From Parcubacteria group bacterium RIFCSPLOWO2_01_FULL_48_18 (GTDB lineage Bacteria; Patescibacteriota; Minisyncoccia; UBA6257; WO2-01-48-18): 64,000 nt of DNA. Made by a program: the position numbers and the translations under genes. Below are positions 1-64,000 of this stretch, piece after piece. The notes beneath the pieces were generated by a model. That model was not told where the DNA came from and ran no database searches. It saw nothing but the letters and a program-made list of their open reading frames with translations. The stretch lies in NCBI GenBank assembly GCA_001824435.1, contig MHXH01000017.1, positions 335 to 64,334 of the forward strand, read 5' to 3'. How positions within the stretch are numbered: position 1 is the stretch's first letter; each line of letters opens with the position of its first letter.

Positions 1-389
1 TTCTGTTCCAAGAGATGCTCAATAAGGCAGTGAAAATCTCCGTCGCCGCTAACGATTAGCGCCCGGTCGAAGTCGTTGATATGTATCATGGTGTGCAGGA
101 CAAGCTCCGCATCCACATTGCCCTTTACGTCCCCGTCTGGCAACTCAAGAGTCGGCTTAAACACACAAACATATCCACTCTCTTGTAGATACTTAAATAA
201 ACCTTCGTTGCCCTTCACATAACCGATACAAAGGAACGCTTTCGTGATGCGATACTTATCACTGAGGTATATTCGGAATCGGCCGAAATCAAGTTCCCAC
301 CCCTGATCGCGAATGCTGAGGTTAAGATTGTTGCTGTCTATAAACGCAAAATTGTTTTCTTTTGGAACCGGGTGTATAAAGTTTATCAT
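1..389 (-). CDS. NYN/LabA-like domain protein (C-terminus runs off the window edge)
   Basis: Manual minus-strand translation from ATG at ~387-389: MINFIHPVPKENNFAFIDSNNLNLSIRDQGWELDFGRFRIYLSDKYRITKAFLCIGYV...LIVSGDGDFHCL. Acidic motif spacing fits the NYN (PIN-like) fold. Not in the ORF track because it is open at the window edge. Confidence 0.5.
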   Translation of the reverse strand, partial: MINFIHPVPKENNFAFIDSNNLNLSIRDQGWELDFGRFRIYLSDKYRITKAFLCIGYVKGNEGLFKYLQESGYVCVFKPTLELPDGDVKGNVDAELVLHTMIHINDFDRALIVSGDGDFHCLIEHLLEQ

Positions 390-506
390 ACGTTTTTGTT
401 TTCACGCTCGCTACAATTGCTGCAGCTTAACCGATCCGGCGGTTGAAGCGGTAAATGTCTTCAAGGCATTGCTTAGATCAATTATGAGAGCCGGCTTCAG
501 ATTACC

Positions 507-665
507 TCACGCCTTCTCGTCGCGCTCGTCCAGGTACACGGCAAAATCATAGTCGCTTAAATGGCCGCTTGCGTTTGCTGCCCGCGAACCGAAAAAATAA
601 ACCAACTTTACCGCCGGATGATTCTCAAAAATAGACTCTGTTTTTAGACTAATTTCTTCAAACAT
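507..665 (-). CDS. Short nucleotidyltransferase (MNT-like) fragment, 52 aa
   Basis: Manual translation: MFEEISLKTESIFENHPAVKLVYFFGSRAANASGHLSDYDFAVYLDERDEKA. GS(R) and hDhD motifs match a Pol-beta-type nucleotidyltransferase, but the protein is only half the usual MNT length. Confidence 0.3.
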   Translation of the reverse strand: MFEEISLKTESIFENHPAVKLVYFFGSRAANASGHLSDYDFAVYLDERDEKA

Positions 666-742
666 TTATTCTACACTCATTTATTCTACACTGAACTTCC
701 TCAGCTCTTTTTTAATAACTTCATCGCTTGATTAAAACCTCT

Positions 743-997
743 TTATGCATGCTTTTGAAAGTATAGTTTGAAGTAATGTATTATTTTTGGTTCATAATTA
801 ACTCTCTTTTGTTTTAATTGCTTGCGAAAAATGCGGGCAGTTCTTTTAACGCCCAAAATGGAGAGCAGCTTTTTTACATCATTAAAATCGCCGTAATTTA
901 ATACGCTTTCTACAATGGCTTCTTCGGAGAGATGTTCCGCGTCGTCAGTGTGCCAAACCAAATAAGGTCTTTTTTTAATGAAATCTTTGATGCTCAT
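743..997 (-). CDS. hypothetical protein (84 aa)
   Basis: ORF track, compact gene spacing; no recognisable family. Confidence 0.4.
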   Translation of the reverse strand: MSIKDFIKKRPYLVWHTDDAEHLSEEAIVESVLNYGDFNDVKKLLSILGVKRTARIFRKQLKQKRVNYEPKIIHYFKLYFQKHA

Positions 998-1027
998 GCT
1001 TATATCTTATTTCGATATATCGATATG

Positions 1028-1660
1028 TCATAAGGTTTCCAGCCGGATGCTTCCTGTGGTGCTTCCAAAATTGACATTCGTCGAGGTGGCAAATGAAGTA
1101 GTAGCCGTAGTAGCAACCACTTCTCCCTGCGAGCCGCCGGACCAGTCGGTCTGCGCGTAAATATCATTGATGTAACGGGAAACGTAGCTGACCTGGGAAA
1201 ATTCGTTGGCGCCGGCTCCGGGTTCAGTCCATGTCAGTTTCGTCGTAAGTTTCTTCGTGGACGGGTCCCACGCGCCTCCGGCGCTGACAATATTGCCGGT
1301 AGACGTTGAACGATACACGTCATCCGTCCAGAAATAACGCGTATAGGCGATGCGGTTAAGCGTAACGGATTCTGTTCCGGTCGCATGCACCCATTTACCC
1401 GCAGATGTAGTGGCAAAATACGCATTGGCGGAGCTGGTGGCAAGCTGATCAAGATTGTTCCAATTTTCAAGGCTCAAGGCCCGAACCGCCTCTACTGTTT
1501 CCTGCGACAAAAAGAGCGCGGCGGTTTTGCCAAGCGAGAGCCGGACGCCTTTAATCGATGTCGCGATGGCAAGCGAGATTGAAACGCTGACAAAAATAAT
1601 AATCGCCACCGCCACGATGACTTCCATCAAAATTTGACCCGGCTGTCCTTTGCGCAACAT
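1028..1660 (-). CDS. type IV pilin-like (prepilin-type N-terminal cleavage/methylation domain) protein
   Basis: Internal Met gives MLRKGQPG|QILMEVIVAVAIIIFVSVSISLA. Gly, then E at +5 and a hydrophobic helix is a class III signal. The Thr/Ser-rich C-terminus is typical of CPR pilins. The ORF-track N-terminal extension crosses promoter repeats and was not used. Confidence 0.6.
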   Translation of the reverse strand: MLRKGQPGQILMEVIVAVAIIIFVSVSISLAIATSIKGVRLSLGKTAALFLSQETVEAVRALSLENWNNLDQLATSSANAYFATTSAGKWVHATGTESVTLNRIAYTRYFWTDDVYRSTSTGNIVSAGGAWDPSTKKLTTKLTWTEPGAGANEFSQVSYVSRYINDIYAQTDWSGGSQGEVVATTATTSFATSTNVNFGSTTGSIRLETL

Positions 1661-1724
1661 TGGCTTGGCTATTGCATGTATTGTAGCATATACCTTGCTA
1701 GTTTTTGGGAAACTGTGAATAACC

Positions 1725-1775
1725 AGATTTCGACATATCGATATGTCGGTATGTCGAAATTTTCGATATAATAAA
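1725..1775. promoter_or_regulatory. Palindromic 8-bp-unit motif (cgacatatcgatatgtcg) between the divergent pilin and ROK genes
   Basis: Perfect 18-bp palindrome plus extra tcgaNat units. Same octamer family as 1003-1030, 2043-2102 and 8055-8168. Confidence 0.4.
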
Positions 1776-1778
1776 AGC

Positions 1779-2702
1779 ATGCTTTCCATCGGCATCGATA
1801 TCGGCGCGAGCAAAATATTAGGAATCGTCTATGACTCGCGCCGCAAAAAAATTGCCCGTCTTCACATCGCTCAAACAGAAGGACCGCGGTCGGCCGTTGC
1901 AATGGCCGAAAAGCTGATTCTGGAACACCGCATGACCGGCAAAGGAAACATACCGACAGGCATTGCAATTGCCGGGGTGGTAAAAAACAACACGGTGGTG
2001 CGCGCCGCGAACATGAAAGGATGGAACGGAATAAACTTGAAGGCCGCATTTCGACATTTCGATATTTCAGTATTTCGGCATATCGACATTTCACGGTTCC
2101 GGGTCGAAAATGATGCGCAGTGTTTCGGGTACGCAGAATCTCTAATTGGGTACGGAAAAAACAAGGAATCAGCCGTCTTTTTAACCCTGGGGAGCGGCAT
2201 TGGCGGAGCAATTCTTTTAAACGGCTCGTTCTACCGAGGGGCGCATGGGTCGGCAGGAGAGGTGGGGCATACCGTAGCGAAATTCGTCCCGAGCAAAGTC
2301 GAGGGACGAAATTCGAAATTCGAAACCCTCGAGTGGGAATATCTGGCCGCGAAACGGTTTTTTGCTGCACATGGGGTAGACGACCCGAAAGAACTGGAAG
2401 ACAAGGCGCGGAAGGGCAATAAGAAAGCTTTGAACATGTACCGGGAATTCGGCGTCAACCTCGGCGTCGGCCTTGCCAATATCATCAATACGCTCGATCC
2501 GGAAATCATCATTTTGGGCGGCGGCCTCGCGCACACGTACGACCTGTTCATTGCTCCGGCTCGGCAGACCATCAAAAGATTTGTCGTCAATCCTGCGGCG
2601 AGTCGCACCAAAATCGTCAAATCAAAAATCGCTTGGCAGGGGGCAGCGATTGGAGCAGCGCTAATGGCTATCAATCGAGTAGGAGGGAAACTCACTGCGT
2701 AA
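1779..2702 (+). CDS. ROK family sugar kinase (glucokinase-like)
   Basis: MLSIGIDIGASKILG..., ENDAQCFGYAE, GSGIGGAILLNG and GEVGH match the ROK/glucokinase signature. Start chosen at the conserved N-terminal Met. Confidence 0.75.
   Translation: MLSIGIDIGASKILGIVYDSRRKKIARLHIAQTEGPRSAVAMAEKLILEHRMTGKGNIPTGIAIAGVVKNNTVVRAANMKGWNGINLKAAFRHFDISVFRHIDISRFRVENDAQCFGYAESLIGYGKNKESAVFLTLGSGIGGAILLNGSFYRGAHGSAGEVGHTVAKFVPSKVEGRNSKFETLEWEYLAAKRFFAAHGVDDPKELEDKARKGNKKALNMYREFGVNLGVGLANIINTLDPEIIILGGGLAHTYDLFIAPARQTIKRFVVNPAASRTKIVKSKIAWQGAAIGAALMAINRVGGKLTA
2043..2102 (+). repeat. In-frame 8-bp tandem repeat (6 units, atttcgac-like) inside the ROK kinase CDS
   Basis: atttcgac|atttcgat|atttcagt|atttcggc|atatcgac|atttcacg encodes AAFRHFDISVFRHIDISRFR, inserted before the conserved VENDA motif. 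Confidence 0.6.
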
Positions 2703-2703
2703 G

Positions 2704-2745
2704 TCATGTCAACAAAAATACGATCGCAAAGATATTGACTAACGT
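2704..2745. repeat. ~42-bp direct repeat, left copy, flanking the PaaX-like gene
   Basis: gtcatgtcaacaaaaatacgatcgcaaagatattgactaacg vs 3345-3388 gtcgtgtcaatgtttttacgatcgcataaatattgactgatg. Confidence 0.5.
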
Positions 2746-3257
2746 CATTTTGTCATTGTTCCCGGATTTTTAACTTCAAAAATGTGAATGTATTTAAGCA
2801 TATTCAGATCATTTAGATTTTTAATGAATTCTTCAGGAAGCAGGCCGTTGCCGACCCAGACGCTTTTTTGTAATAGAGTAAAATCAAGGAGTTTTAATTC
2901 TGTGCGCAGCCAATTTCTGTACCGTTTATACTTTTCGGGAATGTCAAATACGATGATCGTACTACGGGTTTTGTCGTTTGTGGTTTTTTTGAACGAATGT
3001 GCCGGAAGCCTTTTCTGCCGCAGCTGAAGCAATTTTTCTTTTCCTTTTTGTAAAATTCTCCATGCTCCGCTAACTTCTTTTTTTACCAGTCCTTGCTTTT
3101 TCAGATTTGATAATGTCGTTGAAAACGTCGTTTCGGTCGACGGCCGCCCCATTCTTGTATATCGAGGCTTTGTCGGGTAGAGAACGGCGCGCCTAAGGGC
3201 GCCGTAGTTGCCCGGGGAGCTTTCCAGAAACTCTAATATTAATTCGGTAATAGCCAT
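2745..3257 (-). CDS. PaaX-like transcriptional regulator-like protein (wHTH plus PaaX C-terminal-type domain)
   Basis: TIIVFDIPEKYKRYRNWLRTELKLLDFTLLQKSVWVG resembles the PaaX pattern W..lvlysvPe..r..r..LRreL.w.GFg.lq.svW. Confidence 0.45.
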   Translation of the reverse strand: MAITELILEFLESSPGNYGALRRAVLYPTKPRYTRMGRPSTETTFSTTLSNLKKQGLVKKEVSGAWRILQKGKEKLLQLRQKRLPAHSFKKTTNDKTRSTIIVFDIPEKYKRYRNWLRTELKLLDFTLLQKSVWVGNGLLPEEFIKNLNDLNMLKYIHIFEVKNPGTMTK

Positions 3258-3344
3258 TAATCAATTATAATGGGAGTTAAGACATAATGAGGGTTACAGA
3301 TGACCTCAATGATGTATGAGTTATAATATAATCAAAGTCATCAG

Positions 3345-3388
3345 TCGTGTCAATGTTTTTACGATCGCATAAATATTGACTGATGGTT
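3345..3388. repeat. ~42-bp direct repeat, right copy, flanking the PaaX-like gene
   Basis: See 2704-2745; contains TTGACT. Confidence 0.5.
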
Positions 3389-3529
3389 GTATCAACTTAT
3401 TATTATGCAAATCGGTGGTAGTTAATGCCCTTTGCATAAATGAAGCTCCGCGCGGCAAGGGAAGTCTGACTTCCCAAGCCGCGCGGTATCAAGCGGAATT
3501 CTTACGAAACCCCGTACCATACGCAAGCT

Positions 3530-3715
3530 TAGGTACGGGGCGAAGCAACCCTTCGATCCGTTCGATTAACTCAGGTCATTCAGACTCCCTCGGGCTGTTC
3601 AGTCTCTTCGAGCCTGAGGGCTCTTCAGAGCCTGAACGGCCTGAAGACTTCACAGTACAGTCGAAGGAACTGAGTCCTCTTCGAGCCTGAAGGCTCTTCA
3701 GAGCTCCTCGAGTTC
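3530..3715. repeat. GC-rich dispersed repeat (family R1; ctcgaagag/cctgaagacttcacagtcgaaggaactgagtcct words)
   Basis: Shares long identical words with 6295-6490 (cctcgggctgttcagtc; cctgaagacttcacagt...gtcgaaggaactgagtcctc). Related copies at 5149-5274, 19130-19260 and 28070-28200. Confidence 0.7.
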
Positions 3716-3750
3716 ACCGAATCTGAATAATAATATAAGTTAATTTCAAT

Positions 3751-4227
3751 ATGATGATTAGGAGAAAAAAGTTATTTTTGGGCCTTGCGACATTCGTAGT
3801 CGTTGGGTTGCTGTTGGTAATTGCTGCAATGACCGGTCTTTTCCCATGGCACACTATAGAGCAAGCAAAAAACCAACTCTCGCTCGACTTATTAACGATA
3901 GAGGGTGTCGCTGGTGTGGGAATTGGGGACTGTGAAGGCAAGCCCTGCATCAGCGTATTACTGGAAGAAGATACTCCTGAACTACGACAAAAAATTCCCG
4001 GTGAGTTTAAGGGTTTTAAAGTGATTATAGAAACAACTGGGCCGATCACGATGGTCCCTCCACTGCGAATTTGTGATGCGCAGAATCCATGTCCGGCCGG
4101 GCAAGGATGTTATAAATTTGAAGACGAATCCCAACCGCTCTGCTGGACTCAAAACCCCTGCGAACGATGTGATTCAAAACAATGTCGCCTTGGCGAGTCT
4201 TACCCCATAGAGGTAGTGTGCCAGTAA
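3751..4227 (+). CDS. hypothetical membrane-anchored/secreted cysteine-rich protein
   Basis: N-terminal TM helix (LFLGLATFVVVGLLLVIAAM) and 10 Cys in the C-terminal 70 aa. Confidence 0.5.
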   Translation: MMIRRKKLFLGLATFVVVGLLLVIAAMTGLFPWHTIEQAKNQLSLDLLTIEGVAGVGIGDCEGKPCISVLLEEDTPELRQKIPGEFKGFKVIIETTGPITMVPPLRICDAQNPCPAGQGCYKFEDESQPLCWTQNPCERCDSKQCRLGESYPIEVVCQ

Positions 4228-4245
4228 TGGAAGAGTGACAAAAGA

Positions 4246-5463
4246 CTATAGGCTAGAATCTGATTGGGTGATTGTTTCTATGAGCGCAACTTCTAGGGGT
4301 ACGATAGGAAACGAACTGAAGTGGATGTGCGGCTGCGCATCAAGGAGCGCTTTGAGCAGTTTGGTCAAAAAGCGGATGTCGGCTCCTTCGGCCTGTTCTC
4401 TAAACCAACGCAGCTCGTCATCGCTGAAGCTTTGTCCGTACACGGCAGCAGCCTCAGGGCTGATAGCGATCGCGAGCAGCCGACGAACGTATCGCATAAG
4501 GTCTTTGTGCAGCGCGGCGATATTGGATGTTTCTTCATCCAAACGGCGAAGGTGCGCCATTATGCCCTTCGCATCTTTTTTTAAAACGGCGTCGACAAGA
4601 GCTTTAAGCTTTGCAATGTTTACTCTGCCGAGCGCCTCTTCGATTGCGGCTCCGTCGATGAGGGCGTAGCCGAACGAAGCAACTTGCTCAAGAAACGATT
4701 CTGCATCTCGAAGCGATCCTTCCGCGGCAAGGGATACAAGTCGTAGGGCTTCGTCGGTGATGGATATTGCCTCTGCGGCAGCGATCTTTTTAAGTTTTTC
4801 CACGATGTGGCTGCTGCGAAGCCTCTTAAAATCGAAACGCTGGGTGCGGGAAACAACGGTAAGCGGCAACTTATCCGGCTCGGTGGTGGCAAGAATAAAC
4901 ATGGCATGGAGCGGAGGCTCCTCCAAAAGTTTTAACAACGCATTGGCCGCGTCTTTCGTAAGCGCATGCGCTTCGTCGACAATAAATACTTTACGGCCGA
5001 GAAAGCTCGGCATCACTACCGCCGCCTCCTTCAAATTTCTAATTTCGTCGATGCCGCGGTTGGAAGCCGCATCAATTTCCACCACGTCAAGCGTCCGCCC
5101 TTCGTCAATTTGTACGCACGCAAGGCAATCATTGCACGGTTCTCCGACGCCTGCGAAGCTTTCATCCCTCAGGACTGAATCCCTTCGGTCTGAGACCTTA
5201 GGGTCGAAGACCTCGGACCGTTCGGCTCTGAGAGTCTCAGGCTCGAAGAGACGAACATCCCCGAGCCGCGTCAGACAATTGACGGCTTTTGCCAAAATCC
5301 GCGCAGCCGTGGTCTTGCCGGTACCGCGGCTGCCGCAAAAAAGATACGCATGCGCAATGCGGCCGGTCGCGGCGGCGTTTTTTAAAATCAGCGTGGTCGC
5401 TTCCTGTCCAATAATATCGGAAAATCGTCTGGGACGATATTTGCGGTATAAGGCAACTGACAT
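4246..5463 (-). CDS. dnaX: DNA polymerase III subunit gamma/tau
   Basis: MSVALYRKYRPRRFSDIIGQE, GSRGTGKTT (Walker A), FIVDEAHAL, TVVSRTQRF. Start at the conserved YRKYRP Met (5461-5463). Confidence 0.85.
   Translation of the reverse strand: MSVALYRKYRPRRFSDIIGQEATTLILKNAAATGRIAHAYLFCGSRGTGKTTAARILAKAVNCLTRLGDVRLFEPETLRAERSEVFDPKVSDRRDSVLRDESFAGVGEPCNDCLACVQIDEGRTLDVVEIDAASNRGIDEIRNLKEAAVVMPSFLGRKVFIVDEAHALTKDAANALLKLLEEPPLHAMFILATTEPDKLPLTVVSRTQRFDFKRLRSSHIVEKLKKIAAAEAISITDEALRLVSLAAEGSLRDAESFLEQVASFGYALIDGAAIEEALGRVNIAKLKALVDAVLKKDAKGIMAHLRRLDEETSNIAALHKDLMRYVRRLLAIAISPEAAAVYGQSFSDDELRWFREQAEGADIRFLTKLLKALLDAQPHIHFSSFPIVPLEVALIETITQSDSSL
5149..5274 (-). repeat. R1 repeat copy inserted in-frame in dnaX (~40-aa insertion in the zinc-module loop)
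   Basis: Between AVNC and GEPCNDCLAC the protein reads LTRLGDVRLFEPETLRAERSEVFDPKVSDRRDSVLRDESFAG. DNA matches the R1 family (ggctctgagagtctcaggctcgaagagacgaa vs 6400-6440). Confidence 0.65.
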
Positions 5464-5572
5464 GTGAGCATAAGGCTGCCAAGAAAAATTTCTCCGGCAG
5501 TTTCTTAGTCCCTTAAGGATAAAATAAAAATTGCCGCAAGGCAACTTTATGCACGCACCGGACGCCATACCC

Positions 5573-5609
5573 TTGACTATACTATCATACACTGTAGTAT
5601 AGTAGTATA
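5573..5609 (+). promoter_or_regulatory. Sigma70-like promoter (TTGACT-17/18-TAGTAT) overlapped by 34-bp palindromic operator motif, copy 1
   Basis: ttgactatactatcatacactgtagtatagtagtata. Palindrome shared with 6519-6552 and 37064-37099. Confidence 0.5.
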
Positions 5610-5680
5610 GCATAACACCCATTATTTCTATGCCAAAACTATCCAAGCATCGGCCAAGGACAGAGGTAGGAGACGCAATT

Positions 5681-6085
5681 ATGAACCAGCTCTTCCGTTC
5701 ATTGATACGCGTGCAAAACGAGAAGGAAGCGGCTGAATTCTTGAATGATTTTTTTACCCTAACCGAAAAACGAATGCTTGCAAAACGACTGGCTATTGCC
5801 GTTTTATTGCATGCGGGGGCGAACTACAAAGAGATCAACGCGCTGCTGAAGGTATCACACACAACGATCAATCGAGTTTCAAATGCCATTGCGCTGGGCG
5901 GGAAGGCGTATCAAAAAACCGCGGATGACATCATGAATGTTCTCCTGCGCCATCGGGGTTCCGCAACAACGAACAGGCGGGAAGAAAGCAAAGACATGGT
6001 GACGCTTATAAAAGATTTCTTTGACGAATGGGACAATGCGAAACTGCATAGCGTTTATCGCCCGCTCACCAAGGGATCCCGATAA
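5681..6085 (+). CDS. TrpR/YerC-YecD family DNA-binding protein
   Basis: NEKEAAEFLNDFFTLTEKRMLAKRLAIAVLL..GANYKEINALLKVSHTTINRVS matches the Trp-repressor-like fold family. Start may be the upstream Met at 5630. Confidence 0.6.
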   Translation: MNQLFRSLIRVQNEKEAAEFLNDFFTLTEKRMLAKRLAIAVLLHAGANYKEINALLKVSHTTINRVSNAIALGGKAYQKTADDIMNVLLRHRGSATTNRREESKDMVTLIKDFFDEWDNAKLHSVYRPLTKGSR

Positions 6086-6294
6086 AACAAAGAAATTTCA
6101 AAAACAAAAAACTCCAATAGGCTACAGGCCACGGAGCTTCGATATACCCAGAATCGCAATATATTCACCAGTTACAACCCGGAAGCCCCAGTCTTCTCCG
6201 CCAAACAGAACGTCCGAAAACTCCCTTTTTGAGATTTTTGGTATTTCTTTTGGCTTGTTCGCGTCGGCCAAATTGCCAAAATTCGAGTTTTCGG

Positions 6295-6490
6295 ACGGCC
6301 TGAAAGGAGGATCAACTCCTCGAGTTCATCGAATCCCTCGGGCTGTTCAGTCCTGAAGACTTCACAGTCGAAGGAACTGAGTCCTCGGGCCGTTCAGGCT
6401 CTGAGGAGCCCTCAGGCTCGAAGAGACGAATGTCTGGGATTCTCTGAATCGAATGATCTGAGTCTCGGAGTCGAAGACCCCTGGCTGAAG
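6295..6490. repeat. GC-rich dispersed repeat (family R1) copy
   Basis: Long words shared with 3530-3715 and 5149-5274. Confidence 0.7.
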
Positions 6491-6518
6491 GCCGGGTTGT
6501 AACAGGGTTCACTTTTTT

Positions 6519-6552
6519 CTACACTATCATACTACAGTGTATGATAGTGTAG
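6519..6552. promoter_or_regulatory. 34-bp palindromic operator-like motif, copy 2 (ctacactatcatactacagtgtatgatagtgtag)
   Basis: Perfect 14-bp arms, flanked by T6/A5. Near-identical to the reverse complement of copy 3. Confidence 0.5.
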
Positions 6553-6619
6553 AAAAATTAACTTTCGTCCCTCAATTTCTCGATTTATAAATCCCGTATC
6601 GAGAAACTAAACGATTCCG

Positions 6620-8020
6620 TTACTGCAGGACGAGATTGTATTTTTTAAGCGCCCATTCCCATCCCAGCGATACCGCTTCCAGCAACGCCGCCGTATTTGC
6701 TTGCGCCGAAGATATGTCGGCCAGATTCCATATTTCCGCAAAATCCAAATCCCTCCTCGCCAAACTTTCCAAATCAAACAGGTCGTCCTGAAGGGCACGG
6801 AATCGCGCGTCGGTGATGGCGTTATTGAAACGGCTAAACTCGATATACGCCTGCTGGCCGACTGAAAGCGCATCGTCAAGGCTCGCAATCGCCCTACCGT
6901 GGAACCCCGCAAGGTCGCTCGGCGGAACAACTCCCTTCCCCATGCTCACCAGCCAACCCAACGACCGGATCATGCGGCCGAAATCGTCCCAACCGGATGC
7001 ATGGGACGGCCGATGTACGGCTACCGCCGCAAGCGTGTTATGGCCGTTGACAAACTCAAGCTGCGGAGGGTTAAAATCGTCAAACTGGACAAAAAAATCA
7101 TTGAGCGCCGATAAAAAATCAAAGTAGGCAACCGTGAGCTCCGCGTCCTGCTGAATGACGCCGACCTGCTTTATGGCATCTTCAAGAATGCGACTAACGG
7201 TGATATTGCTCTGCGCCGTTTTGAAATTTTCGAGCGAACTGACGAAGGGGTCGTTCGTGGCAAGCGCGACAGAAGACTGATCTTGCGTCAGCGATTTGAG
7301 CTCGCCGAGTTTTCCCGCAAGCGTCACATACGGCCCTTCGGAAACGAACGCTTTAAATCTCCGAAACTCACCCATCCCTTCCCGGGCATACTGCTCTGAT
7401 TCACGCAAGAGCCGTACGAGACCGTCGTGAAAATCTTTCAAGCGGAACGGCACGCGGGCAATTTCCGCTTTCGTCAAAATTCTTCCCGCATTTTCCGTAA
7501 GCAGCTCGTAGGTCTGCCACACGTCTTCATATTGCGCTCCTCCCGAAACGGGATTATTCGCAAGCAATGCGCGATCGGGAGAAACCGATTGAAAAAGATT
7601 CTTCAATTCCGCCAGGAGAGAATAATAATATTCCGATTCGCTGGCAAATTCTTCTTCCAGCGTGTTTTCGGAAGCCAAGTACTGCTGGAAAACAGCCAAT
7701 GACTTACTGTGCAGCTCTTTCAGATCGCCTTTTGACGGTTTGAGCGGGAAAAATTCTTCTGCAGCCCTCTTTGCCGCTTCGCCGATCCGACCCAGGCTCG
7801 CCTCAAGCATGCCGTAAGGATCATACTGGTAATTCTCCTCCCGAGCGCCCGCCACCGCCTGCTCAAACGCATACCACGCCGGATACGCGCGCCGCAAATA
7901 CTGCTGTGGCTGATACTCATTCACATACCACAAGAAACCGCCGAAAACCAAAAAAACAACAAGCAGCACGACCAGCCACCGTACGAGAGGAACGCGAAAT
8001 ATAACGCCAAGAGGGTTCAT
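6620..8020 (-). CDS. hypothetical membrane-anchored protein (466 aa)
   Basis: N-terminal TM helix; no family recognised. Confidence 0.55.
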   Translation of the reverse strand: MNPLGVIFRVPLVRWLVVLLVVFLVFGGFLWYVNEYQPQQYLRRAYPAWYAFEQAVAGAREENYQYDPYGMLEASLGRIGEAAKRAAEEFFPLKPSKGDLKELHSKSLAVFQQYLASENTLEEEFASESEYYYSLLAELKNLFQSVSPDRALLANNPVSGGAQYEDVWQTYELLTENAGRILTKAEIARVPFRLKDFHDGLVRLLRESEQYAREGMGEFRRFKAFVSEGPYVTLAGKLGELKSLTQDQSSVALATNDPFVSSLENFKTAQSNITVSRILEDAIKQVGVIQQDAELTVAYFDFLSALNDFFVQFDDFNPPQLEFVNGHNTLAAVAVHRPSHASGWDDFGRMIRSLGWLVSMGKGVVPPSDLAGFHGRAIASLDDALSVGQQAYIEFSRFNNAITDARFRALQDDLFDLESLARRDLDFAEIWNLADISSAQANTAALLEAVSLGWEWALKKYNLVLQ

Positions 8021-8054
8021 TGCTCTATACTGTAATTATACAATAACGTGCGGG

Positions 8055-8168
8055 ATGTCAAAATGTCGAGATGTCGAGATAACAACATATCGAGACGTCG
8101 AGATATCGAGATGTCAAGACATCGAGATGTCGAGATATCGAGATATCAATATATCGAGATACCGAAAT
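8055..8168. repeat. Tandem array of ~13 octamer units (RTRTCGAG)
   Basis: atgtcgag|atgtcgag|ataacaac|atatcgag|acgtcgag|atatcgag|atgtcaag|acatcgag|atgtcgag|atatcgag|atatcaat|atatcgag|ataccgaa. Lies between the stop of 8170..10197 and the start of 6620..8020. Confidence 0.7.
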
Positions 8169-8169
8169 G

Positions 8170-10197
8170 TTAGTGCCCATGCGGTTCCATTGATTCCATA
8201 ACCGCGCTCCCTGCTTCGCCCGGACCTACTTCCACCATAAAACTCGTCAGCACCGACTCTCCTTGGCGGCTGAATTGCGAAAATATCTGGTATATTCCGG
8301 GGAAAGGAAACGTCACGTGCGCTTCTATTTCCGGGCCGAATTTGTCTGAAGCATTCACCGTATGCTTTTCCGCGCGCGTTTGAGGATCGTGAATCTCTCC
8401 ATGCGTATGCAAGAAGTACGAGAGATCCGCGCTGATAATCGCCAAGTGCATCGGCGCGCCTAAATATTCTTCCAAATCAGACACTCCTTTTCCGTCTTTT
8501 TCTATTCTATACCAAATGGATGCGCTTTCTCTGGATCGCAGTCCGGCTGGAGGGGGCCGGAAGAGAACTTGATATCCGCCGAACTCTTTCACGCGCGAGA
8601 GGTCTTTGCGAAAAGTCGGCGTGCCGCGCGCTCCGACATCCACAAAGAATTGTTTGGATACCCCGTGGTTCTCGTGAAGAACATTGACCGAAACAAGATA
8701 GCGCCCTTCTTTAGGAAATGCATAGTTGACAGAAAAGGAGGCCTCGGCAAGCACACGATCGGTAACCAAGCCGAAGTCTTCAGGATGCAGATGCGCAAAC
8801 GTGGAAAAATCTTCATGCACGATAACCGCATGCAAAATGCGCTCGTGTTCGATCTGGAGGTCTTCAAGAGGATTGCCGTCGTCATCTTTGAGGTAGAATG
8901 TAAGCGTTGCTGTCTCTTCGGGGCGCGGAGAAGATGGAGTTTTGAAAAGCAACATCGCGACAGCCGGAACCGACTCTTCTATTTCCGTTTCGAGCGCCTT
9001 GTGAGACAAAAACCAGTGCGGAATCACTTGGATAAACAGAAGTGCGAGCAATACGCTTAATGAAACAGTAAACCACTTTTCAAAACGAAGAATTGCTGCC
9101 TGCGCAGGCCGATCCGCGTCGGGAAGCACGTTAATTTTCTTCTTCTCCCTTTTCCAATGCCACCACATCGGAATTATCCAGAGAGCGACAAGCACCCAAT
9201 TGCCAAGCCAGAGCGGCTGACCGAAAAGACCGGCGCCGGTCGGGGTACCGTGCGTATGAGCCCTTCCGACGTTAAGCCAATTGGCAACAAGGGTCGTAAA
9301 ACGCTCCTCCTGCGTGACTTTTTCCAAGAGAGAATGCTGGCCAGAATACACCCACCAATCATGCGTGAATAATCCCAGTACCAGAATGAATGCCGCGACA
9401 AACACCATGACCCAACCGGTTGCACGCTCAATCTTTTCTTTATGCCTCAAGAGTCCTTGCAGCGCGTTGATCCCCAAAATTCCCAGAAGCGCCAAGAGCA
9501 AAAGCGGTATGATTCTTCCGATGGCATGCACCAAAAAGAGCAGCCAGCCGTAAAATACATCGCCCGAAACCGCTATACGGGTAAGAATTACCGGCGTGGC
9601 CGGATGCGGACACCCCACCCCCACATTGCCCAAAAAAAGGCCGAGAAGAAACGCCTTGATCACGTCGGATTGCTTCTGGATAAACATGGGCGCCGCGCCG
9701 GAAAACGACGGCATACGGAAGCGGACAAGGCCGAGTTCACCCAACGCAAAGACATACGCGAACACACCCGCAACAAGATACAGCCAATTTTTTACTACCT
9801 CAAGCGGAGCGCCAAGCGTACCAATTGCAACCTCTCCCAATACTGCGGCGAGTACGCCGTAGAGGCTCAGCATAACCACAATACCGGCCCCGAATGCAAG
9901 CGCGATGGAAAATCCCTTAACCGGCCCCTTGCCCATCGAAAGCGGCACAATGACAAAAGCCAGGGGCAGCGTGCACGGCAGCACGATCATCGTGAGCCCC
10001 ATCGAAAAACTGAACAGATACCATCCGGCGCCGACCGGATTTTGCGAGCCGAGCGCAAATCCCCATATAAGCCCTCCGCCGATCACAATCAAAAACGCGA
10101 CGGCAACCAGAACCAAGATTGTCCGCGCTTTCTTTTTCTCCGGCAACGCGGCCGCAGAGGCGCTACTTAAAGAATTTGTTTCGTTATTTTCAGCCAT
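8170..10197 (-). CDS. CcdA/DsbD-family transmembrane thiol:disulfide protein fused to two C-terminal H-x-H soluble domains
   Basis: Multi-TM core with Cys motifs (LPCTLPLAF; GCPHPATPV). C-terminal repeats FAHLHPEDFG and FLHTHGEIH. Confidence 0.5.
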   Translation of the reverse strand: MAENNETNSLSSASAAALPEKKKARTILVLVAVAFLIVIGGGLIWGFALGSQNPVGAGWYLFSFSMGLTMIVLPCTLPLAFVIVPLSMGKGPVKGFSIALAFGAGIVVMLSLYGVLAAVLGEVAIGTLGAPLEVVKNWLYLVAGVFAYVFALGELGLVRFRMPSFSGAAPMFIQKQSDVIKAFLLGLFLGNVGVGCPHPATPVILTRIAVSGDVFYGWLLFLVHAIGRIIPLLLLALLGILGINALQGLLRHKEKIERATGWVMVFVAAFILVLGLFTHDWWVYSGQHSLLEKVTQEERFTTLVANWLNVGRAHTHGTPTGAGLFGQPLWLGNWVLVALWIIPMWWHWKREKKKINVLPDADRPAQAAILRFEKWFTVSLSVLLALLFIQVIPHWFLSHKALETEIEESVPAVAMLLFKTPSSPRPEETATLTFYLKDDDGNPLEDLQIEHERILHAVIVHEDFSTFAHLHPEDFGLVTDRVLAEASFSVNYAFPKEGRYLVSVNVLHENHGVSKQFFVDVGARGTPTFRKDLSRVKEFGGYQVLFRPPPAGLRSRESASIWYRIEKDGKGVSDLEEYLGAPMHLAIISADLSYFLHTHGEIHDPQTRAEKHTVNASDKFGPEIEAHVTFPFPGIYQIFSQFSRQGESVLTSFMVEVGPGEAGSAVMESMEPHGH

Positions 10198-10289
10198 AAC
10201 TTATATTATAGCAAACAAATAAAAAAGAGGCAGCGGTTCAAGTGCTGCCTCGTGCATAATCACTTCCGGCGCTCCAAGCGGATGCGCTG

Positions 10290-12194
10290 TTAATAGTCAG
10301 CCTTCAATCCTAGCTCGTCTACTATAGAAATAATATCTTCCTTCAGCCAACTATCGTATCTTCCTTTTAGGAAGGATTCTGCAACCTGCCGTTCCGCAGC
10401 ATCATTATTCCGGGCAACGGCTCGGAACAGATTTTGCACGCGAATGCGCGCTTCGCGGCAATAAAAATCCGCGAGAGAAAAAAACCGGTCATCGCGCTGG
10501 CTGGCAGACAAATAGCTGGCATAAGCGCAGGCCGCACTCATCGCAAAAAGCTCCGCGACAATCCAGAACCACCGATTAAACAGCAACTGCTTGTGCACGA
10601 GCCTGTTCTGGTATCTGGCGGAATTCAGAATAATCGAACGCGCCAGCTTACGGCTATACCGCTCCGCAAAACGAGCGTGGCGCCGAAGCGAAGGATGCAC
10701 TGCGCGTCGCAGTTGGCTCCCGCCGAACGCAGGGAAAAACGTACGCGCAACGTCTGCGACAAACGCGAGCGAGGCGATGAATTTCTTTCCAAGATTGCCG
10801 CGGGAAAAAAGCACTTCACCGCGCGCCTTGTATTCGTCCACCCCTTCACGAATGACGTATCCGGCGCTCAAAATCTCGGAAGATCCTTCAAATATTCGAT
10901 TCGGACGGAAACTGCGATGGTATCGTTCCACCGGAATCGGCGGATCGCCGCGCCTGGCAAGCGAACGGGCAGTTTCGTATCCCCTGCCCCCACGAGCCTG
11001 CATCGTATTGTCCACAACTCGCCACCCGCGCTCAGAAGCAAACACTTTACAAACAGCTGCTTCAAGCCGCGCATCTAAATCACGGTCAACGCGGCCGGAC
11101 GCAAACTTTATCATCGCCTCCATCGCAAACGCATCGGCCAGATCGGACGCGAACATTCCGCTTCCAATAAGCTCATGCTTTCCTATTTTTTTTCCCCACT
11201 GCTTGCGCGCGCATCCCCACCAACGATCGATCAGCAGACATTGCTTCACGATCGCGAGACATGCGCCGGCCACGGTGATGCGGCCGGTATTGAGCGCCTC
11301 GAGCGCAATGCGAAAACCGGTACCCTCTTGCTCCCCGATGAGCTGGCTTTTGGAAACATAGACGTCCTTGAATTCCGTAACGCCGTTATACATTCCTCGC
11401 AGTCCCTCAAACTGGCAACGCTGCACCACTCGTACGCCCTCGGCATCCGTGGAAACAACGAATGCGGAAAAAACCGGTTTCTTGGACTCATCCGACAACT
11501 CTTCCGGCTTATCAACGGTCTTCGCAATAACGCAGAGAAGCGGAGACAAAAATCTGCGATCGTCTTTGGGGCCGTTCGTAGTCCACAATTTTTCTCCATT
11601 CAGGCGATAACCGATCACCTCTCCCGAGGCGCTTCGGACACGCAATGCATACATCCCCATGCTTGCCGGATCAGAACCGGCTTCTTTTTCAGTAAACGCG
11701 AAGCCCGAAGGAACCCTCGACACCACGGGCAAATATCTTTGCTTTTGTTCCAATGTGCCGCAGTGCTTGATCGGGCCGCCGACACCGATGGTATTAGCCG
11801 CAGACAAGGACGCAGCAGTGCCTCCGCACCACGATGCCACAAGACTCATTACCTTCACATAGCTCGTCTGCGACAATTGCAGACCGCCATATTCCTCGGG
11901 CAGCTTCAGCCCGAAAAAGCCAAACCGGCAAAGCTGTTCCAGCGCCTCTCCGGGCACTTCATCGGTCCTGTCCACTTCTTCGGGGTCAATGCAAGTACGC
12001 AGGAGGCCCTTAAACTCTTGAGCGATGCGCTCGGCTTTATCCTGCTCTTCATGAGATGATTCGTGCCATGGCGTCAAAAGGCTAAAAGACGCCTTCCCGC
12101 GAAATAAATCCGCAACAAACCCTTCGTGCCGACGCCTATCGCGCTCGGCTTCAGCGATTTGAACACCCTTTCCCAGCTTCTTTATCAGGTCCAT
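10290..12194 (-). CDS. acyl-CoA dehydrogenase family protein with long C-terminal extension
   Basis: FTEKEAGSDPASM, LNGEKLWTTNG, ERGWRVVDNTMQARGGRGYE are typical ACAD segments. Confidence 0.7.
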   Translation of the reverse strand: MDLIKKLGKGVQIAEAERDRRRHEGFVADLFRGKASFSLLTPWHESSHEEQDKAERIAQEFKGLLRTCIDPEEVDRTDEVPGEALEQLCRFGFFGLKLPEEYGGLQLSQTSYVKVMSLVASWCGGTAASLSAANTIGVGGPIKHCGTLEQKQRYLPVVSRVPSGFAFTEKEAGSDPASMGMYALRVRSASGEVIGYRLNGEKLWTTNGPKDDRRFLSPLLCVIAKTVDKPEELSDESKKPVFSAFVVSTDAEGVRVVQRCQFEGLRGMYNGVTEFKDVYVSKSQLIGEQEGTGFRIALEALNTGRITVAGACLAIVKQCLLIDRWWGCARKQWGKKIGKHELIGSGMFASDLADAFAMEAMIKFASGRVDRDLDARLEAAVCKVFASERGWRVVDNTMQARGGRGYETARSLARRGDPPIPVERYHRSFRPNRIFEGSSEILSAGYVIREGVDEYKARGEVLFSRGNLGKKFIASLAFVADVARTFFPAFGGSQLRRAVHPSLRRHARFAERYSRKLARSIILNSARYQNRLVHKQLLFNRWFWIVAELFAMSAACAYASYLSASQRDDRFFSLADFYCREARIRVQNLFRAVARNNDAAERQVAESFLKGRYDSWLKEDIISIVDELGLKADY

Positions 12195-12369
12195 GTACCG
12201 CGTCTCCCATTGGAAGGAGTTTTCAAAGAAGAAACCATTTCTATATTCACACGGACAGCGCGGGAAAGTCAATATATTGTATAATGCAACCCCTTGTCAA
12301 TGGATAAATCTCATGCTACCATACTACCAGCTCATCACATCTTGCCGTTGTACGAAGGAGACAAAAACC

Positions 12370-13254
12370 ATGTCAGGCAAAGTCGTGTTTCTACCACAAG
12401 ACGAAACGTGTATTCCTGCCCTCATCGACAGGCCGGAACGGATAAAGGCGCTGCTGATTTCAACCGCCCATCTGCCTACCGGACAACAGTGGGAAGACCA
12501 TAAACCAATTCAGCCGCTCGAAGAGGAAACTGTTTTTTTAAGCCGGCTCCAAAACGCCCGTAACATAACAGCTGAAAGCCTCAGGTGTTTCAAAAAGCCG
12601 TATTGGCTCGATCGCATCGCCGAGCCCTATCTTAGCGTCTTTGCCGGCGGATTCTATTCTTTCATTATTCTTTCAATCTTAGGAAGACTCATACCAAGTA
12701 TTTCCTTATATGATACAAGGCTTGGTCTGGTTTGTTTTTTGGCGAGCGCCCTTATCGGGGCAGGAGTTTTTCAATATCTCTTTAGAAGAAAAAGAAAGAT
12801 TGACATTGAAAGCACAGTTAAACAGCTTAAATTCATCGACGCCCAAGTCCATCCGGACACGCTCGAAGCAATTAATACACGCATCGTACGGCACAATGAG
12901 GCGGTCAAGCTCCTGTGGCGCGTAGCCGCATGGACTGCTGCCAAACAACGAAGCGGGGAAGAAGTTCCTCTTACCGTATCCCGCTATATCGAAGAGCGCT
13001 CACGCGAGCTGGAAGATCGAAGGGGACACCTCATTAAAAATGCAATCGCTATTGCTCGCATCTCCACAGATATTACCGAGGAACTGAACCAGCTACCGCC
13101 CGCCACAGATGAATTGGTCCAAGCTCTCTTTAGCGATGACCTGGAACTGGAACAGATAATAAAAGCGAATATCGAGGCCCACGCGGAGGTGGATCGCCTG
13201 CTTGAAGAAAAAGGACCGTTCTCCCAAATGCCATCACAAATCACTCCTTCATAA
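12370..13254 (+). CDS. hypothetical membrane protein (294 aa)
   Basis: Start at MSGKVVF after an AAGGAG RBS. Upstream TGTATAAT extended -10. Two TM helices then a coiled-coil tail. Confidence 0.5.
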   Translation: MSGKVVFLPQDETCIPALIDRPERIKALLISTAHLPTGQQWEDHKPIQPLEEETVFLSRLQNARNITAESLRCFKKPYWLDRIAEPYLSVFAGGFYSFIILSILGRLIPSISLYDTRLGLVCFLASALIGAGVFQYLFRRKRKIDIESTVKQLKFIDAQVHPDTLEAINTRIVRHNEAVKLLWRVAAWTAAKQRSGEEVPLTVSRYIEERSRELEDRRGHLIKNAIAIARISTDITEELNQLPPATDELVQALFSDDLELEQIIKANIEAHAEVDRLLEEKGPFSQMPSQITPS

Positions 13255-13307
13255 AAAAATAAATCTCTGCGCGCGCGTCGCGGGGATTTTCGTTTTAGCG
13301 ACGGTCA

Positions 13308-15428
13308 TCATCTCTTCTTCCCTTCTATAATCAACTGCGCGATGCTCTGCGGCACCTCCTCGTAATGATCAAACTCCATTGTAAAACTGGCTCGCCCTTC
13401 GGTAAGAGACCTCAAGGTCGTCGCGTAACCGAACATTTCAGACAGCGGCACTTTCACGTTGATGACTTTTACGTCCGGCGGCCGATCATCCATGGATTCG
13501 ATTCTGCCGCGCTTTGAGCTCAAGTCTCCTGTCGCATCTCCCAAAAACTGCTGCGGGGTAATCACTTGCACCCTCATGATGGGCTCAAGCAATACCGGAT
13601 GCGCCATTCTGACCGCTTCTTGAAATGCCATTGAACCGGCGATTTTGAACGCAAACTCCGAAGAGTCGACTTCATGAAACGAACCGTCATAGAGCGCAAC
13701 CGCAACATCAACCACAGGATATCCGGCTACAATACCTTTATCGATCGCTTCTTTCACTCCTTTTTCGACTGCTGGAATATATTCTTGCGGAATAATGCCG
13801 CCTTTAATCTCGTCGATAAACTCAAAGCCGCTTCCGCGCTCTCTCGGTTCAACCCGGATTCGCACATGGCCGTACTGTCCCCGGCCGCCCGACTGCCGGA
13901 TATACTTCCCTTCTGACTCTGCGGTTTTAAGAATCGTTTCTTTGTACGCCACTTGCGGCCGCCCCACATTTGCTTCTACCTTAAATTCGCGCTTCATCCG
14001 ATCTACGATAATTTCAAGATGCAGCTCTCCCATGCCAGAAATAATCATCTCGCCGGTTTCTTGATCCGCGCCCATACGGAATGTCGGGTCCTCTTCGGAT
14101 AACCTTCGCAGGGCCAAACTCATTTTTTCCTGATCCGCCTTTGTTTTCGGTTCGATACGCACGGAGATAACCGGTTCGGGGAATATAATTTTTTCAAGAA
14201 TGATCGGATGCTCCGGATCGCAGAGCGTATCGCCCGTCGAAGTGTTTTTAAGGCCAACGATGGCGCCGATGTTTCCCGTTTGAATTTCGTCAAGCTCCTC
14301 CCTGTGATTCGCGTGCATGCGCAAGATGCGCCCCACCCGCTCTTGGCTGTTCTTTGACGAGTTGAAAATATACGTTCCTTTTTTCAAGACGCCCGCATAC
14401 ACCCGAAAATACGTAAGAGATCCGACAAAGGGATCGGTTGCGATTTTAAACGCCAAGGCGGAAAACGGTTCTCCGTCATCTGCCCTGCGCTCGAGTTCGG
14501 CATTGGTTTTTGGATCAAAGCCTTTCACCGGCGGCAAGTCCAACGGCGAAGGCAAATAATCAATGACGGCGTCAAGCGCGAGCTGAACTCCTTTATTCTT
14601 CAGGGCAGATCCGCACAGTACCGGTACCAGCTTATTTTCAAGCGTTGCCTTCCGCAGAATTCCTCGGAGCCGCTCCTCGCTTACTTCTTTCCCCTCAAAA
14701 TAATCCGACATCGCCGCATCGTCATGTTCCACAATCTTCTCAACCAATGACCGGCGGCACCCTTCTGCTGCCGATTTTAGGTTATCGGAAACCTCGGAAA
14801 CGACAATCGTATTTCCCTGATCGCCTTCGAATCGAATCGCCTTCATCCGCAGCAAATCAACAACGCCCTCGAATGAACTCTCGATGCCTATAGGAATTTG
14901 CACCAGAACCGCATTCGGGGTCAATCGCTCAAGGATAGAACGAAAGCTTTTTTCAAAGCTCGCGCCCATACGGTCAAGTTTATTGATAAAACAGACGCGC
15001 GGCACCTTGTAATCGTCCGCATAGTGCCAATTGGTTTCAGACTGCGGTTCAACTCCGGCAACACCGTCAAACACCACCACTGCTCCGTCAAGGACGCGAA
15101 GCGATCTTTTCACCTCAACCGTAAAATCGATGTGCCCCGGCGTATCAATAATATTGATGCGGTGTTCGTTTTCTGTTTTTGCCCCTTCGGGGTCTGAAAG
15201 ATAGCTCCTGCACCAAAAACACGTGGTGGCTGCCGCCGTAATCGTAATACCGCGCTCGCGTTCCTGCTCCATCCAATCCATGACCGTATCCCCCTCATGC
15301 ACCTCGCCGATCTTATGCGAAACGCCGGTATAAAAAAGTACCCGCTCAGTGACGGTTGTTTTACCCGCATCGATATGCGCGATGATTCCAATGTTCCGAG
15401 TCCTTTCTAAAGGATATTCCCTAGCCAT
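13308..15428 (-). CDS. fusA: elongation factor G
   Basis: [26 protein letters not shown]. Confidence 0.95.
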
Positions 15429-15431
15429 GAT

Positions 15432-15632
15432 TTACTTAGGGCTTTTCCACAAATAACTCCCCCCATCTCGCTTCCATCTTCATCCCATCTTCGGCTTTTC
15501 CTCAATCGCAGAATCTTCACCGTAGCTCTGCTACGCCTCAGATTCCGCTCAATCGGAAAAACCGAATCTGGGACAAATCTGAAACCGAATCTGAGGAATT
15601 TATTTGTGGAAAAGCCCTTACTCATCATAAAC
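15432..15632. mobile_element. MITE-like element with ~22-bp terminal inverted repeats and internal GAATCTG heptamer arrays
   Basis: ttagggcttttccacaaataa at 15437-15457 pairs with ttatttgtggaaaagccctta at 15601-15621. Interior has cagattc ... gaatctg x3. Confidence 0.5.
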
Positions 15633-15707
15633 ACAAAAACATCCCAGTGGATGCTCCTGTCCTAATACATAAATGTAATTATCTCCCAAATCCTATTTCA
15701 TTTCAAG

Positions 15708-15730
15708 CCCGCGTACGCGCGGGATTTTTG
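15708..15730 (+). terminator. Perfect GC palindrome plus T-tract (cccgcgtacgcgcggg attttt)
   Basis: Plus-strand hairpin/T-tract geometry with no annotated plus-strand gene upstream. May end a small RNA or be a structural element. Confidence 0.35.
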
Positions 15731-15847
15731 ATTCAATAGCCCGATTTCTGTCTAATTACCTGCTTCGTCCAAAAATTTTTCCGCTTCCTCGACTACGGTC
15801 TGATACTCCCGCCACTCGGCACTTCCCTCAACGTGTTCACGCTGCAA

Positions 15848-16744
15848 TTATTTATGCATTTTCAAATTCTTACGCACACTCGATAACTCCTTCTTGCGCT
15901 TTCGTTCCTCTAGCCTGACGCGTAACCCATTCAAAAACTCTTGAGCATAAGCGGCAAGCAACTCGTCTTCTGATCGGGCGCCCCCCGTTTGACCTACAGT
16001 GCTTTGTGACGCAGAATCCTTTGTTTTTTTATAATCGGGAAGGAACTGTGCCAGGGCCCGAGCCTCGTCGCATACGGTCCGGAGCGGATCGAGTTCCCGC
16101 TTGACCGCTCCAAGCTGCTGCTGCAATGCCGACGGCGGCTCTTTTAACAAATGCTTTGGCACCCTAGTTTCCTGCGCCTTACGCAATTGCTCTTTCAAGT
16201 CTTCCCGCTTCGCCTCAAGCTCCCGCACCCGCTTTACGGCTTCCTTAAACTTGTCCAACGGGGCGAAAAACTCATTGAGGATGACTTGGGGATCGAAAAA
16301 GGGATTCTGGGACCGGGAAACTTCGCTCCGCCTGAATTCCTTTAGCCTCCGATTTCTTTCTTCGGCCGCAAAACGCTCGATGATCTGATACAAAATTGCG
16401 TTTCGGGACATATCGCTATTCGCACGGCCGAAAGAATCAACCATGCTCTGTATTTTGGAGTGAGGGTTTTTGATGTTTTCAGGCCTTACGTTGCGTCCCA
16501 TATCCTGCTTTAGCGATCGCACATAATCTGACTGGTGCCAACTAGAAACCTCGCCTTCGGTAAGTCGTTCCAGGCCGTTTGTAAAGTTGGAAAGCATGCG
16601 GTTTAAAAACGCCTCGGACTCCAAATACCGCGACATTGCCGCAGCCTCCGGGGTCATTTCTCGTCCAACCTCTTCCGGCGCCGGAAACTGCTCTGCAGCG
16701 CCCTCTAAAAACTGCTCATTGTTTAGACTAGATTCGTCTTTCAT
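15848..16744 (-). CDS. hypothetical protein (298 aa, coiled-coil rich)
   Basis: ORF track; no family recognised. Confidence 0.45.
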   Translation of the reverse strand: MKDESSLNNEQFLEGAAEQFPAPEEVGREMTPEAAAMSRYLESEAFLNRMLSNFTNGLERLTEGEVSSWHQSDYVRSLKQDMGRNVRPENIKNPHSKIQSMVDSFGRANSDMSRNAILYQIIERFAAEERNRRLKEFRRSEVSRSQNPFFDPQVILNEFFAPLDKFKEAVKRVRELEAKREDLKEQLRKAQETRVPKHLLKEPPSALQQQLGAVKRELDPLRTVCDEARALAQFLPDYKKTKDSASQSTVGQTGGARSEDELLAAYAQEFLNGLRVRLEERKRKKELSSVRKNLKMHK

Positions 16745-16759
16745 GCTTTTTCAATTAAT

Positions 16760-17602
16760 TCAACCGCGGCCCCTGTCCTTCATTTTCTTTTCCGGTTTCG
16801 GTTTCTGATTCGGATCGAATTCCCTTGCCCAATATTTTCCTTCTGGATCTCCCGTAGCTTCTATATCTGCCATAAGCTCTTTAAGCCGTTCTCCTCCTTC
16901 GCGCACAAGCCGCTCATCTTCTTCGCGCAACTGCTTCTTATCGGGCGTAAGTTCAAACTGGCTCACATCGCGAAGCAATTCTTCGGTCCGCGCATCTAAA
17001 ATGTCTGGGAATTTACTACTCTTCGGCCTCGTGGATTCTCCTGTTAATTCATTCATTTGGGTATATCTACTTTTCATTTGGTCATATCTAAATGGCCGGC
17101 GCTTCTTAATATCAATCCCTCCTTTTGCCATTGTGCGCAATGAATCGATGTACGCATACGAGAGCGCCGTTGAAGGGCGTAACATATCCTCGCCAACACC
17201 TGCTGTTATCAAATAATCCCTCAAGTGCACTACCGCCTCCACAATGTCACGCCTTATTACAAATTGCTGTATGGCGTCCAATTTCGTCCTGTCAAATTGC
17301 ATCGGTTCTTTTCCGCCCTCGCCGCGGCTTAACTGATCCATCAACCCACGCAACCCGAGCCAGAGTTGCACGTCAATCGTATTATCCGCTTCTTTCCATT
17401 GTAAAATCTGTTCCTTTGTCCAAAAATTTTGTCCTCGCTCAGGAGAACGATCAAGCACCCGAAAAAATGCCCGCACTTCAGGAGGAATCTCCGGCTCGGC
17501 CTCATGAGATTCTTTTTTCGATTGTTCAAATTCGTTTGCCAAATGTATGACCTTAGCTACCCCAAACTTTTTCCACGGCTCTTTCCGCAAGCAAAAACGC
17601 AT
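16760..17602 (-). CDS. hypothetical protein (280 aa)
   Basis: ORF track; overlaps the upstream gene by ~50 nt. Confidence 0.45.
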   Translation of the reverse strand: MRFCLRKEPWKKFGVAKVIHLANEFEQSKKESHEAEPEIPPEVRAFFRVLDRSPERGQNFWTKEQILQWKEADNTIDVQLWLGLRGLMDQLSRGEGGKEPMQFDRTKLDAIQQFVIRRDIVEAVVHLRDYLITAGVGEDMLRPSTALSYAYIDSLRTMAKGGIDIKKRRPFRYDQMKSRYTQMNELTGESTRPKSSKFPDILDARTEELLRDVSQFELTPDKKQLREEDERLVREGGERLKELMADIEATGDPEGKYWAREFDPNQKPKPEKKMKDRGRG

Positions 17603-18308
17603 CCTCCCTCGTCTTGTTTATTTGCTGCTGGATAACCGCCCTCTCTTTACCGCTAAGGGAGGTTTTCTTCTCCAGGCCGGTAAGGCCTTCTCCAGTTACT
17701 TTTCTCAGCACGCCCGCAAGTTCTGCCGACATCAAATCGAGTTGCGGAATATCTTCATTGCCGTCAAAGGCTACAACTACATTATGCCTATGGTCTTGGC
17801 TGTGCTCATTAACTGCTTTAAAAAGCTTCGCCCAGGAAAGCCGTGAAACGGGAACGGCCAAGTCAGCTATCACCTTATTTTCTTCGAGAAAGCGCAACAA
17901 ACCTTTTACGGTTTCAGCGCTCCCGGCATATTCGCTTACCAAAAGCGTTCTCCGGCGCGAAGCATCCAGTTTATCAAGATAATCTCTCGCCTCTTCCAAA
18001 AATTCCGGAGACGGTTTCTTGTAAGGTTTTTTCGGCTGTTTGGAAAAACTAAAACCGGGGATAAACACTAATTTCGGCGCGCGGCCCCTGCGAAGCTCCA
18101 TAACACGGTGCAGCGCCAACGAAGGAATGCGACCGCCAATATCATCGCTGACCAAAAGAGAATAGACGCCATCATCGATCTCCCTTTTAAGCATATCAAC
18201 CAGCTTGAGAAAAAACTTCTCGTACTCTCTGATCGCTTCAAGAGAATACTCTCTTCGTGACGACTCTGCGGCTAAAAAATGTTCTGTGCTCTTACCCTCC
18301 TGTTTCAT
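17553..18308 (-). CDS. hypothetical protein (252 aa)
   Basis: Start at MKQEGKST (18306-18308). Confidence 0.45.
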   Translation of the reverse strand: MKQEGKSTEHFLAAESSRREYSLEAIREYEKFFLKLVDMLKREIDDGVYSLLVSDDIGGRIPSLALHRVMELRRGRAPKLVFIPGFSFSKQPKKPYKKPSPEFLEEARDYLDKLDASRRRTLLVSEYAGSAETVKGLLRFLEENKVIADLAVPVSRLSWAKLFKAVNEHSQDHRHNVVVAFDGNEDIPQLDLMSAELAGVLRKVTGEGLTGLEKKTSLSGKERAVIQQQINKTREDAFLLAERAVEKVWGS

Positions 18309-18419
18309 AATGCTTCTTCCATAACTGCTTTTTCTTGCAAAGCGCGGCAGGAATGAAATTACCAAGAAAAATGTGCAACCCCTCGATGCCGCTCGGGGTG
18401 CTCCGTTTCGCAGCCGTAA

Positions 18420-18545
18420 AATCTTCTCCCTCGACAAGCTCGGGATCGAAATTACCAGGCGAAGTGCGCTTATCCATTCGCTCCGCTCAGGATGCTGCAT
18501 TTCGCAGCTGGAAAATCTTCGCCTACGGCTTGATTTTACCAGGCG
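18420..18545. repeat. Tandem duplication of a ~80-bp unit (tttcgcagc.g.aaaatcttc...taccaggcgaagtgcgc)
   Basis: Two direct copies downstream of rpsG. Confidence 0.5.
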
Positions 18546-19003
18546 AAGTGCGCAAATGCCCTATTTGCTTCGGCCATGCGGTGCGTATCCAGCTTCTTTT
18601 TGATGGCGACGCCTTCGTTTTTGGATGCGGCAATTATTTCTTCGGCCAGTTTTTCCGCCATCGGCCTCCCTTTCTTGCTTCGCGCGGCCAAAAGAATCCA
18701 GCGGCATGCAAGCATAAATTTCCGGTCACCGCGCACCTCGCGGGGCACCTGGTAATTGGCGCCTCCCACGCGGCGGGAAACAACCTCAAGGACGGGCGAG
18801 GCATTCGCGATGGCCTTATCAAACACCGCGAGCGGCTCTTCATTCGTTTTTTGTTTCACGAGATTCATCGTCCGGTACATCACCCGTTCGGCAACCGATT
18901 TTTCTCCTTTCCGCATCAAATAATTCACGAACCGTGTCATCGCAACGCTGTTGTAGGCCAAATCCGGCTGAAAATCTCTTTTATAATTTTTCTTTTTTCT
19001 CAT
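18536..19003 (-). CDS. rpsG: 30S ribosomal protein S7
   Basis: FVNYLMRKGEKSVAERVMY ... NYQVP ... AHFAW. Confidence 0.9.
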   Translation of the reverse strand: MRKKKNYKRDFQPDLAYNSVAMTRFVNYLMRKGEKSVAERVMYRTMNLVKQKTNEEPLAVFDKAIANASPVLEVVSRRVGGANYQVPREVRGDRKFMLACRWILLAARSKKGRPMAEKLAEEIIAASKNEGVAIKKKLDTHRMAEANRAFAHFAW

Positions 19004-19129
19004 GTGCCAAATTTGTCTAAATTTTTGAGCTCAATTGTAGCGATAAAAATTTAGCTACAAATTTGAGCATCCTGAGCGAAGCGAAGGATTATTTATGGTT
19101 CGCTCCGCTCACTATTTTGTAACAAAACC

Positions 19130-19260
19130 CTTCTATCCCTCGCTACGCTCGGGTCTTCGACCCTGAGAGTCTCCCGTTCAGGGTCTGAGACCCCTCAGGT
19201 CGTTCTGACTCTGAGAGTCATTAGACTCGATGAGGTCGAACGACAGACTCGAAGAGATAA
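19130..19260. repeat. GC-rich dispersed repeat (R1-related) in the rpsL-rpsG spacer
   Basis: ctgagagtc/ctcagg/ctcgaagag words, as in the other R1 copies. Confidence 0.55.
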
Positions 19261-19317
19261 AGGTTTGGCAGCTTTGAAAATTCTTAGCCTACGACTCGAA
19301 TTTTCAGGCCAAGCCCT

Positions 19318-19725
<408 letters not shown>

Positions 19726-19873
19726 TTGTGCTTTCTACTGCAGTCTTACAACTTTAATCTAAATAGTACATGAGAAACCCGGCAATCGTCAAGGAACGTG
19801 GCGATGAGCGAGATCGCCCCGGACGGCTGCCCACATTGCATCTTGCAAAAATAGTCGTATAATAAAATGCATT

Positions 19874-20581
19874 ATGGGAACCGATCCCCGGCACATTGCT
19901 ATTATCCCTGACGGCAACCGGCGGTGGGCAAAAGCCCACGGCCTTGCAATTTGGGAAGGACACAAAAGAGGCTTTAAACAATTCAAGCCGCTATTAACAG
20001 CCGCATTCGATGAGGGCGTCTACTGCGTCTCGGCCTGGATGGCATCGATGGACAACCTCACCAAGCGTTCACATGAAGAGGTCAAGTTTCTCTACAAAGC
20101 CTTTGAGAGTATGTTCAACGAACTCTATGACGCGCCTGAAATCTATTCGTACGACGTGAGAATCCAGGCGTTCGGCGAATGGGAATCTTTTCAACCATCA
20201 TCGCTCGTTGCCTCAATTCGCCGCATCATCGAAAAAACCAAAGAGCACCGGCGGCACCTTTTAAATCTCTTCGACGGCTACGACGGCATATCAGAAATGA
20301 CGCGGGCGGTGCAAACAATTGCCGACTTAAAAACAGTGGCTCCGGATTTAAAGGTTACGCCGGAACTCATAAAAGCACATCTGTACACCAGGGATTTACC
20401 GCCGGTTGATCTCGTCATCCGCACAGGCGGAGAACCCCACTGGAGCGGCGGCTTTCTGATGTGGGACATCGCTAACGCGCACTTCCATTTTTCTGAAAAA
20501 ATGTGGCCGGATTTTGATGAGAAAGACCTTCTAGCCGCACTTGAAGATTATAGAAAAAGGGAGCGGCGCCTTGGAAAATGA
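19874..20581 (+). CDS. uppS: undecaprenyl diphosphate synthase (isoprenyl transferase)
   Basis: HIAIIPDGNRRWA, RTGGEPHWSGGFLMWD. Confidence 0.9.
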   Translation: MGTDPRHIAIIPDGNRRWAKAHGLAIWEGHKRGFKQFKPLLTAAFDEGVYCVSAWMASMDNLTKRSHEEVKFLYKAFESMFNELYDAPEIYSYDVRIQAFGEWESFQPSSLVASIRRIIEKTKEHRRHLLNLFDGYDGISEMTRAVQTIADLKTVAPDLKVTPELIKAHLYTRDLPPVDLVIRTGGEPHWSGGFLMWDIANAHFHFSEKMWPDFDEKDLLAALEDYRKRERRLGK

Positions 20582-21543
20582 AAACAAAAATAATCAAGCC
20601 CCCCCATCTTAGAAACGGGGATACGGTTGCGGTTGTCACCGTTTCGTATCCAATTCTAAACAAGAACCTCTTTGAGCGAGGGGTTAAAACGCTTGAGCGT
20701 CTTGGCCTCCGCGTTGTCTATTACAAAGAGATATTCAAAAGCTACGGCCAGCACATGGCGGGCATGCCGCGCGACCGTATCATACAATTCCATAAGGCGA
20801 TTGCAAATAAAAAGGTCAAGGCGGTATTCAATCTCGTCGGAGGATACGCCGCGAATCAAATTCTTGATGTGCTCGATTTTTCTCTTATACGACGCAATCC
20901 GAAGATCATCTACGGCTTTTCCGACGTGACAACGATCCTAAACCCGATTTTCGAAAAGACGGGATTGATTACGTTCCACGGACCAAACATCGAAGAATGG
21001 TTTTATCGCCTTGACCGCTATAGCCGAAACTCACTTGTTACAACGCTTTTCGAGCCACGGCCGACGTATGAAATTCCGCGCTCCACGCGATGGAAGGTTT
21101 TCAAACCCGGCAGGGCACGCGGACGACTTGCCGGAGGAAACCTTACTATTGTCCGAAATCTCGTCGGTACGGATTTCAATCTCCGCTGGAAAAATCGACT
21201 ATTCTTTTGGGAAGAGATTGGAGAGGACATCGAGGGCATTGATAACATCTTGACACACCTTAAGCTCGCCGGCGCGCTCGACGACATCGCGGGCATGATC
21301 ATCGGAAAAAATATTATCGCGCCGCCCGAAAGTTACCTCCTGAAAAAACGGCGAAGAGCGCTTACATTTTACGAGGTAGTAACCAACGTCCTGCGCGGCT
21401 ACACCTTTCCGGTCGTAAGCGATGTTGACTTCGGGCACTTACTGCCTCAAGCAACAATTCCTATCGGTGCAAGGGCAGAGCTAAACGCTTCCTCCGGCAG
21501 CGGGAGGATAAGAATAAAAATTCTCGAAAGCGTCGTAAGTTGA
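20578..21543 (+). CDS. ldcA: LD-carboxypeptidase (peptidase S66 family)
   Basis: GFSDVT, GGNLT, DFGH triad segments; 4-nt overlap with uppS. Confidence 0.8.
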   Translation: MKTKIIKPPHLRNGDTVAVVTVSYPILNKNLFERGVKTLERLGLRVVYYKEIFKSYGQHMAGMPRDRIIQFHKAIANKKVKAVFNLVGGYAANQILDVLDFSLIRRNPKIIYGFSDVTTILNPIFEKTGLITFHGPNIEEWFYRLDRYSRNSLVTTLFEPRPTYEIPRSTRWKVFKPGRARGRLAGGNLTIVRNLVGTDFNLRWKNRLFFWEEIGEDIEGIDNILTHLKLAGALDDIAGMIIGKNIIAPPESYLLKKRRRALTFYEVVTNVLRGYTFPVVSDVDFGHLLPQATIPIGARAELNASSGSGRIRIKILESVVS

Positions 21544-21555
21544 TACCTGAAAAAA

Positions 21556-21586
21556 GAAAAAATTCCCCCGCTGGGAATTTTTTCTC
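21556..21586 (+). terminator. Rho-independent terminator after ldcA
   Basis: aattccc-ccgct-gggaatt followed by ttttttc. Confidence 0.7.
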
Positions 21587-21818
21587 AAAAGCCCGAATTA
21601 GATTACCCGGGTAGAAACCCTAAGTGGACGGCCTCAGCGGATCCGACACGTCGGATCACTTTAAGCGATTCGGCCTGTCCTTAATAAACAACTTGATCCG
21701 GAATCTAAACGAGCTCTATTGATAGTATACCCGCTGTTGCAATGAAGAATCAATGAATAGTTGTGGAGAAAGATCTACACATTATTGATCAAAAACTCAA
21801 GGGGCCCCACAAAAACCC

Positions 21819-22409
21819 TTAAAACATGATATCTTCCTCGGCTCGCTTATAATTGTGAATTTCTTCGGGGCCAAACCAAAATTCCAGTTCGTGTTCCGCC
21901 TCTTCTAGGGTTTCTGAAGCATGAATGAGATTGTGTATCGCCCGGCGGCCCTTGTTTGCAAGCGCCGCAGAGTCAACCGAAAAATCCCCTCGAATGGTCC
22001 CCATTTCTGCAAATGCCGGAACAGTATTGCCGGACAACTTACGCACCATATCAACGGCGTGTATTCCTTCAACCACCATTTTAACGATCGGTCCGGATAT
22101 CATATAATCCAAAATCCAGCTGCGAACCGATTTGCCGATCTCCGCCGGATCATCGGTGCCCATTTCTGTTACGGGATCCCAGCCGTATTTCTGATAGGTT
22201 GCCAAGGATTTTTCGCCAAGCCGACGGATCCATCTCTCGTCTTTCGGATAGTGTTCGTCGATCTGCTCACGAGTAATCGTGATCATCTCAAGCGCAATAA
22301 TCTTAAGGCCGCGCCGCTCAATGCGGCTCATGATCTCGCCGACAAGGCCTCGCTTCACGCCGTCGGGTTTAACCAATACTACTGTTTTTTCTTCTTTTGG
22401 GTGCCTCAT
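21819..22409 (-). CDS. ndk: nucleoside diphosphate kinase (with a ~45-aa insertion)
   Basis: TVVLVKPDGVKRGLVGEI, NLIHASE. Confidence 0.75.
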   Translation of the reverse strand: MRHPKEEKTVVLVKPDGVKRGLVGEIMSRIERRGLKIIALEMITITREQIDEHYPKDERWIRRLGEKSLATYQKYGWDPVTEMGTDDPAEIGKSVRSWILDYMISGPIVKMVVEGIHAVDMVRKLSGNTVPAFAEMGTIRGDFSVDSAALANKGRRAIHNLIHASETLEEAEHELEFWFGPEEIHNYKRAEEDIMF

Positions 22410-22455
22410 GGTGTCTATACAAAATAGCCGATGCGAAAGGCGCAAAAAGCTATAT

Positions 22456-23898
22456 TTAATTTTTCTTTGATTGCTTTAAGCCCGGCTTCTTGCTCTGCTT
22501 CAGTTGAACCCCTAACTCATTCAGCTGTTTTTTGTCTACTGCTGCCGGTGCGGCCATCAACAAATCCCTGCCGTCGCCGGTCTTCGGGAATGCAATCACT
22601 TCTCTTATATTAGGTTCATTCTGAAGAATCATCAAGATTCGGTCAATGCCCGGCGCAATGCCGCCGTGCGGCGGGACGCCGTATGAAAACGCTTCGAGTA
22701 GATGGCCGAATTTTTCTTCGACGCCCCCTTGGGTATGTCCCATCACTTTAAAAACATCGGCAAGGAGGTCCGGTTCGTGCGTTCGAATGCTTCCTCCTCC
22801 GACTTCATAGCCATTGCATACAAAATCGTACTGATGCGCGAGGACATTTCTTGTATCGTCGCGAAGGCGCGCTCGTAACTCGTCTACGCTTTCTTCTCCA
22901 AGCTGCTGTGGCCGCGTAAAGGGATGATGCGTCGCATCCCACCGCCGCTCTTTTTCTTTCCACTCAAACATCGGAAAATCGACTACGAACGCGAACGCAA
23001 GCTCATCAGGATTATTCTTGTCGCGACGCAAATCCGGCTTGTCGGTGCCGTATTTCTCTATTACCTCCCGATACGACAGCCGCACGAAAGGCTTAAAGGT
23101 AAAATGTTTCTGGGGATATACTGTTTCCACCAACGAAGTGAACAGTTCTTCCACAAGTTGCAATATCTCTTCTTGGCTGACAAAGCTCATCTCTACGTCA
23201 AGCTGGGTAAATTCCGGCTGTCGATCTCCACGCGTGTCCTCATCGCGGAAACATCGCGCAATCTGAAAATACCTCTCAATGCCGGCAACCATGAGGAGCT
23301 GTTTATATTGCTGGGGCGATTGCGGAAGAGCGTAGAATGTTCCCGGATGCAGGCGCGCAGGAACCAGGTAATCGCGCGCGCCCTCCGGGGTAGACTTGCC
23401 CAAAATGGGAGTTTCAATTTCTATAAAACGGCGCTGCGACAAAAAATTCCGTATAAACTGGATTGCCCGATGCCGCATTATAAGGTTCTGCTTCATTCGC
23501 TCGCGCCGCAAATCTATATACCGATATTTCATGCGAAGATCTTCGCCAATTTCGGTTCCGTTTGTATCAACTGCGATCGGCGGCGTTTTCGCCTCTGCCA
23601 AAATTTGAAGTTCGTCCGCAGGAATTTCAAAATCGCCGCTCACGATATTCGGATTCTCCATTCCCTTCGGCCTGCGCTGGACAATTCCCGATATTCGTAT
23701 CACCCACTCGCCCCGCAGCCTGCTTGCGGACTCATAAACTTCTTTATTCTTGGGAAAAAACACGATCTGGGCCACGCCCGTCCTATCACGCAAATCAATA
23801 AAAATAAGCTTGCCGTGGTCACGGCGACTGCCAACCCAGCCGAACAGCTCCACTTTCTTCCCTTCGTTTTTAGAAATTTCGTCTATCCAGGTACGCAT
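22456..23898 (-). CDS. aspS: aspartate--tRNA ligase (compact form)
   Basis: FIDLRDRTG, class II motifs FRDED.R.DRQPEFTQLD and GGGSIR, GIAPGIDR. Start at MRTWIDE; the upstream part of the ORF-track ORF is repeat-derived. Confidence 0.9.
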   Translation of the reverse strand: MRTWIDEISKNEGKKVELFGWVGSRRDHGKLIFIDLRDRTGVAQIVFFPKNKEVYESASRLRGEWVIRISGIVQRRPKGMENPNIVSGDFEIPADELQILAEAKTPPIAVDTNGTEIGEDLRMKYRYIDLRRERMKQNLIMRHRAIQFIRNFLSQRRFIEIETPILGKSTPEGARDYLVPARLHPGTFYALPQSPQQYKQLLMVAGIERYFQIARCFRDEDTRGDRQPEFTQLDVEMSFVSQEEILQLVEELFTSLVETVYPQKHFTFKPFVRLSYREVIEKYGTDKPDLRRDKNNPDELAFAFVVDFPMFEWKEKERRWDATHHPFTRPQQLGEESVDELRARLRDDTRNVLAHQYDFVCNGYEVGGGSIRTHEPDLLADVFKVMGHTQGGVEEKFGHLLEAFSYGVPPHGGIAPGIDRILMILQNEPNIREVIAFPKTGDGRDLLMAAPAAVDKKQLNELGVQLKQSKKPGLKQSKKN

Positions 23899-23935
23899 AG
23901 AACTAGAATCTGGAATCTGGAAGTGATTATTTATG
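23895..23935. repeat. Heptamer array (AGAATCT/AATCTGG type) directly upstream of the aspS start
   Basis: gaactag|aatctgg|aatctgg|aag. Confidence 0.55.
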
Positions 23936-23999
23936 CTTATGATACCCAAAATTAAGGGTCTTGACAAATTCTGTGGGTCTGCTATAATTATGGTGTTAA

Positions 24000-24900
24000 T
24001 CAGCTCCTCGCAAACAAAACAGGGTTTTTGGCATGAATGTCTGGTAGGCTGGCCAAATGGAGAATCGATGCATTTTTATATAGTTATACACTAAGCATCG
24101 ACAATCCATTTCCCCTCACTTGGCCAGCCCATCAGGCATTCGTGCCTACAAGAAGGGGGCTATTATCCGATAGTGGTTCGCTTCGGCGAGCTTCAAAACC
24201 TTGTCCGAGTGCCCCCAATATTTCCCTGCGAAGCAGAGAATGCATTAGCTGATCCGGCGTTCCCCAGTTGACGCCAGCCGGTTTCAGATCCTCAAGGGCA
24301 TGAGGACTCTGCTTCTGCAGGGACCAGTACGTGGGCGGTAAGGCGCATCGGCGTAGCACAGATGTCCGAGACGCCAAAGACCAACGCGAGCCCGGCGACA
24401 GGACCAAATGGGAATCGCGTTGGTTCCGCCCAGTAGGTCATCGGATCCTCAAGGCATGGGGACCCGCAGAACCACAGCATGGGTGAGGGTCCAAGCCTGT
24501 AAAGTCCCTGCCCGCTGAACACCCGGGAAATTCCCGCGTCATCCAGCGCGCGTGTGGATTCCCTCACCCACCAGACCAGGGGCTCTTCGGCAACAATCCC
24601 GCCGGTGCGGCGGAAAACCAATGCAGCGGAATCGCTGCAGCTGTTGAGCCTCCATCGCAGCAACCACGTGGCAGCGCCGCCCGACCCTGTTCGCACACAG
24701 GGTGCGCAAGCGGATGGCTCAACGGCTAAGGACAATCTCCTTGCTGCCACGACGAAACAGGACCCGCGTGCTGTCAAGACTGAGCACACACACACGAGAA
24801 AGCTTGATCTCTCGGCTCGTACGTCGAGCACACGGGTCCTCCTCCAAGGGCGCGATGCCACACCAGCTCGCGCCCTTTTCACTTTTTAATGGGGCAATGC
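24000..24900 (+). ncRNA. GC-rich non-coding island; candidate structured RNA with weak rnpB-like motifs (identity unresolved)
   Basis: GC content is clearly above the flanks and only GC-biased Arg/Ala-rich spurious ORFs are present. Long-range complementary segments exist (cagtacgtgggcgg ... ccgcccagtagg). Plus-strand segments gtgggcggtaaggcgcatcggcg and cccggcgacaggaccaaatggg resemble RNase P RNA GGGUGCGGUAAGAGCGCACCGCG and CCCGGAGCAAGGCCAAAUAGG, in the right order. No convincing P4 was found and the region is about twice rnpB length. Confidence 0.3.
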
Positions 24901-24905
24901 AACTT

Positions 24906-25784
24906 TTATTTGATTCCTTCCTTCTTTGCAAAAATATTAATCGCGCCGGCAGAAACCTCCACCTTGATAGTCCCCTGCGTATCGGTTCTGAAAACCCTAG
25001 ATCCGACTGCCGCAAGGCGCGACAAAGTTTCTTTTGTCGGATGCCCGTAACGGTTTTTTCCGGATTCAATCACCGAAACTTTCGGCTGCACTAATTTCAA
25101 CAGCTGCATCGAAGACGAATACTTTGATCCGTGATGCGGAACTTTCAGCACCTGTGCGCGCAGACCTTTCCCGCGCAGGAGTTTTTCGACTTTCGATGTA
25201 ATATCGCCGGTGAATAATGCGGAAAGCGCGGGTGTTTTTAGGCCGATAACCAACGATCTATCGTTAGGGTTTTTGGCGACAAATTCCGCGGGTGGCCACC
25301 ACACGGTCATTCGAGAATCGCCGTTGGTGATCATATCTTTCGCATCCACAACTACCGTGGGGATGTTTTTTTCTTTTATCGTACGCATCAATTCGCCGTA
25401 CGCGCCGATCTTACTTGCGTCGCCATTATAGAGAAACACGCCAACCTGGTACCGATTCATCACCTCGACAAGGCCGTCAAGATGATCCGCCTGCGGATGC
25501 GTAAGCATCACCACATCAATATATCTGTCCGTCGGCTTCATGACTTCTGCCAGCCGTTCCAACACGCGGCTATTAGGCCCGCCGTCAACAAGTATCTGAA
25601 CTCCGCCTTCAAGATTGATAAATGAACTGTCGCCTTGCCCAATGTCAAGAAAATAGATTGCAAGCGCATCGTGCGCACTGCCGGAGATAACCGTATGCCA
25701 GACAAATATATCGAGCGCGATCAACAAAAAGAAAATAAGAATGAGTAAATTATTGTATTGCTTGCCTTCTTTGAATGAAAACAT
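24906..25784 (-). CDS. comEC: ComEC/Rec2 C-terminal metallo-beta-lactamase domain protein
   Basis: LTHPQADHLDGL (HxHxDH), VPHHGSK; own N-terminal TM helix. Confidence 0.8.
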   Translation of the reverse strand: MFSFKEGKQYNNLLILIFFLLIALDIFVWHTVISGSAHDALAIYFLDIGQGDSSFINLEGGVQILVDGGPNSRVLERLAEVMKPTDRYIDVVMLTHPQADHLDGLVEVMNRYQVGVFLYNGDASKIGAYGELMRTIKEKNIPTVVVDAKDMITNGDSRMTVWWPPAEFVAKNPNDRSLVIGLKTPALSALFTGDITSKVEKLLRGKGLRAQVLKVPHHGSKYSSSMQLLKLVQPKVSVIESGKNRYGHPTKETLSRLAAVGSRVFRTDTQGTIKVEVSAGAINIFAKKEGIK

Positions 25785-25835
25785 GGAACGGGCCTAGAAT
25801 CTAGAATCTAAATTCCAGATTCTAGATTTTGGCAT
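25785..25835. repeat. Inverted heptamer arrays (ctagaat x2 / attctag) between the two comEC parts; contains the stop codon of the upstream part
   Basis: cctagaatctagaatctaaattccagattctagatttt. TAG stop of 25822..27306 lies within ctagatt. Confidence 0.6.
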
Positions 25836-27306
25836 CCCGCGGATAGTATTTTTTTATAAAAACCGCTGCCAGGATATAATAGACGGCAACAAAAAACGGG
25901 CTGAGATGTTCTACGACAAGAGGCAGGCTCACTGTTCCGCTGGCATTGATTAACCATGTTTCATAGGCAAGCGGCAGATACGCGACCCAGCCGAATACGG
26001 TCGAGAGCGTGGTCGAAACATATCCGGCCAGGCCCGTAACAAACCCCAAAAACATGGTAAGCGGAATCAATTCAAGAATAAGAATGTTGGTAAAAAACGA
26101 GATGGGCGAAAAACTGCCGAAATTGCCAAAGACAACAGGGATTACCATCAGTTGCGCGCTCAATGTCGTAAGTCCATGTTCGCGCCACGAAAGAAGCGTC
26201 GGCGCATTCGGTATATGAAATCGCTCTTGTATCGCGGGCATAAGATACACAATGCCGAGGAGCGCCAAAAACGAAAGCTGAAAACCGGCGTCATACCGCA
26301 GTACCTGCGGATTTACGAGAACCATCGCAAATGCCGCGACCATAATCGCATTTCTGATGCTGTGGATCTTGCCAATATAACCCGCCAGAAGAAGGATGCT
26401 CCCCATGATTGCCGCGCGCACCACCGAGGCTTGCGCGCCGGTCATCACCACAAAGGCGATGATGACCGCAACCGAAATCCAGAATGACGGTTTTTTCCCC
26501 AGTCCTATAATAAGCAAAAAATTTGCGATCGACCAGGCAATAATTGAAATATTGTAGCCGGATAATGCGACTAAGTGCGTGGTTCCGGAAAGCTTCATGT
26601 TCTCCTTAAACTTGGCTGAAAATTCAGCCCGTTCACCAAGCAGCAAGCCGTTCATAAACGCCGCCTCGTGCACGGGAAGAGCGCGGCCGATTTTTTCCTC
26701 AAAACTGTTTTTTATCCGATACAGCGCCGCTTTGATCGGAGACTGCGTACTCCGCGCCAGAAGTTTTGCATCAGGATAATACACAATCCCGTAAATCCGG
26801 TCTTTCCCAAGATAATCGGCATAAGCTCTCGGCTCCGGTTTTTGGATGACTCCCTTCAGTTCAACCACATCTCCGTATGCATATGCCGGATACTTTACCG
26901 TGCGCATCAACACTCTTCCTCCGTAAGGCTTCTTGTGTAACTCCAGTATGGCTGTCTGCGTATCCGGGCCTTGCGTCGGATCGGCGATGACTATCGCGGT
27001 AACCGATAAGATACGACCCATGGGCGCCGAAAAGGAATTGCGAGAAACGGATGCGTATCCGGAGGCGTACGCCGCTCCTAATATCGAGGCACAAAGAAGA
27101 ATCGAGAAAAAAAGAAATTTCATGCGGGGCGACTCTCCAATCGATGAAAATGTCGCTGGCAAACCGATATATGGCAGAGAGAATAATACGACAGCGGCCA
27201 AAAGCGCCGCCAGTGCCGCAATCCAAAAATTACCGGCGTATGCAAATAACCCGACTCCTATCAAAAACGAAAGCATCGCATAAAACGCGGTGTCAGATAC
27301 GTGCAT
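25822..27306 (-). CDS. comEC: ComEC/Rec2 N-terminal and competence transmembrane domain protein
   Basis: Polytopic membrane protein with competence-domain-like TM block (GTTHLVALSGYNISII...). Confidence 0.75.
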   Translation of the reverse strand: MHVSDTAFYAMLSFLIGVGLFAYAGNFWIAALAALLAAVVLFSLPYIGLPATFSSIGESPRMKFLFFSILLCASILGAAYASGYASVSRNSFSAPMGRILSVTAIVIADPTQGPDTQTAILELHKKPYGGRVLMRTVKYPAYAYGDVVELKGVIQKPEPRAYADYLGKDRIYGIVYYPDAKLLARSTQSPIKAALYRIKNSFEEKIGRALPVHEAAFMNGLLLGERAEFSAKFKENMKLSGTTHLVALSGYNISIIAWSIANFLLIIGLGKKPSFWISVAVIIAFVVMTGAQASVVRAAIMGSILLLAGYIGKIHSIRNAIMVAAFAMVLVNPQVLRYDAGFQLSFLALLGIVYLMPAIQERFHIPNAPTLLSWREHGLTTLSAQLMVIPVVFGNFGSFSPISFFTNILILELIPLTMFLGFVTGLAGYVSTTLSTVFGWVAYLPLAYETWLINASGTVSLPLVVEHLSPFFVAVYYILAAVFIKKYYPRDAKI

Positions 27307-27454
27307 ATGCCGCTAGCATACTATAGGCACAGTATCGGTGCAACACCAATCACATACGGACGTCCATGCAAGCTTCCCAGCAATTGACCTTACGCACTTC
27401 CTTTAATATAGTAGCAGTAGTTCATGCACAAGAAACTAAGGGATCTGCCTCCAA

Positions 27455-28038
27455 ATGATTTACGACAAGGATAGGGCGGAGAATGTCGGCGGATACCTCG
27501 CGTGGGATAACTTCTACGATGTGCCGTTCATTCTCGAATATGCGCGCAGGGTCGGCTCTCCGGTGCTCGAGCTCGCCTGCGGCGCCGGACGCGCGTCATG
27601 CGAGCGCTCGCAGAGTACGGGATCGACGCATACGGCATCGAGGCATCGCGCCCGATGATTACCATCGGTCTTACGGCGCGGGCAAAACTCCCGCCGGAAA
27701 TTCGCCGGAACATACATTTCTGCATCGGCGACATGCGCTCGTTTTCATTCGAGATACAATTCCCGCTCATCATCATCCCGTTCCATAGTTTTTGGAGCAA
27801 CATGAACAGGGCCGAAGCAGAACAGTGCGTCCGCTGCATCCTGGATGTACTTACTCCTGCCGGAGTTTTTCTTGTCGATACGCCAACGTTGAATGATGAA
27901 TTTTTGCTTGGAAGCAAATATGACTGGTGGGTGGAAACCGCCGAGAAATTCAAGTTTTCATTCCGCATGGAACGATACACAAAGCCGGATGGTGCGCGTC
28001 TGGGAGAAATTCTGGTAAGTCAAAAGAATAGCCCTTGA
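27455..28038 (+). pseudogene. Class I SAM-dependent methyltransferase interrupted by a 1-nt frameshift near 27590
   Basis: ORF 27455..27658 carries motif I (VLELACGAGR). ORF 27598..28038 continues the fold (RALAEYGIDAYGIEASRPMI) in another frame. Overlap is at the gcgcgcg run. Confidence 0.55.
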
Positions 28039-28069
28039 TCGGGCTATTTTAAATTTAAATGGAAACCCT

Positions 28070-28200
28070 TCGACTCGCTTCGCTCACTCAGACCTTCGGC
28101 TCTGAGGCTCAGGCTCGAAGAGGTATTGTTTCGTAACCGCATTCATCCCTCGGGACTGAGGACCTCGGGACGAACGTCCTCGCCGCAGAGCGGCAAGGTA
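28070..28200. repeat. GC-rich dispersed repeat (R1-related)
   Basis: ggctctgaggctcaggctcgaagag ... ccctcgggactgagg. Confidence 0.55.
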
Positions 28201-28260
28201 TTCTGCGGACGAAACAATAAAAAAGCCGCCTCGGTTTTCGATGCGGCATGTATTATTATG

Positions 28261-28953
28261 TTACTTATAATCGTGGCTGATCTCTCCTTCGTGATGTTCC
28301 ATGATCCACTCAGGGAGTTCATCAACCGACCTTAAAATATTTTCAAGTTTCAACTCTTTTGGCGCCTGTTTCAGTAAAAATGGGCCGGTTTGAACCATTA
28401 CGGTCTCGATAGCCGCAGCTTGCCCCGCATTAAAATCAACGATGGTATCCCCAACGAATATGCAAGTGTTTCTTGTGACGCCAAACCGCTCTCCAAGAGC
28501 CTCAAGAATGAACCGAAATGCTCTCGGATCAGGCTTTCGATATTCCACATCCTGTTTTGCTGAAATAACTTCGAATTCGCGGTGAAGGTCAAGCCGCTCA
28601 AAAATATCGTTGATGTTCTGCCGATTCCTCGTCGTAAGGAGCGCGTTTACAAAGCCGTTCTTACGACACCAGAAAAGCGCTTCTTTCGCTCCGGGCACAA
28701 GCGGCATCGGGTCCCGAAGATCGAGCTTCTCCCAATCGGAATACAACTTCTTCGCAAGAATCTCGGTGATATCAAGCGCTCTTTGCAAAAGCTCTGCTCC
28801 GGGAATACCCCATAATTCCGTAAGCTTTCTGCGCGCCTCACGCGTATAGCGAACCTCGTTTACGGCACAAAGCCATTTAATACGACGGAGTCCCTCGCGG
28901 AACGAATCATTCACGGGGCCGTCGAAATCATAGATAATCGCTTTGATTATCAC
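28261..28953 (-). CDS. HAD superfamily hydrolase
   Basis: IIYDFDG (motif I), VGDTIVD (motif IV). Confidence 0.75.
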   Translation of the reverse strand: MIIKAIIYDFDGPVNDSFREGLRRIKWLCAVNEVRYTREARRKLTELWGIPGAELLQRALDITEILAKKLYSDWEKLDLRDPMPLVPGAKEALFWCRKNGFVNALLTTRNRQNINDIFERLDLHREFEVISAKQDVEYRKPDPRAFRFILEALGERFGVTRNTCIFVGDTIVDFNAGQAAAIETVMVQTGPFLLKQAPKELKLENILRSVDELPEWIMEHHEGEISHDYK

Positions 28954-29042
28954 TCGCGGCTCCCTATGGAATTAAAAGAGCGGTGGACAATCTACCGCCA
29001 TGATATGCAATGCGCTTCCGAATGTCAAGCCGCGCCGCTTTT

Positions 29043-29570
29043 TCAAAATTCAATTCCTAACTTTGCAATCTCGCCGCGGTTGAACGGATGTTTAATCTCA
29101 CACATTTCGGTGACAAGGTCAGCGCGGCGGACAAATGACTTCGGCGCATTCCGGCCGGTCAGAATCACCAGCTTTTCAAATGGCACATATTGAATCGCCA
29201 CGAGCACCTGTTTGGACGAAATCAGTTTCAAGCTCACTGCCACATTCACTTCATCCAAAACAATTACATCCCATCGTCCGCTCCGCAATTCTTTTCTAAA
29301 ATGCGCCAACGCCTTTTGCGCGGCCCTCTTGTGCGCCGAACGCGGCAACTTGTCGCCTAAAATTCCCACAAACCCCAAGCCCATCTTCTGAACCTGGAAC
29401 CTGGAACCTGGAATTTGGAATTTGGTGCCAAAATAGTCTTCGCCGGATTTCCACGGGCCTTTGATGAATTGAATCATAAGCGCCTGGCGGCCGCGGCCAA
29501 GCGCGCGAACCATCTGGCCCAACGCGGCCGTGGTTTTACCCTTTCCATTACCGGTAAAAATAATAACCAT
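29043..29570 (-). CDS. cob(I)yrinic acid a,c-diamide adenosyltransferase-like (CobO/BtuR family)
   Basis: FTGNGKGKTTAALG P-loop, IQFIKGPWKSGE, VVLDE. Confidence 0.6.
   Translation of the reverse strand: MVIIFTGNGKGKTTAALGQMVRALGRGRQALMIQFIKGPWKSGEDYFGTKFQIPGSRFQVQKMGLGFVGILGDKLPRSAHKRAAQKALAHFRKELRSGRWDVIVLDEVNVAVSLKLISSKQVLVAIQYVPFEKLVILTGRNAPKSFVRRADLVTEMCEIKHPFNRGEIAKLGIEF
29385..29440 (-). repeat. Heptamer tandem repeat (aaattcc x2, aggttcc x3) in-frame within the CobO-like CDS
   Basis: Encodes KFQIPGSRFQVQ. Same heptamer family as the 5'UTR arrays. Confidence 0.55.
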
Positions 29571-29633
29571 GATGGTATGATAACAAAAAAGCGATGCTCG
29601 CGCGCCGCCCTCACCCACAAGGAGGAATTGAAT

Positions 29634-30704
29634 CTACGCTGCATGCTTGATTTCGATCACATCGCCGTCGCGCACCGCATATTCTTTACCTTCGGTGCGA
29701 ATAAGTCCTCGCTCTCTCGCCTGGCTGAAACCACCGGCATCCATGAGGGTTTTCCAGTTGATTACCTCTGCTTTAATAAAATGCTTGGCAAAGTCTGAAT
29801 GTATTGTTCCGGCAGCGGCCACAGCAGTCGAGCCTTCACAGAGCGTCCACGCCCGTGTTTCATCCTCCCCGGTTGTGAGAAACGTAATCAGATGTAATAT
29901 GTCGTATGCTGTTTTAATGAGTCGATCCAATCTGGATTCTCTGGAAAGACCGAAAGCAACGCGCTCTTCGACTGTCAAACCAGCGGCTTCAAATTCCTCT
30001 TGTACGTCCATACTGATATACGGCCACCCTCGCGTTTGAAATTCGCGAGACGTGCTTTGGGGAATTTCTTTTTCGCGGCCGTTGAGAAGATAGATGCGCG
30101 GCTTCATAGTCAGCAATTGATACCCATTCAGAACGCGGCGCTCTTCCTCGACAAGTCCTTTCTCAAACAATACCTCTCCTTTCTCTAAAAGCTGCAATGC
30201 ATGAGAAAGGATATCGCGTTCCCTCACCGCTTCTTTCTTTCCCCCTTTGATATCCTTTCCTAACCCTTCAATCCGTTTACTGACGGTTTCCACGTCTTTC
30301 AATATCAGTTCCATGTCGAGAATTTCTTTGTCTCGCGAAGGGTCGATGCTCGATTGCGTATTGACGATATTCGGGTCTGAAAAGGCGCGCAACACGTATA
30401 CGATTGCATCCGCTTCCCGGATATTCGCGAGAAATTTATTTCCCAATCCTTCGCCCTGGCTTGCGCCCTTCACCAAACCGGCAATATCCAAAAATTCTAT
30501 GGTGGTACACACTTTCTTGGCCGAGTGCGTCAACTGCGCGAGCACATCCACCCGTTCATCGGGAACCGCAACCACGCCCACGTTCGGATCAATGGTGCAA
30601 AAAGGATAATTCGCCCGGTCAACTTGTTTTTTGGTAATTGCTTGAAACAGCGTCGACTTGCCCACATTGGGCAGACCGACAATGCCGATGGATAATTTGC
30701 TCAT
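29634..30704 (-). CDS. ychF: ribosome-binding ATPase YchF
   Basis: IGIVGLPNVGKSTLF, FCTIDPN, DIAGLVKGAS, C-terminal TGS domain. Confidence 0.9.
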   Translation of the reverse strand: MSKLSIGIVGLPNVGKSTLFQAITKKQVDRANYPFCTIDPNVGVVAVPDERVDVLAQLTHSAKKVCTTIEFLDIAGLVKGASQGEGLGNKFLANIREADAIVYVLRAFSDPNIVNTQSSIDPSRDKEILDMELILKDVETVSKRIEGLGKDIKGGKKEAVRERDILSHALQLLEKGEVLFEKGLVEEERRVLNGYQLLTMKPRIYLLNGREKEIPQSTSREFQTRGWPYISMDVQEEFEAAGLTVEERVAFGLSRESRLDRLIKTAYDILHLITFLTTGEDETRAWTLCEGSTAVAAAGTIHSDFAKHFIKAEVINWKTLMDAGGFSQARERGLIRTEGKEYAVRDGDVIEIKHAA

Positions 30705-30761
30705 GTGAAGAAGTCTAACGAAAAAGGAAAGCGCCCGCAAGCTGCGGACGCATCTACGCTA

Positions 30762-31400
30762 TTACAGATCGACCTGGTCCCAGACGTTTTCGCTCATCAG
30801 TTGTTCCAACACGCTGTCAGCAATGGTCCGGAATGCCAGATCCTCTAAACCGCTATTTCTGACTCCGTGTTCGCGACATCCCGAGGCAAGAATAGCTCCG
30901 CTCGACGAAACGAGCCGATAACTGAGTTGAAGCCGTCTCCCCTGATACCTATGGATCTTAACTTGAGGTTTAGCAAGAGGCTTCGGCTTCGGTTCCCAGG
31001 TCGGAGAACATTCCCACTTATCCAAGCGATCCAGATGGACCCTCTTGCGAGTTTCATAATCTTCTTTCAATTCAAGCCATTCTTCTTCCTCGACCTCAAC
31101 GCCGTCCTGCACAACCAGCGTACCGACAAGCATGACCTGGATGTCTGCAGCAAGCAGGGCAAACGTTCCCTGTTTCAAGAACTCCATACCGAGCTGCTGA
31201 TCGGCGCTTACGACACGCGCTCCGCGGCTGATAAGTTCTGCCTCAAGATAATGCTCAAGGCTGGTCTTTGAACCGTTCGGTTGGCGGACAAACACCGTTG
31301 CCGACACGTTGCGAAGCGGATATTTCTTCAGAAGTTTACGCTCTTCGTTTTCTCTCTGCCGGAATTTGCGCTTCTCGCGCCACTGCGTAAAAAATCCCAT
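30762..31400 (-). CDS. hypothetical protein (212 aa)
   Basis: ORF track only. Confidence 0.4.
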   Translation of the reverse strand: MGFFTQWREKRKFRQRENEERKLLKKYPLRNVSATVFVRQPNGSKTSLEHYLEAELISRGARVVSADQQLGMEFLKQGTFALLAADIQVMLVGTLVVQDGVEVEEEEWLELKEDYETRKRVHLDRLDKWECSPTWEPKPKPLAKPQVKIHRYQGRRLQLSYRLVSSSGAILASGCREHGVRNSGLEDLAFRTIADSVLEQLMSENVWDQVDL

Positions 31401-31579
31401 GTCCCCGTCTCCTTGTTCGTGTCCATGGCGTCACAAGCGCCTTGGCCCACCCGGATTTGGGAGAGCTGGTATTAATATATCAGATTTTTGCGGAAAGGTC
31501 ACGCGCGCGCGCGCACCGTCCGGATACCACCTAAGCTGTTGCATAAAATCTAATATACTTCCACTTACTGCTCCTAAAA

Positions 31580-32815
31580 ATGGATGTTTCCGAACAACGC
31601 CATACCCTGGTACAATTACCATATTCCATGCCGCAAAATTACCAACAGGGGCTAAAAAATAACATATTCGCTTATTATTTCTTTCGAATCTTCAACAAAC
31701 GCGCGTATTTACCCCTTATTCCTGTGTATGCGGTTTCCGTGGCTGGCTTAAGTTTGGCCGAGTTCGGCCTTGTCGCCGCAATCGCCTCGGCTGTTTCGCT
31801 TACCCTCGAAATCCCGAGCGGTTACCTGTCAGACCGAATGGGCCATAAAAAAGCTCTCATGCTCGGTCATTTCATCATGGCGTTATCTCCCCTAGCCTAT
31901 ATCATATGGCCCAATTTTTCGGGAATCCTCTTGGGCGCTGCCGGATATTTCGGGGGCTTTGCATTTCTCTCCGGAACACTCGAGGCGTTTCTTCACGAAA
32001 CGCTTCTGGAGCTCAACCGAGAAGATGAATACAGCAAGATAATGGGACGAACCCAAGCCATCGGACTCTTGGGAAATGTTGTCATCATCTCTCTCATACC
32101 TCTTACGTACTCTATAAATCCCCGAATCCCTTTCTTGTGCGGCGCATTCCTTTTGGGCATCAGTTTTCTGGCAAGCCTTACCCTCACCACTCCCAGAAAA
32201 ACAGCAAAAAGCGTTTCCGAACTCGAGAAAGTCAGTTTTCCCAACCTTCTACGCACGCTCCGTCAAAACAAGCAACAACTCCTTTTTCTCTTGCTGGGCG
32301 TCACGGCGGCGTCCGCTAATAAAATTCCAGACTTTCGGGAAATTTATTTTCAGGAGCTCGGAATTCCAATTCCTTATTTTGGATTTATTCTCGCGCTCGG
32401 CAGCCTACTTGCGGCTTTCGCAAGCTACAATCTCCATAAAATCGAACGGATAAAAGAAAACTGGTATTATGGCCTAAGTTTTACCTTTCTTTTTCTCATT
32501 ACAACGATTTCCGGATTCGTGGAAAATCAATGGCTAGGAATCGGCTTCATGGTTCTTCTCATCATATACGGCCGGAACGAGCTCATGCTCGCCAAAAGCT
32601 ACCTACTTCGAAAATCACCCACGCGAGAACTCAAGGCTACTTATCTTTCTCTCTTGGCTTTTGCCGGAGCGCTAAACGGCATATGGATACCTATTTTATT
32701 GGGATATTTGGCTACCGCATACGGCATACAGCGCGGATATACTTACTTTGGAGAAATAATGTTTTTGGTTACTGGCGTACTTTTTATATTTTTCCTGCGT
32801 TCTCAAAGAAAATGA
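31580..32815 (+). CDS. MFS transporter
   Basis: About 12 TM segments; GYLSDRMGHKK-like MFS motif A. Confidence 0.7.
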   Translation: MDVSEQRHTLVQLPYSMPQNYQQGLKNNIFAYYFFRIFNKRAYLPLIPVYAVSVAGLSLAEFGLVAAIASAVSLTLEIPSGYLSDRMGHKKALMLGHFIMALSPLAYIIWPNFSGILLGAAGYFGGFAFLSGTLEAFLHETLLELNREDEYSKIMGRTQAIGLLGNVVIISLIPLTYSINPRIPFLCGAFLLGISFLASLTLTTPRKTAKSVSELEKVSFPNLLRTLRQNKQQLLFLLLGVTAASANKIPDFREIYFQELGIPIPYFGFILALGSLLAAFASYNLHKIERIKENWYYGLSFTFLFLITTISGFVENQWLGIGFMVLLIIYGRNELMLAKSYLLRKSPTRELKATYLSLLAFAGALNGIWIPILLGYLATAYGIQRGYTYFGEIMFLVTGVLFIFFLRSQRK

Positions 32816-32842
32816 AATTTCTTACTTCCAATTCCGAGGAGT

Positions 32843-33463
32843 TTAAGATAATAGCACCGCTCGAGCCGGGGCGCCGTCGAGGCCGACAAATTTAAGCGGA
32901 AGGCCGATAAAAGTATAATTGCCGGCTGGCACCTTTGCTAAATCCAAGCCTTCAAAAATCACAATCCCCTTGCCGAGGAGCGACGCATGCGGCCGGAAGT
33001 CTTTGCTGCCGCGCTGTTTTATGGAGAGGGCGTCGATGCCAACGAGTATAACGCCTTTTTCTGCGAGATAATCCGCCGCACCGCCGTCAAGATACACATA
33101 ATCATCGTAAAATTTCTCAAAGCCGCGCAGAGAATTTTTTGTTTTGAATAAAATCCGCTCTCCGACTTTCACTCCTCCGTATTTTTCGAAATCTTCTATA
33201 CGCACCGCATCCGCGCAATGCGTCATATCCAACACGCGGCACGGACCGACAAATGTTTCAAGCGGAATCTGATCCACCGGCATCGCGCCAGTATCCACAT
33301 GCCGCGGGGCATCTACGTGCGTACCCGAATGCGACCCGAAATCAATACGAGAGATATTGCTTGAATCTTTGGGCAACTGATGATGGGGCGCAACCAAAAT
33401 ATCGGGATTTCCCGGGTATATTATTGTGCCGTTTCGGAGAGGTAATGAGATGTCGTAAAACAT
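32843..33463 (-). CDS. cyclase family protein (kynurenine/aryl formamidase-like)
   Basis: HSGTHVDAPRH metal-binding motif. Start at MFYDISLP, abutting the upstream stop. Confidence 0.65.
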   Translation of the reverse strand: MFYDISLPLRNGTIIYPGNPDILVAPHHQLPKDSSNISRIDFGSHSGTHVDAPRHVDTGAMPVDQIPLETFVGPCRVLDMTHCADAVRIEDFEKYGGVKVGERILFKTKNSLRGFEKFYDDYVYLDGGAADYLAEKGVILVGIDALSIKQRGSKDFRPHASLLGKGIVIFEGLDLAKVPAGNYTFIGLPLKFVGLDGAPARAVLLS

Positions 33464-33465
33464 AA

Positions 33466-34329
33466 TTATTGTGGCACGAAAAATCGGATGGAACGAACCA
33501 TTGTTTCGACTCCCCTGATAAATTCTTCGAATGAGGTCCTTGCAGCCGCATCCATTACCGAATAACCGGCGTTCACGCTGAATTCCAGCATAATCGGAAA
33601 CCTGTCTTTCGCCTCCTCGATAAACGGATGCAGCACCGCATGGGTTCTCCAAAACATTGTATCGGTTCCGCGATCTACCGTGAAGATCGGCCAATCGCCT
33701 GCGGTTTTTTCAGCAATCCCTGGCACACAATTTTCAATTTCTGCGATGTCGCCTTGACCCTCTATCTGCCATACATTCAACAGCCCATCGTATGTCACTT
33801 TTTCCGAATCCGAGATCCATACTTCGTATTTCTTAAGACGCAAATCAAATGCCTTTAACAAGGTTCCACTTGCATACAGCGGCGAGATGACACGAAATAC
33901 TTCTTTGCCCGGCTCTTCCTGCTCAACTTCGCGATCGATTTGAATTCCAGACGGCCGCATCAACTCAAAACCGGAGACGTAATTCCTGTGCGGCCGCCAA
34001 TCTGTTTTTTCTATCGGCAACCCCAATGCAACGCGCTCAAAACAATACCGCTTGTCATCATCCGGCTTCATCTCGGATTCTGCCTTTGCGGCCTCCTCTT
34101 TTGCTGCTGCCGGAGAAACGGAATGCAGTCCTGTATCCCGTGGAGGCGACAAAACAACTACGCTCGTTGAAGCTTGCAATGCAAATTCCTCAAGAGAGTC
34201 ATCCCCGCCCCGCGTTTCTTGCGTTACCGGCGCGACCGTCTCTTGCCGAAACATAAAAATAACGCCTCCTGCCAGCGCCCCTACGCACAGCACCGCAATG
34301 AACAAAACGTATTTCTTGTTCACAAACAT
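33466..34329 (-). CDS. hypothetical membrane-anchored protein (287 aa)
   Basis: N-terminal TM helix; ORF track. Confidence 0.45.
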   Translation of the reverse strand: MFVNKKYVLFIAVLCVGALAGGVIFMFRQETVAPVTQETRGGDDSLEEFALQASTSVVVLSPPRDTGLHSVSPAAAKEEAAKAESEMKPDDDKRYCFERVALGLPIEKTDWRPHRNYVSGFELMRPSGIQIDREVEQEEPGKEVFRVISPLYASGTLLKAFDLRLKKYEVWISDSEKVTYDGLLNVWQIEGQGDIAEIENCVPGIAEKTAGDWPIFTVDRGTDTMFWRTHAVLHPFIEEAKDRFPIMLEFSVNAGYSVMDAAARTSFEEFIRGVETMVRSIRFFVPQ

Positions 34330-34605
34330 ATACGAGTTACGCAGTTAAACATATATTGTTGGGTCGAGGCTTGCCTGCCGGCAGGCAAGCATGTTTTTTG
34401 ATCTTTTCTAACAAAGAAATTATTGTCCTGTGAGCGTTATAGCGGAGGAGTGGTCACAAATAAAGGAGGCGAGTAGCGAGCACAGCCTGTTCGAGTCCCG
34501 AGTCCCGACGAAGGAGGGACGAGGTCGAGTTCTGCGCGCAGCGCAGCGAGCCGACTATTATTTGTCCACTCCGAAGCGTCAAGCGAACAGGATAATAATT
34601 TCGAA

Positions 34606-35493
34606 TCACTTTACCGCATGTCCGCCAAACATATTTCTGAGCGCCGAGAGAACTTTTCCGGTATACGTCGGTTTATCATTCGATTGGACGCGAAATTGAA
34701 ATGCGCCTTCGATAATCGGCACGGGCACGCCCAGTTCATTCGCGATTTTAACGGTCCACTCTCCTTCACCGGTGTGGCCGACGGCCCCTGAAATAGATTC
34801 CAATTCAATGCCGTACTTTTCATAGGCACCTTCTAGCCAGCCAACGAGCCGCGATTCTATGACGCTCCGATGATTATACAAATCCGCAACTTTTTTCAAA
34901 TCCAATTGAAAATCGGATTTTTTCAACAGCCCAAATCCTTCGGCTAATGCCTGCATCATGCCATACTCGATGCCGTTGTGCGCCATTTTCACGAAATGAC
35001 CGGCTCCTGCTTTCCCCACATATGCATACGCGTTCTCCGCGGCAATATCTTTAAACAGGGATTCAAATTTTTTAAATGTTTCCTCCTTTCCGCCAACCAT
35101 CACGCACGCGCCGGTGCGCGCACCCGATGGCCCGCCACTCACTCCTACGTCCAAAAAATCAATCCCCTTCTTTTCCAATTCTCTGGCACGACGAACAGAA
35201 TCTTTATAAAACGAATTTCCCCCATCGATAATCGCGTCATTAGCTTGCAGGTGCGGGGACAATTCATTCAATACTTCGTCCACTACTGCATGCGGCACCA
35301 TGAGCCAGATGAGGCGGGGCGCGGTCAATTGAGCAGCCATGCCTACAAGCGAAAATGACGCGCTGGCGCCGAATCGAACCGCTTCCTGTGTCAATTCGGG
35401 AGACCGATCGTATACAGAAATTTCATAGCCGCGTCCACGCAACCGCTCCACCATATTCAATCCCATTTTCCCAAGTCCTATATATCCGAGTCG
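34606..35493 (-). CDS. gnd: 6-phosphogluconate dehydrogenase (decarboxylating), short NAD-binding form
   Basis: MRLGYIGLGKMGLNM, GDAIIDGGNS, GVSGG. ORF-track N-terminal extension is repeat-derived. Confidence 0.85.
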   Translation of the reverse strand, partial: RLGYIGLGKMGLNMVERLRGRGYEISVYDRSPELTQEAVRFGASASFSLVGMAAQLTAPRLIWLMVPHAVVDEVLNELSPHLQANDAIIDGGNSFYKDSVRRARELEKKGIDFLDVGVSGGPSGARTGACVMVGGKEETFKKFESLFKDIAAENAYAYVGKAGAGHFVKMAHNGIEYGMMQALAEGFGLLKKSDFQLDLKKVADLYNHRSVIESRLVGWLEGAYEKYGIELESISGAVGHTGEGEWTVKIANELGVPVPIIEGAFQFRVQSNDKPTYTGKVLSALRNMFGGHAVK

Positions 35494-35593
35494 CATGATT
35501 GGAATATAGAATTTAGAATCTAGAATTTGGAATACCAGCTTCCATGTTCTCAACTTCGGTAAATCCCAGATTCCAGATTCTAAATTCTAGATT
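35494..35593. repeat. Inverted heptamer arrays (tagaat x4 ... cagatt/ctagatt x5) between the zwf stop and the gnd start
   Basis: atagaat|ttagaat|ctagaat|ttggaat ... cccagat|tccagat|tctaaat|tctagat|tctaaac. Confidence 0.65.
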
Positions 35594-37030
35594 CTAAACA
35601 ATAGGTCCTGCGCTTCCCGGCTCATACACCAGAAGCGGCACTTCATTATTTTTCCACCCATCAAGGACGCTGTCAATGAATTTCCAACTTGCCATCACCT
35701 CTTCCGTGCTCGCAAATAACGTCTGATCTCCAGAGATACAATCAAGCAGAATTTTCTCGTATGCATCTACGAGTTCGCCGTTTTTCTCGATGCCAGAATA
35801 GTTGAGCGCCAGGGGGCGCTCTTCAAGTTCCATGGCGACGCCCGGGCGCTTTGTCCAAAACGATACCGCAACCTCCTGATTAGGCTGAAGCTGGAAATAC
35901 AACACATTCTGCACGTGGCGGTCCGGCGGACACAAACAAGGATCGACATGTTTGAACGTAACAAATGTCTCTACTACGGATCGATTGAGCCGCTTGCCGC
36001 TTTCAAGATTAAAAGGAACTCCTTCCCAACGAGGATTATCAATAAAAGCTGCCAAGCGAAAATATGTTTCTGTCTTCGAGTCTGGTGACACGCCACCCTC
36101 TTGGCGATAACCGATATATTGCGCCCTTCGCGTATCTCTTTTAAGCTGATCGCGCGAAACAGGTCGAAGCGCATACAGTGCGGCTGCCCGCGCTTTTCTG
36201 ATCTCGCTTGCGACAAATACGGCAGGCCGCTCCATGGCAATGAGAGCGAGCATTTGCAGCATATGATTTTGGCCCACGTCACGAAGCGTTCCGACACGAT
36301 CGTAAAATGCTCCTCTTTCTTCGACTCCGGCTTCTTCAAGCATTTTGATTTCAACCTTTTCGATGGCGCGCCCGTCCCACGAAGATTCAAAAATAGAATT
36401 TGAAAATCTCAATGCCAGGATATTTTGCACCGATTCCTTGGCCAAGTAATGATCGATGCGAAAAACTTGTTCCTCCTTGAACAATTTCCCGAGCATGGCG
36501 TCGAGCCGTTCTGCGGTTTTCAAATCGCTGCCGAACGGTTTTTCCACCAACACGCGAGTCCATCCGGTCTCATCGCTGCACGGCTTCGTTAAACCGGAAT
36601 TCGCCAGATGAGTAAAAATCTCCTCATAGAATTGCGGCGGGACGGCAAGATAAAATAATTTGTTTGAACACATTCCCCATGCTTCGTCTATCGACTCAAG
36701 GTTTCTCGCAAGCGCCGCATAACTGTTCGAATCGGAAAAATTACCTCGTTGATATCTCCACAACTCGGCAAAAGATTCAAAGTCCTTTTTTACGATCCCC
36801 GCCATCCCACCCGAAAAATTTACGGCCATGGAGCGAAAACCATTATCGCCCAGATCCTTCCGCGCAAAGCCGACAATCGCGCATTTATCGGGAAGCCAAC
36901 CGCGATTCCATAAATGAAACAATGCCGGAGTCAATTTTTTCTTCATGAGATCTCCGGTAGCGCCGAATATGGTAAGAACGGTTGGGGCGTTAAAATTTTT
37001 CTTATGGGGCATGTTCATATTATAATTCAT
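35594..37030 (-). CDS. zwf: glucose-6-phosphate 1-dehydrogenase
   Basis: IFGATGDL, RIDHYLAKE, EKPFG. Confidence 0.9.
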   Translation of the reverse strand: MNYNMNMPHKKNFNAPTVLTIFGATGDLMKKKLTPALFHLWNRGWLPDKCAIVGFARKDLGDNGFRSMAVNFSGGMAGIVKKDFESFAELWRYQRGNFSDSNSYAALARNLESIDEAWGMCSNKLFYLAVPPQFYEEIFTHLANSGLTKPCSDETGWTRVLVEKPFGSDLKTAERLDAMLGKLFKEEQVFRIDHYLAKESVQNILALRFSNSIFESSWDGRAIEKVEIKMLEEAGVEERGAFYDRVGTLRDVGQNHMLQMLALIAMERPAVFVASEIRKARAAALYALRPVSRDQLKRDTRRAQYIGYRQEGGVSPDSKTETYFRLAAFIDNPRWEGVPFNLESGKRLNRSVVETFVTFKHVDPCLCPPDRHVQNVLYFQLQPNQEVAVSFWTKRPGVAMELEERPLALNYSGIEKNGELVDAYEKILLDCISGDQTLFASTEEVMASWKFIDSVLDGWKNNEVPLLVYEPGSAGPIV

Positions 37031-37063
37031 TCTAACAAAAAGATTGCGAAGGTCCTACAAAAA

Positions 37064-37099
37064 CTACATACTATCATACACTGTAGTATGATAGTGTAG
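37064..37099. promoter_or_regulatory. 34-bp palindromic operator-like motif, copy 3, upstream of zwf-gnd
   Basis: ctacatactatcatacactgtagtatgatagtgtag. Reverse complement equals copy 2 apart from a 3-nt indel. Confidence 0.5.
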
Positions 37100-37168
37100 C
37101 CGAATAATCTTCGTATGGATACACAGAGGATAGGCGGAGATGTGTAATACACAAACAGAAATTGAATA

Positions 37169-37200
37169 GAGCCCGGTGCCTATAGAAGCACACCGGGCTC
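37169..37200 (-). terminator. Hairpin terminator downstream of the island gene 37245..38498
   Basis: gagcccggtg-cctatagaag-caccgggctc, then a U-rich run on the minus strand. Confidence 0.5.
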
Positions 37201-37244
37201 ACTCGTTGGGAGAGGATCAACTGCCTCCTTCCCGAGAAAGACGT

Positions 37245-38498
37245 TTACTCCCCGTCCCTCTCACCTTCATCGGCGTCACCGGCAGCCTGACCGGCAGTCG
37301 ACGGCTGCTCTTCCTCGCGCTGGGAGCGCTTGGAAACGTCGTCTACCACCTTGTTCAGGAATGCCTGGGCGGCCTTCACCTTCAGATCCCGGCCGTCCTC
37401 CTCCACCTCATCGAGAAGAGCGAGCTTTTTGAAGCCGCCCTCCCCGCTGTGGGTGAACCGCCGGGGCTTTCTGTCCTTGCCGCAAAGGCCAAGGAAGAAA
37501 ACCGTTCCGTCGAGTGGATGACGTTCGGGCACGTACACCTTCAGCACGAACCCGCCGCCTTCAGAAGCCTCCTGCTCGAGGAAGACAGGGCCGGACACCG
37601 GCTGCCGACCCGGAACGTCCCACTCGGAAACGTAGCCCTCGGCAAGGCCAATGGCTCCGCTCCGGATGCCCTCGACCGTGACGCCCGCAGTCAGCTTCTT
37701 GCGAAGCTGCTCGATCGAACGGTAACGCTGATTGCGCGCTCGGGCCTTGAGTACCGTGAGCCCATTGAACTGCGCGTAAAACAGCGTAGCCAGCGCAGCC
37801 TTCTGCGGCTCGGCCTTGGCATCGAACCAACGCACGAGGAAGTAGTCGGTCCGGCCGCTCGCGGGGTTATACAACCCCCACGCGTACTTGCCGTCCCGGC
37901 CGTTCAGGCGCTTGTCGGCCTTGATGGCCTCGAGACGCCTGTCGTTGTGCTGTCTCGCCTCCTCCTTGCTGATCCGTTCGGCGAGATCAAGCTCGTCTGA
38001 GCCCCCGGCACCCAGATCGTAGATGCTCTGAGCGTCCCGGATCCCTGCCTCGAACGTAGCCTGGATATCGACCAGGAGCATGAAGGCAGGGGAAACCATC
38101 TTTTCCACGGCCTTCAACTGGCCAATGGCCTCATCGCGATCTCTCTCGGCCTCTGAGATTTCCTGCTGCAGCTTCCCGATTTCTACGGTGGTTTCCGCAG
38201 TTCTCAGGAGACGATTGAGCGTCTCGAGCTCTTGCACAGTCTGGTGGAGGTATTTCGTCCACCCAACCGTGCCCAGGAAAAGCTGGTACAGCTCATCGGC
38301 CGTCCCTGCGTTGTTCGGGTCGATGCCGAACGCAAGCGCGAGATTGCGCTTGTTTCCGGCAATCTCCTCGGTCTTCTCGCGAGCTGCAGAAGCCTGCTCC
38401 CGAACTTGCTCCGAGAGCTTGCGGATCGACTCCCTACGAGCCTTTCTGGCAGCTTCCAGCTGTTCGGGGCTCGCGTTTGAAGCAATCTGCGTACTCAT
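37245..38498 (-). CDS. hypothetical protein A (417 aa; N-terminal coiled coil, C-terminal globular domain), GC-rich island
   Basis: Start at MSTQIAS. GC content and codon usage differ from the flanks. No family recognised. Confidence 0.5.
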   Translation of the reverse strand: MSTQIASNASPEQLEAARKARRESIRKLSEQVREQASAAREKTEEIAGNKRNLALAFGIDPNNAGTADELYQLFLGTVGWTKYLHQTVQELETLNRLLRTAETTVEIGKLQQEISEAERDRDEAIGQLKAVEKMVSPAFMLLVDIQATFEAGIRDAQSIYDLGAGGSDELDLAERISKEEARQHNDRRLEAIKADKRLNGRDGKYAWGLYNPASGRTDYFLVRWFDAKAEPQKAALATLFYAQFNGLTVLKARARNQRYRSIEQLRKKLTAGVTVEGIRSGAIGLAEGYVSEWDVPGRQPVSGPVFLEQEASEGGGFVLKVYVPERHPLDGTVFFLGLCGKDRKPRRFTHSGEGGFKKLALLDEVEEDGRDLKVKAAQAFLNKVVDDVSKRSQREEEQPSTAGQAAGDADEGERDGE

Positions 38499-38785
38499 AC
38501 TCTTCCTCCTGGCTAAAGATGATGGATGTGAAACAGTGAACGCTCTCCCGACACAATTATGGATGGTTGGTACGAGAGAGTGTGCTGACTCGGAATCCGG
38601 AATATTCTTATCCTCGCTCAGACAAGAATATTCCTCCCATAATAAGGAAAGGAGGCAGTACACTCCCTCGTACACTTAATTCTCAATGAACACCTCTATT
38701 ATACACCCGAACCGCTAAAAAGTCAAGAGCCCCGCAGCCGAAGCCGGGGCTCTGAATATACTTAAAGATTGCCGTGAAAAAGAAC

Positions 38786-39763
38786 TTATGCGCGCGGGAG
38801 CACCTGGATCATGCGCTTAAAACTCATACGCACACCGAGGTTATCCTTGGCGCGAAGAATGGAATTCTGCACCTGATTGCGCAGTTTGTTGGTGAAGGCA
38901 TTCCATCGCCCATAGGCGTTGTTGATTACATAGCCCGGGGCGTGACGCTCCTCTCCGATGCGCTGGTCGATGGACTCAGCGATCGTGATGAACCGTCGAA
39001 GAATCTCGAACTCTTCATCGGTAGCGAGATCAGACCTAATCATCTCCGAGGCGAGAGCCTTACTCATCTCACTGACGACATCCACGATACCCGCGAGGGT
39101 TTCGGGAACATCGAGACCAAGCTCGCGCATCGTCGGAAGCCTCGGCATCTCCGCAACTTCACCGAGAACCACCGGCCAGATGGACCGGAACAGCATCGCC
39201 TCAACATACTCCTGTCCAACGTCCTTTTCGAACTGAGAAGAGTCCATGTCTGGAAGCGCGCCACGTCGCCCTTCGGGAAGATGATCATGAAGTTCCAGAG
39301 GAATCTCCTGGCGTTCGAACTCAAGACGAAGAAGAGTGAAATCTTCGGCGAGCCGATCGGACTCGACGTAATCCCCGCGCATCACGGCCTCAATGATCCC
39401 CTTGGAGAGATCGCTCGACGCGTTACGCGTTCCATGGCCTACGACACCGTACAGCCTCCTGCGGGCCTCAAGGATCTCGCTGACACCACGAAGCATCTCG
39501 TCGAAACGACGATACGTGCCGAAGTCTTTTTCAGGATCAGGAATCGGGAGCTTCACCGTGGGAGGGTTGTACCTCTTGGTGGACGAATGTCCTACCTGCA
39601 TGGAATGACCCCCGGGTCCGCTGTTGCGACCGGAAGGCGCCACAGGCTCAAAAGCAACCGGATCAGGCGTCGAAACAGGATCAGGACTCACGGGAGGACG
39701 ACAACTTTTCGAGCCGGAACGTCCCCACTTGCCAATGCCACGGCGATCAGAATCAGACATTGT
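38786..39763 (-). CDS. hypothetical protein B (326 aa; Pro-rich disordered N-terminus, helical C-terminus), GC-rich island
   Basis: Start at MSDSDRRG. Weak resemblance to Abi-like/HEPN regions (SIWPVVLGEV; LRNQVQNSILRAKDN), not convincing. Confidence 0.45.
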   Translation of the reverse strand, partial: TMSDSDRRGIGKWGRSGSKSCRPPVSPDPVSTPDPVAFEPVAPSGRNSGPGGHSMQVGHSSTKRYNPPTVKLPIPDPEKDFGTYRRFDEMLRGVSEILEARRRLYGVVGHGTRNASSDLSKGIIEAVMRGDYVESDRLAEDFTLLRLEFERQEIPLELHDHLPEGRRGALPDMDSSQFEKDVGQEYVEAMLFRSIWPVVLGEVAEMPRLPTMRELGLDVPETLAGIVDVVSEMSKALASEMIRSDLATDEEFEILRRFITIAESIDQRIGEERHAPGYVINNAYGRWNAFTNKLRNQVQNSILRAKDNLGVRMSFKRMIQVLPRA

Positions 39764-39941
39764 AATGCTCCTTCCTTGGGATTTCTCCCGTTGAGTTGTG
39801 GGGTGCTGGGAATAAGCTCGAAAGAGCTTATGGCTTGCCACTGCTTATTACAATGACAACCCTTAAACTCTCATTACGTGTCGAAGTTTTTAAAAAATCC
39901 GGGGGAGGGGCGAAGCAGGTGCTTAGCCCCTCCCGTATCAA

Positions 39942-40610
39942 CTACAGCTCGATCTGCTTGATCGTCTCCGGCGTATCTGCTGGCTCTTCATCGATACACA
40001 TCGTCACCTCCATCTTTTCCGTATCCCACACCGGGGTAAGGCGGAGATTGCGGCGCGTATCCATGAAAGATCCATGCTGTAGAGCGATCCAGAGCGGTTC
40101 GAATCCGTTCCATGGATGAGGCAGCGGGCTGCCGGGCAAGAAATCTGCAAGCTCAAGAAGGTGAGGATGGGGAGTAAACCACGATTTCTTAGGATGTTCT
40201 CGACCGAAACCAATCTTAACAAACTCTGACTCGCGCACCCCTGCCATCTCAAGGCCCCCTCTGACGATGCTACGCATGAATGTCCAAGTGAATCGACTCA
40301 ACACGAGATCGAATCTCACGCACTCTTCGGCAAGCCGCCGATATGAAAACGTCTGGTTCCCCATCGCTTCGGCCGTCGGTTCGAAATAGAAACGGATGGT
40401 CGGGGGCAACTTCTTAGACCCGCGCGTACGCTCGATCTCATAATGAACAAAGTCTTCGTTCCAACTGATGCCCCTGGTTTTAAGCGCATCATCTCCGAAC
40501 AGCGTCGCATTCAGCTGAACGCCGACGAACTCATTAAGCGGAAAGAACCGCTTGGCCCACTCGCCAATGTCTTTGGCAAGCGACGGCTCCACGTCAACGC
40601 ACGAACGCAT
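39942..40610 (-). CDS. hypothetical protein C (222 aa), GC-rich island
   Basis: Start at MRSCVDV; no family recognised. Confidence 0.45.
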   Translation of the reverse strand: MRSCVDVEPSLAKDIGEWAKRFFPLNEFVGVQLNATLFGDDALKTRGISWNEDFVHYEIERTRGSKKLPPTIRFYFEPTAEAMGNQTFSYRRLAEECVRFDLVLSRFTWTFMRSIVRGGLEMAGVRESEFVKIGFGREHPKKSWFTPHPHLLELADFLPGSPLPHPWNGFEPLWIALQHGSFMDTRRNLRLTPVWDTEKMEVTMCIDEEPADTPETIKQIEL

Positions 40611-40772
40611 ACGCTTCCTCTCTTTCTGGTCACGTGATACAGACGGCACAGCGCATAATCAACTACCGCTGCGCTGAATTGCTGCCTCAATTATAGCATG
40701 GGGGCCGTACAAAGTCAATGCCCCGTTTCCGCAAGACGGAAAGGGGGCATGAACGAAACACGTCCGAAGATC

Positions 40773-41633
40773 TTAAGCAGTGCGGCTCTGCGCCGAATCC
40801 CGTATGCAGCGTTCTTCTGCCGCAGCCAGATAACAAAGTGTCTGGGGATATCCGCCTTTGATGAGCCGATCTTCTTCTTCCCGCGCTACGAAGAAATCAA
40901 GCGCGCTTGCATGGATCGACACCACGCCAGACAAGCGGACATCACCCGATTCCGGATGTTCATCTTTGAATCTCTTCAGGTCTTCTGCGAGCGCCGGATG
41001 TTCTTTCATGAATATTTCCATATATTTTTCGAGTTCGCGCCATGCCTTCTGATTCTGTATCGAAACGATGTCAAAAATGGTTTTAGCCCGGATCCATCCT
41101 ACAAGCAAAATCTCAATGCCTTTGCCGGTAATCGTGCAATCGCCGATCGGCGGAGCACTCAGATAGAAAGTATGGCAGTGCACGCTGGATCCATCGCGGC
41201 TGTTTTTGTGAACCTCAAGGATCGTTTCGAATCTTCCGGGATCCACGATAAAACCGCCGTTGTCTCCGCCGGTTTCCTCCCACACCTCGGAAGCGCCGAC
41301 AATTCGACGCACAAGGTCTTCTCCGTCAAGCGCCATTTTACCGCGCCCTAAAGATTCTTGCCACGCACTAATAGCAGCGCGATACCGAACCAGTTGGCCA
41401 AAGACAATTTGGCCGCTATCTTCAAGCGCCGAAAAAAACTCTTCAACCGGAGCAGTTTCATCAACTCCGCCGGTCGGATTCTTCAGGTACAAACGGGGGG
41501 TTCCTCGTCTGTCCGCGCTGATCTTATCATTGTCCGCAAGCAGCAAGAACGCGTCGCAGAATTCGTCTTGAGGCACCAGCACGGAAGACGTATAGCTGGT
41601 GGTCTCGCGACCGCCGTGAATCCGTGTCACCAC
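40773..41633 (-). CDS. hypothetical protein D (286 aa), following the GC-rich island
   Basis: ORF track. Hairpin ccccgtttccg/cggaaaggggg lies downstream of its stop. Confidence 0.45.
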   Translation of the reverse strand: MVTRIHGGRETTSYTSSVLVPQDEFCDAFLLLADNDKISADRRGTPRLYLKNPTGGVDETAPVEEFFSALEDSGQIVFGQLVRYRAAISAWQESLGRGKMALDGEDLVRRIVGASEVWEETGGDNGGFIVDPGRFETILEVHKNSRDGSSVHCHTFYLSAPPIGDCTITGKGIEILLVGWIRAKTIFDIVSIQNQKAWRELEKYMEIFMKEHPALAEDLKRFKDEHPESGDVRLSGVVSIHASALDFFVAREEEDRLIKGGYPQTLCYLAAAEERCIRDSAQSRTA

Positions 41634-41870
41634 CGTACGCCTCCAGGTTGTATTGTCGAAGTGCGCCTAGAGCATTCCGCTCCCTCGTGTCCATTAATCT
41701 CTTTATCCTCACGAGTAATCCAATTATATCAAAGAAAAAGGGTGGTGTCAAACGAAGTATCAGTTACAAAACCAACCCAAATACTGGGGTTTCCGTATTG
41801 TAACGGAGCGAACAATTACCAAAAAGAAACAGAGCGGGTATATATCCCGCCCCATAAACTTGTCCGGTTA

Positions 41871-42638
41871 TTAACTTGCCTGAGGAGAATCGCTGCACTC
41901 GCACGTACATACCGCCAGGTGACACTTTTCACATTCATAAGGATACTGTCGCCACACTTCTTCGGCTAACTCTATTCTGCATCGGTTTGCCAACGCGAAC
42001 ATCCACGAAGCCACATCGGCCATCTCGTCTTCCAGTCCCTTCTTGTTATGATGCCGAGCCTCTTTGCTGATCTCTCCGGCTTCCTCGCCAAGATGGGCAG
42101 CAGTGTGCAGCACGAGAATTCGCCTATTCTGCAGAAAATACAGCCTCTTATGAAGCGCCTGGTATCCGGCGAGCGTTTTTGGATCCTTATCCCGCTCCAT
42201 TCTTAACCTGCGAAGCGTCTTTTCTCTGTCGGATATGACAGGATGCTCTATGGCACAAGCACAGTTTTCGCCGCGCAGACAGTACGGACAGACTCCCGGA
42301 TATTTAACCCACAATGCCTCCTGAAGATCAATGCCGAATCGATTTCCCACGGCGTTCCACCATGAATATGTTCTTGCGAGCTGCGAAGGCAGTTTCTCCA
42401 ATTCATCCTTGCGCGCAATTTCCATGATTTTGGCGATTTCTTCCAAAAGCCTCAAAATGAGGTCCGGATCGTCATAACGTTCATTAACCTTGCCATAGAT
42501 ATATGCATTCATTTCCTGAAATTCTCGAACGGTCTGCGGCTGAATAATCGTCTTATGCGCTGCCACCCGCGCCCCCTTACTATTGATATGGGATTCGTGA
42601 GCTACCTCAAGAATAAAGAGGCCCCGGAGGATTGTCAA
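41871..42638 (-). CDS. MazG-like nucleotide pyrophosphohydrolase with C-terminal Cys cluster
   Basis: Helical EExxE-type motifs (LGEEAGEISKEARHH; LEDEMADV). Cys motifs CPYCLRGENCAC and CEKCHLAVCTCEC. Confidence 0.5.
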   Translation of the reverse strand: MTILRGLFILEVAHESHINSKGARVAAHKTIIQPQTVREFQEMNAYIYGKVNERYDDPDLILRLLEEIAKIMEIARKDELEKLPSQLARTYSWWNAVGNRFGIDLQEALWVKYPGVCPYCLRGENCACAIEHPVISDREKTLRRLRMERDKDPKTLAGYQALHKRLYFLQNRRILVLHTAAHLGEEAGEISKEARHHNKKGLEDEMADVASWMFALANRCRIELAEEVWRQYPYECEKCHLAVCTCECSDSPQAS

Positions 42639-42789
42639 TGGTATGTATAAACGAGAGCCGCCATATCTCTTTTCCGGCGGCGCAAAAAAACGTCGGTCAA
42701 AAAGCCACGATCGTAAGGCCGTGGATGGATGCTAATTTATCTCGCGAAGCGAGAACCGGACAAAACCACACCCATAAGGGTACTGGGGT

Positions 42790-43905
42790 TTACTCCAATT
42801 CTTTTCTCAAGTCCTCAAGTATTTCTTTCGCCTTCGAAGAAAAATACTTGGGCGTCGCCAAATCTAATTCAACGATCAAATCTCCGCACTCATGGCTGCC
42901 GAGACGAGGCATACCTGCCCCGCGAATCCGTATCGAATCGCGCAGATTAAAACCTTCAGGAATGGTAAAATGCACCTTCTTTCCCTCGATTGTCAAAACT
43001 TCGAACGATTTGCCTAAAAGAATGTCGACAAGGTTAACCTTCGCGCGGTAATGCAAATTATCACCATCGCGCCGAAACTGTGCATGGGTCCTTGTTTTAA
43101 TTCGTACATATACATCACCTGCCGTTGCTCCCCGCATGCCCGCCTCGCCGGCGCCGACAATTTTAATGAGCTGGCCGTCTCCGATGCCCTGCTGAATATC
43201 TACCGCGATCTCTTTCGCATACCTTATTCTGCCGGTTCCCCCGCATGCGTGGCAACGCTTTTGAGGAATACGACCCTCGCCTTCGCATTCGACACACGGC
43301 CTGATGCGCGAGAAATCGCCAAAAAACGTCTTCTGGTTTTCCCGCACTTCACCGCGGCCGTCGCAGCGCCCGCATGTTTTAAATCCGCTTTTTGCATCCG
43401 CTCCTTGTCCGCCGCACGCCGCGCAGCTTATCCATGCGTCAAACCGCAATGACTTCTGCGCTCCGGAAAACGCTTCCTCCAAAGAAATCTCCAAAACCAG
43501 CTCCATATCAGCGCCGCGCTGGTATGTTCTCCGTTTCTTCCGTACCCCCAGGCCTTCAAAAATACTTTCAAAAATGCCGCCGAGGTCTCCTCCATCCTCA
43601 AACGCAGAAGGATCAAACCCGAATTCCACCCCTTGGCCGAACGGCCATCCCTCAAATCCCCATTCACGCCCTGCGCCCGAAGAAAAACCGGAGGCGCCGT
43701 CAAACACGCGGCCGAACCGGTCATATTGCGCCCGCTTCTGCTTATTTGACAACACCTGATACGCTTCGTTAATTTCCTTAAACTTCTTCTCGTCGCCCCC
43801 CGCCTTATCCGGATGGAATTTATGCGCAAGACGGCGGTATGCCTTCTTGATCTCCTCTTCAGAAGCACTCTTATTTATACCTAAAATGTTATAATAATCA
43901 GCCAC
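42790..43905 (-). CDS. dnaJ: molecular chaperone DnaJ
   Basis: J domain YY.ILG...HPDK; four CxxCxGxG repeats. Confidence 0.9.
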
Positions 43906-43990
43906 CCTAAAAAGCTTATTAGCTTGTAGCTTTTTAGCCTCTTAGAACGAACTCTACAAGCTACAAGCTACAAGCTACAAGCTCACTCTC
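43906..43990. repeat. Heptamer tandem repeat (ctacaag x5) with an inverted partial copy in the dnaJ 5' region
   Basis: agcttgtagc ... ctacaagctacaagctacaagctacaagct. Confidence 0.6.
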
Positions 43991-43992
43991 CT

Positions 43993-45060
43993 TCATTTCA
44001 TTATAATAATTTCCCTCGTTCTACTCTCAAGCACAATTCTTGCAAAATCAACCGCAATCAAAAGCTCAAATACGATGAAGCTGACGAATACAAGTGTATA
44101 GCCGAATACGATTCCGAGCGCCTTGAGAACTAAAAAAGCGAGCAGAACAATGCTGCCTCCGACAATCCATCCCCCAAGACCCGAGGTTTTTACAATCTGC
44201 TCGGTGAATAACTCATATAAACCGTCTCCCGCGGTCTTTTTAAAATCGATGTCTATGTTCAAAAAGCTTTCGATCTGATCGCGGGTTTGAGAAACAGACT
44301 TCTCGATAACTTGTTTTTTCACCGACGCGGTCAATGATTTTGCTTCTGCAGAATCTTCCAATCTTTGCGTAACGATATCGGCTATGATTTCATCCCCCGT
44401 CTGCTCAAAATCAAAATCTGGAATTATCGACCGCAACAATCCCTCCAATGGATTCAACATATAGGCATAAAACACGTCCTTATTAAATGCCGCGGTCTTT
44501 CCTTCCTGAAGACCGATGTAAAACACTAGAGAAATAAAAAGGGCCATGACGGTAATGACTTTCGGAAAAACCCTCCTGCATAGCCTGAAAAACCTCACCT
44601 TCAAAAGAAGACGAAGCTCGCTCCATCCCGCGCGGGCCGCAAGCAAAAGCAGTAGATACACCACGACCGCCGCCAGAAGAAGACTCTGCGAGAATCTATC
44701 GTAAAAGGGAACGGAGAGGGCAACGGCATTTAAGAATACCATCCAACTCAAACGGCCAAAGCTTTTGAGAAACAGCGATTGAAGAAAAAAAATGACCGAA
44801 AAGCCAACCGCGCTCCCCGCGATAAAAATCATATAGTGGGTCGGACTGAACGACAGGATTTTCGTCTCAAGAAAATAGTCCCTCACGCCAAGAGAAAAGC
44901 CGAATGCGAACGCGCACGTGAGCACTGCCAGAAGGGCCGCCTTCCATACCGACCTGTCAACCTCTGCTTCATCAAGAACGCTGGCAGAGGATTGCGCTGC
45001 TTTTTGTACCGGTTCATACCGGAGCTTCGTTAAATCGGGCATATGTTTATTATATATCAA
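43993..45060 (-). CDS. hypothetical polytopic membrane protein (355 aa)
   Basis: Multiple TM helices; ORF track. Confidence 0.5.
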   Translation of the reverse strand: MIYNKHMPDLTKLRYEPVQKAAQSSASVLDEAEVDRSVWKAALLAVLTCAFAFGFSLGVRDYFLETKILSFSPTHYMIFIAGSAVGFSVIFFLQSLFLKSFGRLSWMVFLNAVALSVPFYDRFSQSLLLAAVVVYLLLLLAARAGWSELRLLLKVRFFRLCRRVFPKVITVMALFISLVFYIGLQEGKTAAFNKDVFYAYMLNPLEGLLRSIIPDFDFEQTGDEIIADIVTQRLEDSAEAKSLTASVKKQVIEKSVSQTRDQIESFLNIDIDFKKTAGDGLYELFTEQIVKTSGLGGWIVGGSIVLLAFLVLKALGIVFGYTLVFVSFIVFELLIAVDFARIVLESRTREIIIMK

Positions 45061-45088
45061 ACTGCCTCAATGCCCAAGGTATACTCCG

Positions 45089-48000
45089 CTATTCTTCTCT
45101 TTTGCCCTTCGTCCTCTTCAACAACACGGATCCCACTGGTATCAGCCTTCCGATGATGACATTCTCCTTGAGGCCGTGGAGGTTATCTATTCTTCCTTCC
45201 GCGGCAGCGCTAATCAAGACTTTCGCAGTTTCTTGGAACGAAGCAGCGGAAAGAAAACTCTCGCTTGAAAGCGCCACCTTGGTGATGCCCAAAAGCAGCT
45301 GTCGCGCCTTTGCGGGCGTTTTTCCGGAAGCCCTCAGCGAACGGTTGACATCGAAAAACTTAGACTTCTCAATAATCTTCCCCGGCGTAAAGCCGGAATC
45401 CCCGGCATCTGTAATCCGCACTCTGTCAAACATCTGCCGAATGATAATCTCGATATGCTTATTGTTAATCGATGCGCCTTCTGACACATAAATCCGCTGC
45501 ACTTCTTTAACAATATAACGCTGCACCGCCTCGCTGCCGCTAACCGTAAACAATTCGGCAAGGTCAAGATTCCCCTCGGATAACTGGTCGCCTTTTTTTA
45601 CCCGTTCGCCGTCACGGACGAACACGAGGATCGATCGCGGAATTATAAACTCGACCGCGTTTTTCTTTCTTGCGGCGCCCCCGGAGTTCTTCGGACGCCT
45701 GTCTTCTTTCGTTTTCGACGATGGAAGGATTTTAATAATTTTATCCGGACCTCGCTCCTCTATTTTATCAACAACGCCGTCTACGGAACTGATGCACGCC
45801 TTGCCCTTAGGTGAACGATTTTCAAACAACTCTTCAACGCGCGGGAGTCCATGCGTGATGTCGGCACCGGCAATCCCTCCGGTATGAAACGTTCTCATGG
45901 TCAGTTGCGTGCCGGGCTCTCCAATCGCCTGGGCCGCAACAATGCCTGCCGCCATTCCAATCTCCGCGTGCTTGTTATAACCCAAGTCCAATCCGTAACA
46001 ACGGCAGCAGATTCCATACAGCGTTTTACACGTTATCGGAGAACGCACGCGGACTACCTCGAGCGACGAATCTTGAATCAACTTGGCGGCGACGTGATCG
46101 ATGCCCTCACCGGCCCGAACAATAATTTTCCCGCCCGCTTTAATATCCTCAAGCGCGGTGCGAGAAAAAAGAATGTCGCCGTAGACCTGTCCGAATGCCT
46201 GGCTATCCGAACGATAGATAACAATCCCTTTCTTCGTCTTACAATCAATTTCGCGCACCACGACATCCTGCGCCACATCAACAAGGCGGCGCGTCAAATA
46301 TCCTGCGGACGCGGTTTTAAGCGCCGTATCGGTAGTTCCCTTCCGTGCGCCGTGCGTCGATATGAAAAATTCCAGCACGTTAAAACCTTCTTTATAGGAA
46401 GATGTAACGGGAAGCTCTATTGTTTCTCCTTTCGGATTCTGCACAAGCCCTTTCATGCCCATCATTTGCGTCGGCTGGGACCACGATCCGCGAGCGCCGG
46501 AATCAATAATTTGATATACCGAATTGTTGGGGTTAAGAGACTTGGGAATCACGGCAGCAACTTCCGCCTTTGCTTTTTCCCACACCCGCACCACTGCCGC
46601 GCGCCGCTCCTGGGAACTAAGCAATCCGTTATTAAACTGCTCTTGAATCTTTGCCACTTCATTGTGGGCCCTCTTGAGGATTTCCGGTTTTTCAACCGGA
46701 ATCGTCAAATCATCCATACCCCAAGTGATTCCGGATCTTGTGGCATACTCAAACCCAACCCGTTTAATTTCATCCATAATAGCAGAGCAATGTTCCAGTC
46801 CGTAGGTAGTAATCAATTCGGCGGCAATTCTGGAAAGCAATCTCTTGTTGAGCGATTCATTGATAAATCGAAAGTCGTTTGGGAGCGTATTATTAAAAAT
46901 CAGTCTTCCGCATGTAGTTTCAATAAGTTTGTTATCCGCTTTGTCAACCCGAATTTTCACAAGCGCATTTAAATCGATGATACCGCAGTCATATGCCATG
47001 ATCGCTTCGGATTCGCCCGTAAAAATCTTTCCTTCGCCGAGCGATCCTTCTCTCGCTTTAGTAAGATAATAACATCCCAGCACAATATCCTGAGTAGGAA
47101 TGGCAATCGGCTCCCCGGTGGCGGGTTTTATCAGCCCGATCGAAGAAAGCATAAGACCGGAGGCTTCATTCTGAGCCTCTTGAGAAAGAGGAAGATGCAC
47201 GGCCATCTGATCTCCGTCAAAATCAGCGTTAAACGCCGTACATACCATCGGCGGAATACGGATGCACAAGTCTTCAATGAGCACTGGTCTAAACGCCTGA
47301 ATACCGAGACGATGCAACGTCGGCGCCCGATTGAGCAGCACATATTTATCCTTAATAACTTCCTCCAGTATCGCCCAGACTTCCGGAGGGGCCTCCTCAA
47401 TGAGGCGATTCGAATTTCGTATGTTGTGCGCGAGGCCAAGCTCAATAATTTTATTAATCACAAACGGCTTAAACAACTCAAGCGCCATCTTTTTAGGAAG
47501 GCCGCATGAACTAAGAGAAAGCTCGGGACCGACAACAATAACCGATCTGCCGGAATAATCTACCCTTTTCCCAAGAAGATTCTGTCTGAAACGACCCTGT
47601 TTTCCTTTCAACATGTCCGCAAGCGACCGCAATGGCCGCCGCTGAGACGACAGCTGCTGGGTGCCGAATCGCGCGCTATTGTCTATGAGCGCATCGACCG
47701 ACTCCTGCAACATTCTTTTCTCATTTACGACTATCACCTCCGGGGCTTTCAACTCGATGAGTTTTCGCAGACGATTATTGCGGTTGATGACACGACGATA
47801 CAAATCGTTCAAATCAGAGGTTGCAAATCGCCCGCCGTCAAGCGCAACGAGCGGCCGCAAATCCGGAGGGAGCACCGGAAGCACCGTCATCACCATCCAT
47901 TCCGGACGGACACCGGCCCGACGCATATGCCGCAACAGATCGAGTCGGCGCAGAATCTTCCGCTGCACAAGCGAATCGGAGACTTTCGAAACAGACCGCC

Positions 48001-48697
48001 CCAACTCTCGAATAAGCTTCTTCAAATCAATGGCCTCGAGCATGCGCCGGATCGCTTCCCCTCCGCTTCCAGCCTCAAATACATTGCCGTATTTCAAGCT
48101 AAACGTATAAAACTCGCTCTCCGACAGCACCTTGCCCACTTTGATCTGATTCAATTCTTCCAGCGCTTTCTTTTTTGCAAGCTCAAGCGATACCGCATGG
48201 CGCGATGTGCTCTCTTTACCCTCTTTTTTCTTGGATTTAAATTCACGTACAATTTCTTCTTTCGCCTTTTCTTTCGCCGCTTCATCAACATACGCAACCA
48301 CATAGGCGGCATAATAGACCACCCGCTCCAACTGAGGCAGCGAGATGTCAAGGAGTAAGCTGATTTTCGACGGCACGCCTCGTAAAAACCAAATATGCAC
48401 GCATGGCGCAACTAGCGTGATGTGGCCCATCCGTTCCCTTCGAACCACCGCGCGCGTCACCTCCACGCCGCATTTATCACAGACAATCCCTTTATAGCGG
48501 ACTCTGCGATATTTTCCGCAGTAACACTCCCAATCTTTCGTCGGTCCGAAAATCCTCTCCGAAAACAGGCCATCTTTTTCCGGCCGCTGGGTGCGGTAAT
48601 TGATAGTTTCAGGCTTTATTACTTCGCCATGAGACCAAGTCAATATCTCTTCCGGAGAAGCAATTTTTAATTGTATAGCTTCAAAATCAAGTTCCAT
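45089..48697 (-). CDS. rpoC: DNA-directed RNA polymerase subunit beta'
   Basis: [12 protein letters not shown] catalytic motif, zinc-binding Cys near the N-terminus, 1202 aa. Confidence 0.97.
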
Positions 48698-48730
48698 TAT
48701 TCACAAACTCTATAGCTTGCAGCTAAAAAT

Positions 48731-51700
48731 TTATTCTTCGGCGACTTCTTCGTGCGCATCCTCGACTACCCCAGTCACATCCTTCCCTTTTTTGGCCAAC
48801 TCCTCCGCCACCTCTTGTGAAACAGGTTCTATTTTCTCCTCTTCTAACTCGCTTACTGCAGGCACCTGGATACTCCCCCCTTTAAGCAGGTTCACCGACA
48901 TGCCCAAAGACTTCAATTCGCTCACCAATACATTGAATGACGCCGGAATGTTCGGACTTCTAATGGGTTCGCCCCGTATCATGGACTCGTAGGCCGCAGC
49001 CCGCCCCACAACATCGTCGGACTTTATGGTGAGCATCTCCTGAAGAATATGCGCGGCTCCGTATCCCTCAAGCGCCCACACCTCCATCTCGCCGAACCGC
49101 TGACCGCCAAACTGCGCTTTCCCACCCAAGGGCTGCTGAGTAATGAGAGAATAAGGACCGACGGAACGCATATGAATTTTATCTTCAACTAAGTGATTCA
49201 GTTTCATCATGTAGATATATCCGACTGCGATTTTTTGGTCGAATGGCCTACCATTCCTGCCGTCATACAGCGTCACCTTTCCGTTTTCCGGAAGGCCGGC
49301 CCTCTTCAACTCGCCTTTAATCTGGTCTTCGTTTGCGCCTGCTAATGCAGGGGTGATTGCGCGATATCCCAATGTATGCGCCGCCCATCCCAAATGCATT
49401 TCCAAGATCTGCCCGATGTTCATTCTTGATGCAACCCCAAGGGGATTTAAGATAATATCCACCGGCGTGCCGTCCTCAAGATAGGGCATATCCTCGACGG
49501 AAACGATTCTCGACACAACCCCTTTATTGCCGTGACGTCCGGCGAGTTTATCTCCGGCGCGAATATTGCGGAGTTGAGCGACTTCAACCTGAACCCGCAT
49601 GATGATTCCGGCCTCCAATTTATCGCCGCGATCACGAGAGAATATTCTAATACCCACCACCCTTCCTCGTTTGCCGTGCGGGAGCGTAAGCGATGTATCC
49701 TTCACGTCGCGTGATTTTTCGCCGAAAATAACCCGCAGCAGACGTTCTTCCGCCGTAAGCTCCGCTTCTCCTTTGGGCGTGATCTTTCCGACGAGTATAT
49801 CTCCTGATTCCACCTCTGCGCCGACCCGGATAATTCCTTCCTCATCCAGGTTTTTCAATTTCTCTTCAGATACGTTCGGAATATCATACGTGGTGACCTC
49901 GGGACCCAATTTCGTATCCCGCACATCGCAGTAATAATCTTCTATGTGAATGGAAGTATACAAATCTTCCCGCACCACCCGTTCAGAAAGAATAATGGCG
50001 TCTTCAAAATTCGCTCCTGCCCACGACATAAACGCCGCCACGAGATTCTGTCCCAACGAAAGCACTCCGTATTCCGTAGATGGCCCGTCCGCCAGTACGG
50101 TTCCTTTTTCCACTCGTTGATTCTTCTCTACTCTCGGCTGCTGAGAAATGCACGTAAATTGGTTTGATCGCGTAAACGTGTGCAGCCGATAGTTTCTATA
50201 TCCTTTAGCCGTTTTCACCTTAATATGATTTGCGTCCGCTTCGGTCACCGTGCCCGGCTCGTCTGCAAGCGCCACCAAACCCGACTCTGCCGCCGCCTTT
50301 TCCTCCATGCCGGTTCCTACGAGGGGTGCGCTCGGCTTGATGTACGCAACCGCTTGACGCTGCATGTTTGACCCCATCAACGCCCGGTTTGCATCATCGT
50401 GTTCCAGAAATGGAATAAGACTTGTTGCAACGCTAATCAGCTGATACGGAGCGACGTCGATAAAATCGATTTGATCGCGGCGGCACGTACCCGGTTCGCC
50501 CTTAATTCTTGCCTCTATGATTTCGTCGATCAGTTTTCCGTCTTTTCTAAATTTGACGCCGCCGTGCGCAATGCGATATTTCTCTTCTTCGTATGCATTA
50601 AGGTACGCCACCTCGCCGGTCACCCGTCCGTTTTTCACCCTCACATACGGCGACTCAAGAAATCCGAGCTCGTTGATCCTTGAAAAAATCGCCAAATGGC
50701 CCACCAGCCCGATATTGGCTCCTTCCGGCGTCTGAATCGGACAGATTCTGCCATAGTGGCTGCTGTGTACGTCGCGCACCTCAAAGCCCGCCCTCTCGCG
50801 CGTAAGTCCTCCGGGTCCCATTGCGGAAATCCTTCGCTTATGCTCTAGTTCCGCCAAAAGGTTAACTTGATCCATAAACTGCGATAGCTGCGACGCGGAA
50901 AAAAATTCCTTGGTCGCCGCAACCACCGGACGTGAATTGATTAATTGGGCGGGTGTCACCAAATTGACTTCGATGGTCGACATACGATCCTGAATAATTC
51001 TCCGCATACGCGCAAAGCCTACCCGCAATTTATTCTGCAAAAGTTCTCCAACCGCACGGACCCTCCGATTCCCCAGATGGTCAATGTCATCCGGCTCGGC
51101 ATCAGAATCATTATTGAGCACAATGATATGACGGATAATCGCCACAATGTCATCACACGTGAGCAGGCGCGAATCACCCTTCAAATTAAGCCGCTGGTTC
51201 AATTTAAACCTGCCCACCTCCGACAAATCATATCGATCGGCGCGTTTAAACATACCCTCAATCAAACTCTTGCTGTTTTCGGCAGTCGCCAGATCTCCCG
51301 GCCGGATGCGTTTGTAAATTTCGATAAATGCCTCGGCCAGGGTTTTGGAAGGCTCCTTCTTCAACGTCGGTTCAATCTCTTTGCCAATGGCGTCAAGTAT
51401 CGCATGGTTATCCGTGAGACCGAAAATACGCACTAATGAAGTTACGGGTATCTTACGCTTACGGTCAATTTTCACGCCGATCACGCCGTCCGGATCGGTT
51501 TCAAATTCCAGCCATGCGCCACGATTGGGAATTACTTTCGCGCCGAACAATTTTCTCCCTCGCGTCATATTCGCGGTAAAGTACACTCCGCTTGAACGAA
51601 TCAGTTGGGACACTACTACGCGCTCCACTCCGTTGATGATAAACGTGCCGCGCGGCGTCATAACAGGGAAATCTCCCATATACACCTCTTGTTTTTTCGC

Positions 51701-51997
51701 CTCACCTGTTTTTTTATGCACCAGGCGCGCCTTAACCCGCAAAGACGCCTCGTGGGTTAAATCTTTTTCTCGCGATTTAAATTCATCATACTTGGGATCA
51801 TCAAAATAATAATCGTCAAAATACAATTCAAGTTCCTTTCCCGTATAATCTTTAATCGGTGAAATTTCATTCATTAGTTCACGCAACCCCCTCCGTAAAA
51901 ACAAATCATAAGACCTGGTTTGAATTTCAACCAAGTTAGGAAGAGGAACAAGATTTCCGGGATGGGTCGAAAAAACTTTAACTAGTTTCTGCTGCAT
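48731..51997 (-). CDS. rpoB: DNA-directed RNA polymerase subunit beta
   Basis: 1088 aa with GEMEVWALE and rifampicin-cluster regions. Confidence 0.97.
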   Translation of the reverse strand: MQQKLVKVFSTHPGNLVPLPNLVEIQTRSYDLFLRRGLRELMNEISPIKDYTGKELELYFDDYYFDDPKYDEFKSREKDLTHEASLRVKARLVHKKTGEAKKQEVYMGDFPVMTPRGTFIINGVERVVVSQLIRSSGVYFTANMTRGRKLFGAKVIPNRGAWLEFETDPDGVIGVKIDRKRKIPVTSLVRIFGLTDNHAILDAIGKEIEPTLKKEPSKTLAEAFIEIYKRIRPGDLATAENSKSLIEGMFKRADRYDLSEVGRFKLNQRLNLKGDSRLLTCDDIVAIIRHIIVLNNDSDAEPDDIDHLGNRRVRAVGELLQNKLRVGFARMRRIIQDRMSTIEVNLVTPAQLINSRPVVAATKEFFSASQLSQFMDQVNLLAELEHKRRISAMGPGGLTRERAGFEVRDVHSSHYGRICPIQTPEGANIGLVGHLAIFSRINELGFLESPYVRVKNGRVTGEVAYLNAYEEEKYRIAHGGVKFRKDGKLIDEIIEARIKGEPGTCRRDQIDFIDVAPYQLISVATSLIPFLEHDDANRALMGSNMQRQAVAYIKPSAPLVGTGMEEKAAAESGLVALADEPGTVTEADANHIKVKTAKGYRNYRLHTFTRSNQFTCISQQPRVEKNQRVEKGTVLADGPSTEYGVLSLGQNLVAAFMSWAGANFEDAIILSERVVREDLYTSIHIEDYYCDVRDTKLGPEVTTYDIPNVSEEKLKNLDEEGIIRVGAEVESGDILVGKITPKGEAELTAEERLLRVIFGEKSRDVKDTSLTLPHGKRGRVVGIRIFSRDRGDKLEAGIIMRVQVEVAQLRNIRAGDKLAGRHGNKGVVSRIVSVEDMPYLEDGTPVDIILNPLGVASRMNIGQILEMHLGWAAHTLGYRAITPALAGANEDQIKGELKRAGLPENGKVTLYDGRNGRPFDQKIAVGYIYMMKLNHLVEDKIHMRSVGPYSLITQQPLGGKAQFGGQRFGEMEVWALEGYGAAHILQEMLTIKSDDVVGRAAAYESMIRGEPIRSPNIPASFNVLVSELKSLGMSVNLLKGGSIQVPAVSELEEEKIEPVSQEVAEELAKKGKDVTGVVEDAHEEVAEE

Positions 51998-52363
51998 AAA
52001 AATAAAATAAAGACAAAAAAAACTAACGCGCGCAAAACATCTCGTCGCTATGTGGTACGATTATTCAATTAGTGGCAATATGAGAATCAGCCACCATAAG
52101 TAGTATTAAATTATCTTAAATTATAACTGATGAGGGGAAATTGTCAAGGCCCCCCAAAAAAGGGGTTATGTGAATAACTTTATTTCCTATAAACGGACAC
52201 GTGATGACCGAATCCCGATATGACCACCCGACCAACTCGGGACATTAAGAAGTTATATAATCCGCTATTCGCCCCCTGGCCGCTTGCCACCGACAACAAC
52301 ATCTGCTCGAATCCTCCGCCGGATGGCGAAACAAAAACAGAGGTAGCGACACCTCTGCGAATA

Positions 52364-53311
52364 TCAATACGCGGTTGTACGAAAAACCGGCTGGAACCTT
52401 TCCGTTAATTTCTCACATACGGGGTTAAAGATACAACGCGGGCAGTCTGGCTCGCTCATTTCTGGACAGTACTTGCGGGCCATCCACATTGTCTCGTCTA
52501 ATTCCATAAGAGAGCGTCCTGATTTTTCCATAACCATGCGCAGGGCTTCACAAACTTTCAGCCGTATATCGCGTTCCGCTTCATCACCTACCCATGCGCG
52601 TTGAACATTTTTTGCAATCTCTTGACGGGACAGCTCTACAAGCCCAACGCGAAGCGCAAGACGCATCAAGTGGTAGTCAATAATTGGACGCCAGTTACGC
52701 GAATCGGCCACGCGGAGAAATCGTTCCGGTCGATTGGCCAATGCCATCGCCAAAAGCATATTTCTTTTTTCAAGAGGATCTTGATCATAACCGGGAACTT
52801 TTTTTATCTGCTCCAGAAATGATCGGAGGGGCTCTTTGGCCTCGTTTGCGCGACGCAGTATGTCGTCTGGCAGGGTCTTCCGGAAAACAAACCAGCTGCC
52901 GTACTTTCTCGTAGTGTGCAATCTCTGCATAAAATCAAAAAGGGGAATGGGGCCTTTGTCGTCTCGGAAAAACTCATACCGTAACCCCCGGTGCAAAATC
53001 ACTGAAAGGCGGTGCGGCAGAAAATTCTTCCAGTCCGTGTCGTAAACCTTCTTTAGGGCTCTTGTTAACAAATCCGATCCCTTATATTCGATGCCGTTAA
53101 TCGTTCCATAAATCGGGCGCACGTACCCAAAGTCATCTCCTAGCCAAAAGCCGTAATCGTGAAGCATCAAGAAGAAGAAAAAATGTACTGCGCCCGGGTG
53201 ATGCGGTGGCGGGAAAGCATCACCGCACCAATCCATACCCCGAAATTCAAGCTGTACCCCCTTCAAGAACTCGCTGACCTCTTCGATTTGATCCATGCAA
53301 ATACGCGCCAT
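52364..53311 (-). CDS. queuosine-salvage (Qng1/DUF2419-like) family protein, tentative
   Basis: FFLMLHDYGFW-type segment resembles the DUF2419 family; from memory only. Confidence 0.35.
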   Translation of the reverse strand: MARICMDQIEEVSEFLKGVQLEFRGMDWCGDAFPPPHHPGAVHFFFFLMLHDYGFWLGDDFGYVRPIYGTINGIEYKGSDLLTRALKKVYDTDWKNFLPHRLSVILHRGLRYEFFRDDKGPIPLFDFMQRLHTTRKYGSWFVFRKTLPDDILRRANEAKEPLRSFLEQIKKVPGYDQDPLEKRNMLLAMALANRPERFLRVADSRNWRPIIDYHLMRLALRVGLVELSRQEIAKNVQRAWVGDEAERDIRLKVCEALRMVMEKSGRSLMELDETMWMARKYCPEMSEPDCPRCIFNPVCEKLTERFQPVFRTTAY

Positions 53312-53417
53312 CTGGCCTCGCTGCTTTTATTGATACAAGAGGAACTAAAACCAGCATAAACGCCCATTAAAAGAAAAACAAGGGGGTGTAATACCTAACG
53401 CTTTTCGCGGCCGCATG

Positions 53418-54467
53418 TTAAACGCCGAGGTATACTGCTCGATTCTCGTTGTGTTCATCAAGCGTTTTGCTAAAAATAGTGTCTCCTGTTTTGGGATCGG
53501 AAAGATAATACCAGAACGCGGAAGGGGCCGGTTCAAGAGCTGCCTCAATCGCAGAGATGCCTGGATTAGCGATGGGGGCCAAAGGCAAACCGCTAAACTT
53601 ATACGTATTGAAGGGGGAGTCGATGTCCAGATCGGCCCTTGCCACTAATCGTTTATCGCAGCTCGAAAGCTTTCCCAAACATTTCGCGTAGCTCAAGCTG
53701 GCATCAACCTGGAGGGGCATTCCCGCGCCAAAACGCTTCCATAAAATTCCGGAAACAATGCGTCGGTCCTTGTCGGTTAAAACCTCTCGCTCGATCAAAG
53801 ACGCCATCGTCAAAACCTCATAGAACGAAACGGGCGTACCGCCTAGAACGACAAACTCCTCTTTATATATATGTTTGGTTTTTTGGGAGAAACGGCCCAA
53901 AAACTTCATCGTTATTTCCCGAAGATCACCGCCAAGAAAAAATTCATACGTATCGGGAAACAAAAAACCTTCAAGCGACTGTGCCGCTGCCAAAAAACCG
54001 TACTGACTCCCCAATGTCTCGACGGGAAAATGTTCAAACGCTCCCGCCTCGATAATGCCGTTCGCAACAAGTTTTTCTTCTATATCTTTAAGCGTGAGAC
54101 CTTCGGGAATAACAAGGCGAATCGTATTTTCCTGCCCATCGTAAAGTACCTTACTAATGGTAGCGATGGACATGCCGGAATCCAATTCATAAACACCTGG
54201 TTTCAAATACGCTCCGTGTCCCGCTGCAACCGCATACAACTCAAAAACCAAGCGGCTGCGGATAACCCCGGTCTCCCGTAAACGAAAGGCAATATCCCGA
54301 AGGCCGTCTCCCTTCGCTACCGTAAACCGCGTCGTCTGCGCCCCGGGAGAAAATAACGGCGCATACACCAGATAGAAGAAATAAGAAAAACAAAGGGCGC
54401 ATATGCCAAGAACCGCGGCCCCTGCAAAAAATAGGGATTTCTTTTGCGTGCTATACATGAAGGTCAT
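53418..54467 (-). CDS. mltG: endolytic murein transglycosylase (YceG family)
   Basis: N-terminal TM, LFPDTYEF, SLIEREV and QVDASL segments. Start at MTFMYSTQ, overlapping the upstream stop by 4 nt. Confidence 0.75.
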   Translation of the reverse strand: MTFMYSTQKKSLFFAGAAVLGICALCFSYFFYLVYAPLFSPGAQTTRFTVAKGDGLRDIAFRLRETGVIRSRLVFELYAVAAGHGAYLKPGVYELDSGMSIATISKVLYDGQENTIRLVIPEGLTLKDIEEKLVANGIIEAGAFEHFPVETLGSQYGFLAAAQSLEGFLFPDTYEFFLGGDLREITMKFLGRFSQKTKHIYKEEFVVLGGTPVSFYEVLTMASLIEREVLTDKDRRIVSGILWKRFGAGMPLQVDASLSYAKCLGKLSSCDKRLVARADLDIDSPFNTYKFSGLPLAPIANPGISAIEAALEPAPSAFWYYLSDPKTGDTIFSKTLDEHNENRAVYLGV

Positions 54468-55552
54468 CGCATTCTCGTGGCGACGCTTTGAACAACTCCC
54501 AAAATTGCCATACTGATCAAGATGCTCGATCCGCCGTAACTGATAAGCGGCAGCGTCACGCCGGTAACCGGCACAAGGCCGATATTCGACCCCACGTTCA
54601 GAAAAAACTGGATCATAAACAACCCTGCCGCGCCCAAGCAAAACAATTTCGAAAAATTGTCTCCCGTGAAATAAGCTATGACCAGAATCCGATAGATCAT
54701 AAAACCAAACGCTCCGATAAGAAAAAGGGCACCGACGAGTCCCCATTCTTCCGCAATTCCGGCAAAGATAAAATCCGTCTTCGCCTCCGGCAGGAAGCCG
54801 TACTGAACTTGCGTTCCCTTTCCCACTCCCTTCCCCAAAAAACCGCCGGAGCCAATCGCTATTTTCGACTGGATAATATTATAACTCGCGCCGAGGGGGT
54901 CATACATAGGAAACAGAAAACTCAAAATTCTTTCCTTTTGATACTCTTGAAGGAAGCCGTGCCAAAAAATAAACGACAGAACGCAAAGCGCAACTCCTAC
55001 TATTGCTAAATGCTTTATGGTAATACCGCTAACGAGAACCATCACCAACCATAGAAAAACCAAAATAACGATAGAGCCCAAATCAGGCTGCCGCGCGATA
55101 ATAATTGCGGGCACTGCCGCAAAAAGAACCGAGCCGAACAAATTTCTGGCCAGCGCGATTTCAACATGCCGGCGAGAAAAATATTTCGCCCACGCCAAAA
55201 GCAAAACAAACTTTAACAATTCTACCGGCTGGAATTGCAATGGCCCCAATACAATCCAAGCATGAGCGCCCCTTATTTCGGGGCCGGCGAACGTCAACAG
55301 GAGCAACACTATCGAAAACGCATACGCAGCAAGAATGGGCCACGTGTGACTTATAAGAATTCTGTAATCGAACCTTGAAAAAAAGAAAAATGCAGCGAGT
55401 CCGATCAAAAACCAGGTCAATTGTTTATATAAATGAACGAATTGCGGATTGTCGCGATAAGAAAAGCCACCAAGCGTTACCGCGCTTAGCGCCATCAGTA
55501 AAAAAAGAGCGAGCATAAGAGGCCAATCGAGTCTTTTAAAATACGATAGCAA
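54464..55552 (-). CDS. SEDS family peptidoglycan polymerase (RodA/FtsW)
   Basis: 10-TM protein with PEAKTDFIF and GSSILISM signature segments. Confidence 0.85.
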   Translation of the reverse strand: MLSYFKRLDWPLMLALFLLMALSAVTLGGFSYRDNPQFVHLYKQLTWFLIGLAAFFFFSRFDYRILISHTWPILAAYAFSIVLLLLTFAGPEIRGAHAWIVLGPLQFQPVELLKFVLLLAWAKYFSRRHVEIALARNLFGSVLFAAVPAIIIARQPDLGSIVILVFLWLVMVLVSGITIKHLAIVGVALCVLSFIFWHGFLQEYQKERILSFLFPMYDPLGASYNIIQSKIAIGSGGFLGKGVGKGTQVQYGFLPEAKTDFIFAGIAEEWGLVGALFLIGAFGFMIYRILVIAYFTGDNFSKLFCLGAAGLFMIQFFLNVGSNIGLVPVTGVTLPLISYGGSSILISMAILGVVQSVATRMR

Positions 55553-55623
55553 GGCGCTTAGCGTTTAGAATTCGCTTGGCAAGCTCATAATAAACTATGC
55601 GCTAACCGCTATACCCTAAACGC

Positions 55624-56397
55624 TTATTGTATCACCTCCGGTTCCACGTCGATGTGCGAGAAATCGACACCCCGGAAGTCAATGAATTGTGAAGGAACAA
55701 TCATGCGTAGCGCACGTTCCTCTTTGGGAATAAGATCATTCAATTCGGTTTTCGACACCAATACCGGCAAACCCGCGCGATCAAAAACTACTGCCTTCAC
55801 CCGTACGCGCGACAGTTTAACCGGCGCCGAATTAACCACAAAACCGGTAAGCTCGACAAACCTATTCTCACTCATGAACTGTGCCGTAATCGCTCGGGTT
55901 TCCAATGCAAGCCGCTTCGGCAATCGCTCCGGCGGCTGCCAATCAATTTCTCTAATATCAAGGGAAACGCTCGTCACCTCTCTGTAATCTACGGGAGATG
56001 CGACATCAATAAGATATTTCGTTTCCCCGGGAAAAATAAATGACTCTCCTGCCACCGATTGCAATTTAATGCCGAACGGGCCAAAGACCCGAAATTCATA
56101 TGCGAACCTCTTCGCGCCCGCATCGAGATTCAGATTTCGAATCTTAGCAGCAACCGATACCTGCGAGTGGCTTACCGGAAATACATTTTCCCACATAACC
56201 TGCGGCGCTAAAATCCGTTTAATCAAGCACGGCATACATACACCGCCACAATCCACGTCGGTTTCATTCTGATTCCGCACATCATCAAAACAAGTTGGAT
56301 CGGGCCTGAAAGAAATTACAACTACCGCAATAACGCCAAACCAGATGCACGCATACAACAATCCGTATACGACCTGTTTGAGAAACCGCTTATTCAT
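55624..56397 (-). CDS. hypothetical membrane-anchored protein (257 aa)
   Basis: N-terminal TM helix; ORF track. Confidence 0.45.
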   Translation of the reverse strand: MNKRFLKQVVYGLLYACIWFGVIAVVVISFRPDPTCFDDVRNQNETDVDCGGVCMPCLIKRILAPQVMWENVFPVSHSQVSVAAKIRNLNLDAGAKRFAYEFRVFGPFGIKLQSVAGESFIFPGETKYLIDVASPVDYREVTSVSLDIREIDWQPPERLPKRLALETRAITAQFMSENRFVELTGFVVNSAPVKLSRVRVKAVVFDRAGLPVLVSKTELNDLIPKEERALRMIVPSQFIDFRGVDFSHIDVEPEVIQ

Positions 56398-56705
56398 TTT
56401 TCTATTCTAGAACCGGCCTCGATAATAGTAAACTCCCCCCATTGGGGCCTGCTTGAAAAATCCCGCCTACCCTGCCTACCCCGTCTGCCGGCACGCAGAC
56501 GACAAGACATATTTCAGAATATACCAAAATCTACGGATTAAGAAAGTCACTACAATATAACACCCGGCAACAACGAGATTAAAATCAAAAATTTCATGAA
56601 ACTAAAAGCCGCTTGAATCGTTATATAATGAAAGAATGTCGTCTATTCTATAGCTTTAAGACAAAGAACGCTCCGGCCGAAATGATCGGGGCGTTTTCAC
56701 TAACA

Positions 56706-58469
56706 ATGCCAAACTATCTAAAATACCTTTTTGCTCTTGCGTTGAAACAGAAACGGTCTGTGAAACTTTTGGCGTTCCTGCTTTTTATAAGCGTGGGCGT
56801 CCGACTCGCAGAGCCCTATCTTTACAAAGTGGTCGTGGACGCTCTCGCCGCCGGACTCATCCAAAAAAATTTCGCGTCGGTCCAGATACAAACGCTCTTT
56901 GCCGCGGTGACAATCTGGTTTATCCTCACGATCATCCTCAACGTCACAAACGCGCAAAAATCATTCTTCGTATGGCATATCGGCAATCGCAGCGCACAAG
57001 AAGTGCAGATAGTCGGTTACCGACGCCTCCTACGGCTCGACTACGCCCGGCACATAAAAGAACACTCAAGCCGATATTCCAAGATCGTTGACGACGCGGA
57101 CGTAAGCATGTGGGAAATGACCAACTGGTGGCTTGGACGCTTTTCGTCCGCCGTTCTGGGTTTTATAGGAATGCTCGTAATCGCACTTTCGGTAAGCTGG
57201 CAAATGACCCTGATCGCGATTTCAATCATCCCGCCGACCCTATGGTTCATCATCCGCCACGTAAAGAAATACGAAGACAAACAAAGAGCCGTAAACAAAA
57301 TGTGGGAAGAAAAACACGAACATCTTTCAGACCAAATTATGAACATCGTAACCTATAAATTGAATCCGCACGAGGACATTTTTATCAAAAGGCATGCGGA
57401 GTATAGCGATCGCGCGAGCGCCGCGCAGTTTGAACTCAACAAAAAATGGCGGCTCGCGGAAATGTTGAATCCCGACGCTCTCGCGCGCTTCCTGGTACTC
57501 GGAGTAGGCATCTTCTTCGTAAAAAACGGGTCAGTCACGCTCGGAACTCTCTTTATGTTCATGGGTCTACTCAACGAAATCTTGACGCCGCTTCACCTAT
57601 TAGGCGATATTCTTCCGCAATACACGAGGCGCGCCCAGCATATCGAGCGATTACTCGACCTTTTGGCACAAGAAGATCGCGTAAGAAATCCAACGCACCC
57701 CATCAGAATTTCTGAAATCAGGGGAGAGATCGCGTTTGACCAAGTTTCTTTTTCTTACGCAAAAGAGGGTGGGGGCTTTGAATTAAGTGACGTATCGTTT
57801 GACATCAAACCTGGCGAGACTACCGCGCTCGTGGGACGCTCCGGTTCCGGAAAAACAACCGTAATGACGCTCCTCACAAGACTGACAGACCCCACGAGCG
57901 GCACGATCACAATCGACGGCATCGATCTGGGGCGTTTCGACCTCGAACAGATTAAAAAGTACGTCGGGACCGTACTGCAGGAAAACGCAATGTACAACGA
58001 AACGGTCGCAGAAAACATCGCCTACGGCGATCCCGCAGCTACGAGAGCAAGAATTATCAGCGCGGCCAAACAGGCGCACGCTCACAACTTCATACAGAAG
58101 CTTCCGAAAGGATATGACACGCTGATCGGAGAGCGCGGCATCCGTCTTTCCGGAGGAGAAAAACAACGAATCGCCATCACAAGGGCCATCCTCAAAAATC
58201 CAAAAATCGTGGTGCTCGATGAGCCGACAAGCGCATTGGACAGCATCACCGAAATGAAGGTTCAGAAAGGATTAAACGAACTCATGAAAGGAAAAACTAC
58301 GCTTATCATTGCGCACCGGCTTTCCACCGTGCGCCACGCAAATACGATCATGGTGCTACAGGACGGAAGAATCATCTGTCGGGGCCCTCACACAAAACTC
58401 ATGAAAACCTGTCCCACCTACAAAACAATGGTCGATCTCCAGGTCAAAGGATTCCTAGCCGATCGGTAG
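56706..58469 (+). CDS. ABC transporter permease/ATP-binding protein (type I exporter, MsbA-like)
   Basis: Six-TM domain then GRSGSGKTT (Walker A), LSGGEKQR (signature), VLDEPTSALD (Walker B). An upstream Met at 56613 is possible. Confidence 0.85.
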   Translation: MPNYLKYLFALALKQKRSVKLLAFLLFISVGVRLAEPYLYKVVVDALAAGLIQKNFASVQIQTLFAAVTIWFILTIILNVTNAQKSFFVWHIGNRSAQEVQIVGYRRLLRLDYARHIKEHSSRYSKIVDDADVSMWEMTNWWLGRFSSAVLGFIGMLVIALSVSWQMTLIAISIIPPTLWFIIRHVKKYEDKQRAVNKMWEEKHEHLSDQIMNIVTYKLNPHEDIFIKRHAEYSDRASAAQFELNKKWRLAEMLNPDALARFLVLGVGIFFVKNGSVTLGTLFMFMGLLNEILTPLHLLGDILPQYTRRAQHIERLLDLLAQEDRVRNPTHPIRISEIRGEIAFDQVSFSYAKEGGGFELSDVSFDIKPGETTALVGRSGSGKTTVMTLLTRLTDPTSGTITIDGIDLGRFDLEQIKKYVGTVLQENAMYNETVAENIAYGDPAATRARIISAAKQAHAHNFIQKLPKGYDTLIGERGIRLSGGEKQRIAITRAILKNPKIVVLDEPTSALDSITEMKVQKGLNELMKGKTTLIIAHRLSTVRHANTIMVLQDGRIICRGPHTKLMKTCPTYKTMVDLQVKGFLADR

Positions 58470-58579
58470 CAACATCAAATCAATAATATATGCTCAACAA
58501 TGCAAAACAGCGGAATGTCCGCTGTTTTCGCTTCTAAAAACCTTTTTCATAATCCCGCACTAATTTTCTGCAATAGTAT

Positions 58580-58695
58580 CCCGGCGAATCCTACTTTCCC
58601 CGGCCACCGAAGCAGCGAGTATCATCAGAGTTTGACGCTTTCACTTCCGTGTTCGGAATGAGAACGGGTGGGTCACGCCAAACTAAATCACCGGG
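58580..58695 (-). rRNA. rrf: 5S ribosomal RNA
   Basis: Minus strand reads cccggtgatttagtttggcgtgacccacccgttctcattccgaacacggaagtgaaagcg...gattcgccggg. Conserved CCCACC..CCGAAC.CGGAAGU core and a terminal helix. Confidence 0.7.
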
Positions 58696-58812
58696 AAGCT
58701 GCTGCAGAAAATTTAGTGCGGGAGGGAGGGATGGGACACACATGACTTAACCGCTGGGAAGTCCAAAATTTTAAGCGGGGCGGGGTCGGAATAAAATGAG
58801 GTGATACCCGCC

Positions 58813-59112
58813 TCAAACTCCATATTCTGCCTGCCTCAAGCTTAAAAGCTCCTCCTCCGCTTCTCTTTTCTTCTTCGATAGTTGATCTAACAGATCGCTT
58901 TCCGCGTCAGTAGCTATTTGAACAAGCTTAAATTCCGTATCCGATATGTCTCCGAATAGGGATTCAAGATTTTGTTTATTCCCTGCAAGCCGCGACAGGT
59001 CGGCAGCAATCAGCTCACGTGCACGCGCAACGACTTGAGCCAATTCTTCGCTTACATATTCTTCATCCGGCAAATGGGCCGGGCGATGTGGTTCACGCAT
59101 TTCTCGACTCAT
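58813..59112 (-). CDS. hypothetical coiled-coil protein (99 aa) in the 23S-5S spacer
   Basis: ORF track only; unusual location. Confidence 0.3.
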   Translation of the reverse strand: MSREMREPHRPAHLPDEEYVSEELAQVVARARELIAADLSRLAGNKQNLESLFGDISDTEFKLVQIATDAESDLLDQLSKKKREAEEELLSLRQAEYGV

Positions 59113-59811
59113 ATATATTTCTTTCTATAGCCACACAAAGTGCAGAAATTCGAACAACAAAGTATTTCCATATATTTCTATAATATTTCCACATATTTCT
59201 GAAATACATTGAAATATGCTTCGCGAAACAAATAGAAATATCCTGTTTTGTATTTGCGCTTCCGTTGCTCCGCAACGGTTGGCTGACGCATTCTCCGACT
59301 GAAACGTCAGGGCTGCCCTTCAATAAATTCAGGGCTAAGTTTCTACGGGATTATTTATTCCGATTCCCCTAATTCACGCTCTCGATCATCCAGTCGAAGC
59401 AATTCATCGTCTATTTCATCTTTCCTTTCCCGGATATCTCTTAACCTTTGGTTATCTCCATCTATGCCAAGGTTTAGTTCAAAATCTTTCATCCGTTGTA
59501 ATTCATTCTCCAGCTCCTCCTTTTTTTACGAATCTCCAACGACCTTTCAGCAATTGTTTGTTTCTCTATTTTTTTGATTTTTCCATGTTAGTAAAACAAA
59601 TAACCTCCCTCGGTATTATATCCTATCAAACCCAGGTTATAAGTTCAACCTCGGGGTTGCTCTGATGAGCAATAGGGCTTCACCGAAGTGTCAATTGTCA
59701 ATTATTACCTCCGATGGGTGTGGGGATTAATTTTTTTGGATTATTAGTACTCCTCGGCTGAAATCCTTACGGATCTTACACCTGGAGCCTATCAGCCAGC
59801 GCTCCGCACTG

Positions 59812-59945
59812 GAATTTCTAATTCCTAATTTCTAATGACTAATCAAATCCAGATTTCGAAATCCCAATAACCAAAATATTAGAAATTGGCCATTTGGGCA
59901 TTGAAACATTGATTAGGAATTAGGTCAATTAGAAATTAGACATTT
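59812..59945. repeat. AT-rich heptamer-array element (aatttct/attagaa units) inserted in the 3'-terminal variable helix of 23S
   Basis: Shares attaggtcaattagaaatt with the copy at 63303-63418. rRNA homology resumes on both sides. Confidence 0.6.
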
Positions 59946-60013
59946 CCGGTGCGAAGCACTGGTTTTTACGTGGTAGTCTTCCACGATCCTCAAACGATAC
60001 CTTATCTTAGGGG

Positions 60014-60047
<34 letters not shown>

Positions 60048-60482
60048 CGTCCGAACATAGCTACCCGGCGTTCCACCTGGTGGCAGAGCCGGCAGACCAG
60101 AGGTTCGTTCATCCCGGTCCTCTCGTCACATAATCACATATCACTATGTGTGCAGACTATATCTTTACCCGTCCAGTCTTCGCCGGTTGGCGAATGGCAG
60201 GTTTGGGTATCGGCGTATTATAGATGTTCAAAAACATCTATCTCCCGGGCACATAAACTTATGTGCTTCGGTCAGTCGTTACGGGGTCAACCCTTCGATA
60301 AACTCAGGGTAACTTCCCACGGTATTAACTCTAGTTCGTTTATCCAAAAGTTTTGGACCGCAAAACTTTTACAAACTAAAGCCTTCACCGTTATTAGCCG
60401 AATTGTCATCTCGCATTACTGCGAGAAGTAGCAATTTTCGTTTACTAGGGACGACTCCCTTCAAGTATCAACGCCTGCGGCA

Positions 60483-60793
<311 letters not shown>

Positions 60794-60872
60794 TTTCACG
60801 TACCCTTTTAAATGGCGAACAGCCATACGCTTCCCACCTTCTCCAGCGGGGCGCTAGGGTGAGCCGACATCG

Positions 60873-61713
60873 TACATTGTTCCGTTATTACTAACAGTGT
60901 GGACTATGTCTTCATCCAATTATTTTTACTTTCAAGTAATGGCGCTGACGTATTAGTCAAATCTTTAAAAATTTGACTCTTCCGAATAAATCGGAAAGTC
61001 TCTACGGGGTTATAACTCAATTTTGTACTTCATTGATGGAATAACTGCATCAGCCAAAAGTTCTCTAAGCCTGGATAAAGATGATTTTTTAAAACGTAAT
61101 CTAAAATAGTTTTTGTCTCTATTTAGGCTAGTTTCTAAATTCATCTTTCTTAAAACTGCGATCAACCTTTTCTGATCACTGACATCGAACTGCTGAGAGT
61201 TCAGATACACATCAGAAGATCTACATCTGCTCCCATCGTCCATATACCAAACCGCTAGACTGACCACATCTAAATTGAGTTCATCCGGAATGATTTTTTT
61301 ACCATTCCGATAAAACATTCTATAAAGTTTAGATAGGCCTTCAAGCTGCCTGGTGTAGAAACGATAGGCAATTCTGTTTCCATTTCCCTTTCTTATTTTA
61401 GGAGCTGAGGCTGAAACATCTTTCAATAACCGATATTTCCAATCAACATATTCTTTTTGATTGTAAGAATGATTGATTTCTAGCAATGCGTTCTTGCTCC
61501 TCGGTAATATACGCAAGTAACCATCTCCCAAAATTGTTCCAATGATCAATGATTTTTGGAATTGAGTTAAACTTCCCACGGCATTGTCCATACGATAATC
61601 GTATCATATGGAGTCCGCCGTTATAAGTCAGATTTTTATTCTTCGAGTACCGAACACATCGTTTCAGTACCGAAAGGTATGACATTGCTGTCATAGCACC
61701 CCGATTTAAGTTA
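60873..61713 (-). mobile_element. Group I intron in 23S near E. coli position ~2500 (peptidyl-transferase loop), carrying a LAGLIDADG homing endonuclease gene
   Basis: Exons ...ggctcggcacct | intron | cgatgtcggctc... match GGCACCU|CGAUGUCGGCUC. Exact splice points are uncertain by 1-3 nt. Confidence 0.65.
61010..61591 (-). CDS. LAGLIDADG homing endonuclease (intron-encoded)
   Basis: Two LAGLIDADG motifs: LIIGTILGDGYL and LAVWYMDDGS. Confidence 0.9.
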   Translation of the reverse strand: MDNAVGSLTQFQKSLIIGTILGDGYLRILPRSKNALLEINHSYNQKEYVDWKYRLLKDVSASAPKIRKGNGNRIAYRFYTRQLEGLSKLYRMFYRNGKKIIPDELNLDVVSLAVWYMDDGSRCRSSDVYLNSQQFDVSDQKRLIAVLRKMNLETSLNRDKNYFRLRFKKSSLSRLRELLADAVIPSMKYKIEL

Positions 61714-61940
61714 AGGTGCCGAGCCTGGCCGTCGATAGGAACTCTCGGGCCAGACTAGCCTGTTATCCCTAGAGTAACTTTTATCCGGTGTCTCCGGCCT
61801 TCCTATGAAGAGCCGTCGGGTCACTAAGTTCTGCTTTCGCACCAGCGCGACTTGTAGGTCTTGCTGTTAAGCCGGCTTTTGCCTTTACGCGTCCAGCTCG
61901 ATTTCCATCCGAGCTAAGCCGACCTTAATAAACTCCTCCG

Positions 61941-62573
61941 TTACTTTTTAGGCAATGTGTTCCCTAATTTGTACTTCAGTGACGGTATGACGTACGAACC
62001 AATAAGTTCTGCGAATTTTTTGGCCGAATCGCTATAAATATAAATTCGCCATCTGTCGTATTGCTTATGTAGTCCAATCTCAACGTCAAACTTTTTCTGA
62101 AGCACGTCCTTTATTAACTCAAGATCTTTCTTGCCATATCCGAGTGCATGAATAATGTAGGTTTTATGCTTTTCGGATTTGTAAGATCCATCATCCATAA
62201 ACCATATCGCGAGTGCCAATGGATCGAGCAACTTCGAAATCAATTTCGGAATTCGTTTCTTCCCGCCCTCATAAAACTGCTGGGCGTAAAAACGAAACGC
62301 CCCAAGAGAATATGTAGAAAACCAGTAGCTGTCTTGTGCTCTCTTTCGCATTTTAACTTGCGGAGTTGTACGAACAAGATTCTTAAATTCCTCATACAAC
62401 CAATTTACATATTCTTTTTGTTTCAAGGAATGTTCTACTTTAAGACGGTATGTTCGACTGCGATTGCTTGTTTCCAAATGACCATCGCCTAAAAGCAATC
62501 CAACAAGAATAGATCTCTGTTTTTTATTGAGTTTCAATTTCTTTTTGAAACTTTCAATCTCGTTTGATCTCAT
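61941..62573 (-). CDS. LAGLIDADG homing endonuclease (intron-encoded); ORF runs ~13 nt into the 3' exon
   Basis: ILVGLLLGDGHL and LAIWFMDDGS. The last codons and the stop lie in exon sequence cctaaaaagtaa. Confidence 0.9.
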   Translation of the reverse strand: MRSNEIESFKKKLKLNKKQRSILVGLLLGDGHLETSNRSRTYRLKVEHSLKQKEYVNWLYEEFKNLVRTTPQVKMRKRAQDSYWFSTYSLGAFRFYAQQFYEGGKKRIPKLISKLLDPLALAIWFMDDGSYKSEKHKTYIIHALGYGKKDLELIKDVLQKKFDVEIGLHKQYDRWRIYIYSDSAKKFAELIGSYVIPSLKYKLGNTLPKK

Positions 62574-62888
62574 TTCATTAGGTTCGCCGCGCGTATCGCA
62601 CGGCCTGCATATCGCTATGCAGTTCGGACCATATCATACAGCTACCGAAATAGCCGTTCTGGCTTGTGGTCTCTGAGGTGTTCCGGGCACAGAACATGCG
62701 CCACGGTTCCCTGCTGATTGTCCGCCGCTCCGATTTTAATCGGAAACCGCTCCAAGATTTTCACCTTCTCGACTAGAAGGTACTTGAAGACACCACGGAT
62801 GTTCCAGCATATACACCAGATTTTCACCGCCGCTTGGCGGTGTCCCCCTGTAGTTCCACGGAGGTGGAACTACGTTTAAGGAAAACGC
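61954..62888 (-). mobile_element. Group I intron in 23S near E. coli position ~2260 (P-loop side of domain V) with 3'-located homing endonuclease ORF
   Basis: Exons ggggcgttttcct | intron | cctaaaaagtaacggaggag match GGGGCGGUCUCCU|CCUAAAGAGUAACGGAGGAG. 5' exon ends in U and the intron ends in G. About 315 nt of ribozyme-like sequence precedes the ORF. Confidence 0.7.
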
Positions 62889-63302
62889 CCCATTTAAACT
62901 GCCCACCAGGCACTGTCCAAACTGGGTTTATGGAAAACCAATTCCCAATTCGTTAGAGCTTACAGTTTTAAAGACGGGTGTTTCATTGGCGGCTCCAGTC
63001 CGCCCGAAAGCAGGCCTTCAAAGCCTCCCCGCTACGCTACGCATTAAAACCATAAGACCAATACCAAGCTACAGTAAAGCTTCTAGGGTCTTTTCGTCTT
63101 GCCGCAGGTACCCCGCGTCTTCACGGGGATCGCATTTTCACCGAGCTCCTCGTTGAGACAGTTGCCCAGTCGTTACGCCTTTCGTGCGCTCCGGAACTTA
63201 CCCGGAAAGGAATTGCGCTACCTTAGAACGATTATAGTTATCGCTGACATTGACGAGGGCTTACAACAGTGAGCCGTACACACCTCACTAAAGTTCGGTG
63301 CT

Positions 63303-63418
63303 CAAATTTCTAAATCCTAACTTCTAATTTCTAAATAAATCCCAGTAACCGAATTCCGAAATTGGGTATTGGAAATTTATTAGAAATTAGGTCAATTAGA
63401 AATTGGTCATTCAAGTAT
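63303..63418. repeat. AT-rich heptamer-array element inserted in 23S helix 68 region
   Basis: The insert splits helix strands cactaaggcgag / ctttagtgagg. Homologous to 59812-59945. Confidence 0.6.
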
Positions 63419-64000
63419 CTCGCCTTAGTGAGATGCATACGACCCCCATCGTTTAACCTTCTCGCATCGGTCAGGCGTCACCCCCTATACATCCTCTTAC
63501 GAGTTAGCAGGGAGCTGTGTTTTTGATAAACAGTCGCCAGGCAAACTTTCGCTGCGTCCCTCGCACCTTGCGGTGCTCGGGAAGGCCTTATCGCTAACTT
63601 ACGGCCGCTTTTTTGCCGAGTTCCTTAACGAGGACTCACTCGTTCTCCTTGGGCTACTCGCCCCGCCCACCAGTGTCGGATTGCGGTACGGAACCAATAC
63701 TATTAACTCTAGAAGTTTTTCTTGGATCGCTCTTCAGCCGGATTGCCCTGGTAAAAACCAAAACTTTCGTCTGCTTTCGGAATTTGCCATAAAAGACAGT
63801 TGAACGGATTTGCCTGTCCAACATTCCTTCAAGCAAACAGCGTCAAACCATTAAGACGCCCGGCCTTATTTCAACCGTCGCTCCATCGAAATAGTATCGG
63901 TGGGACGGAATATTAACCGTCTGTCCATCACCTTCGGCTTTCGCCATCGGCTTAGGACCGCCTCACCCGTGGTTGATTGCCATTGCCACGGAAACCTTGG

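Follow-up and report, generated by a model that had tools for sequence, protein, structure and literature searches.

A short dispersed repeat unit between genes and in frame within dnaX of a Parcubacteria genome

The dnaX gene of this Parcubacteria group bacterium carries, between two cysteines of the zinc module, a segment which an earlier note ascribed to a GC-rich dispersed repeat, R1, that also lies between genes of the same 64,000-nt stretch of DNA (the window). This raises the question of whether the extra residues are a copy of a repeat that has landed in a core gene and is tolerated there, or have another origin. The gene, the segment and its parts are listed here with their positions in the window.

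4246-5463, minus strand: dnaX (DNA polymerase III gamma/tau), 405 aa from the ATG at 5463.
5169-5261, read on the minus strand as residues 69-99, DVRLFEPETLRAERSEVFDPKVSDRRDSVLR: in-frame insertion of 93 nt, from orthologue comparison.
5163-5168, plus strand: left CATCCC of the 6-nt direct repeat flanking the insertion, read from the sequence.
5256-5261, plus strand: right CATCCC of the same direct repeat, read from the sequence.
5219-5250, plus strand: well-conserved core unit in the insert, CGTTCGGCTCTGAGAGTCTCAGGCTCGAAGAG; pattern match, and nhmmer E 1.5e-10 with an HMM built partly from window copies.
5182-5210, plus strand: second, degenerate unit in the insert, CCTTCGGTCTGAGACCTTAGGGTCGAAGA; nhmmer E 0.13 and zigzag scan.

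The protein matches E. coli gamma/tau structures (E 8e-58) and the expected Pfam domains, and its Walker A, DEAH and SRT motifs as well as the zinc-module cysteines C63, C110, C113 and C116 are all intact. The insert lies between Cys1 and Cys2 of this module. Its removal in silico gives ...NCLTRLGDESFAGVGEPCNDC..., which agrees with the orthologue consensus NCExRxxDxxFxxxGEPCNxC both in its length and in where D and F fall; together with the orthologue alignment, this bears out the claim of an insertion between the zinc-module cysteines that leaves the frame unbroken. The loop from NC to [ED]PC has 10-13 residues in 114 of the 120 best homologues, and any extension at the insert site is absent from 117 of the 120 best orthologues. 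The longer loops among the best 120 belong to the window protein (43 residues from NC to EPC), P0024 (40) and P0109 (25), and the expansions of the latter two are unrelated in sequence to the dnaX insert, so that none of the others carries the same segment. The insertion event is deduced from distant orthologues, as the nearest other DnaX is only 53% identical. Against close orthologues the addition is 31 residues (93 nt) and not the roughly 40 first proposed; against E. coli gamma, residues 67-106 (40 residues) of the window protein stand in place of residues 68-69 (2 residues).

Because the 6-nt repeat CATCCC flanks the insertion with a spacing of 93 nt, edges at 5163-5255 are equally valid. 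This repeat may be a target duplication or microhomology; words like ATCCCTC are also seen at the left ends of further R1 copies (compared at 6326 and 28143). Two of the six frames of the insert are free of stop codons and dnaX reads one of them, giving a peptide of 31 aa that starts with DVR and ends with VLR. An intein or other self-splicing protein element could be ruled out, as this would need at least about 130 aa, an N-terminal Cys/Ser/Thr nucleophile and a C-terminal HN+Cys/Ser/Thr. In the AlphaFold (AF2) model of DnaX, pLDDT drops below 50 only at residues 71-99 and is 82-95 around them, which fits a predicted disordered loop at the surface, the possibility for which a structure model had been proposed. 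The low pLDDT, the unrelated insertions in two orthologues and the presence of only 2 residues in E. coli make the Cys1-Cys2 loop a probable permissive site.

The other sites in the window at which R1 or its relatives are found are all intergenic by gene calls.

3560-3725, minus strand: mosaic intergenic copy between the divergent genes 2745-3257(-) and 3751-4227(+); blastn, pattern and nhmmer.
3604-3640, minus strand: long-form unit of 37 nt inside the 3560-3725 copy.
3677-3704, minus strand: headless unit inside the 3560-3725 copy.
6171-6503, plus strand: larger 333-nt element enclosing the 6310-6480 copy, with perfect 12-nt inverted repeats GTTACAACCCGG / CCGGGTTGTAAC.
6310-6480, plus strand: mosaic intergenic copy between the convergent genes 5630-6085(+) and 6620-8020(-).
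6389-6425, plus strand: long-form unit inside the 6310-6480 copy.
19140-19256, plus strand: degenerate relative made of the same words, with a GACTC/GAGTC/GACTC zigzag from 19207.
28093-28122 (region 28068-28122), plus strand: short-form unit CCTTCGGCTCTGAGGCTCAGGCTCGAAGAG; nhmmer E 2.7e-11.
28139-28178, plus strand: R1-end-like module TTCATCCCTCGGGACTGAGGACCTCGGGACGAACGTCC, 90% identical over 21 nt to the left end of the dnaX insert (5158-5178).

That R1 is a real repeat, with significant DNA similarity among its copies on formal comparison, is shown in several ways. The core pattern GCTCTGAN{1,8}TCAGGCTCGAAGAG has five matches in the window, at 3604-3631(-), 3677-3704(-), 5225-5250(+), 6398-6425(+) and 28099-28122(+), against none in 100 dinucleotide-preserving shuffles. 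By blastn within the window, the dnaX segment matches 3592-3678 (74% over 95 nt, E 9e-9), 6380-6430 (88% over 51 nt, E 9e-9) and 28087-28122 (87%, E 2e-5), and nhmmer reaches about 1e-10. Three of the four intergenic copies originally placed at 3530-3715, 6295-6490, 19130-19260 and 28070-28200 thus share DNA with the insert; the one at 19130-19260 is only a degenerate relative, with 68% identity over 88 nt to 6341-6425 (blastn E 7e-4) and nhmmer E of 0.02-0.14. A further in-gene candidate at 12516-12585 was discarded on inspection. The spurious ORFs said to arise from intergenic copies are present at 3376-3690(+) and 6312-6512(-), both with LFEPEGSSEPERPED, and no Pfam family was found for their peptides.

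What did not hold is the description of R1 as a single element of about 120 bp. R1 is a mosaic of shorter modules around a discrete unit of 30-37 nt, which has a short form (CCTTCGGCTCTGAGGCTCAGGCTCGAAGAG, 30-31 nt) with the consensus (G)CCTTCG-GCTCTGAG-GCTCAG-GCTCGAAGAG and a long form (36-37 nt) with the consensus (G)CCGTTCAG-GCTCTGA(A/G)GAGCC(C/T)TCAG-GCTCGAAGAG. The edges of the unit are sharp, conservation falling from above 83% to background at positions -8 and +1. Its surroundings vary: the left extension of the unit at 28068-28122, CCCTTCGAC...CTCAG, is typical of CPR and recurs at many CPR loci. The bounded element at 6171-6503 is found again at 2670-2929 of another locus (L133), which has a 20-nt block where the window has an internal block of 95 nt. 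The 6310-6480 copy is 90% identical to L133 over 207 nt and 97% identical to a Parcubacteria MAG (L004) over 105 nt, in both cases in a non-syntenic context, and no synteny of either locus with the window was found. In the 3560-3725 copy, a 36-nt unit (3605-3640) splits the sequence gctgttcagt|cctgaagac, which is unbroken at 6342-6360; the unit is an apparent clean nested insertion without duplication.

The two 15-nt ends of the unit match as inverted repeats at 10 of 15 positions, and four of its six frames lack stop codons, both as read from the sequence. A zigzag scan showed that in variant units the segments remain complementary (GGCTC/GAGCC, GACTC/GAGTC, GGTC/GACC); the degenerate unit at 5182-5210 retains this complementarity across three segments as GGTC/GACC/GGTC. 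This implies selection or conversion maintaining a hairpin, although a functional RNA or DNA motif would show the same. RNA folding energies of the unit are modestly better than those of shuffles (z -0.5 to -2.8), with several alternative folds. Rfam covariance models gave no match at the window copies (gathering threshold) nor in five loci (E up to 1). A hammerhead-like reading of CUGAGGA...CGAAG was rejected on the misfit of core position 9 and of the CGAAAC box and on the missing Rfam match, and a role as intrinsic terminator on the absence of T-tails at the window copies. Nothing on this element came up in the literature, whether searched by topic, by peptide or by DNA or RNA string; PARCELs, which are 25-residue tandem protein repeats, are unrelated to the unit (PMC2996958).

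Beyond what the earlier note had proposed, the unit also occurs outside this genome, with conservation across phyla, and recurs in frame in CPR housekeeping genes. At least 119 GTDB loci match it. The matches listed include 37 labelled CPR, 63 from Planctomycetota, 2 from Zixibacteria, 2 from Binatia and 8 from MAGs labelled Gammaproteobacteria; among them, the unit is near-identical in Patescibacteria, Planctomycetota, Zixibacteria and Binatia, and host GC ranges from 0.33 to 0.68. Copy number differs unevenly between genomes. A match in Methylosinus (L058), inside a uvrD-like gene, was put down to chance, and no match to the unit was found in a scan of viral contigs.

In CPR genomes, 46 copies are intergenic and 45 lie in ORFs, which is a roughly 5-10-fold intergenic enrichment relative to coding density. 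Pfam-confirmed in-frame copies were found in the CPR genes for MurB, AtpD, CysS, PolA, IF-2 (infB), CCA/poly(A) polymerase (cca), PriA, LigA, an ADP-forming acyl-CoA synthetase, UvrD/PcrA and an IS5-like transposase. Both orientations occur in genes, with 29 of 45 copies co-oriented with the gene, and the intergenic copies are found in all four arrangements of flanking genes (19, 14, 7 and 6 cases). The frame stays open through the unit in every in-gene copy examined, by way of one of the four stop-free frames, and a non-systematic look at copies met none that splits a gene by a stop codon or frameshift.

The insertion sites give some indication of how the unit spreads. At 3605-3640 in the window and at L140 and L141, the unit is inserted cleanly into the apex of another hairpin, and 20% of copies have complementary flanks (at least 7 bp) compared to 2-5% in controls. 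As the nested insertions sit at the dyad centre of other hairpins, this pattern suggests that extruded or single-stranded hairpin loops may be the target. Direct repeats of 6-16 nt flanking the units are enriched, yet they are present at only about 10% of copies and mostly explained by heptad tandem arrays; no target-site duplication of fixed length was found, and most copies have no duplication. The 147 neighbouring ORFs gave 189 families, none of which occurs in more than three of these ORFs; no transposase family is enriched and no RAYT-like gene is present among them. A full-length parent element between inverted pairs of units was considered and rejected, as L070 encloses uvrD/pcrA and L026 ordinary genes. 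No mobilising enzyme and no autonomous IS or parent with matching ends was found among the neighbouring ORFs or at the inverted-pair loci.

Rickettsia palindromic elements (RPEs) were reportedly described by Ogata et al. in 2000 as tolerated at permissive protein sites. The unit is similar to RPEs in occurring both between genes and in frame within essential genes, in the lack of an associated transposase and in the probable use of permissive protein sites, a likeness of described features from which no sequence relatedness would be expected. RPEs on the other hand are 100-150 bp long, AT-rich and confined to Rickettsiales, whereas the module described here is 30-37 nt long, GC-rich, arranged in variable mosaics and present in several phyla, and the host of the window belongs to the Patescibacteria. 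RPEs are palindromic repeats dispersed both between genes and in frame within them, for example as the 63-84-bp insert of RPE-7 in pheT (PMC1779305), and the parallel drawn in the earlier note fits. With the REP, BIME and REPIN sequences, which RAYT (TnpA-REP) transposases mobilise, the unit shares the size and form of imperfect palindromes of 20-40 nt in many copies, with mosaics, nested clusters and hairpins. REPs are nearly all extragenic, species-specific and usually headed by GTAG or CGTC (PMC3733652); by contrast, the head of the unit is (G)CC(G)TTC, about half of its CPR copies lie in ORFs, it crosses phyla and it has no RAYT-like neighbour among the 147 ORFs.

Variable direct repeats, of 7-11 nt, are known from QMITE2 (PMC5896051). 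MITEs such as QMITE1/2 of Coxiella and the Correia elements of Neisseria resemble the unit in this respect, and also in being non-autonomous, in occasional in-frame fusions with ORFs and perhaps in their terminal inverted symmetry. They differ in their length of 100-400 bp, defined terminal inverted repeats and usually fixed duplication, while the unit consists of two imperfect 15-nt arms and most of its copies have no duplication, some being clean insertions at a hairpin apex. GC clusters of yeast mitochondria, including byp, are mobile modules that resemble the unit in their size of about 30-50 nt, in their GC-rich palindromic form and in inserting into each other and into coding sequence; like the unit, they are not known to have a transposase. 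In contrast to the unit, these elements are eukaryotic and organellar, and byp elements are skipped by the ribosome; the frame kept in the in-gene copies examined points to translation of the unit.

Several other explanations for the dnaX segment have to be considered. Repeat-driven misassembly is a negligible possibility, even though the units do produce chimeric contigs (L159 is a fusion of the L142 left flank with the L122 right flank). Gene and flanks agree in three independent assemblies, two from ENA and one from Logan, in which dnaX with its insert is 99.97-100% identical, and this argues against an assembly artefact; the ORF is unbroken, and its flanks align colinearly with orthologues. 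At this level of identity, assemblies of the same population showed no presence/absence polymorphism. A lineage-specific expansion of the DnaX loop, with a likeness to the repeat that is due to coincidence or low complexity, is highly improbable. Two orthologues are expanded at this very loop, with unrelated sequence, but the DNA matches of the insert to intergenic copies are far above chance, which effectively refutes this explanation, two units with the exact 21-nt core of the family can be recognised in the insert, and the same unit is also found in a dozen unrelated genes of other genomes.

An insert that is not translated, being excised from the mRNA, intron-like or skipped by the ribosome in the manner of byp, would make the frame irrelevant. 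Like byp, the unit is rich in GC and forms hairpins; at L092, the copy taken together with its flanking 14-nt repeat shows a period of 44 nt, a length not divisible by 3. Against this stand the open frame in all in-gene copies examined, the length of the dnaX insert of exactly 93 nt with the use of one of its two open frames, and the lack of a ribozyme or intron signature in Rfam, so that this explanation is improbable. A functional nucleic-acid motif under selection, and not selfish DNA, whose copies in genes are tolerated or co-opted, must be weighed as well and is unlikely; it could be a hairpin bound by a protein, a signal for RNA stability or processing, or a site of recombination or replication. 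It would account for a 31-nt unit that is nearly identical across phyla at a GC content of 33-68%, for concerted changes that preserve segment complementarity, and for the intergenic enrichment and partial co-orientation of the CPR copies; the near-identity across phyla could reflect functional constraint instead of recent spread. It does not sit well with the absence of an Rfam match and a T-tail, the inconsistent placement relative to genes, the unrelated neighbours (189 families), the nesting of copies within one another and within a transposase gene, and the uneven copy number.

The dnaX segment is therefore best explained, with good probability, as a copy of a selfish, non-autonomous, hairpin-forming repeat that resembles RPEs and whose translation product is accepted by a permissive loop of the protein; its translation (as opposed to removal), its selfish rather than functional nature and its mobility are inferred. 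According to this model, a 93-nt mosaic with two copies of the palindromic 30-37-nt unit would have landed in the variable Cys1-Cys2 loop of the DnaX zinc module. Such a repeat would survive in dnaX because its length is a multiple of 3, one of its frames has no stop codon and the loop tolerates additional residues. The insert would most likely be translated into a charged, disordered surface loop of 31 residues in a DnaX that would remain functional, and the intergenic R1 copies would be the same type of element in neutral DNA.

A wider extension of this model, possible though doubtful, is a so far undescribed class of ultra-small mobile DNA that consists of a bare hairpin, has no dedicated linked transposase, inserts preferentially at the apexes of extruded or single-stranded hairpins and into coding DNA and has recently crossed between Patescibacteria, Planctomycetota, Zixibacteria and Binatia. 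The 3' ends of the unit would each be predicted to fold into a GAA-triloop mini-hairpin, CTC-GAA-GAG and GCC-GAA-GGC on opposite strands.

Selfish DNA in frame within essential genes has until now been a curiosity of Rickettsia, and the same behaviour is seen here in CPR/Patescibacteria. Extremely streamlined genomes would thus also be colonised by parasitic DNA, and core proteins (dnaX, atpD, cysS, polA, infB, ligA, priA, murB, cca) would gain predicted disordered loops in this way. The units yield spurious ORFs with peptides such as LFEPEGSSEPERP, AFGSEAQARR, PSALRLRLEE and SSSLSLRAEG, cause chimeric metagenome contigs, and raise the count of seemingly lineage-specific insertions in alignments of proteins and in phylogenomic markers. 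A tiny, sharp-edged unit that is the same at 33-68% GC in at least four phyla raises the questions of what moves a 30-nt hairpin and by which route it passes between phyla. If the existence of ultra-small mobile DNA holds true, the unit could be used to follow the exchange of DNA between CPR episymbionts and their hosts or neighbours, and could be a recurrent source of surface loops in the essential proteins of reduced genomes.

The window comes from a patescibacterium (CPR) of the Paceibacteria/Parcubacteria type, and the closest homologues of its DnaX, the gamma/tau subunit of DNA polymerase III, belong to Paceibacterota, Wolfebacteria, Liptonbacteria and similar groups. The gene and its insertion lie as follows.

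4246-5463, minus strand: dnaX, 405 aa
5169-5261: DNA insertion in dnaX, exactly 93 nt
5163-5168 and 5256-5261: 6-nt direct repeat CATCCC flanking the insertion

Alignment with 16 and then 61 orthologues gives 31 extra residues, 69-DVRLFEPETLRAERSEVFDPKVSDRRDSVLR-99, between the invariant N62-C63 and E108-P109-C110-N111. This agrees with the earlier note in placing the insert between the conserved NC and PC..C residues of the zinc module, with a gain of 31 residues and not the ~40 proposed. Removal of the 93 nt yields ...AKAVNCLTRLGDESFAGVGEPCNDCLAC..., which equals the orthologue consensus NCExRxxDxxFxxxGEPCNxC and bears out an in-frame insertion of the repeat, R1; of the six frames through the insert only two are open, and dnaX reads through one of them. 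Among the best 120 DnaX homologues the spacing from NC to [ED]PC is 13 residues in 108 and 10-11 in six, so that 114 have a loop of only 10-13 residues, and a longer loop is found in just three: the window DnaX and two other CPR homologues, P0024 and P0109. The latter two carry independent inserts of 12 and 27 residues, unrelated in sequence, in the same Cys1-Cys2 loop, which marks this loop as a recurrently permissive site. When aligned with E. coli gamma (1XXI/1JR3), residues 67-106 of the window DnaX replace residues 68-69, which puts the insert within the zinc module, in the stretch from Cys64 to Cys73. In an AlphaFold2 model from a 62-sequence alignment (mean pLDDT 83), the sole internal low-confidence stretch is 71-99, between blocks with pLDDT of 82-95; this fits a predicted disordered, solvent-exposed loop. 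Misassembly can be ruled out as the source of the insert because three independent assemblies carry dnaX with the insert at 99.97-100% identity; none of these near-identical assemblies shows an empty site that would indicate polymorphism.

The dnaX segment 5149-5274 shares DNA with intergenic copies, as had been claimed. Blastn within the window aligns it with 3592-3678 (74% over 95 nt, E 9e-9), 6380-6430 (88% over 51 nt, E 9e-9) and 28087-28122 (87% over 39 nt, E 2e-5), and a core pattern, GCTCTGAN{1,8}TCAGGCTCGAAGAG, matches five times (3604, 3677, 5225, 6398 and 28099) but in none of 100 dinucleotide-preserving shuffles. Three of the four proposed intergenic sites (3530-3715, 6295-6490 and 28070-28200) therefore stand, while 19130-19260 has the R1 words but is only weakly similar (blastn E 7e-4; nhmmer E 0.02-0.14). 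All copies outside dnaX are intergenic, with no further in-gene copy across the 64 kb, inspection having eliminated a candidate at 12516-12585.

The single ~120-bp element did not survive alignment, in which the R1 copies form a mosaic. A hidden Markov model built from many genomes instead recognises a discrete unit at their core, which the window carries in five good copies, besides degenerate ones at 5182-5210 and 19154-19199. The dnaX insert thus consists of two units, one good and one degenerate (5182-5210), plus end modules. The unit has a short form, (G)CCTTCGGCTCTGAGGCTCAGGCTCGAAGAG, of 30-31 nt, and a long form, (G)CCGTTCAGGCTCTGA(A/G)GAGCC(C/T)TCAGGCTCGAAGAG, of 36-37 nt. Across 119 instances the seven bases GCCTTCG, which the search pattern left free, are 83-97% conserved, and the boundaries are sharp, with conservation at background by position -8 and at +1. 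The unit is made of alternately complementary segments with short loops between them, and in variants all segments change in concert (GGCTC/GAGCC/GGCTC; GACTC/GAGTC/GACTC at 19207; GGTC/GACC/GGTC at 5187, inside dnaX), so that the hairpin potential is kept. Folding energies are only modestly better than those of shuffles, and the copies have no Rfam match. A role as intrinsic terminators is ruled out since the copies have no T-tail.

The spread of the unit outside this genome was unexpected. A GTDB scan with one genome per species gave at least 119 loci. Sorted by record title, the matches listed comprise 37 from Patescibacteria (Parcubacteria, Microgenomates, Saccharibacteria, Doudnabacteria and others), 63 from Planctomycetota (Tepidisphaerales, Phycisphaerales, Planctomycetales and Pirellulales), including contigs of 1.4-5 Mb with several copies each, two Zixibacteria, two Binatia, eight Gammaproteobacteria-labelled MAGs, six unlabelled and one Methylosinus locus counted as chance. 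Among them GC ranges from 0.33 to 0.68, and the commonest 31-mer is the same sequence in CPR and Planctomycetota. A long-form scan of metagenomes added 42 loci; none of the viral contigs scanned was positive.

Where locus GC is below 56%, long ORFs hold about half of the units (45 versus 46 intergenic), in both orientations. Pfam confirms the following host ORFs, from other genomes or metagenomes, as intact housekeeping genes:

L003: MurB
L013: AtpD
L035: CysS
L038: DNA polymerase I
L070: UvrD/PcrA
L081: IF-2
L092: CCA/poly(A) polymerase
L106: PriA
L134: ADP-forming acyl-CoA synthetase
L142: LigA
L153: IS5-like transposase

Four of the six frames of the unit are stop-free, giving the recurring peptides AFGSEAQARR, PSALRLRLEE, LFEPEPQSRR and SSSLSLRAEG. 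As units lie in frame in other essential genes, the dnaX insert is one case of a general phenomenon. In the Curtissbacteria CCA-enzyme gene (L092) the unit at 2289-2340 has a 14-16-nt flanking direct repeat, TTGAAAGTGGAAAG; together they make a 44-nt period, which is not a multiple of three, and the ORF and its Pfam domain are still intact.

In its functional behaviour the unit matches the Rickettsia palindromic elements to which it had been likened (PMC1779305), and its in-frame insertions resemble those of Coxiella MITEs (PMC5896051). It is nevertheless not a member of either family, because it differs in host, composition, conservation across phyla and size (30-37 nt as against 100-150 bp and 150-400 bp, respectively). 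Unlike REPs, it has no GTAG/CGTC head and is not confined to extragenic DNA, and unlike MITEs it has no fixed duplication.

No linked gene was found for the unit: ORFs beside 147 intergenic copies fall into 189 Pfam families, each in at most three ORFs, and neither transposases nor reverse transcriptases nor HUH enzymes are prominent among them. No fixed target duplication was found; direct repeats in the flanks are enriched (scores of 8 or more in 7.2% of copies versus 0.15% in controls) but occur in just ~10% of copies. The majority of these belong to tandem arrays of heptads or octads, whose recurring 44-nt period is sufficiently explained by a clean insertion of 30 nt. Many Planctomycetota copies are flanked by heptad arrays similar to those of the window. 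Some insertions are clean and fall at the apex of a hairpin. The 36-nt unit at 3605-3640 splits gctgttcagt|cctgaagac, intact at 6342-6360, at the exact centre of a TTCAG/CTGAA dyad. Elsewhere the unit sits within the tetraloop of another unit variant (L140) or the loop of a 9-bp hairpin (L141), and complementary flanks of at least 7 bp accompany 20% of copies versus 2-5% in controls. Composites near-identical to those of the window occur at non-syntenic sites in other Parcubacteria (L004, 97% over 105 nt; L133, 90% over 207 nt). Nesting of elements is also common, as the copy at 6310-6480 lies within a larger one:

6171-6503: 333-nt element with perfect 12-nt inverted ends, GTTACAACCCGG/CCGGGTTGTAAC

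This element, which may be a MITE or else a structured RNA closed by a stem, recurs in the non-syntenic metagenome contig L133 (2670-2929, 90% identical), where a 20-nt block replaces the 95-nt palindromic block of the window (6211-6305). Taken together, the results on linked genes, duplications, apex insertion, composites and nesting speak for a hairpin module, non-autonomous and either mobile or recombinogenic, which would target single-stranded or cruciform DNA.

A second widespread repeat, CCCTCTCC...GGAGAGGG(TTAGG)GTGAGG, often contains or adjoins the unit (L054, L067, L090, L125, L135 and many Planctomycetota loci); insertion positions vary, which suggests independent insertions into this second hairpin family. 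L159 joins the left flank of L142 (ligA) to the right flank of L122 at the unit; it arose either as a chimera during assembly or by recombination at the repeat, a caution for metagenome assemblies containing such elements. On a Nomurabacteria contig (L030), an AdoCbl riboswitch match at 1517-1645 (49.2 bits, gathering threshold 50) precedes a unit copy by ~80 nt. The window holds further repeats and an interrupted rRNA region (58578-64000).

5577-5615, 6514-6557 and 37070-37111: AT-rich near-perfect palindrome ACTATCATACACTGTAGTATGATAGTGTAG, three copies
8046-8165, 1707-1769, 2036-2093, 23906, 25794, 29390, 35502-35598 and 43954: tandem arrays in intergenic DNA, with units of 7-8 nt (for example TCGAGATA x12, GAATCTG, CTAGATT, GAACCTG, CTACAAG)
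18477-18509 and 19053-19085: 33-nt inverted repeats TTCGCTCCGCTCAGGATGCTG... / ...CATCCTGAGCGAAGCGAA, 82% complementary, 543 nt apart
62697-64000, minus strand: LSU rRNA match, model positions 1345-2925 covered in only ~1300 nt
60134-60453 and 60533-60807: sub-threshold group I intron matches, between LSU match and 5S
61010-61591 and 61941-62573: LAGLIDADG homing-endonuclease ORFs, between LSU match and 5S

Two copies of the palindrome lie in divergent promoter regions, one beside a TrpR-family gene (5630-6085). The scores of the palindrome are promoter-like as well as terminator-like, and it may act as an operator or as a bidirectional terminator. The 33-nt inverted repeats bracket an ORF (18536-19003), contain CTCAGG and CGAAG as does the unit, and may be a further hairpin-repeat family. 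The 5S gene lies 4 kb beyond the LSU match; the layout of this region is typical for intron-bearing CPR rRNA genes.

The observation of the earlier note is thus confirmed and its interpretation supported. Translation of selfish palindromic DNA within essential genes is already known, and the dnaX case probably belongs to this kind. Searches by topic, nucleotide string and peptide, within incomplete literature coverage, found no published description of the unit. What this case adds is the core itself, an apparently undescribed, tiny and sharply bounded unit common to distant phyla.

What the first reader, a model, noticed from the sequence alone, without database searches (positions are those of the whole stretch)
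5573..6552. TrpR/YerC-like regulator flanked by a 34-bp palindrome that recurs upstream of zwf-gnd
A perfect palindrome (ctacactatcatac-N6-gtatgatagtgtag and close variants) overlaps the promoter of the TrpR/YerC-family gene (5578-5609) and recurs just downstream of it (6519-6552). A third copy lies in the zwf upstream region (37064-37099, 34 bp from the zwf start). This suggests an autoregulated local repressor controlling the oxidative pentose-phosphate genes and possibly the divergent 6620..8020 membrane protein.
Basis: inference. Interest (0 to 1): 0.6.

Follow-up and report, generated by a model that had tools for sequence, protein, structure and literature searches.

The report
Pan-CPR palindrome flanking TrpR-like regulator
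The three palindromes are real. They belong to a 26-bp DNA site conserved across many lineages of the ultra-small CPR (Patescibacteria) bacteria, and this site brackets the gene of a small TrpR/YerC-type DNA-binding protein on both sides. It is most likely that protein's own binding site, not a dedicated switch for the pentose-phosphate genes.

Summary
Observation confirmed. There are three copies, at 5577-5611, 6519-6552 and 37064-37099, against none expected by chance. The window comes from a Parcubacteria (CPR) genome.

The core ACTATCATACT-N4-AGTATGATAGT matched 87 loci among species-representative genomes, about 81 of them CPR of many classes. Wherever a YerC/TrpR-like gene lay next to a site, it was flanked by the palindrome on both sides (15 of 15 complete loci, plus this window). 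Four family members from Microgenomates lack this motif. Each is flanked on both sides by a different repeat that overlaps a clear promoter. So protein and site travel together and change together.

Best reading: an autoregulated TrpR-family DNA-binding protein with a few extra sites per genome.

The zwf link is specific to this genome. No zwf or gnd lies in the 87 loci, and four other CPR zwf loci carry no site. The 6620-8020 gene is convergent, not divergent.

A plain operator does not explain several features:
- mirror-symmetric substitutions and complementary flanks
- a centre that is specific to each genome
- in-frame copies inside genes
- an excess of sites in convergent over divergent spacers

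Binding, repression and ligand are inferred, not shown.

The parts
5577..5611 (.). Palindrome copy 1. The core is 5581-5606 with 3 mismatches to the pan-CPR consensus, and the flanks are CTAT/ATAG. It lies between dnaX (divergent, start 5463) and the regulator gene (start 5630).
5573..5600 (+). Sigma-70-like promoter match TTGACT-16-TAGTAT overlapping copy 1 and pointing at the regulator gene. It is a consensus match only.
5609..5636 (-). Divergent promoter-like match TTGGCA-16-TATGCT with an upstream TG. It abuts copy 1 and points towards dnaX. It is a consensus match only.
5630..6085 (+). Gene of a 151-aa YerC/YecD-type TrpR-family protein. It has the TrpR fold plus a basic N-terminal arm and an extra C-terminal helix.
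6090..6518 (-). A non-coding, strongly structured stretch of about 420 nt inserted between the regulator's stop codon and copy 2. On the minus strand it begins about 7 nt after copy 2 and ends in an intrinsic terminator. It is a possible ncRNA target of copy 2.
6519..6552 (.). Palindrome copy 2. It is perfect, with a core at 6523-6548 that extends to 6514-6557. It marks the downstream end of the regulator cassette and lies 67 nt beyond the 3' end of the convergent gene 6620-8020.
37064..37099 (.). Palindrome copy 3 (core 37070-37095). It lies 33 nt upstream of the zwf start and downstream of a terminator-like hairpin at about 37170-37205 that ends the preceding gene.
35594..37030 (-). zwf (glucose-6-phosphate dehydrogenase), a candidate target in this genome only.
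34606..35553 (-). gnd (short 6-phosphogluconate dehydrogenase). It lies downstream of zwf and is separated from it by a long inverted repeat.

Best explanation
The 26-bp core ACTATCATACT-N4-AGTATGATAGT (34-36 bp with its flanks in this genome) is the cognate DNA site of the 151-aa YerC/TrpR-family protein encoded at 5630-6085.

The protein has the TrpR fold and is therefore presumably a dimer. A 26-bp site may take two dimers. It binds the copy that overlaps its own promoter, and a divergent promoter-like element facing dnaX, and so limits its own synthesis.

The second copy, at the other end of the gene, is part of a conserved cassette of site, gene, site. It probably serves the next promoter where there is one. 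Otherwise it may act as a roadblock or insulator, or as a looping partner.

A few further copies per genome put other transcription units under the same protein. In this genome these are the copy 33 nt upstream of zwf (zwf-gnd) and probably an unannotated structured RNA of about 420 nt read leftwards from copy 2.

Shown here:
- the sites and their non-randomness
- the cassette architecture across CPR
- clade-specific co-variation of protein and flanking repeat
- the TrpR fold

Inferred:
- binding itself
- the sign of regulation (repression)
- the ligand (TrpR and HisR use amino acids)
- any effect on zwf
For: - **Non-random sites.** Three sites against 0 expected.
- **Spread.** The pattern matched 87 loci in 185,579 species genomes, about 81 of them CPR from at least 9 named candidate groups. 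About 17 or fewer matches are expected under uniform base composition, and 6 matches look like chance.
- **Enrichment.** Trp_repressor is the only Pfam family enriched among neighbouring genes: 11 of 59 genes whose 5' end faces a site and 8 of 85 whose 3' end does.
- **Cassette.** A family HMM finds the gene directly adjacent to the site in 16 loci. With a degenerate scan the gene is flanked on both sides in 15 of 15 complete loci. The upstream site ends between 8 nt inside the longest-ORF start call and 35 nt before it, apart from one nt away that is probably too short. The downstream site lies -17 to +26 nt from the stop.
- **One cassette per genome.** In 6 of 7 genomes with at least 3 motif loci, one of those loci is the cassette.
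- **Reciprocal test.** Four family members chosen without regard to the motif (L091-L094; one is named Levyibacteriota by its source and the family names are Microgenomates groups) lack the motif. Each is bracketed on both sides by another repeat (core AATGATTTAAATCATT). In three of the four, its upstream copy overlaps TTGACA-17/18-TAAAAT or TTGACA-17-TATCAT just before the ATG.
- **Position.** Many sites lie 5-35 nt upstream of start codons with no Shine-Dalgarno sequence. In the window, promoter-like hexamers overlap copies 1 and 2.
- **Selection on the DNA.** In two Uhrbacteria species, 37 nt including the palindrome are 100% conserved inside an otherwise unalignable stretch. Sites are strongly intergenic: 15 of 107 lie inside called genes against 87% coding sequence, p = 1.5e-66.
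- **Fold.** The AlphaFold2 model has pLDDT 88. The best PDB matches are the YerC/HisR-type TrpR-like proteins 3G1C, 3KOR and 3FRW, followed by E. coli TrpR.
- **Family precedent.** TrpR and HisR bind roughly 20-bp palindromes (PMC9413887). From my own knowledge, not checked here: the E. coli trp operator overlaps the -10 box and TrpR represses its own gene.
Against: - **No conserved regulon.** Only the regulator's own gene recurs. Other neighbours are heterogeneous, with a few shared pairs: RelA/SpoT, CofD/YvcK, agmatine deiminase and PurM-like.
- **zwf is not a conserved target**.
- **Spacer bias.** Sites outside cassette loci favour convergent over divergent spacers, 13 to 1, against a background of 62 to 50 (p = 0.005). 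This is the opposite of what promoter operators should show.
- **Downstream copy without a promoter.** In 5 of 15 cassettes, and in this window, the downstream copy faces a convergent gene, so it cannot serve a downstream promoter.
- **Copies inside genes.** Copies lie in frame inside real genes and look like insertions: TsaC (9 aa), DegT (2 copies), the GT4 linker and MiaB.
- **Symmetry a dimer does not require.** These features are mirror-symmetric double substitutions, site-specific complementary flanks and a genome-specific centre.
- **No experiment.** Promoter calls are consensus matches only.
Confidence: 0.55

Rival explanations
1. Selfish or mobile palindromic element. The palindromes are a small family of short repeats that spread by copy-and-paste, like REP/REPIN or Rickettsia palindromic elements. 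The cassette of site, gene, site is the master copy, and the TrpR-like protein is the element's own DNA-binding factor. Regulatory effects such as that on zwf would be incidental.
For: - Copies lie in frame inside genes and coincide with insertions relative to homologues. In L069 TsaC the palindrome encodes 9 extra residues; others are in L027 DegT, L022 MiaB and L009/L083 GT4.
- The 6-nt centre is shared by nearly all copies within a genome and differs between genomes. Asymmetric centres occur in both orientations.
- Sites are in excess in convergent 'safe-haven' spacers and nearly absent from divergent ones.
- Neighbouring genes are heterogeneous.
- The gene is always bracketed by the repeat, as RAYT genes are by REPs.
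- In a relative (L089), the 34-bp element is identical to window copy 2 inside otherwise dissimilar DNA.
Against: - The protein has no catalytic domain. It is a TrpR fold plus one helix.
- Only about 3-8 copies were seen per genome.
- The arms are nearly invariant across CPR classes while the proteins have diverged to 20-35% identity. This looks like long vertical co-inheritance under selection, not turnover.
- Sites are conserved at orthologous positions in different species.
- No cassette was found on viral contigs.
- No recombinase or transposase family appears among the 25 Pfam families listed for neighbouring genes.
Confidence: 0.2
2. Protein-bound boundary element. The protein bound to its sites acts mainly as a roadblock or insulator that stops read-through, or replication forks as Tus/Ter and RTP/Ter do, at the ends of transcription units in these compact genomes. 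Flanking its own gene isolates that gene.
For: - Sites sit in very short spacers, typically 2-40 nt after a stop codon.
- Convergent spacers are enriched and divergent ones depleted.
- The downstream cassette copy is kept even when the next gene is convergent.
- The few-sites-per-genome pattern, with the protein's gene next to a site, matches what I recall of tus/TerB and rtp/TerI-II (my own knowledge, not checked here).
Against: - The sites are symmetric, so they would not be polar.
- Many sites also sit 5-35 nt before start codons, where a promoter is needed.
- In the Microgenomates variant the site overlaps a clear -10 box.
- At zwf a separate terminator-like hairpin already follows the upstream gene.
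- There is no positional information relative to the replication origin or terminus.
Confidence: 0.12
3. RNA-level hairpin. The palindrome acts in the transcript as a terminator, a processing site or a stability element.
For: - Stem-preserving covariation: 74% of cells paired against 66.5% in shuffles, with 0 of 500 shuffles as high.
- The terminator scan flags copies 2 and 3.
- Sites lie close to stop codons.
Against: - There is no sense-strand G.U excess over A.C: 12 versus 11 in the core and 32 versus 21 in the flanks (p = 0.17).
- In many genomes the symmetry runs through the centre (TCTAGA, TAGCTA, TACGTA), which a loop does not need.
- T-runs follow the stem in only some sites, and the reverse polarity (T before, A after) is equally common, as in window copy 2.
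- An RNA role does not explain the link with a helix-turn-helix protein.
Confidence: 0.06
4. Site-specific recombination sites of the lox/FRT/dif type: 10-11-bp inverted arms around a 4-6-bp spacer that must match between partners. The regulator gene would then be an invertible or excisable cassette.
For: - The anatomy is arm-spacer-arm.
- The spacer is identical within a genome and differs between genomes, and it occurs in both orientations.
- The inner arm bases CATAC/GTATG resemble CATAA/TTATG of dif (recalled from memory, not tested).
- The cassette is flanked by two sites.
Against: - No recombinase family appears among the 25 Pfam families listed for neighbouring genes.
- Several active sites on one chromosome would cause deletions and inversions.
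- Many centres are themselves palindromic, so they give no directionality.
- The cassette showed no rearrangement among four samples of this strain.
Confidence: 0.04

Closest known systems
HisR (YerC of Bacillus subtilis and its orthologues), the histidine repressor of Firmicutes (PMC9413887)
   Same: Both belong to the same NCBIfam family, TIGR02531 YerC/YecD, and the window protein scores above the cut-off. The best structural matches (3KOR, 3G1C, 3FRW) are HisR-type proteins. Both are small TrpR-fold proteins with a palindromic operator.
   Different: HisR is under 100 aa, and its motif is cacTTTAnnnnnnTAAAgtg in front of his and yuiF genes. The CPR protein is about 150 aa, with an N-terminal basic arm and an extra C-terminal helix. 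Its site is a different 26-bp palindrome, it is not linked to his genes, and the site brackets the gene on both sides.
E. coli TrpR and the trp, aroH and trpR operators
   Same: Both have the TrpR fold. Both show autoregulation through a palindromic operator that overlaps the -10 region. The ACTA/TAGT elements recall the ACTAG boxes of trpO. TrpR can bind as tandem dimers.
   Different: The window protein scores 27 bits against a cut-off of 67 for the TrpR equivalog. There are no trp or aro targets. The site is 26 bp with outer boxes about two helical turns apart. The cassette carries a site on both sides.
HrcA/CIRCE and ParB/parS, examples of protein-site pairs conserved across phyla
   Same: Both involve a palindromic site kept almost unchanged over very large phylogenetic distances, with few copies per genome and one copy next to the protein's own gene.
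   Different: CIRCE has a conserved core regulon (groE, dnaK) and parS sites cluster near the origin. Here no conserved target other than the regulator gene itself was found.
Lambda CI with OR and OL; Tus/TerB; RTP/TerI-II
   Same: In each case the gene of the DNA-binding protein is bracketed by, or adjacent to, its own sites. This allows autoregulation, looping or a roadblock.
   Different: None of these proteins is homologous. Ter sites are polar, whereas these sites are symmetric.
REP/RAYT (REPIN) systems and Rickettsia palindromic elements
   Same: Both involve short palindromic repeats dispersed in intergenic DNA, especially at 3' ends. A gene is flanked by two repeats, as in RAYT systems. 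In-frame copies occur inside protein-coding genes, as with Rickettsia palindromic elements.
   Different: There is no HUH or other transposase domain. Copies number in single digits rather than tens to hundreds. The repeat sequence is conserved across phyla instead of being lineage-specific.

Membership tests
TrpR superfamily / YerC-YecD family (Pfam PF01371, NCBIfam TIGR02531) | Sequence match above the curated cut-offs | tested here: met
   PF01371 scores 58.6 bits against a cut-off of 27. TIGR02531 scores 52.4 bits against a cut-off of 42.2.
TrpR superfamily / YerC-YecD family (Pfam PF01371, NCBIfam TIGR02531) | Six-helix TrpR fold with helix-turn-helix helices D and E | tested here: met
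   The AlphaFold2 model has pLDDT 88, with helices at 11-26, 31-41, 44-61, 66-73, 77-88 and 92-108 plus an extra helix at 116-137. Foldseek's top 41 PDB hits are all TrpR-like or TrpR.
TrpR superfamily / YerC-YecD family (Pfam PF01371, NCBIfam TIGR02531) | Intertwined homodimer that binds a palindromic operator | not testable with these tools
   Only a monomer model was made. A palindromic site adjacent to the gene is consistent with a dimer.
HisR (histidine repressor, YerC orthologues) | Operator consensus cacTTTAnnnnnnTAAAgtg in front of his biosynthesis or transport genes | tested here: not met
   The site here is ACTATCATACT-N4-AGTATGATAGT. No his genes appear among the 25 Pfam families listed for neighbouring genes. 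The HisR motif is taken from PMC9413887.
TrpR equivalog (tryptophan repressor proper) | Score above the TIGR01321 cut-off, and trp or aro targets | tested here: not met
   The score is 27.1 bits against a cut-off of 67.25. No trp or aro genes lie next to sites.
Autoregulated repressor with operator at its own promoter | Site overlaps the core promoter of the regulator gene | tested here: inconclusive
   In the window, TTGACT-16-TAGTAT overlaps copy 1. In three of the four Microgenomates-type loci (L091, L093, L094) TTGACA-17/18-TAAAAT or TTGACA-17-TATCAT overlaps the repeat; no clear -35 was seen in L092. There are no transcription-start data.
   No zwf or gnd lies in the 87 motif loci. No site, and not even a half-site upstream, occurs at 4 CPR zwf loci including the closest homologue at 64% identity.
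REP/RAYT-type mobile palindromes | Associated HUH (Y1) transposase, and tens to hundreds of copies | tested here: not met
   The flanked gene is a helix-turn-helix protein without a catalytic domain. At most 3-8 copies were seen per genome. Whole genomes were not scanned.
REP/RAYT-type mobile palindromes | Gene bracketed by the repeats, and dispersed copies at 3' ends | tested here: met
   15 of 15 cassettes are bracketed. Convergent versus divergent spacers stand at 13 to 1.
Intrinsic (Rho-independent) terminator | G+C-rich stem followed by a U-tract on the transcribed strand | tested here: not met
   The stem is A+T-rich. T-runs are inconsistent, and window copy 2 has T before and A after the stem. 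There is no sense-strand G.U bias.
Known RNA families (Rfam 15) | Covariance-model match at the sites or in the adjacent non-coding DNA | tested here: not met
   Only rRNA and tRNA matches were found. Nothing matched in 3300-6600 even at E <= 1.

The most novel reading that the evidence does not exclude
The palindrome and its TrpR-like protein form a self-propagating unit of a kind not yet described. In this reading a short palindromic DNA element is held almost invariant across the CPR radiation. It spreads within genomes by copy-and-paste, including in frame into protein-coding genes. It keeps itself symmetric at the DNA level, through cruciform formation or template switching. It carries only a helix-turn-helix binding protein rather than a transposase, and hosts have co-opted copies as promoter or operator modules, for example at zwf.
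Probability: 0.2. Interest if true: 0.8.

Novelty: new variant of a known kind. Interest (0 to 1): 0.6.

Why it matters
Almost nothing is known about transcription control in CPR/Patescibacteria, which are mostly uncultured and have tiny genomes with few regulators. A protein-site pair conserved across many CPR classes (Parcubacteria, Saccharibacteria, Doudna-, Uhr-, Berkel-, Moran- and Falkowbacteria, with a variant site in Microgenomates) gives a concrete, testable entry point. The protein is small and should be easy to express, and the site is a defined 26-34-bp oligonucleotide. Saccharibacteria that can be grown in co-culture could be checked for the cassette.

The system also poses a question in sequence evolution. 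It is unclear why copies of one binding site carry a genome-specific centre, mirror-symmetric substitutions and complementary flanks, and why some sit in frame inside genes.

For annotation, the practical message is that the 'YerC/YecD family TrpR-related protein' of CPR genomes should not be equated with the histidine repressor HisR.

Tried and rejected
- **Chance.** Rejected, with 0 of 100 shuffles matching.
- **A repeat private to this genome.** Rejected by the scan of species genomes.
- **HisR or TrpR orthology.** The motif and the targets do not fit, and the TrpR equivalog score is below its cut-off.
- **Conserved zwf regulon.** Rejected.
- **tRNA or known ncRNA next to sites in convergent spacers.** None is positioned to be driven by a site.
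- **Known RNA family for 6090-6518 or 3380-3725.** None was found even at E <= 1.
- **RNA-hairpin selection.** The test of G.U against A.C on the sense strand gave no signal.
- **Phage association.** Four weak viral hits were found, none with a family gene.
- **Arm hexamer TATGAT as the -10 box.** This remains possible but is not supported. In four lineages the arm facing the regulator gene is the variant TATCG(T/A) in some loci and the consensus in others.
- It was rerun with database proteins only. The search for related loci with the family alignment failed for lack of a conserved stretch.
- **The rest of this organism's genome.** The metagenome scan with the window-specific 20-mer returned only three loci and none from this organism. 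A true genome-wide count for this genome could therefore not be made.
- **Literature.** Searches for the motif, and for CPR together with Trp repressor, found nothing relevant.
Full report
**1. The observation**

The window comes from Parcubacteria group bacterium RIFCSPLOWO2_01_FULL_48_18, a CPR bacterium.

- Copy 2 (6519-6552) is a perfect 14+6+14 palindrome. Its T/A flanks extend it to 19-bp arms.
- Copy 3 (37064-37099) is the same with a 2-nt bulge.
- Copy 1 (5577-5611) has a degenerate right arm.

A mismatch-tolerant search finds only these three, against none in 100 shuffles. Copies 2 and 3 are 100% complementary over 30 nt, including the asymmetric centre.

The gene at 5630-6085 is a YerC/YecD-type TrpR-family protein: Pfam 6.7e-16, and TIGR02531 above its cut-off. 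Its homologues are about 148 aa and share the N-terminus MPxxSK, so ATG 5630 is the start. zwf and gnd are confirmed. The 466-aa gene 6620-8020 is on the minus strand and ends at 6620. It is therefore convergent with the regulator gene, not divergent.

**2. The site is conserved across CPR**

I scanned one genome per species (185,579 species) with ACTATCATAC-N6-GTAT-NN-TAGT, a pattern that all three window copies satisfy. It returned 87 loci. About 17 or fewer matches are expected under uniform base composition. Six loci look like chance matches: archaeal, Firmicutes and Deltaproteobacteria records with non-consensus free positions.

The other roughly 81 loci are Patescibacteria of many groups: Parcubacteria/Paceibacteria, Saccharibacteria, Doudna-, Uhr-, Berkel-, Moran-, Falkow- and Taylorbacteria, and Spechtbacterales. 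The free positions show a consensus of ACTATCATACT-N4-AGTATGATAGT. Several genomes contribute 3-8 sites on different contigs.

**3. The site and the TrpR-like gene form a cassette**

Among the genes next to sites, Trp_repressor is the only enriched Pfam family. A family HMM finds such a gene directly next to the site in 16 loci.

A degenerate scan then shows a copy on both sides of the gene in all 15 loci not cut by a contig end. The upstream copy ends between 8 nt inside the longest-ORF start call and 35 nt before it (one outlier at 196 nt, where the start call is probably too short). The downstream copy lies -17 to +26 nt from the stop codon. The window has the same layout. The one difference is a non-coding stretch of about 430 nt between the stop codon (6085) and copy 2. 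In 6 of 7 genomes with at least three motif loci, one of those loci is the cassette.

One is named Levyibacteriota by its source, and the named members of this family are Microgenomates groups. They lack the motif. Each is again bracketed on both sides by another repeat, with core AATGATTTAAATCATT (a related TTGATATATATCA core in L094). In three of the four, the upstream copy overlaps a textbook TTGACA-17/18-TAAAAT or TTGACA-17-TATCAT promoter just before the ATG. In all four, the downstream copy lies upstream of the next co-directional gene.

Protein and flanking repeat thus travel together and change together. This is the strongest available argument that the protein recognises the repeat.

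**4. The protein**

The AlphaFold2 model is confident (pLDDT 88). It shows the six TrpR helices plus a C-terminal helix. Foldseek's best PDB hits are the HisR-type TrpR-like proteins 3G1C, 3KOR and 3FRW (target-normalised TM-score about 0.8), followed by E. coli TrpR.

YerC of Bacillus subtilis is the histidine repressor HisR, with the operator cacTTTAnnnnnnTAAAgtg (PMC9413887). The CPR proteins are longer, have a different site and show no link to his genes. They are a separate subfamily, not HisR orthologues. No paper in the library mentions the motif or a CPR TrpR-like regulon.

**5. What the other copies sit next to**

Sites are overwhelmingly intergenic: 15 of 107 lie inside called genes against 87% coding sequence, p = 1.5e-66. 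They sit in very short spacers, and many are 5-35 nt upstream of a start codon with no Shine-Dalgarno sequence.

The downstream genes are heterogeneous. A few recur in different lineages:
- RelA/SpoT, in a Parcubacterium and a Saccharibacterium
- CofD/YvcK
- agmatine deiminase
- a PurM-like protein

No zwf or gnd lies in any of the 87 loci. Four other CPR zwf loci, including the nearest homologue at 64% identity, have no site. A relative that shares the window's centre and flanks (L088, L089) has sites next to GlnA-like, HtrA-like, Fe-S and Fmt genes and short non-coding stretches. The zwf link is therefore specific to this genome.

Two orthologous comparisons show selection on the DNA itself. 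In a poorly conserved linker of a GT4 glycosyltransferase in two Uhrbacteria, 37 nt including the palindrome are identical. Between a Taylorbacterium and a Parcubacterium, the right arm and the next 45 nt are nearly identical.

**6. Features a simple operator does not explain**

- **(a) Spacer class.** Outside cassette loci, sites lie in convergent rather than divergent spacers 13 to 1, against a background of 62 to 50 (p = 0.005). In 5 of 15 cassettes and in this window, the downstream copy faces a convergent gene.
- **(b) Copies inside genes.** Several copies lie in frame inside real genes and coincide with insertions relative to solved homologues. These are TsaC (the palindrome encodes 9 extra residues), DegT (two copies 63 bp apart), a MiaB linker, a GT4 linker and Ig-repeat surface proteins.
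- **(c) Genome-specific centre.** The 6-nt centre is nearly constant within a genome and differs between genomes. It is often itself palindromic. When it is asymmetric, as with ACTGTA here, it occurs in both orientations.
- **(d) Mirror symmetry.** Individual sites carry mirror-symmetric double substitutions. Their flanks are complementary beyond the core, by 3.0 bp on average against 0.35 in controls. On the 108-site alignment, 74% of cells are paired against 66.5% in shuffles, with 0 of 500 shuffles as high. Within-genome shuffles give 216 against 183.8 ± 7.9.
- **(e) No RNA-strand signal.** There is no sense-strand G.U bias: 12 versus 11 in the core. The symmetry is therefore at the DNA level, not a property of an RNA hairpin.

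Possible causes are template-switch symmetrisation of a strong palindrome, cruciform formation, contacts by more than one dimer, or copy-and-paste spread. I could not tell these apart.

**7. Reading for this window**

Copy 1 lies between two divergent promoter-like sites. TTGACT-16-TAGTAT points towards the regulator gene, and TTGGCA-16-TATGCT points towards dnaX. It most likely mediates autoregulation.

Copy 2 is the conserved downstream end of the cassette. On the minus strand it is followed after about 7 nt by a closed, strongly structured region of about 420 nt (z = -4.2) that ends in an intrinsic terminator. In sibling strains one internal helix of this region is replaced by a different short hairpin. 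In the same strains the aligned part of dnaX, the regulator gene and the palindromes are unchanged. That pattern suits a structured RNA. Rfam has no match. Copy 2 may therefore control an unannotated RNA rather than the 466-aa gene.

Copy 3 lies 33 nt upstream of zwf and downstream of a terminator-like hairpin. Control of zwf-gnd is plausible but rests on position alone.

**8. Verdict**

It is partly wrong on three counts: the system is not local, it is not a conserved pentose-phosphate regulator, and one gene's orientation was misread.

The finding is a new subfamily and variant of a known kind, a TrpR-family protein with a palindromic site. Three traits are unusual: cross-class conservation of the site, an obligatory two-sided cassette, and repeat-like behaviour of the copies.

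My confidence by claim:
- the protein binds the palindrome: about 0.85
- it autoregulates: about 0.7
- it controls zwf here: about 0.5
- the whole best explanation as stated: 0.55

Noticed in passing
window 6090-6518 (minus strand): A non-coding region of about 420 nt with a closed fold (z = -4.2). It starts about 7 nt after palindrome copy 2 and ends in an intrinsic terminator (stem plus U-run) at about 6135-6095. Rfam has no match. In sibling strains (L100, L101) the helix at 6210-6308 is swapped for a short hairpin, GAGGTACAGTACTGTACCTC, and the few substitutions cluster in this region. It is probably an undescribed structured RNA.
   Followed up: partly
window 3602-3649, 3677-3704, 6380-6427 and 5206-5261 (inside dnaX): A module of about 50 nt (CTCTTCGAGCCTGAGGGCTCTTCAGAGCCTGAACGG...) is repeated in two non-coding regions. 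It also occurs in frame inside dnaX, where the Pfam match to DNA_pol3_delta2 is split by about 45 extra residues within the zinc-module region. This looks like a second family of repeats that can sit inside genes.
   Followed up: partly
window 3380-3725: Another non-coding, hairpin-rich stretch between a PaaX_M-domain gene and a 158-aa ORF. Its hairpin CCCCGTACCATACGCAAGCTTAGGTACGGGG recurs next to both palindromes of the related locus L088, at about 6210-6240 and 10120-10160.
   Followed up: partly
window 8046-8165; also 1005-1029, 1707-1762, 2036-2093: Arrays of an 8-bp unit (TCGAGATA / ATTTCGAY), up to about 15 tandem copies, lie in the spacer upstream of the 466-aa gene and at two other places. 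Their function is unknown.
   Followed up: no
window 58578-64000: The 23S rRNA (62697-64000, cut by the window end) and the 5S rRNA (58578-58696) are about 4 kb apart. The interval holds two LAGLIDADG_2 homing-endonuclease ORFs (61010-61591 and 61941-62573). These are intron-type insertions, as is common in CPR rRNA genes.
   Followed up: partly
window 35496-35600: A long inverted repeat (38-nt arms, 84% complementary) built from GAATCTAGAATTT-like units lies between the zwf stop codon and the gnd start. Related units occur at 25795-25844 and 23890-23921.
   Followed up: no
L021 70-220 and L044 3814-3902; L027 2477-2565: Palindrome copies occur in tandem with a 62-63-bp period. There are three copies at a contig edge in one genome, and two copies inside a DegT aminotransferase gene in another.
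   Followed up: no
L075 4385-4430 and L079 1135-1180: The 45 nt directly after the palindrome are almost identical between a Taylorbacterium and Parcubacteria GW2011_GWC2_48_17. They lie upstream of a small, very basic ORF and secA. This may be a conserved leader or a small RNA.
   Followed up: partly
window 5527-5548 (minus strand): A terminator-like hairpin with a T-run (AAAGTTGCCTTGCGGCAATTTTTATTTT) lies between palindrome copy 1 and the dnaX start. A leftward transcript from copy 1 would meet it before reaching dnaX.
   Followed up: no
P0271-P0388: Most close CPR homologues of the window's Zwf are fused Zwf-Gnd proteins of about 790 aa. In this window zwf and gnd are separate genes.
   Followed up: no

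Follow-up and report, generated by a model that had tools for sequence, protein, structure and literature searches.

What is encoded by the roughly 1 kb without a credible gene that separates aspS from the MBL-fold half of comEC in Parcubacteria group bacterium RIFCSPLOWO2_01_FULL_48_18? This island lies within a 64-kb stretch of DNA, which was analysed as a whole and is referred to here as the window. A first-pass annotation of the letters had offered the island as a candidate rnpB, the gene for RNase P RNA, or as rnpB together with another RNA, with an unclassified large RNA as the fallback. Our analysis favors the fallback. We put the probability at roughly 0.55 that a genuine gene for a non-coding RNA of a new family lies here, about 0.9 kb long, read from the plus strand and heavily folded, with a proposed transcription unit at 23961-24889.

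The four genes flanking the island form a comEC-MBL-aspS-ndk run and all lie on the minus strand. The aspartyl-tRNA synthetase gene aspS (22456-23898, identified by Pfam families on the called gene) diverges from the proposed RNA gene, and the promoter scan places a weaker promoter-like site for it at 23967-23939. On the other side, comEC (24906-27306; Pfam Competence, DUF4131 and Lactamase_B) is split into a membrane part at 25822-27306 and an MBL-fold part at 24906-25784, and is transcribed toward the 3' end of the RNA gene. Proteins of the window have exact matches on contig MHXF01000031.1 of GCA_001824395.1, as well as on contigs from JGI, ENA and Logan. Ten contigs with the exact MBL protein were retrieved, six of which span the island fully, and in all six (from NCBI, JGI, ENA and Logan assemblies) the island sequence is 100% identical. 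One contig, L088, carries six SNPs, all near the contig end, which are probably assembly noise.

The host belongs to an isolated lineage. Its AspS clusters with nothing, the nearest AspS being about 70% identical, and the nearest MBL found by protein search is 55% identical. The latter comes from a contig of Logan SRR22388042 (L091), is the reciprocal best match of the window MBL, and lies in the same gene order: comEC, MBL, gap, aspS. The gap in L091 also holds an island, with a G+C content of 58-63% on a contig of 46%, although it is about 490 nt long versus about 890 nt in the window. This is the one relative of the island that we found, and it is used for comparison throughout.

The G+C content of the island rises from near position 24150; every 200-nt window across 24201-24900 is at least 0.58 G+C, with a maximum of 0.645, compared to a mean of 0.491 (sd 0.056) for the whole window. 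The first-pass annotation had described the island as the only long stretch without a credible ORF and as much more GC-rich than its surroundings. Its GC-richness and non-coding nature hold, but it is not alone in composition: 37150-38500 is equally GC-rich, though it is a genuine gene of 417 amino acids that shows strong codon periodicity and is preceded by a Shine-Dalgarno sequence. That gene belongs to a second GC-rich inserted unit inside the window, at 37172-38760.

Could the island itself contain an overlooked protein gene, either a minus-strand ORF of 189-196 amino acids or a recoded gene? Its longest ORF is 196 amino acids on the minus strand, and automatic gene callers annotate a protein of 179-189 amino acids there in several assemblies; these calls speak for a gene, as does the predominance of TGA among the stops of frame +1. 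Against this, the period-3 signal of the island (P3/median 3.8-5.7) is far from the 17-76 of aspS, MBL and two GC-rich genes, and its G+C content is flat across codon phases. The 196-amino-acid ORF matches no Pfam or PHROG family, and a search against 5.8 billion proteins returns only the ORF itself, with no homologous mis-called ORFs. Its amino acids occur in the proportions usual for GC-rich non-coding sequence when translated, and the only strong promoter points against it. No island frame opens under alternative stop-codon readings, so that a recoded gene is rejected, and six-frame translations share nothing with the L091 island or other loci. Hence the island is taken to be non-coding, the annotated 'hypothetical protein' of 179-189 amino acids is spurious, and the claim that no credible ORF exists here is borne out; we give next to no credence to an overlooked gene.

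Having set protein coding aside, we turn to RNase P. In RNase P RNA, two conserved segments, CR-I (GAGGAAAGUC) and CR-V (ACAGAA..GCUUA), pair as helix P4. When the window and all collected loci were scanned with patterns for the two segments, both were found only in L042 (Ca. Liptonbacteria), which has a true rnpB near aspS. The island strings that come closest to them, GUAAAGUCCC (about 24498) and ACAGGACCCGCGUG (about 24755), are non-complementary and in the wrong order. The observation that the island lacks a clean P4 or CR-I is thereby confirmed, CR-I being absent by pattern and the P4 pairing impossible to draw.

With Rfam 15, the whole window at gathering score yields 5S and 23S rRNA only. 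For 23850-24950, searched on both strands at E<=10, no RF00010 match appears, and the only hits are weak ones of miRNA precursors to the first hairpin of the island. Because the same search detects the true Parcubacterial RNase P RNA of L042 (93 bits, E = 4e-29, against an Rfam cut-off of 100), this negative result is meaningful. Two blocks had been singled out as resembling conserved RNase P segments. The strings do exist, at 24331-24349 and 24392-24413, and they resemble the S-domain blocks GGUAAGAGCGCACC and GCAAGGCCAAAUAGG; their similarity, however, is hard to tell from chance. When the island was aligned with E. coli M1 RNA, 88 of 500 shuffles did as well over the full length and 29 of 500 over the S domain. 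Furthermore, nhmmer and blastn find similarity to the L042 rnpB in the promoter only, and L091 lacks the supposed rnpB motifs.

One might still propose that the island encodes an RNase P RNA which has diverged to an extreme degree and whose helices carry giant extensions. RNase P RNAs of CPR bacteria are reported to be diverged, with helices extended or missing and with scores below Rfam thresholds (PMC8172020), no rnpB was found elsewhere in the 64-kb window at the Rfam gathering score, and the strong stable-RNA-type promoter and first bases of the island resemble those of the L042 rnpB adjoining aspS. The two S-domain-like strings point the same way. Yet the diverged forms of that study remain detectable with RF00010 at a low threshold, whereas the 1.1 kb searched here gives no hit at E<=10 next to the 93 bits of L042; CR-I, CR-V and P4 are missing, the candidate motifs are misordered, and what resemblance there is lies near chance level or in the promoter. 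In addition, the island is about 2.5 times longer than class A RNase P RNA (RF00010), and its motifs are absent from the syntenic L091. We therefore consider this proposal very improbable, and rnpB plus another RNA is excluded on the same absence of an Rfam match, CR-I, CR-V and P4.

Other known RNAs fare no better. The both-strand Rfam comparison, which the first-pass annotation had named as a check, gives no match to RNaseP, tmRNA, SRP, 6S, GOLLD, ROOL or OLE in the island, nor to HEARO, group I or II introns or T-boxes, and ARAGORN finds no tmRNA or tRNA in it. OLE, GOLLD and ROOL are large bacterial RNAs whose functions are unknown or have only lately begun to emerge. Like them, the island exceeds 0.5 kb, appears to stand alone as a non-coding gene, has a narrow distribution and is much more structured than the sequence around it. 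However, each of those RNAs has homologues by the hundred and is rich in conserved nucleotides and intricate junctions, whereas the island has long near-perfect hairpins, sequence conservation in the first ~170 nt only, and two known members.

Signals for transcription are found at both ends of the island. A sigma-70 promoter at 23961-23988 on the plus strand consists of a -35 element TTGACA (23961-23966), a 16-nt spacer and an extended -10 element TGcTATAAT (23980-23988). It matches the consensus at 12 of 12 positions and adds the TG, being the sole such site within 20000-30000; under the looser pattern TTGAC-N-TAnAAT, it is one of five sites in 64 kb. From the promoter position, we infer that transcription starts near 23995. 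The predicted 5' end (23995-24029) carries AAUCAGCUC at 23998-24006, followed by an A/U-rich single-stranded linker, and the combination TATAAT..AATCAGC occurs once in the window versus 0.05 times expected.

At the other end, 24846-24889 on the plus strand forms an intrinsic terminator, composed of a 12-bp GC-rich stem-loop (24846-24877) and UUUCACUUUUUA. It was called from sequence and fold, the simple terminator scan giving no entry for 24846-24889; its stem is inverted repeat I9, 100% complementary, and is also a high-probability helix. Between the end of the terminator and the stop codon of comEC-MBL, which is read toward it, lie 17 nt. It is the sole clear U-tract terminator of the island and lies on the plus strand, while the scan reports one terminator-like site on the minus strand (24639-24622). 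Promoter and terminator together predict a plus-strand RNA about 890 nt long.

The predicted fold of this RNA is far more stable than expected from composition. The plus strand reaches -392.7 kcal/mol versus -308.6 +/- 9.3 kcal/mol for dinucleotide shuffles (z = -9.1), compared to z-scores of -3.95 and -3.25 for two GC-rich coding controls (the L238 cassette, described below, and 37210-38100 of the window, respectively). A accounts for 36% of its unpaired positions, an enrichment shared with the 5S, 23S and rnpB controls. C-rich composition is unusual among stable RNAs, and this one is C-rich, with 31% C versus 27% G. The long-range complementary segments noted in the first-pass annotation are real, ten inverted-repeat pairs being found. 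Since it is framed by a promoter and a terminator, lacks a coding signal and folds with so extreme a z-score, the island fits the fallback description of an unclassified large RNA.

In the predicted structure, the 5' linker leads to a first hairpin, H1 (24030-24146), which is 117 nt long and imperfect, with about 37 bp, and contains inverted repeats I1 and I2; its helices have a probability of at least 0.7. It has the base GGCA../..CGUGCC and an A/U-rich apex with CGAUGCAU-UUUUAUAU. A small ORF inside H1 was considered and rejected, since comparison of the frames by hand showed that its frame differs in L091. H1 is followed by a small domain (24147-24218) that includes the purine-rich box GAAGGGGGCUAUUAU at 24152-24166 and, in the centroid fold, a UUCG hairpin. 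By eye, we read this domain as closed by GGGGGC (24155-24160) with GCCCCC (24211-24216), a putative pairing outside the helices of at least 0.7 probability.

The remainder of the RNA, or body, is predicted to consist of successive domains, each 25-110 nt long and independent of the others, many of which have near-perfect stems of 10-16 bp among the high-probability helices. Domain D2 (24223-24323) has a 16-bp closing stem with two hairpins inside, one of which (24289-24306) has the loop AGGGCA. Domain D3 (24329-24434), a three-way junction of high-probability helices, holds both of the 'rnpB-like' strings. A series of GC-rich stem-loops, with inverted repeats I6 and I8 and high-probability helices, then occupies 24442-24750: a hairpin at 24442-24466, a domain at 24480-24570, hairpins at 24599-24613 and 24623-24638 and a domain at 24639-24750. 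Finally, domain D6 (24759-24840) is closed by a 13-bp stem, AGGACCCGCGUGCU / AGCACACGGGUCCU, around further hairpins; it includes inverted repeat I4 (93% complementary) and is likewise among the high-probability helices. All of these features were drawn on the plus strand.

Within the body, a 24-nt direct repeat (24284-24307 and 24441-24463) is present, and the loops read off the helices show no recurrent motif save that of one duplicated hairpin (AGGGCA, AGGCA). The RNA hence differs from a CsrB/RsmZ-type sponge, in that only two of its loops share a motif and both come from the duplicated hairpin. The architecture of ribozymes and riboswitches is likewise unlike the long near-perfect stems of the island. 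In the remaining 63 kb of the window, blastn finds only chance-level matches to the island hairpins.

Folding of the minus strand is strong as well (z = -6.2), and in absolute terms slightly better than the plus strand (-417 versus -393 kcal/mol). Only 16 of the 282 pairs in the island fold are G-U, making it nearly strand-symmetric. Because of this, the strand was assigned by promoter and terminator rather than by pairing. For the same reason, that is, the near strand symmetry and the lower absolute energy of the minus strand, the hairpins could be inverted repeats at the DNA level. They might belong, as DNA or as mRNA, to the minus-strand comEC-MBL-aspS-ndk run, with REP/BIME-like palindromes serving as terminator, insulator or 3'-end stabiliser and any plus-strand RNA being incidental. 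Such an element would be in keeping with four flanking genes that are all on the minus strand, with the minus-strand z-score, energy and terminator-like site (24639-24622), and with pairs that are nearly all Watson-Crick; like REP/BIME palindromes, the island has GC-rich near-perfect inverted repeats between co-directional genes. However, the best promoter of the 10-kb neighborhood runs in the opposite direction, matches the consensus and is conserved in L091, the sole clear U-tract terminator is on the plus strand, and the plus-strand z-score is the more extreme. Unlike REP-type repeats, the island hairpins have no other copy in the remaining 63 kb, 0.9 kb far exceeds known insulating palindromes, and in L091 the plus strand is clearly the better folding one. 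We regard a palindromic element of the minus-strand run as improbable.

Comparison with L091 shows what the two loci share. The L091 promoter likewise matches 12 of 12 consensus positions plus the TG, faces the same direction, and is followed at an equal distance from the -10 element by the same 9-mer, AAUCAGCUC; the predicted transcript starts are UUAAAUCAGCUC in L091 and UUAAUCAGCUC in the window. At the place of H1 stands an 89-nt hairpin whose base (GGCA../..CGUGCC) and apex (CGAUGYAU..UUUUUAUAU) match while the stem sequence differs. A GAAnnGGGGnUAnUAU box comes after this 5' hairpin; the box, GAAAUGGGGAUAGUAU, is accompanied by an analogous UGGGG../..CCCCA domain with two hairpins among the predicted helices. 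When the two loci are aligned over promoter and 5' end, z is 6.0 and none of 300 shuffles does as well, whereas the alignment of the box, GGCAUYCGUGCC..GAAnGGGGnUAnUA, is marginal (z = 2.2; 11 of 300 shuffles). The bodies of the two RNAs are unalignable (z = -0.3), which fits weak or no sequence constraint on that part.

The L091 island is as structured as that of the window (z = -9.6). Its promoter-defined strand folds to -242.6 kcal/mol versus -218.1 kcal/mol for the complement, and contains 27 G-U pairs. This strand bias of the predicted folds is the best hint of selection at the RNA level. The L091 island, searched at E<=10, has no Rfam match, nor does it show codon periodicity, and a canonical U-tract terminator is absent from it. 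From both members, the island RNA is most likely a lineage-specific, fast-evolving hairpin array, as judged from predicted folds.

How widely is such an array distributed? In two Parcubacterial loci (L003 and L012), MBL and aspS are 25-130 nt apart, without an island, and in three others (L006, L018 and L034) the syntenic gap holds other small genes instead of the RNA. Because other Parcubacteria have 25-130 nt or unrelated small genes at this position, the island can be viewed as an insertion specific to a small clade. Neither nhmmer nor blastn finds a homologue among 80 aspS-centred loci of GTDB species representatives, and look-ups with P0004, P0131, P0171 and P0130 yield no third family member. 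Blastn against phage and plasmid collections gives no match to the island, viral scans return chance matches only, and regular expressions written to match the 5' module recover L091 only in 1.9 Mb of loci.

A metagenome scan was also run, with the pattern TTGACA-N16-18-TATAAT-N6-11-AATCAGCTC. It returned 31 stretches (about 18 unique), mostly chance matches such as eukaryote-like tandem repeats and Firmicute leaders, and it missed the window's own contig although this is present in JGI. Three CPR-like contigs, L214, L234 and L238, look related, in the promoter only. Each carries letters beyond what the pattern requires: TTGACAAATTCTG..TGCTATAAT in L234 and TTGACAAAT in L238 and L214. In L234 and L238, the matches mark orthologous slots flanked by scpA and a hydrolase gene, where promoter and terminator are shared and the payloads are protein-coding, 61-64% G+C and unrelated to each other. 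In L214, the promoter module stands ahead of a leader hairpin and a 201-amino-acid ORF. The promoter type is therefore common to the L042 rnpB, the coding cassettes and the island.

These cassettes bring forward another explanation, in which the island is a transcribed but functionless moron-like insertion between comEC-MBL and aspS, whose payload is foreign or decayed DNA with no role at the RNA level. Morons typically differ from their neighbors in base composition. By definition, they are transcribed independently of their surroundings and spread through horizontal transfer (PMC3594210). Like them, the island carries a sigma-70 promoter and a factor-independent terminator of its own, differs in composition from its neighbors (0.58-0.645 versus 0.49 G+C), and is inserted between genes that are adjacent elsewhere, interrupting a tight gene run. 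The idea is serious because the payload behind a shared promoter can differ completely between relatives, as L234 and L238 illustrate with a promoter and 5' start similar to those of the island and a conserved terminator around unrelated GC-rich coding payloads; the payload also differs between the two carriers of the island, and the window has its second GC-rich inserted unit at 37172-38760.

On the other hand, the island payload is non-coding, its context consists of the housekeeping genes aspS, ndk and comEC with no phage genes, and its promoter looks native to Parcubacteria, all unlike phage morons. The tested frames contain no trace of a protein ancestor, and no phage or plasmid match was found. 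Moreover, the island folds 84 kcal/mol beyond its shuffles, versus 29-35 kcal/mol for intact GC-rich genes, and both carriers have kept the promoter with its 12 of 12 matches plus TG as well as the 5' hairpin module. A functionless insertion is in our estimate unlikely. Even if it were correct, the locus would still be shown not to be RNase P, and the 'hypothetical protein' of 179-189 amino acids would still be spurious.

For the RNA gene that we favor, the following picture may be drawn. The consensus promoter, of the same kind as used by the L042 rnpB, would drive a plus-strand transcript of about 890 nt, which would be made abundantly and end at its own hairpin and U-tract terminator. The 5' module would comprise the single-stranded AAUCAGCUC, the A/U-rich linker, a hairpin of about 40 bp and the purine-rich GGGG box, and the GC-rich body eight to ten independent stem-loop or Y-shaped domains. 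This body would be evolving fast, sharing with L091 the style of a hairpin array but neither sequence nor length. The whole unit would have been inserted into the comEC-MBL-aspS run, which is tight in other Parcubacteria. The RNA would act as RNA, its 5' module perhaps being the part recognized by a protein or pairing partner, and the GC-rich array could confer nuclease resistance and present a double-stranded surface. It might then serve as a scaffold or decoy with no precise tertiary fold, a mechanism in which we place far less confidence than in the existence of the gene.

More tentatively, and with rather low confidence, the island and L091 may represent a new class of Parcubacterial hairpin-array RNAs of 0.5-0.9 kb, with a stable-RNA-type promoter, a conserved 5' recognition module and a hypervariable body. 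They would possibly be part of a wider phenomenon, not described so far, of 'expression slots' with a conserved promoter (and at times terminator) between CPR housekeeping genes, in which GC-rich payloads, coding or non-coding, would be exchanged among close relatives.

Few bacterial non-coding RNAs exceed 500 nt, and every new class to date has led to unexpected biology. CPR bacteria (Patescibacteria) are symbionts with tiny genomes, for which 0.9 kb of non-coding DNA behind a strong promoter represents a considerable outlay. If real and functional, the RNA would be among the few large non-coding RNAs known in the CPR radiation. In addition, a variable GC-rich payload behind a conserved promoter hints at an unstudied route of acquisition and expression in CPR genomes. 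Finally, the geometry of the locus suggests a by-product of the proposed gene: its head-on transcription may insulate aspS from comEC read-through.

Within the candidate structured RNA of the GC-rich island between aspS and comEC (23961-24889, + strand), a 24-nt direct repeat is found at 24284-24307 and 24441-24463, with the consensus UC(A/G)GAUCCUCAAGG(G)CAUG(A/G)GGAC. The two copies fold into hairpins that resemble each other and carry AGG(G)CA loops, and this repeat is the sole recurring motif within the island RNA.

Positions 3133-3484 (+ strand) of L042, an aspS-neighbourhood locus of Ca. Liptonbacteria (JACOXZ010000011.1), encode a class A RNase P RNA, with aspS lying ~0.5 kb downstream. 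Its promoter, tCTTGACAA..TGTATAATTATTGTGGTAATTCAG, is similar to that of the window island. The RNA scores 93 bits, slightly under the Rfam gathering score of 100, and default annotation would therefore overlook this rnpB. Two more GC-rich non-coding islands adjoin aspS in other Parcubacteria, namely at L017 (1185-1580, + strand), where a consensus promoter and a terminator are present, and at L010 (~1640-1900, - strand). Their sequences are unrelated to the window island and match no Rfam family at E<=0.01; they may represent additional unknown RNAs.

The metagenome scan, a pattern search with the island's consensus promoter and 9-mer 5' start, missed the window's own sequence, despite the presence of an identical contig in JGI metagenome 3300025317. 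On two of the CPR-like contigs that it found, L234 (reverse complement, 374-1080) and L238 (3440-4150), the matches occupy orthologous intergenic slots with scpA downstream. The promoter and 5' start (AATCAGCTCTTC) and the terminator (GCCCGTGCGCGYAAGCGCCCGGGC) are conserved between the two slots, whereas the payloads, GC-rich small protein genes of no known family, are wholly unrelated.

The window holds a second GC-rich island (60-66.5% G+C), at 37172-38760 on the - strand and adjoining G6PD. It comprises its own promoter (TTGACT-17-TGTATAAT, at 38726), a structured leader of ~230 nt, a real protein gene with an AGGAGG Shine-Dalgarno sequence (37245-38498; 417 aa, no family in Pfam or PHROG) and a terminator at 37172-37205, and looks like an inserted autonomous unit.

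Finally, two ORFs for LAGLIDADG_2 homing endonucleases, at 61010-61591 and 61941-62573, split the 23S rRNA gene of the window (59700-64000, - strand). The Rfam alignment covers 62697-64000 only, and the 3' end of the 23S appears to lie near 59710. This interruption is an rRNA insertion typical of CPR bacteria.

What the first reader, a model, noticed from the sequence alone, without database searches (positions are those of the whole stretch)
35494..35593. Heptamer (AGAATCT/CAGATTC-type) inverted arrays recur in 5'UTRs, inside a CDS and inside 23S rRNA
Arrays of 7-bp units in opposed orientation occur at several sites immediately upstream of start codons: 23895-23935 (aspS), 25785-25835 (comEC part 2) and 35494-35593 (gnd). 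Further copies are at 15432-15632, 59130-59230 and 43906-43990 (a CAAGCTA variant before dnaJ). One copy lies in-frame within the CobO-like gene (29385-29440, encoding KFQIPGSRFQVQ), and two lie inside 23S rRNA. Where ORFs read through them they give the same FQIP(D/G)S peptide. These are either a MITE family or conserved 5'-leader structures such as protein-binding iterons or translational operators.
Basis: seen in the sequence. Interest (0 to 1): 0.65.

Follow-up and report, generated by a model that had tools for sequence, protein, structure and literature searches.

The report
Seven-base-repeat hairpins in a CPR bacterium
A tiny groundwater bacterium (Parcubacteria, CPR) carries short DNA palindromes built from tandem 7-base units, wedged between genes, at two helix tips of its 23S rRNA and in-frame inside an enzyme gene; they look like a new local variant of the poorly understood heptamer repeats of cyanobacteria and giant sulfur bacteria, not like gene-specific regulatory leaders.

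Summary
The repeats are real. Period-7 arrays are enriched (9 versus 0-1 for other periods). The unit dimer YARATTC x2 occurs 9 times against 0.06 expected. They are identical in up to 10 independent assemblies.

Window 35496-35600 is a 105-bp hairpin with 38-nt arms of TRGAAYY units and a 29-nt loop (-39 kcal/mol, z -6.5). It fills the whole zwf-gnd spacer. The zwf stop (TAG) lies in the first unit, and the gnd ATG directly follows the last.

- three inter-cistronic hairpins (zwf|gnd, comEC_N|comEC_C, orf355|dnaJ);
- two paralogous hairpins inserted in terminal loops of 23S rRNA;
- two direct arrays (aspS leader, CobO coding sequence);
- two unrelated repeats (15432-15632, 59130-59230).

The organism is a Parcubacteria/Paceibacterota metagenome-assembled genome (MAG). 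None of the three inter-genic copies that could be checked is present at the orthologous site of relatives. The CobO array is not an insertion. It sits at the same place across the phylum, with lineage-specific units.

Best reading: heptanucleotide-repeat-derived palindromic elements, mostly selfish or neutral, which probably act as RNase III-type hairpins once transcribed. This is a new variant of a known kind, of moderate interest.

The parts
35496..35600 (-). Type-a heptamer hairpin that fills the zwf-gnd spacer. Arms are 35496-35533 and 35563-35600 (5-6 units of TRGAAYY / YARATTC); the loop is 35534-35562. The zwf stop TAG is at 35594-35596, inside the first unit. The gnd ATG is at 35496-35494.
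   Evidence: 38-nt arms, 84% complementary; -39.3 kcal/mol, z -6.5; identical in 4 other assemblies; Zwf lacks about 15 C-terminal residues.
25794..25831 (-). Minimal type-a hairpin (2+2 units, no core) between the two comEC ORFs. The stop TAG of the Competence-domain ORF is at 25822-25824, inside the array. The ATG of the metallo-beta-lactamase-domain ORF is at 25784.
   Evidence: -23.8 kcal/mol, z -4.2; identical in 10 assemblies; absent in relatives L089 and L222.
23899..23926 (-). Direct array of about 4 units. In mRNA sense it reads CUUCCAGAUUCCAGAUUCUAGUUCU and abuts the aspS ATG (23898-23896). There is no inverted partner.
   Evidence: z -0.3; not present at the true aspS start of L089.
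29390..29424 (-). In-frame direct array of 5 units inside the CobO-like gene. In mRNA sense it reads (CAAAUUC)x2 (CAGGUUC)x3 and encodes KFQIPGSRFQV.
   Evidence: homologs are the same length; species-specific units at the same site.
43912..43985 (-). Hairpin of the same architecture but with the unrelated unit CAAGCUA / UAGCUUG. It lies between the orf355 stop (TGA, 43995-43993) and the dnaJ GTG (43905). A promoter-like site at 44030-44003 lies just upstream.
   Evidence: -37.5 kcal/mol, z -4.2; no similarity to the other elements.
59783..59958 (-). rrl-A: a 176-nt insertion replacing a 2-nt terminal loop near the 3' end of 23S rRNA (Rfam LSU model position about 2845). Its inner part, 59813-59944, is a type-b heptamer hairpin (unit UAGAAAU / AAUUUCU).
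   Evidence: z -5.4; paralogue of rrl-B.
63279..63439 (-). rrl-B: a 161-nt insertion replacing a 4-nt terminal loop of 23S rRNA (Rfam model about 1894-1899; I infer this is the tip of helix 68). Its inner part, 63303-63409, is a type-b heptamer hairpin.
   Evidence: (z -3.9).
2307..2325 (.). Minor direct heptamer array, CGAAATT x2.7, inside the ROK-family ORF (1743-2702).
34492..34508 (.). Minor direct heptamer array, CGAGTCC x2.4, in the spacer downstream of gnd.

Best explanation
The feature at 35496-35600, and its relatives in the window, are small palindromic repeat elements built from tandem arrays of a degenerate 7-nt unit. They occur in a Parcubacteria/Paceibacterota (CPR) genome that is generally prone to heptanucleotide repeats.

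Shown:
- The arrays are real, non-random and stable across assemblies.
- The unit is nearly self-complementary (AGA-A-TCT against AGA-T-TCT, with CTAG at every unit junction). A direct array therefore needs only changes at the central base to become a hairpin.
- Hairpin-form copies have been duplicated to new sites. There are two paralogous copies in 23S loop tips, and a relative lies between rplJ and rplL in another organism.
- Inter-genic copies are absent from the orthologous sites of relatives.
- (TAGAATC)n carries TAG in all three frames within three units. It supplies the stop codons of zwf and comEC_N, and Zwf is about 15 residues short.

Inferred:
- Arrays arise and are homogenised by replication slippage in 7-nt steps.
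- Inverted arrays arise by intra-array template switching.
- Copies survive only where they do no harm: in spacers between same-strand genes, at solvent-exposed rRNA helix tips, and in frame in a tolerant protein segment.
- Once transcribed, the 20-36-bp near-perfect helices are expected to be RNase III substrates. Cleavage would separate cistrons and, as with classical 23S intervening sequences, fragment or trim the rRNA.
- Any benefit to the host is secondary.
For: - Enrichment and reality.
- Hairpin stability.
- No strand asymmetry, so these are DNA-level palindromes.
- Organism identity.
- Lineage specificity: there is only 1 YARATTC dimer in 1.34 Mb of other Paceibacterota loci.
- Absence at orthologous sites: the comEC junction in L089 and L222, the aspS start in L089 and L222, and upstream of gnd in L220.
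- rrl-A and rrl-B are paralogues. The core alignment scores 28 against a shuffle mean of 12.8 (0 of 3000 shuffles as high), and the 5' arms match at 30 of 35 positions, including an irregular unit.
- A related type-b element lies in the rplJ-rplL spacer of metagenome contig L124.
- Both rRNA copies sit exactly in terminal loops.
- Zwf truncation.
- The same stop-in-arm and ATG-after-arm architecture appears in an unrelated gene pair of a distant organism, L103, whose DnaJ is 45% identical.
- Heptamer arrays with other units are scattered through relatives, and about half lie inside coding sequences.
Against: - No target-site duplication, no discrete terminal inverted repeat and no mobilising enzyme was found. 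Pfam found no transposase, reverse transcriptase or RAYT among the window ORFs scanned.
- Type-a copies share only the degenerate unit. The loop similarity between the zwf-gnd element and L103 is not significant (p 0.4-0.8). Independent local origin of each type-a copy therefore cannot be excluded.
- All four inter-genic copies end 0-10 nt from a start codon. The aspS array does so inside a spacer of about 390 nt, where position was not forced. This resembles the start-proximal bias of TAACTGA repeats (PMC4679880) and hints at function.
- The zwf-gnd element and L103 both carry a TATATT variant unit next to the downstream ATG. It breaks hairpin complementarity, which looks selected.
- The CobO array has kept its position and length across a phylum. 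That is hard to square with pure junk.
- RNase III processing is pure inference.
Confidence: 0.55

Rival explanations
1. The arrays are cis-regulatory RNA sites. Tandem heptamers next to start codons would bind a multimerising single-strand RNA-binding protein (cold-shock protein, S1 or CsrA-like) or act as translation enhancers or operators in a genome that mostly lacks Shine-Dalgarno sequences. The hairpin forms would sequester or expose those sites.
For: - All four inter-genic copies end 0-10 nt upstream of a start codon.
- Direct arrays in mRNA sense are always in the RAUUCY orientation: aspS, CobO and the PHP-domain gene in L108.
- Most genes here lack a Shine-Dalgarno sequence.
- There is precedent: TAACTGA repeats in Beggiatoaceae are mostly a few nucleotides upstream of start codons, and CspB binds one heptamer per protein (PMC4679880).
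Against: - None of the 3 inter-genic copies tested is conserved at orthologous sites.
- The downstream genes are functionally unrelated.
- Copies also lie in rRNA loops and inside coding sequences.
- In three cases the proximity to a start codon is forced, because the element fills the whole spacer.
- There is no G-U strand signal.
- The orientation count has only n=3 independent cases.
Confidence: 0.2
2. The hairpins are host-adopted 'operon punctuation'. They would be RNase III or other processing sites, plus outward -10-like boxes (TATATT; TAGAAT in every unit). Together these would end the upstream reading frame and start a leaderless transcript or processed mRNA for the downstream gene, as Correia elements do in Neisseria.
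For: - Each hairpin spans exactly from stop to start.
- TATATT lies 6-8 nt before the ATG in both the zwf-gnd element and L103, at the cost of a stem mismatch.
- Many genes in the window have TATAAT 6-15 nt before the ATG, which looks leaderless.
- Correia elements (CREE) create promoters at their ends and are bound or cleaved by RNase III (PMC2649163).
Against: - The TATATT observation rests on n=2.
- The comEC, aspS and dnaJ copies have no such box.
- The promoter scan found no -35/-10 pair on the gene strand at the gnd-proximal arm.
- No transcript data are available.
Confidence: 0.15
3. Each array is an independent local product of polymerase slippage, that is, ordinary simple-sequence repeats. 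There would be no dispersal and no element family at all.
For: - Heptanucleotide simple-sequence repeats are the most over-represented class in many prokaryotes (Mrazek et al. 2007, as summarised in PMC4679880).
- Type-a copies share no core.
- Two arrays of the same degenerate unit are expected to be about 79% identical by chance.
- The dnaJ copy has its own unit.
Against: - rrl-A, rrl-B and L124 share a non-repetitive core and irregular units.
- Slippage alone does not explain why several loci use the same unit family, nor the inverted arrangement with precise two-fold symmetry.
Confidence: 0.08
4. The arrays are an assembly artefact or a chance pattern.
For: One metagenome contig (L006) joins the zwf-side array to a different locus, and another (L005) ends inside the array. 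The arrays do therefore disturb assembly.
Against: The sequence is identical in up to 10 independent assemblies from NCBI, ENA, JGI and Logan. Shuffle controls give 0 matches.
Confidence: 0.01

Closest known systems
TAACTGA heptamer direct repeats of marine Beggiatoaceae, some cyanobacteria and Bacteroidetes (MacGregor 2015, PMC4679880)
   Same: - Tandem 7-nt units, 2-6 copies per set.
- Mostly inter-genic and ending a few nucleotides before start codons that lack a Shine-Dalgarno sequence.
- A few copies overlap the ends of ORFs or lie inside ORFs.
- Function unknown; a post-transcriptional role has been proposed.
   Different: - The unit sequence is different and degenerate (TRGAAYY and others), not one fixed heptamer.
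- The host phylum is different (CPR).
- In the Beggiatoaceae genome only 1 of 170 sets is inverted. Here, inverted arrays forming long hairpins are the main form.
- Copies in rRNA loops and a phylum-conserved array inside a coding sequence were not among the TAACTGA contexts I found when searching that paper.
Cyanobacterial STRR heptamer repeats and the small dispersed repeats (SDR) nested in them (Mazel 1990; Elhai 2008; both from memory, papers not held)
   Same: - Many heptamer families in one genome.
- Small hairpin-forming elements embedded in heptamer arrays.
- Nested palindromes. The rrl-B core looks like the L124 core with 16 extra nucleotides at its centre.
   Different: - No conserved 21-27-nt core is shared by type-a copies.
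- The host is not a cyanobacterium.
- I could not compare the sequences directly.
Correia repeat-enclosed elements (CREE/NEMIS) of Neisseria (PMC2649163)
   Same: - Palindromic elements of about 100-150 bp, co-transcribed with neighbouring genes.
- They form hairpins that RNase III binds or cleaves, and they can create promoters at their ends.
- This is the best analogue for how the hairpins probably work.
   Different: - CREE have defined 26-bp terminal inverted repeats, a TA target duplication and a conserved core, and occur in hundreds of near-identical copies.
- None of these features was found here.
23S rRNA intervening sequences (IVS) of Salmonella, Leptospira, Coxiella and others (from memory)
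   Same: Extra stem-loops of about 100-200 nt replace the tip of a 23S helix.
   Different: - Classical IVS lie in helices 25 and 45. The two here are at Rfam model positions about 1895 and about 2845.
- Their excision is untested.
- Being built of heptamer arrays, and being paralogous to an inter-cistronic element, has no precedent in the papers I searched.
Rickettsia palindromic elements (RPE) and REP/BIME (PMC10969869; PMC3116915)
   Same: - Selfish palindromes tolerated in transcribed regions.
- RPEs sit in frame inside protein-coding genes.
- REPs sit between the genes of operons.
   Different: - The CobO array is a direct repeat and not an insertion.
- No RAYT-type gene was seen.
- The arms are repeat arrays, not unique sequence.

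Membership tests
Bacterial heptanucleotide tandem-repeat arrays (STRR / TAACTGA type) | Tandem copies (2 or more) of a 7-nt unit, over-represented relative to chance and to other periods | tested here: met
Bacterial heptanucleotide tandem-repeat arrays (STRR / TAACTGA type) | Mostly inter-genic, start-codon-proximal, with an orientation bias towards the downstream gene | tested here: inconclusive
   All 4 inter-genic copies lie within 10 nt of a start codon, but 3 of them fill the whole spacer. Only 64 kb of this genome was available. In relatives about half of the arrays lie inside coding sequences.
Bacterial heptanucleotide tandem-repeat arrays (STRR / TAACTGA type) | The specific published unit (TAACTGA; STRR1-3) | tested here: not met
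   The units here are TRGAAYY, TAGAAAT and CAAGCTA.
MITE (miniature inverted-repeat transposable element) | Defined terminal inverted repeats flanked by target-site duplications | tested here: not met
   The arms are degenerate arrays that can pair in several registers. No direct repeats flank any copy; the flanks of the rRNA copies are complementary to each other, not duplicated.
MITE (miniature inverted-repeat transposable element) | Multiple near-identical copies at unrelated sites | tested here: inconclusive
   Type b has 2 paralogues plus 1 in another organism. Type-a copies share only the unit.
MITE (miniature inverted-repeat transposable element) | A cognate autonomous element or transposase with matching ends | not testable with these tools
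   None was found among the window ORFs scanned against Pfam. The rest of the genome could not be read.
REP / REPIN | Association with a RAYT (IS200/IS605-like) gene | not testable with these tools
   No such gene is in the window.
23S rRNA intervening sequence (IVS) | An extra stem-loop replacing the terminal loop of a 23S helix | tested here: met
23S rRNA intervening sequence (IVS) | Excision by RNase III, giving a fragmented 23S rRNA | not testable with these tools
   This needs RNA data.
Intrinsic (Rho-independent) terminator | A G+C-rich stem followed by a run of U | tested here: not met
   The stems are A+U-rich, no T-run follows, and the scan reports none at the elements.
Phase-variable contingency repeat | Unit-number polymorphism between closely related strains | tested here: not met
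   The arrays are identical in every assembly that reaches them: 10 for the comEC hairpin, 5 for the aspS array, 4 for the zwf-gnd element. The samples come from only a few sites, so this is a weak test.
Conserved 5'-leader / riboswitch-like RNA | Conservation at orthologous loci, with covariation or strand-specific pairing | tested here: not met
   The elements are absent in L089, L222 and L220. Folding energies are equal on both strands. There is no Rfam family; only spurious miRNA-model hits appeared.

The most novel reading that the evidence does not exclude
Paceibacterota may possess a dedicated, still unknown heptamer-repeat system: a trans-acting factor that recognises or generates ARATTCY-type 7-nt arrays.

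Three observations would then be explained:
- One array has been kept at fixed length and position inside the CobO gene across the phylum. Its units are repeatedly homogenised to a new lineage-specific sequence (AAATTCC, AATTTTC, AGATTTA, AGGTTCC).
- Hairpin versions are copied into rRNA helix tips and inter-cistronic spacers.
- Those hairpins act as self-contained operon punctuation, with a stop codon in every frame, a processing helix, and a -10-like box followed by an ATG for a leaderless downstream message.
Probability: 0.12. Interest if true: 0.8.

Novelty: new variant of a known kind. Interest (0 to 1): 0.52.

Why it matters
Heptamer repeats have been known in cyanobacteria since 1990 and in giant sulfur bacteria since 2015. 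Neither their origin nor their function is understood.

Three findings extend the picture:
- They occur in the tiny, streamlined genomes of CPR bacteria, where little DNA is thought to be dispensable.
- They take a hairpin form that invades 23S rRNA helix tips.
- One array has been held in frame in a conserved enzyme across a phylum while its unit keeps being rewritten.

These features give a compact comparative system with hundreds of small MAGs. In it one could look for the factor that makes '7' special and test whether such hairpins shape operon expression and rRNA expansion.

There are practical consequences too. The arrays break and mis-join metagenome assemblies (L005, L006). They also lead ORF listings and gene callers to over-extend some ORFs (aspS and gnd in this window). 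Both affect CPR genome annotation.

Tried and rejected
1. 'The CobO array is an inserted element': rejected. 102 of the 111 homologs in which the flanking motifs could be located have exactly the same segment length. Salmonella CobA has LEPHGVEFQV at that place.

2. 'The zwf-gnd element and L103 share a homologous core in opposite orientation' was my own reading. I rejected it after a shuffle test (p 0.4-0.8). The arm identity of about 76% is what the degenerate unit gives by chance.

3. 'The aspS array is conserved in L089' was my own reading. I rejected it because the called L089 start is a spurious 137-codon extension. The true ATG has no array upstream.

4. Terminator: rejected, because there is no U-tract and no scan hit.

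5. Contingency locus: no copy-number variation in up to 10 assemblies.

6. Phage origin: the 73 hits in viral contigs are about what I estimate chance alone would give.

Only the multi-unit hits were used.

8. Synteny around ychF in 80 GTDB genomes gave no orthologous neighbours.

9. Rfam found no family for any element.

10. Elhai 2008 could not be read.

11. A gene-strand promoter at the gnd-proximal arm was not found by the consensus scan.

Full report
WHAT IS THERE

The window is a run of mostly minus-strand genes from a Parcubacteria/Paceibacterota (CPR) MAG. It carries small rpoB and rpoC genes, a split comEC, and a 23S rRNA gene holding two group I introns and two LAGLIDADG ORFs. YchF is at best 69% identical to Paceibacterota MAGs. 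The same DNA is NCBI GCA_001824395.1 contig MHXF01000031.1 and also occurs in several ENA, JGI and Logan assemblies.

At 35496-35600 there is a 105-bp near-palindrome. Its two 38-nt arms are 84% complementary and each is made of 5-6 tandem 7-nt units (TRGAAYY on one arm, YARATTC on the other). They flank a unique 29-nt loop. On the transcribed strand it folds at -39.3 kcal/mol, with z -6.5 and no shuffle as good.

It occupies the entire spacer between zwf and a gnd-like gene. The zwf stop codon TAG (35594-35596) lies in the first unit, and the gnd ATG (35496) follows the last unit directly. Zwf ends two residues after its conserved GSxGP motif. It lacks the last 15 or so positions of the Pfam G6PD_C profile, whereas a homolog continues for 17 more residues. 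The array has therefore probably replaced the original 3' end of zwf.

IS IT MORE THAN CHANCE?

Yes.
- Arrays of period 7 with score >=10 number 9. Every other period from 4 to 12 gives 0-1.
- YARATTCYARATTC occurs 9 times against 0.06 expected.
- The zwf-gnd element is identical in four other assemblies. The comEC hairpin is identical in ten, and the aspS array in the five of them that reach it. These are neither artefacts nor visibly hypervariable.
- The arrays do disturb assembly. One contig ends inside the array and another joins it to a foreign locus.

(a) Type-a hairpins, with units TAGAATC, TGGAATC or TAGAATT. These are zwf|gnd and a minimal 2+2-unit version at 25794-25831 between the two comEC ORFs. 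In the comEC copy the upstream TAG again lies inside the array, and the ATG follows 10 nt after it.

(b) A hairpin of the same architecture but with the unrelated unit CAAGCTA. It lies between orf355 and dnaJ at 43912-43985.

(c) Type-b hairpins, with unit TAGAAAT, inside 23S rRNA.
- One insertion is 161 nt long and replaces a 4-nt terminal loop at Rfam model position about 1895. I infer this is the tip of helix 68.
- The other is 176 nt long and replaces a 2-nt loop at about 2845, in the hairpin before the last helix.

(d) Direct arrays that do not fold. One abuts the aspS ATG (23899-23926). One lies in frame in the CobO-like gene (29390-29424).

(e) Two things that do not belong to the family.
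- 15432-15632 is a single-copy hairpin of about 180 nt with roughly 12-nt periodicity.
- 59130-59230 is a 10/21-nt repeat.

ARE THE COPIES RELATED TO EACH OTHER?

The two rRNA insertions are true paralogues.
- Their non-repetitive cores align with a score of 28, against a shuffle mean of 12.8 (0 of 3000 shuffles as high).
- Their 5' arms match at 30 of 35 positions, including an irregular unit.
- A related element lies between rplJ and rplL on a sediment-metagenome contig, L124. It shares a 21-nt identical run and the same AAATCCC...AATTGGG core. The hairpin is maintained across all three copies.

Type-a copies are less clear. The zwf-gnd element, the comEC hairpin and a hairpin in contig L103 resemble each other. 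However, two arrays of this degenerate unit are expected to be about 79% identical anyway. The loop similarity I first saw with L103 is not significant.

L103 comes from a distant organism (DnaJ 45% identical). Even so, it shows the same layout: a GNAT ORF ends at a TAG in the 5' arm, and a YbaK-like ORF starts right after the 3' arm. Both L103 and the window element carry the variant unit TATATT next to that ATG. This costs a stem mismatch and remains unexplained.

CONSERVATION

- A syntenic relative, L089 (CobO 69% identical), has the same split comEC, but its two ORFs overlap with no spacer. Another relative, L222, has an unrelated 195-nt spacer.
- The aspS array is absent upstream of the true aspS start in L089. 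An earlier impression to the contrary came from an over-extended gene call, corrected. It is also absent in L222.
- A 70%-identical gnd in L220 has no array.
- So none of the three inter-genic copies is conserved.
- The heptamer hairpins fold equally well on both strands, so there is no G-U signature of RNA-level selection.

THE CobO ARRAY

This is the most unexpected part, because it is not an insertion.
- 102 of the 111 homologs in which the flanking motifs could be located have the same 16-residue segment. Salmonella CobA has LEPHGVEFQV there.
- The family consensus KFQIPNSKFQIR is exactly the three-frame translation of (AAATTCC)n.
- At DNA level, different species carry different arrays at this one site. 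L222 has perfect AAATTCC x4.6. L087 has perfect AATTTTC x4. L088 has AGATTTA x5. The window has AGGTTCC x3 plus AAATTCC x2. L089 and L223 have decayed versions.
- The variable residue of the F-x-I motif is identical in the two 7-residue repeats in 35 of 96 distinct sequences. Shuffling gives 14.3 on average and at most 24 in 2000 trials. Phylogenetic non-independence applies to this count.

This is concerted evolution of a 7-nt array at fixed length inside a conserved gene. Other in-frame heptamer arrays occur in relatives: mnmA in L089, a second array in the L222 CobO, a PHP-domain gene in L108, and an orthologous pair in L013 and L031.

HOW IT MOST LIKELY WORKS

Shown:
- The unit is nearly self-complementary, with CTAG at every junction.
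- (TAGAATC)n holds TAG in all three frames within three units.
- Hairpin copies have been duplicated.
- Copies sit only at tolerant places.

Inferred:
- Slippage in 7-nt steps makes and homogenises the arrays.
- Intra-array template switching turns part of an array into its complement (mechanism as in PMC8794818).
- Hairpins are copied into loop tips and spacers by an unknown route.
- The 20-36-bp RNA helices are RNase III substrates, by analogy with 23S intervening sequences and with Correia elements (PMC2649163).

I put 0.55 on this 'heptamer-repeat-derived, largely selfish palindromic element' reading. I put 0.2 on a start-codon-linked regulatory role of the TAACTGA kind (PMC4679880). I put 0.15 on host-adopted operon punctuation with an outward -10 box.

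COMPARISON WITH KNOWN SYSTEMS AND NOVELTY

The elements belong with bacterial heptanucleotide repeat arrays. They fail the tests for MITE (no target duplication, no defined ends), terminator, contingency locus and conserved leader RNA.

Full-text searches found no paper linking heptamer repeats to CPR/Patescibacteria. A 2024 MITE review mentions neither heptamers nor rRNA.

Three features appear to be new: the hairpin form, the rRNA loop-tip copies, and the phylum-wide concerted array in CobO. The underlying phenomenon is not new. Verdict: a new variant of a known kind.

LIMITS

- No transcript data were available.
- The comparison with cyanobacterial SDR elements rests on memory.

Noticed in passing
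window 15439-15617 (minus strand), directly upstream of the fusA ATG at 15428: A single-copy hairpin of about 180 nt with perfect 18-nt outer inverted repeats. It folds at -109.5 kcal/mol (z -14.4) on the transcribed strand but only -72 kcal/mol on the other strand, because 9 pairs are G-U. This is a strong sign of an RNA-level structure. The arms have roughly 11-12-nt periodicity and contain CAGAUUC motifs. There is no Rfam family and no second copy in the window or in any fetched locus.
   Followed up: partly
window 58578-64000 (minus strand): The rRNA operon is a mosaic.
- The 23S gene carries two ORF-less group I introns (60134-60453 and 60533-60807).
- It also carries two LAGLIDADG endonuclease ORFs (61010-61591 and 61941-62573), presumably within further introns, plus the two heptamer-hairpin insertions.
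- The 23S 3' end (about 59723) is separated from the 5S gene (58578-58696) by about 1 kb.
- That spacer holds small ORFs and a 10/21-nt repeat at 59159-59206.
   Followed up: partly
window 8046-8165; also 1718-1769 and 2047-2092: About 14 tandem copies of an 8-nt unit (ATCTCGAY) fill the spacer directly upstream of a TTGACA/TATAAT promoter-like site, followed by the ATG of the ORF at 6620-8020. Related TCGAYATN 8-mers form a perfect 17-bp hairpin at the start of the ROK-family gene and a second array inside it. This may be an operator or iteron array. It is unrelated to the heptamers.
   Followed up: partly
window 23961-24290 (plus strand, antisense to the flanking genes): A perfect TTGACA-17-TATAAT promoter is followed by a highly structured region of about 300 nt (MFE -116 kcal/mol, z -6.9, with a long hairpin at 24025-24151). 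It matches no Rfam family. This is a candidate unannotated small RNA between aspS and the next gene.
   Followed up: partly
window 24906-27306; L089 10538-12872; L222 5976-8335: comEC is split into a DUF4131+Competence ORF and a separate metallo-beta-lactamase ORF in this genome and in two relatives. The junctions differ: a 37-nt hairpin spacer here, overlapping ORFs in L089, and a 195-nt spacer in L222. The split is therefore ancestral in this clade, and the junction is a hot spot for change.
   Followed up: partly
window 15848-18500: Three ORFs with no Pfam match (298, 280 and 315 aa) are inserted between rpsG and fusA. This interrupts the otherwise universal rpsL-rpsG-fusA (str) operon order.
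   Followed up: no
window, upstream regions of about 40 genes: Shine-Dalgarno motifs are rare. Many genes have a TATAAT-like box ending 6-15 nt before the start codon, which suggests widespread leaderless or very short-leader mRNAs.
   Followed up: no
L089 3219-3253; L222 5622-5655 and 1066-1131; L013 11492-11518 and L031 11517-11543; L108 2740-2780: Other Paceibacterota and metagenome contigs carry heptamer arrays with quite different units.
- (GTCAAAA)x5 lies in frame in mnmA.
- (ATAGCAA)x4.9 is a second array in CobO.
- AATGACT and GTTATAA arrays lie between rsmH and the next ORF.
- Orthologous GAAATTA arrays occur in two species.
- An NSRFQILNSRFSIL repeat lies in a PHP-domain gene.
   Followed up: partly
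L005 (contig end at 4461) and L006 4064-4230: Metagenome contigs of the same species break inside the zwf-side heptamer array or continue from it into a different locus. Such arrays are a source of contig breaks and chimeric joins in CPR MAGs. They also over-extend listed or called ORFs, for example aspS listed as 503 aa against 480 aa and gnd as 315 aa against 296 aa in this window.
   Followed up: partly
window 21819-22445: The nucleoside-diphosphate kinase ORF is 208 aa long and matches the 135-position Pfam profile in two separate stretches. It therefore seems to carry an internal insertion or an N-terminal extension.
   Followed up: no
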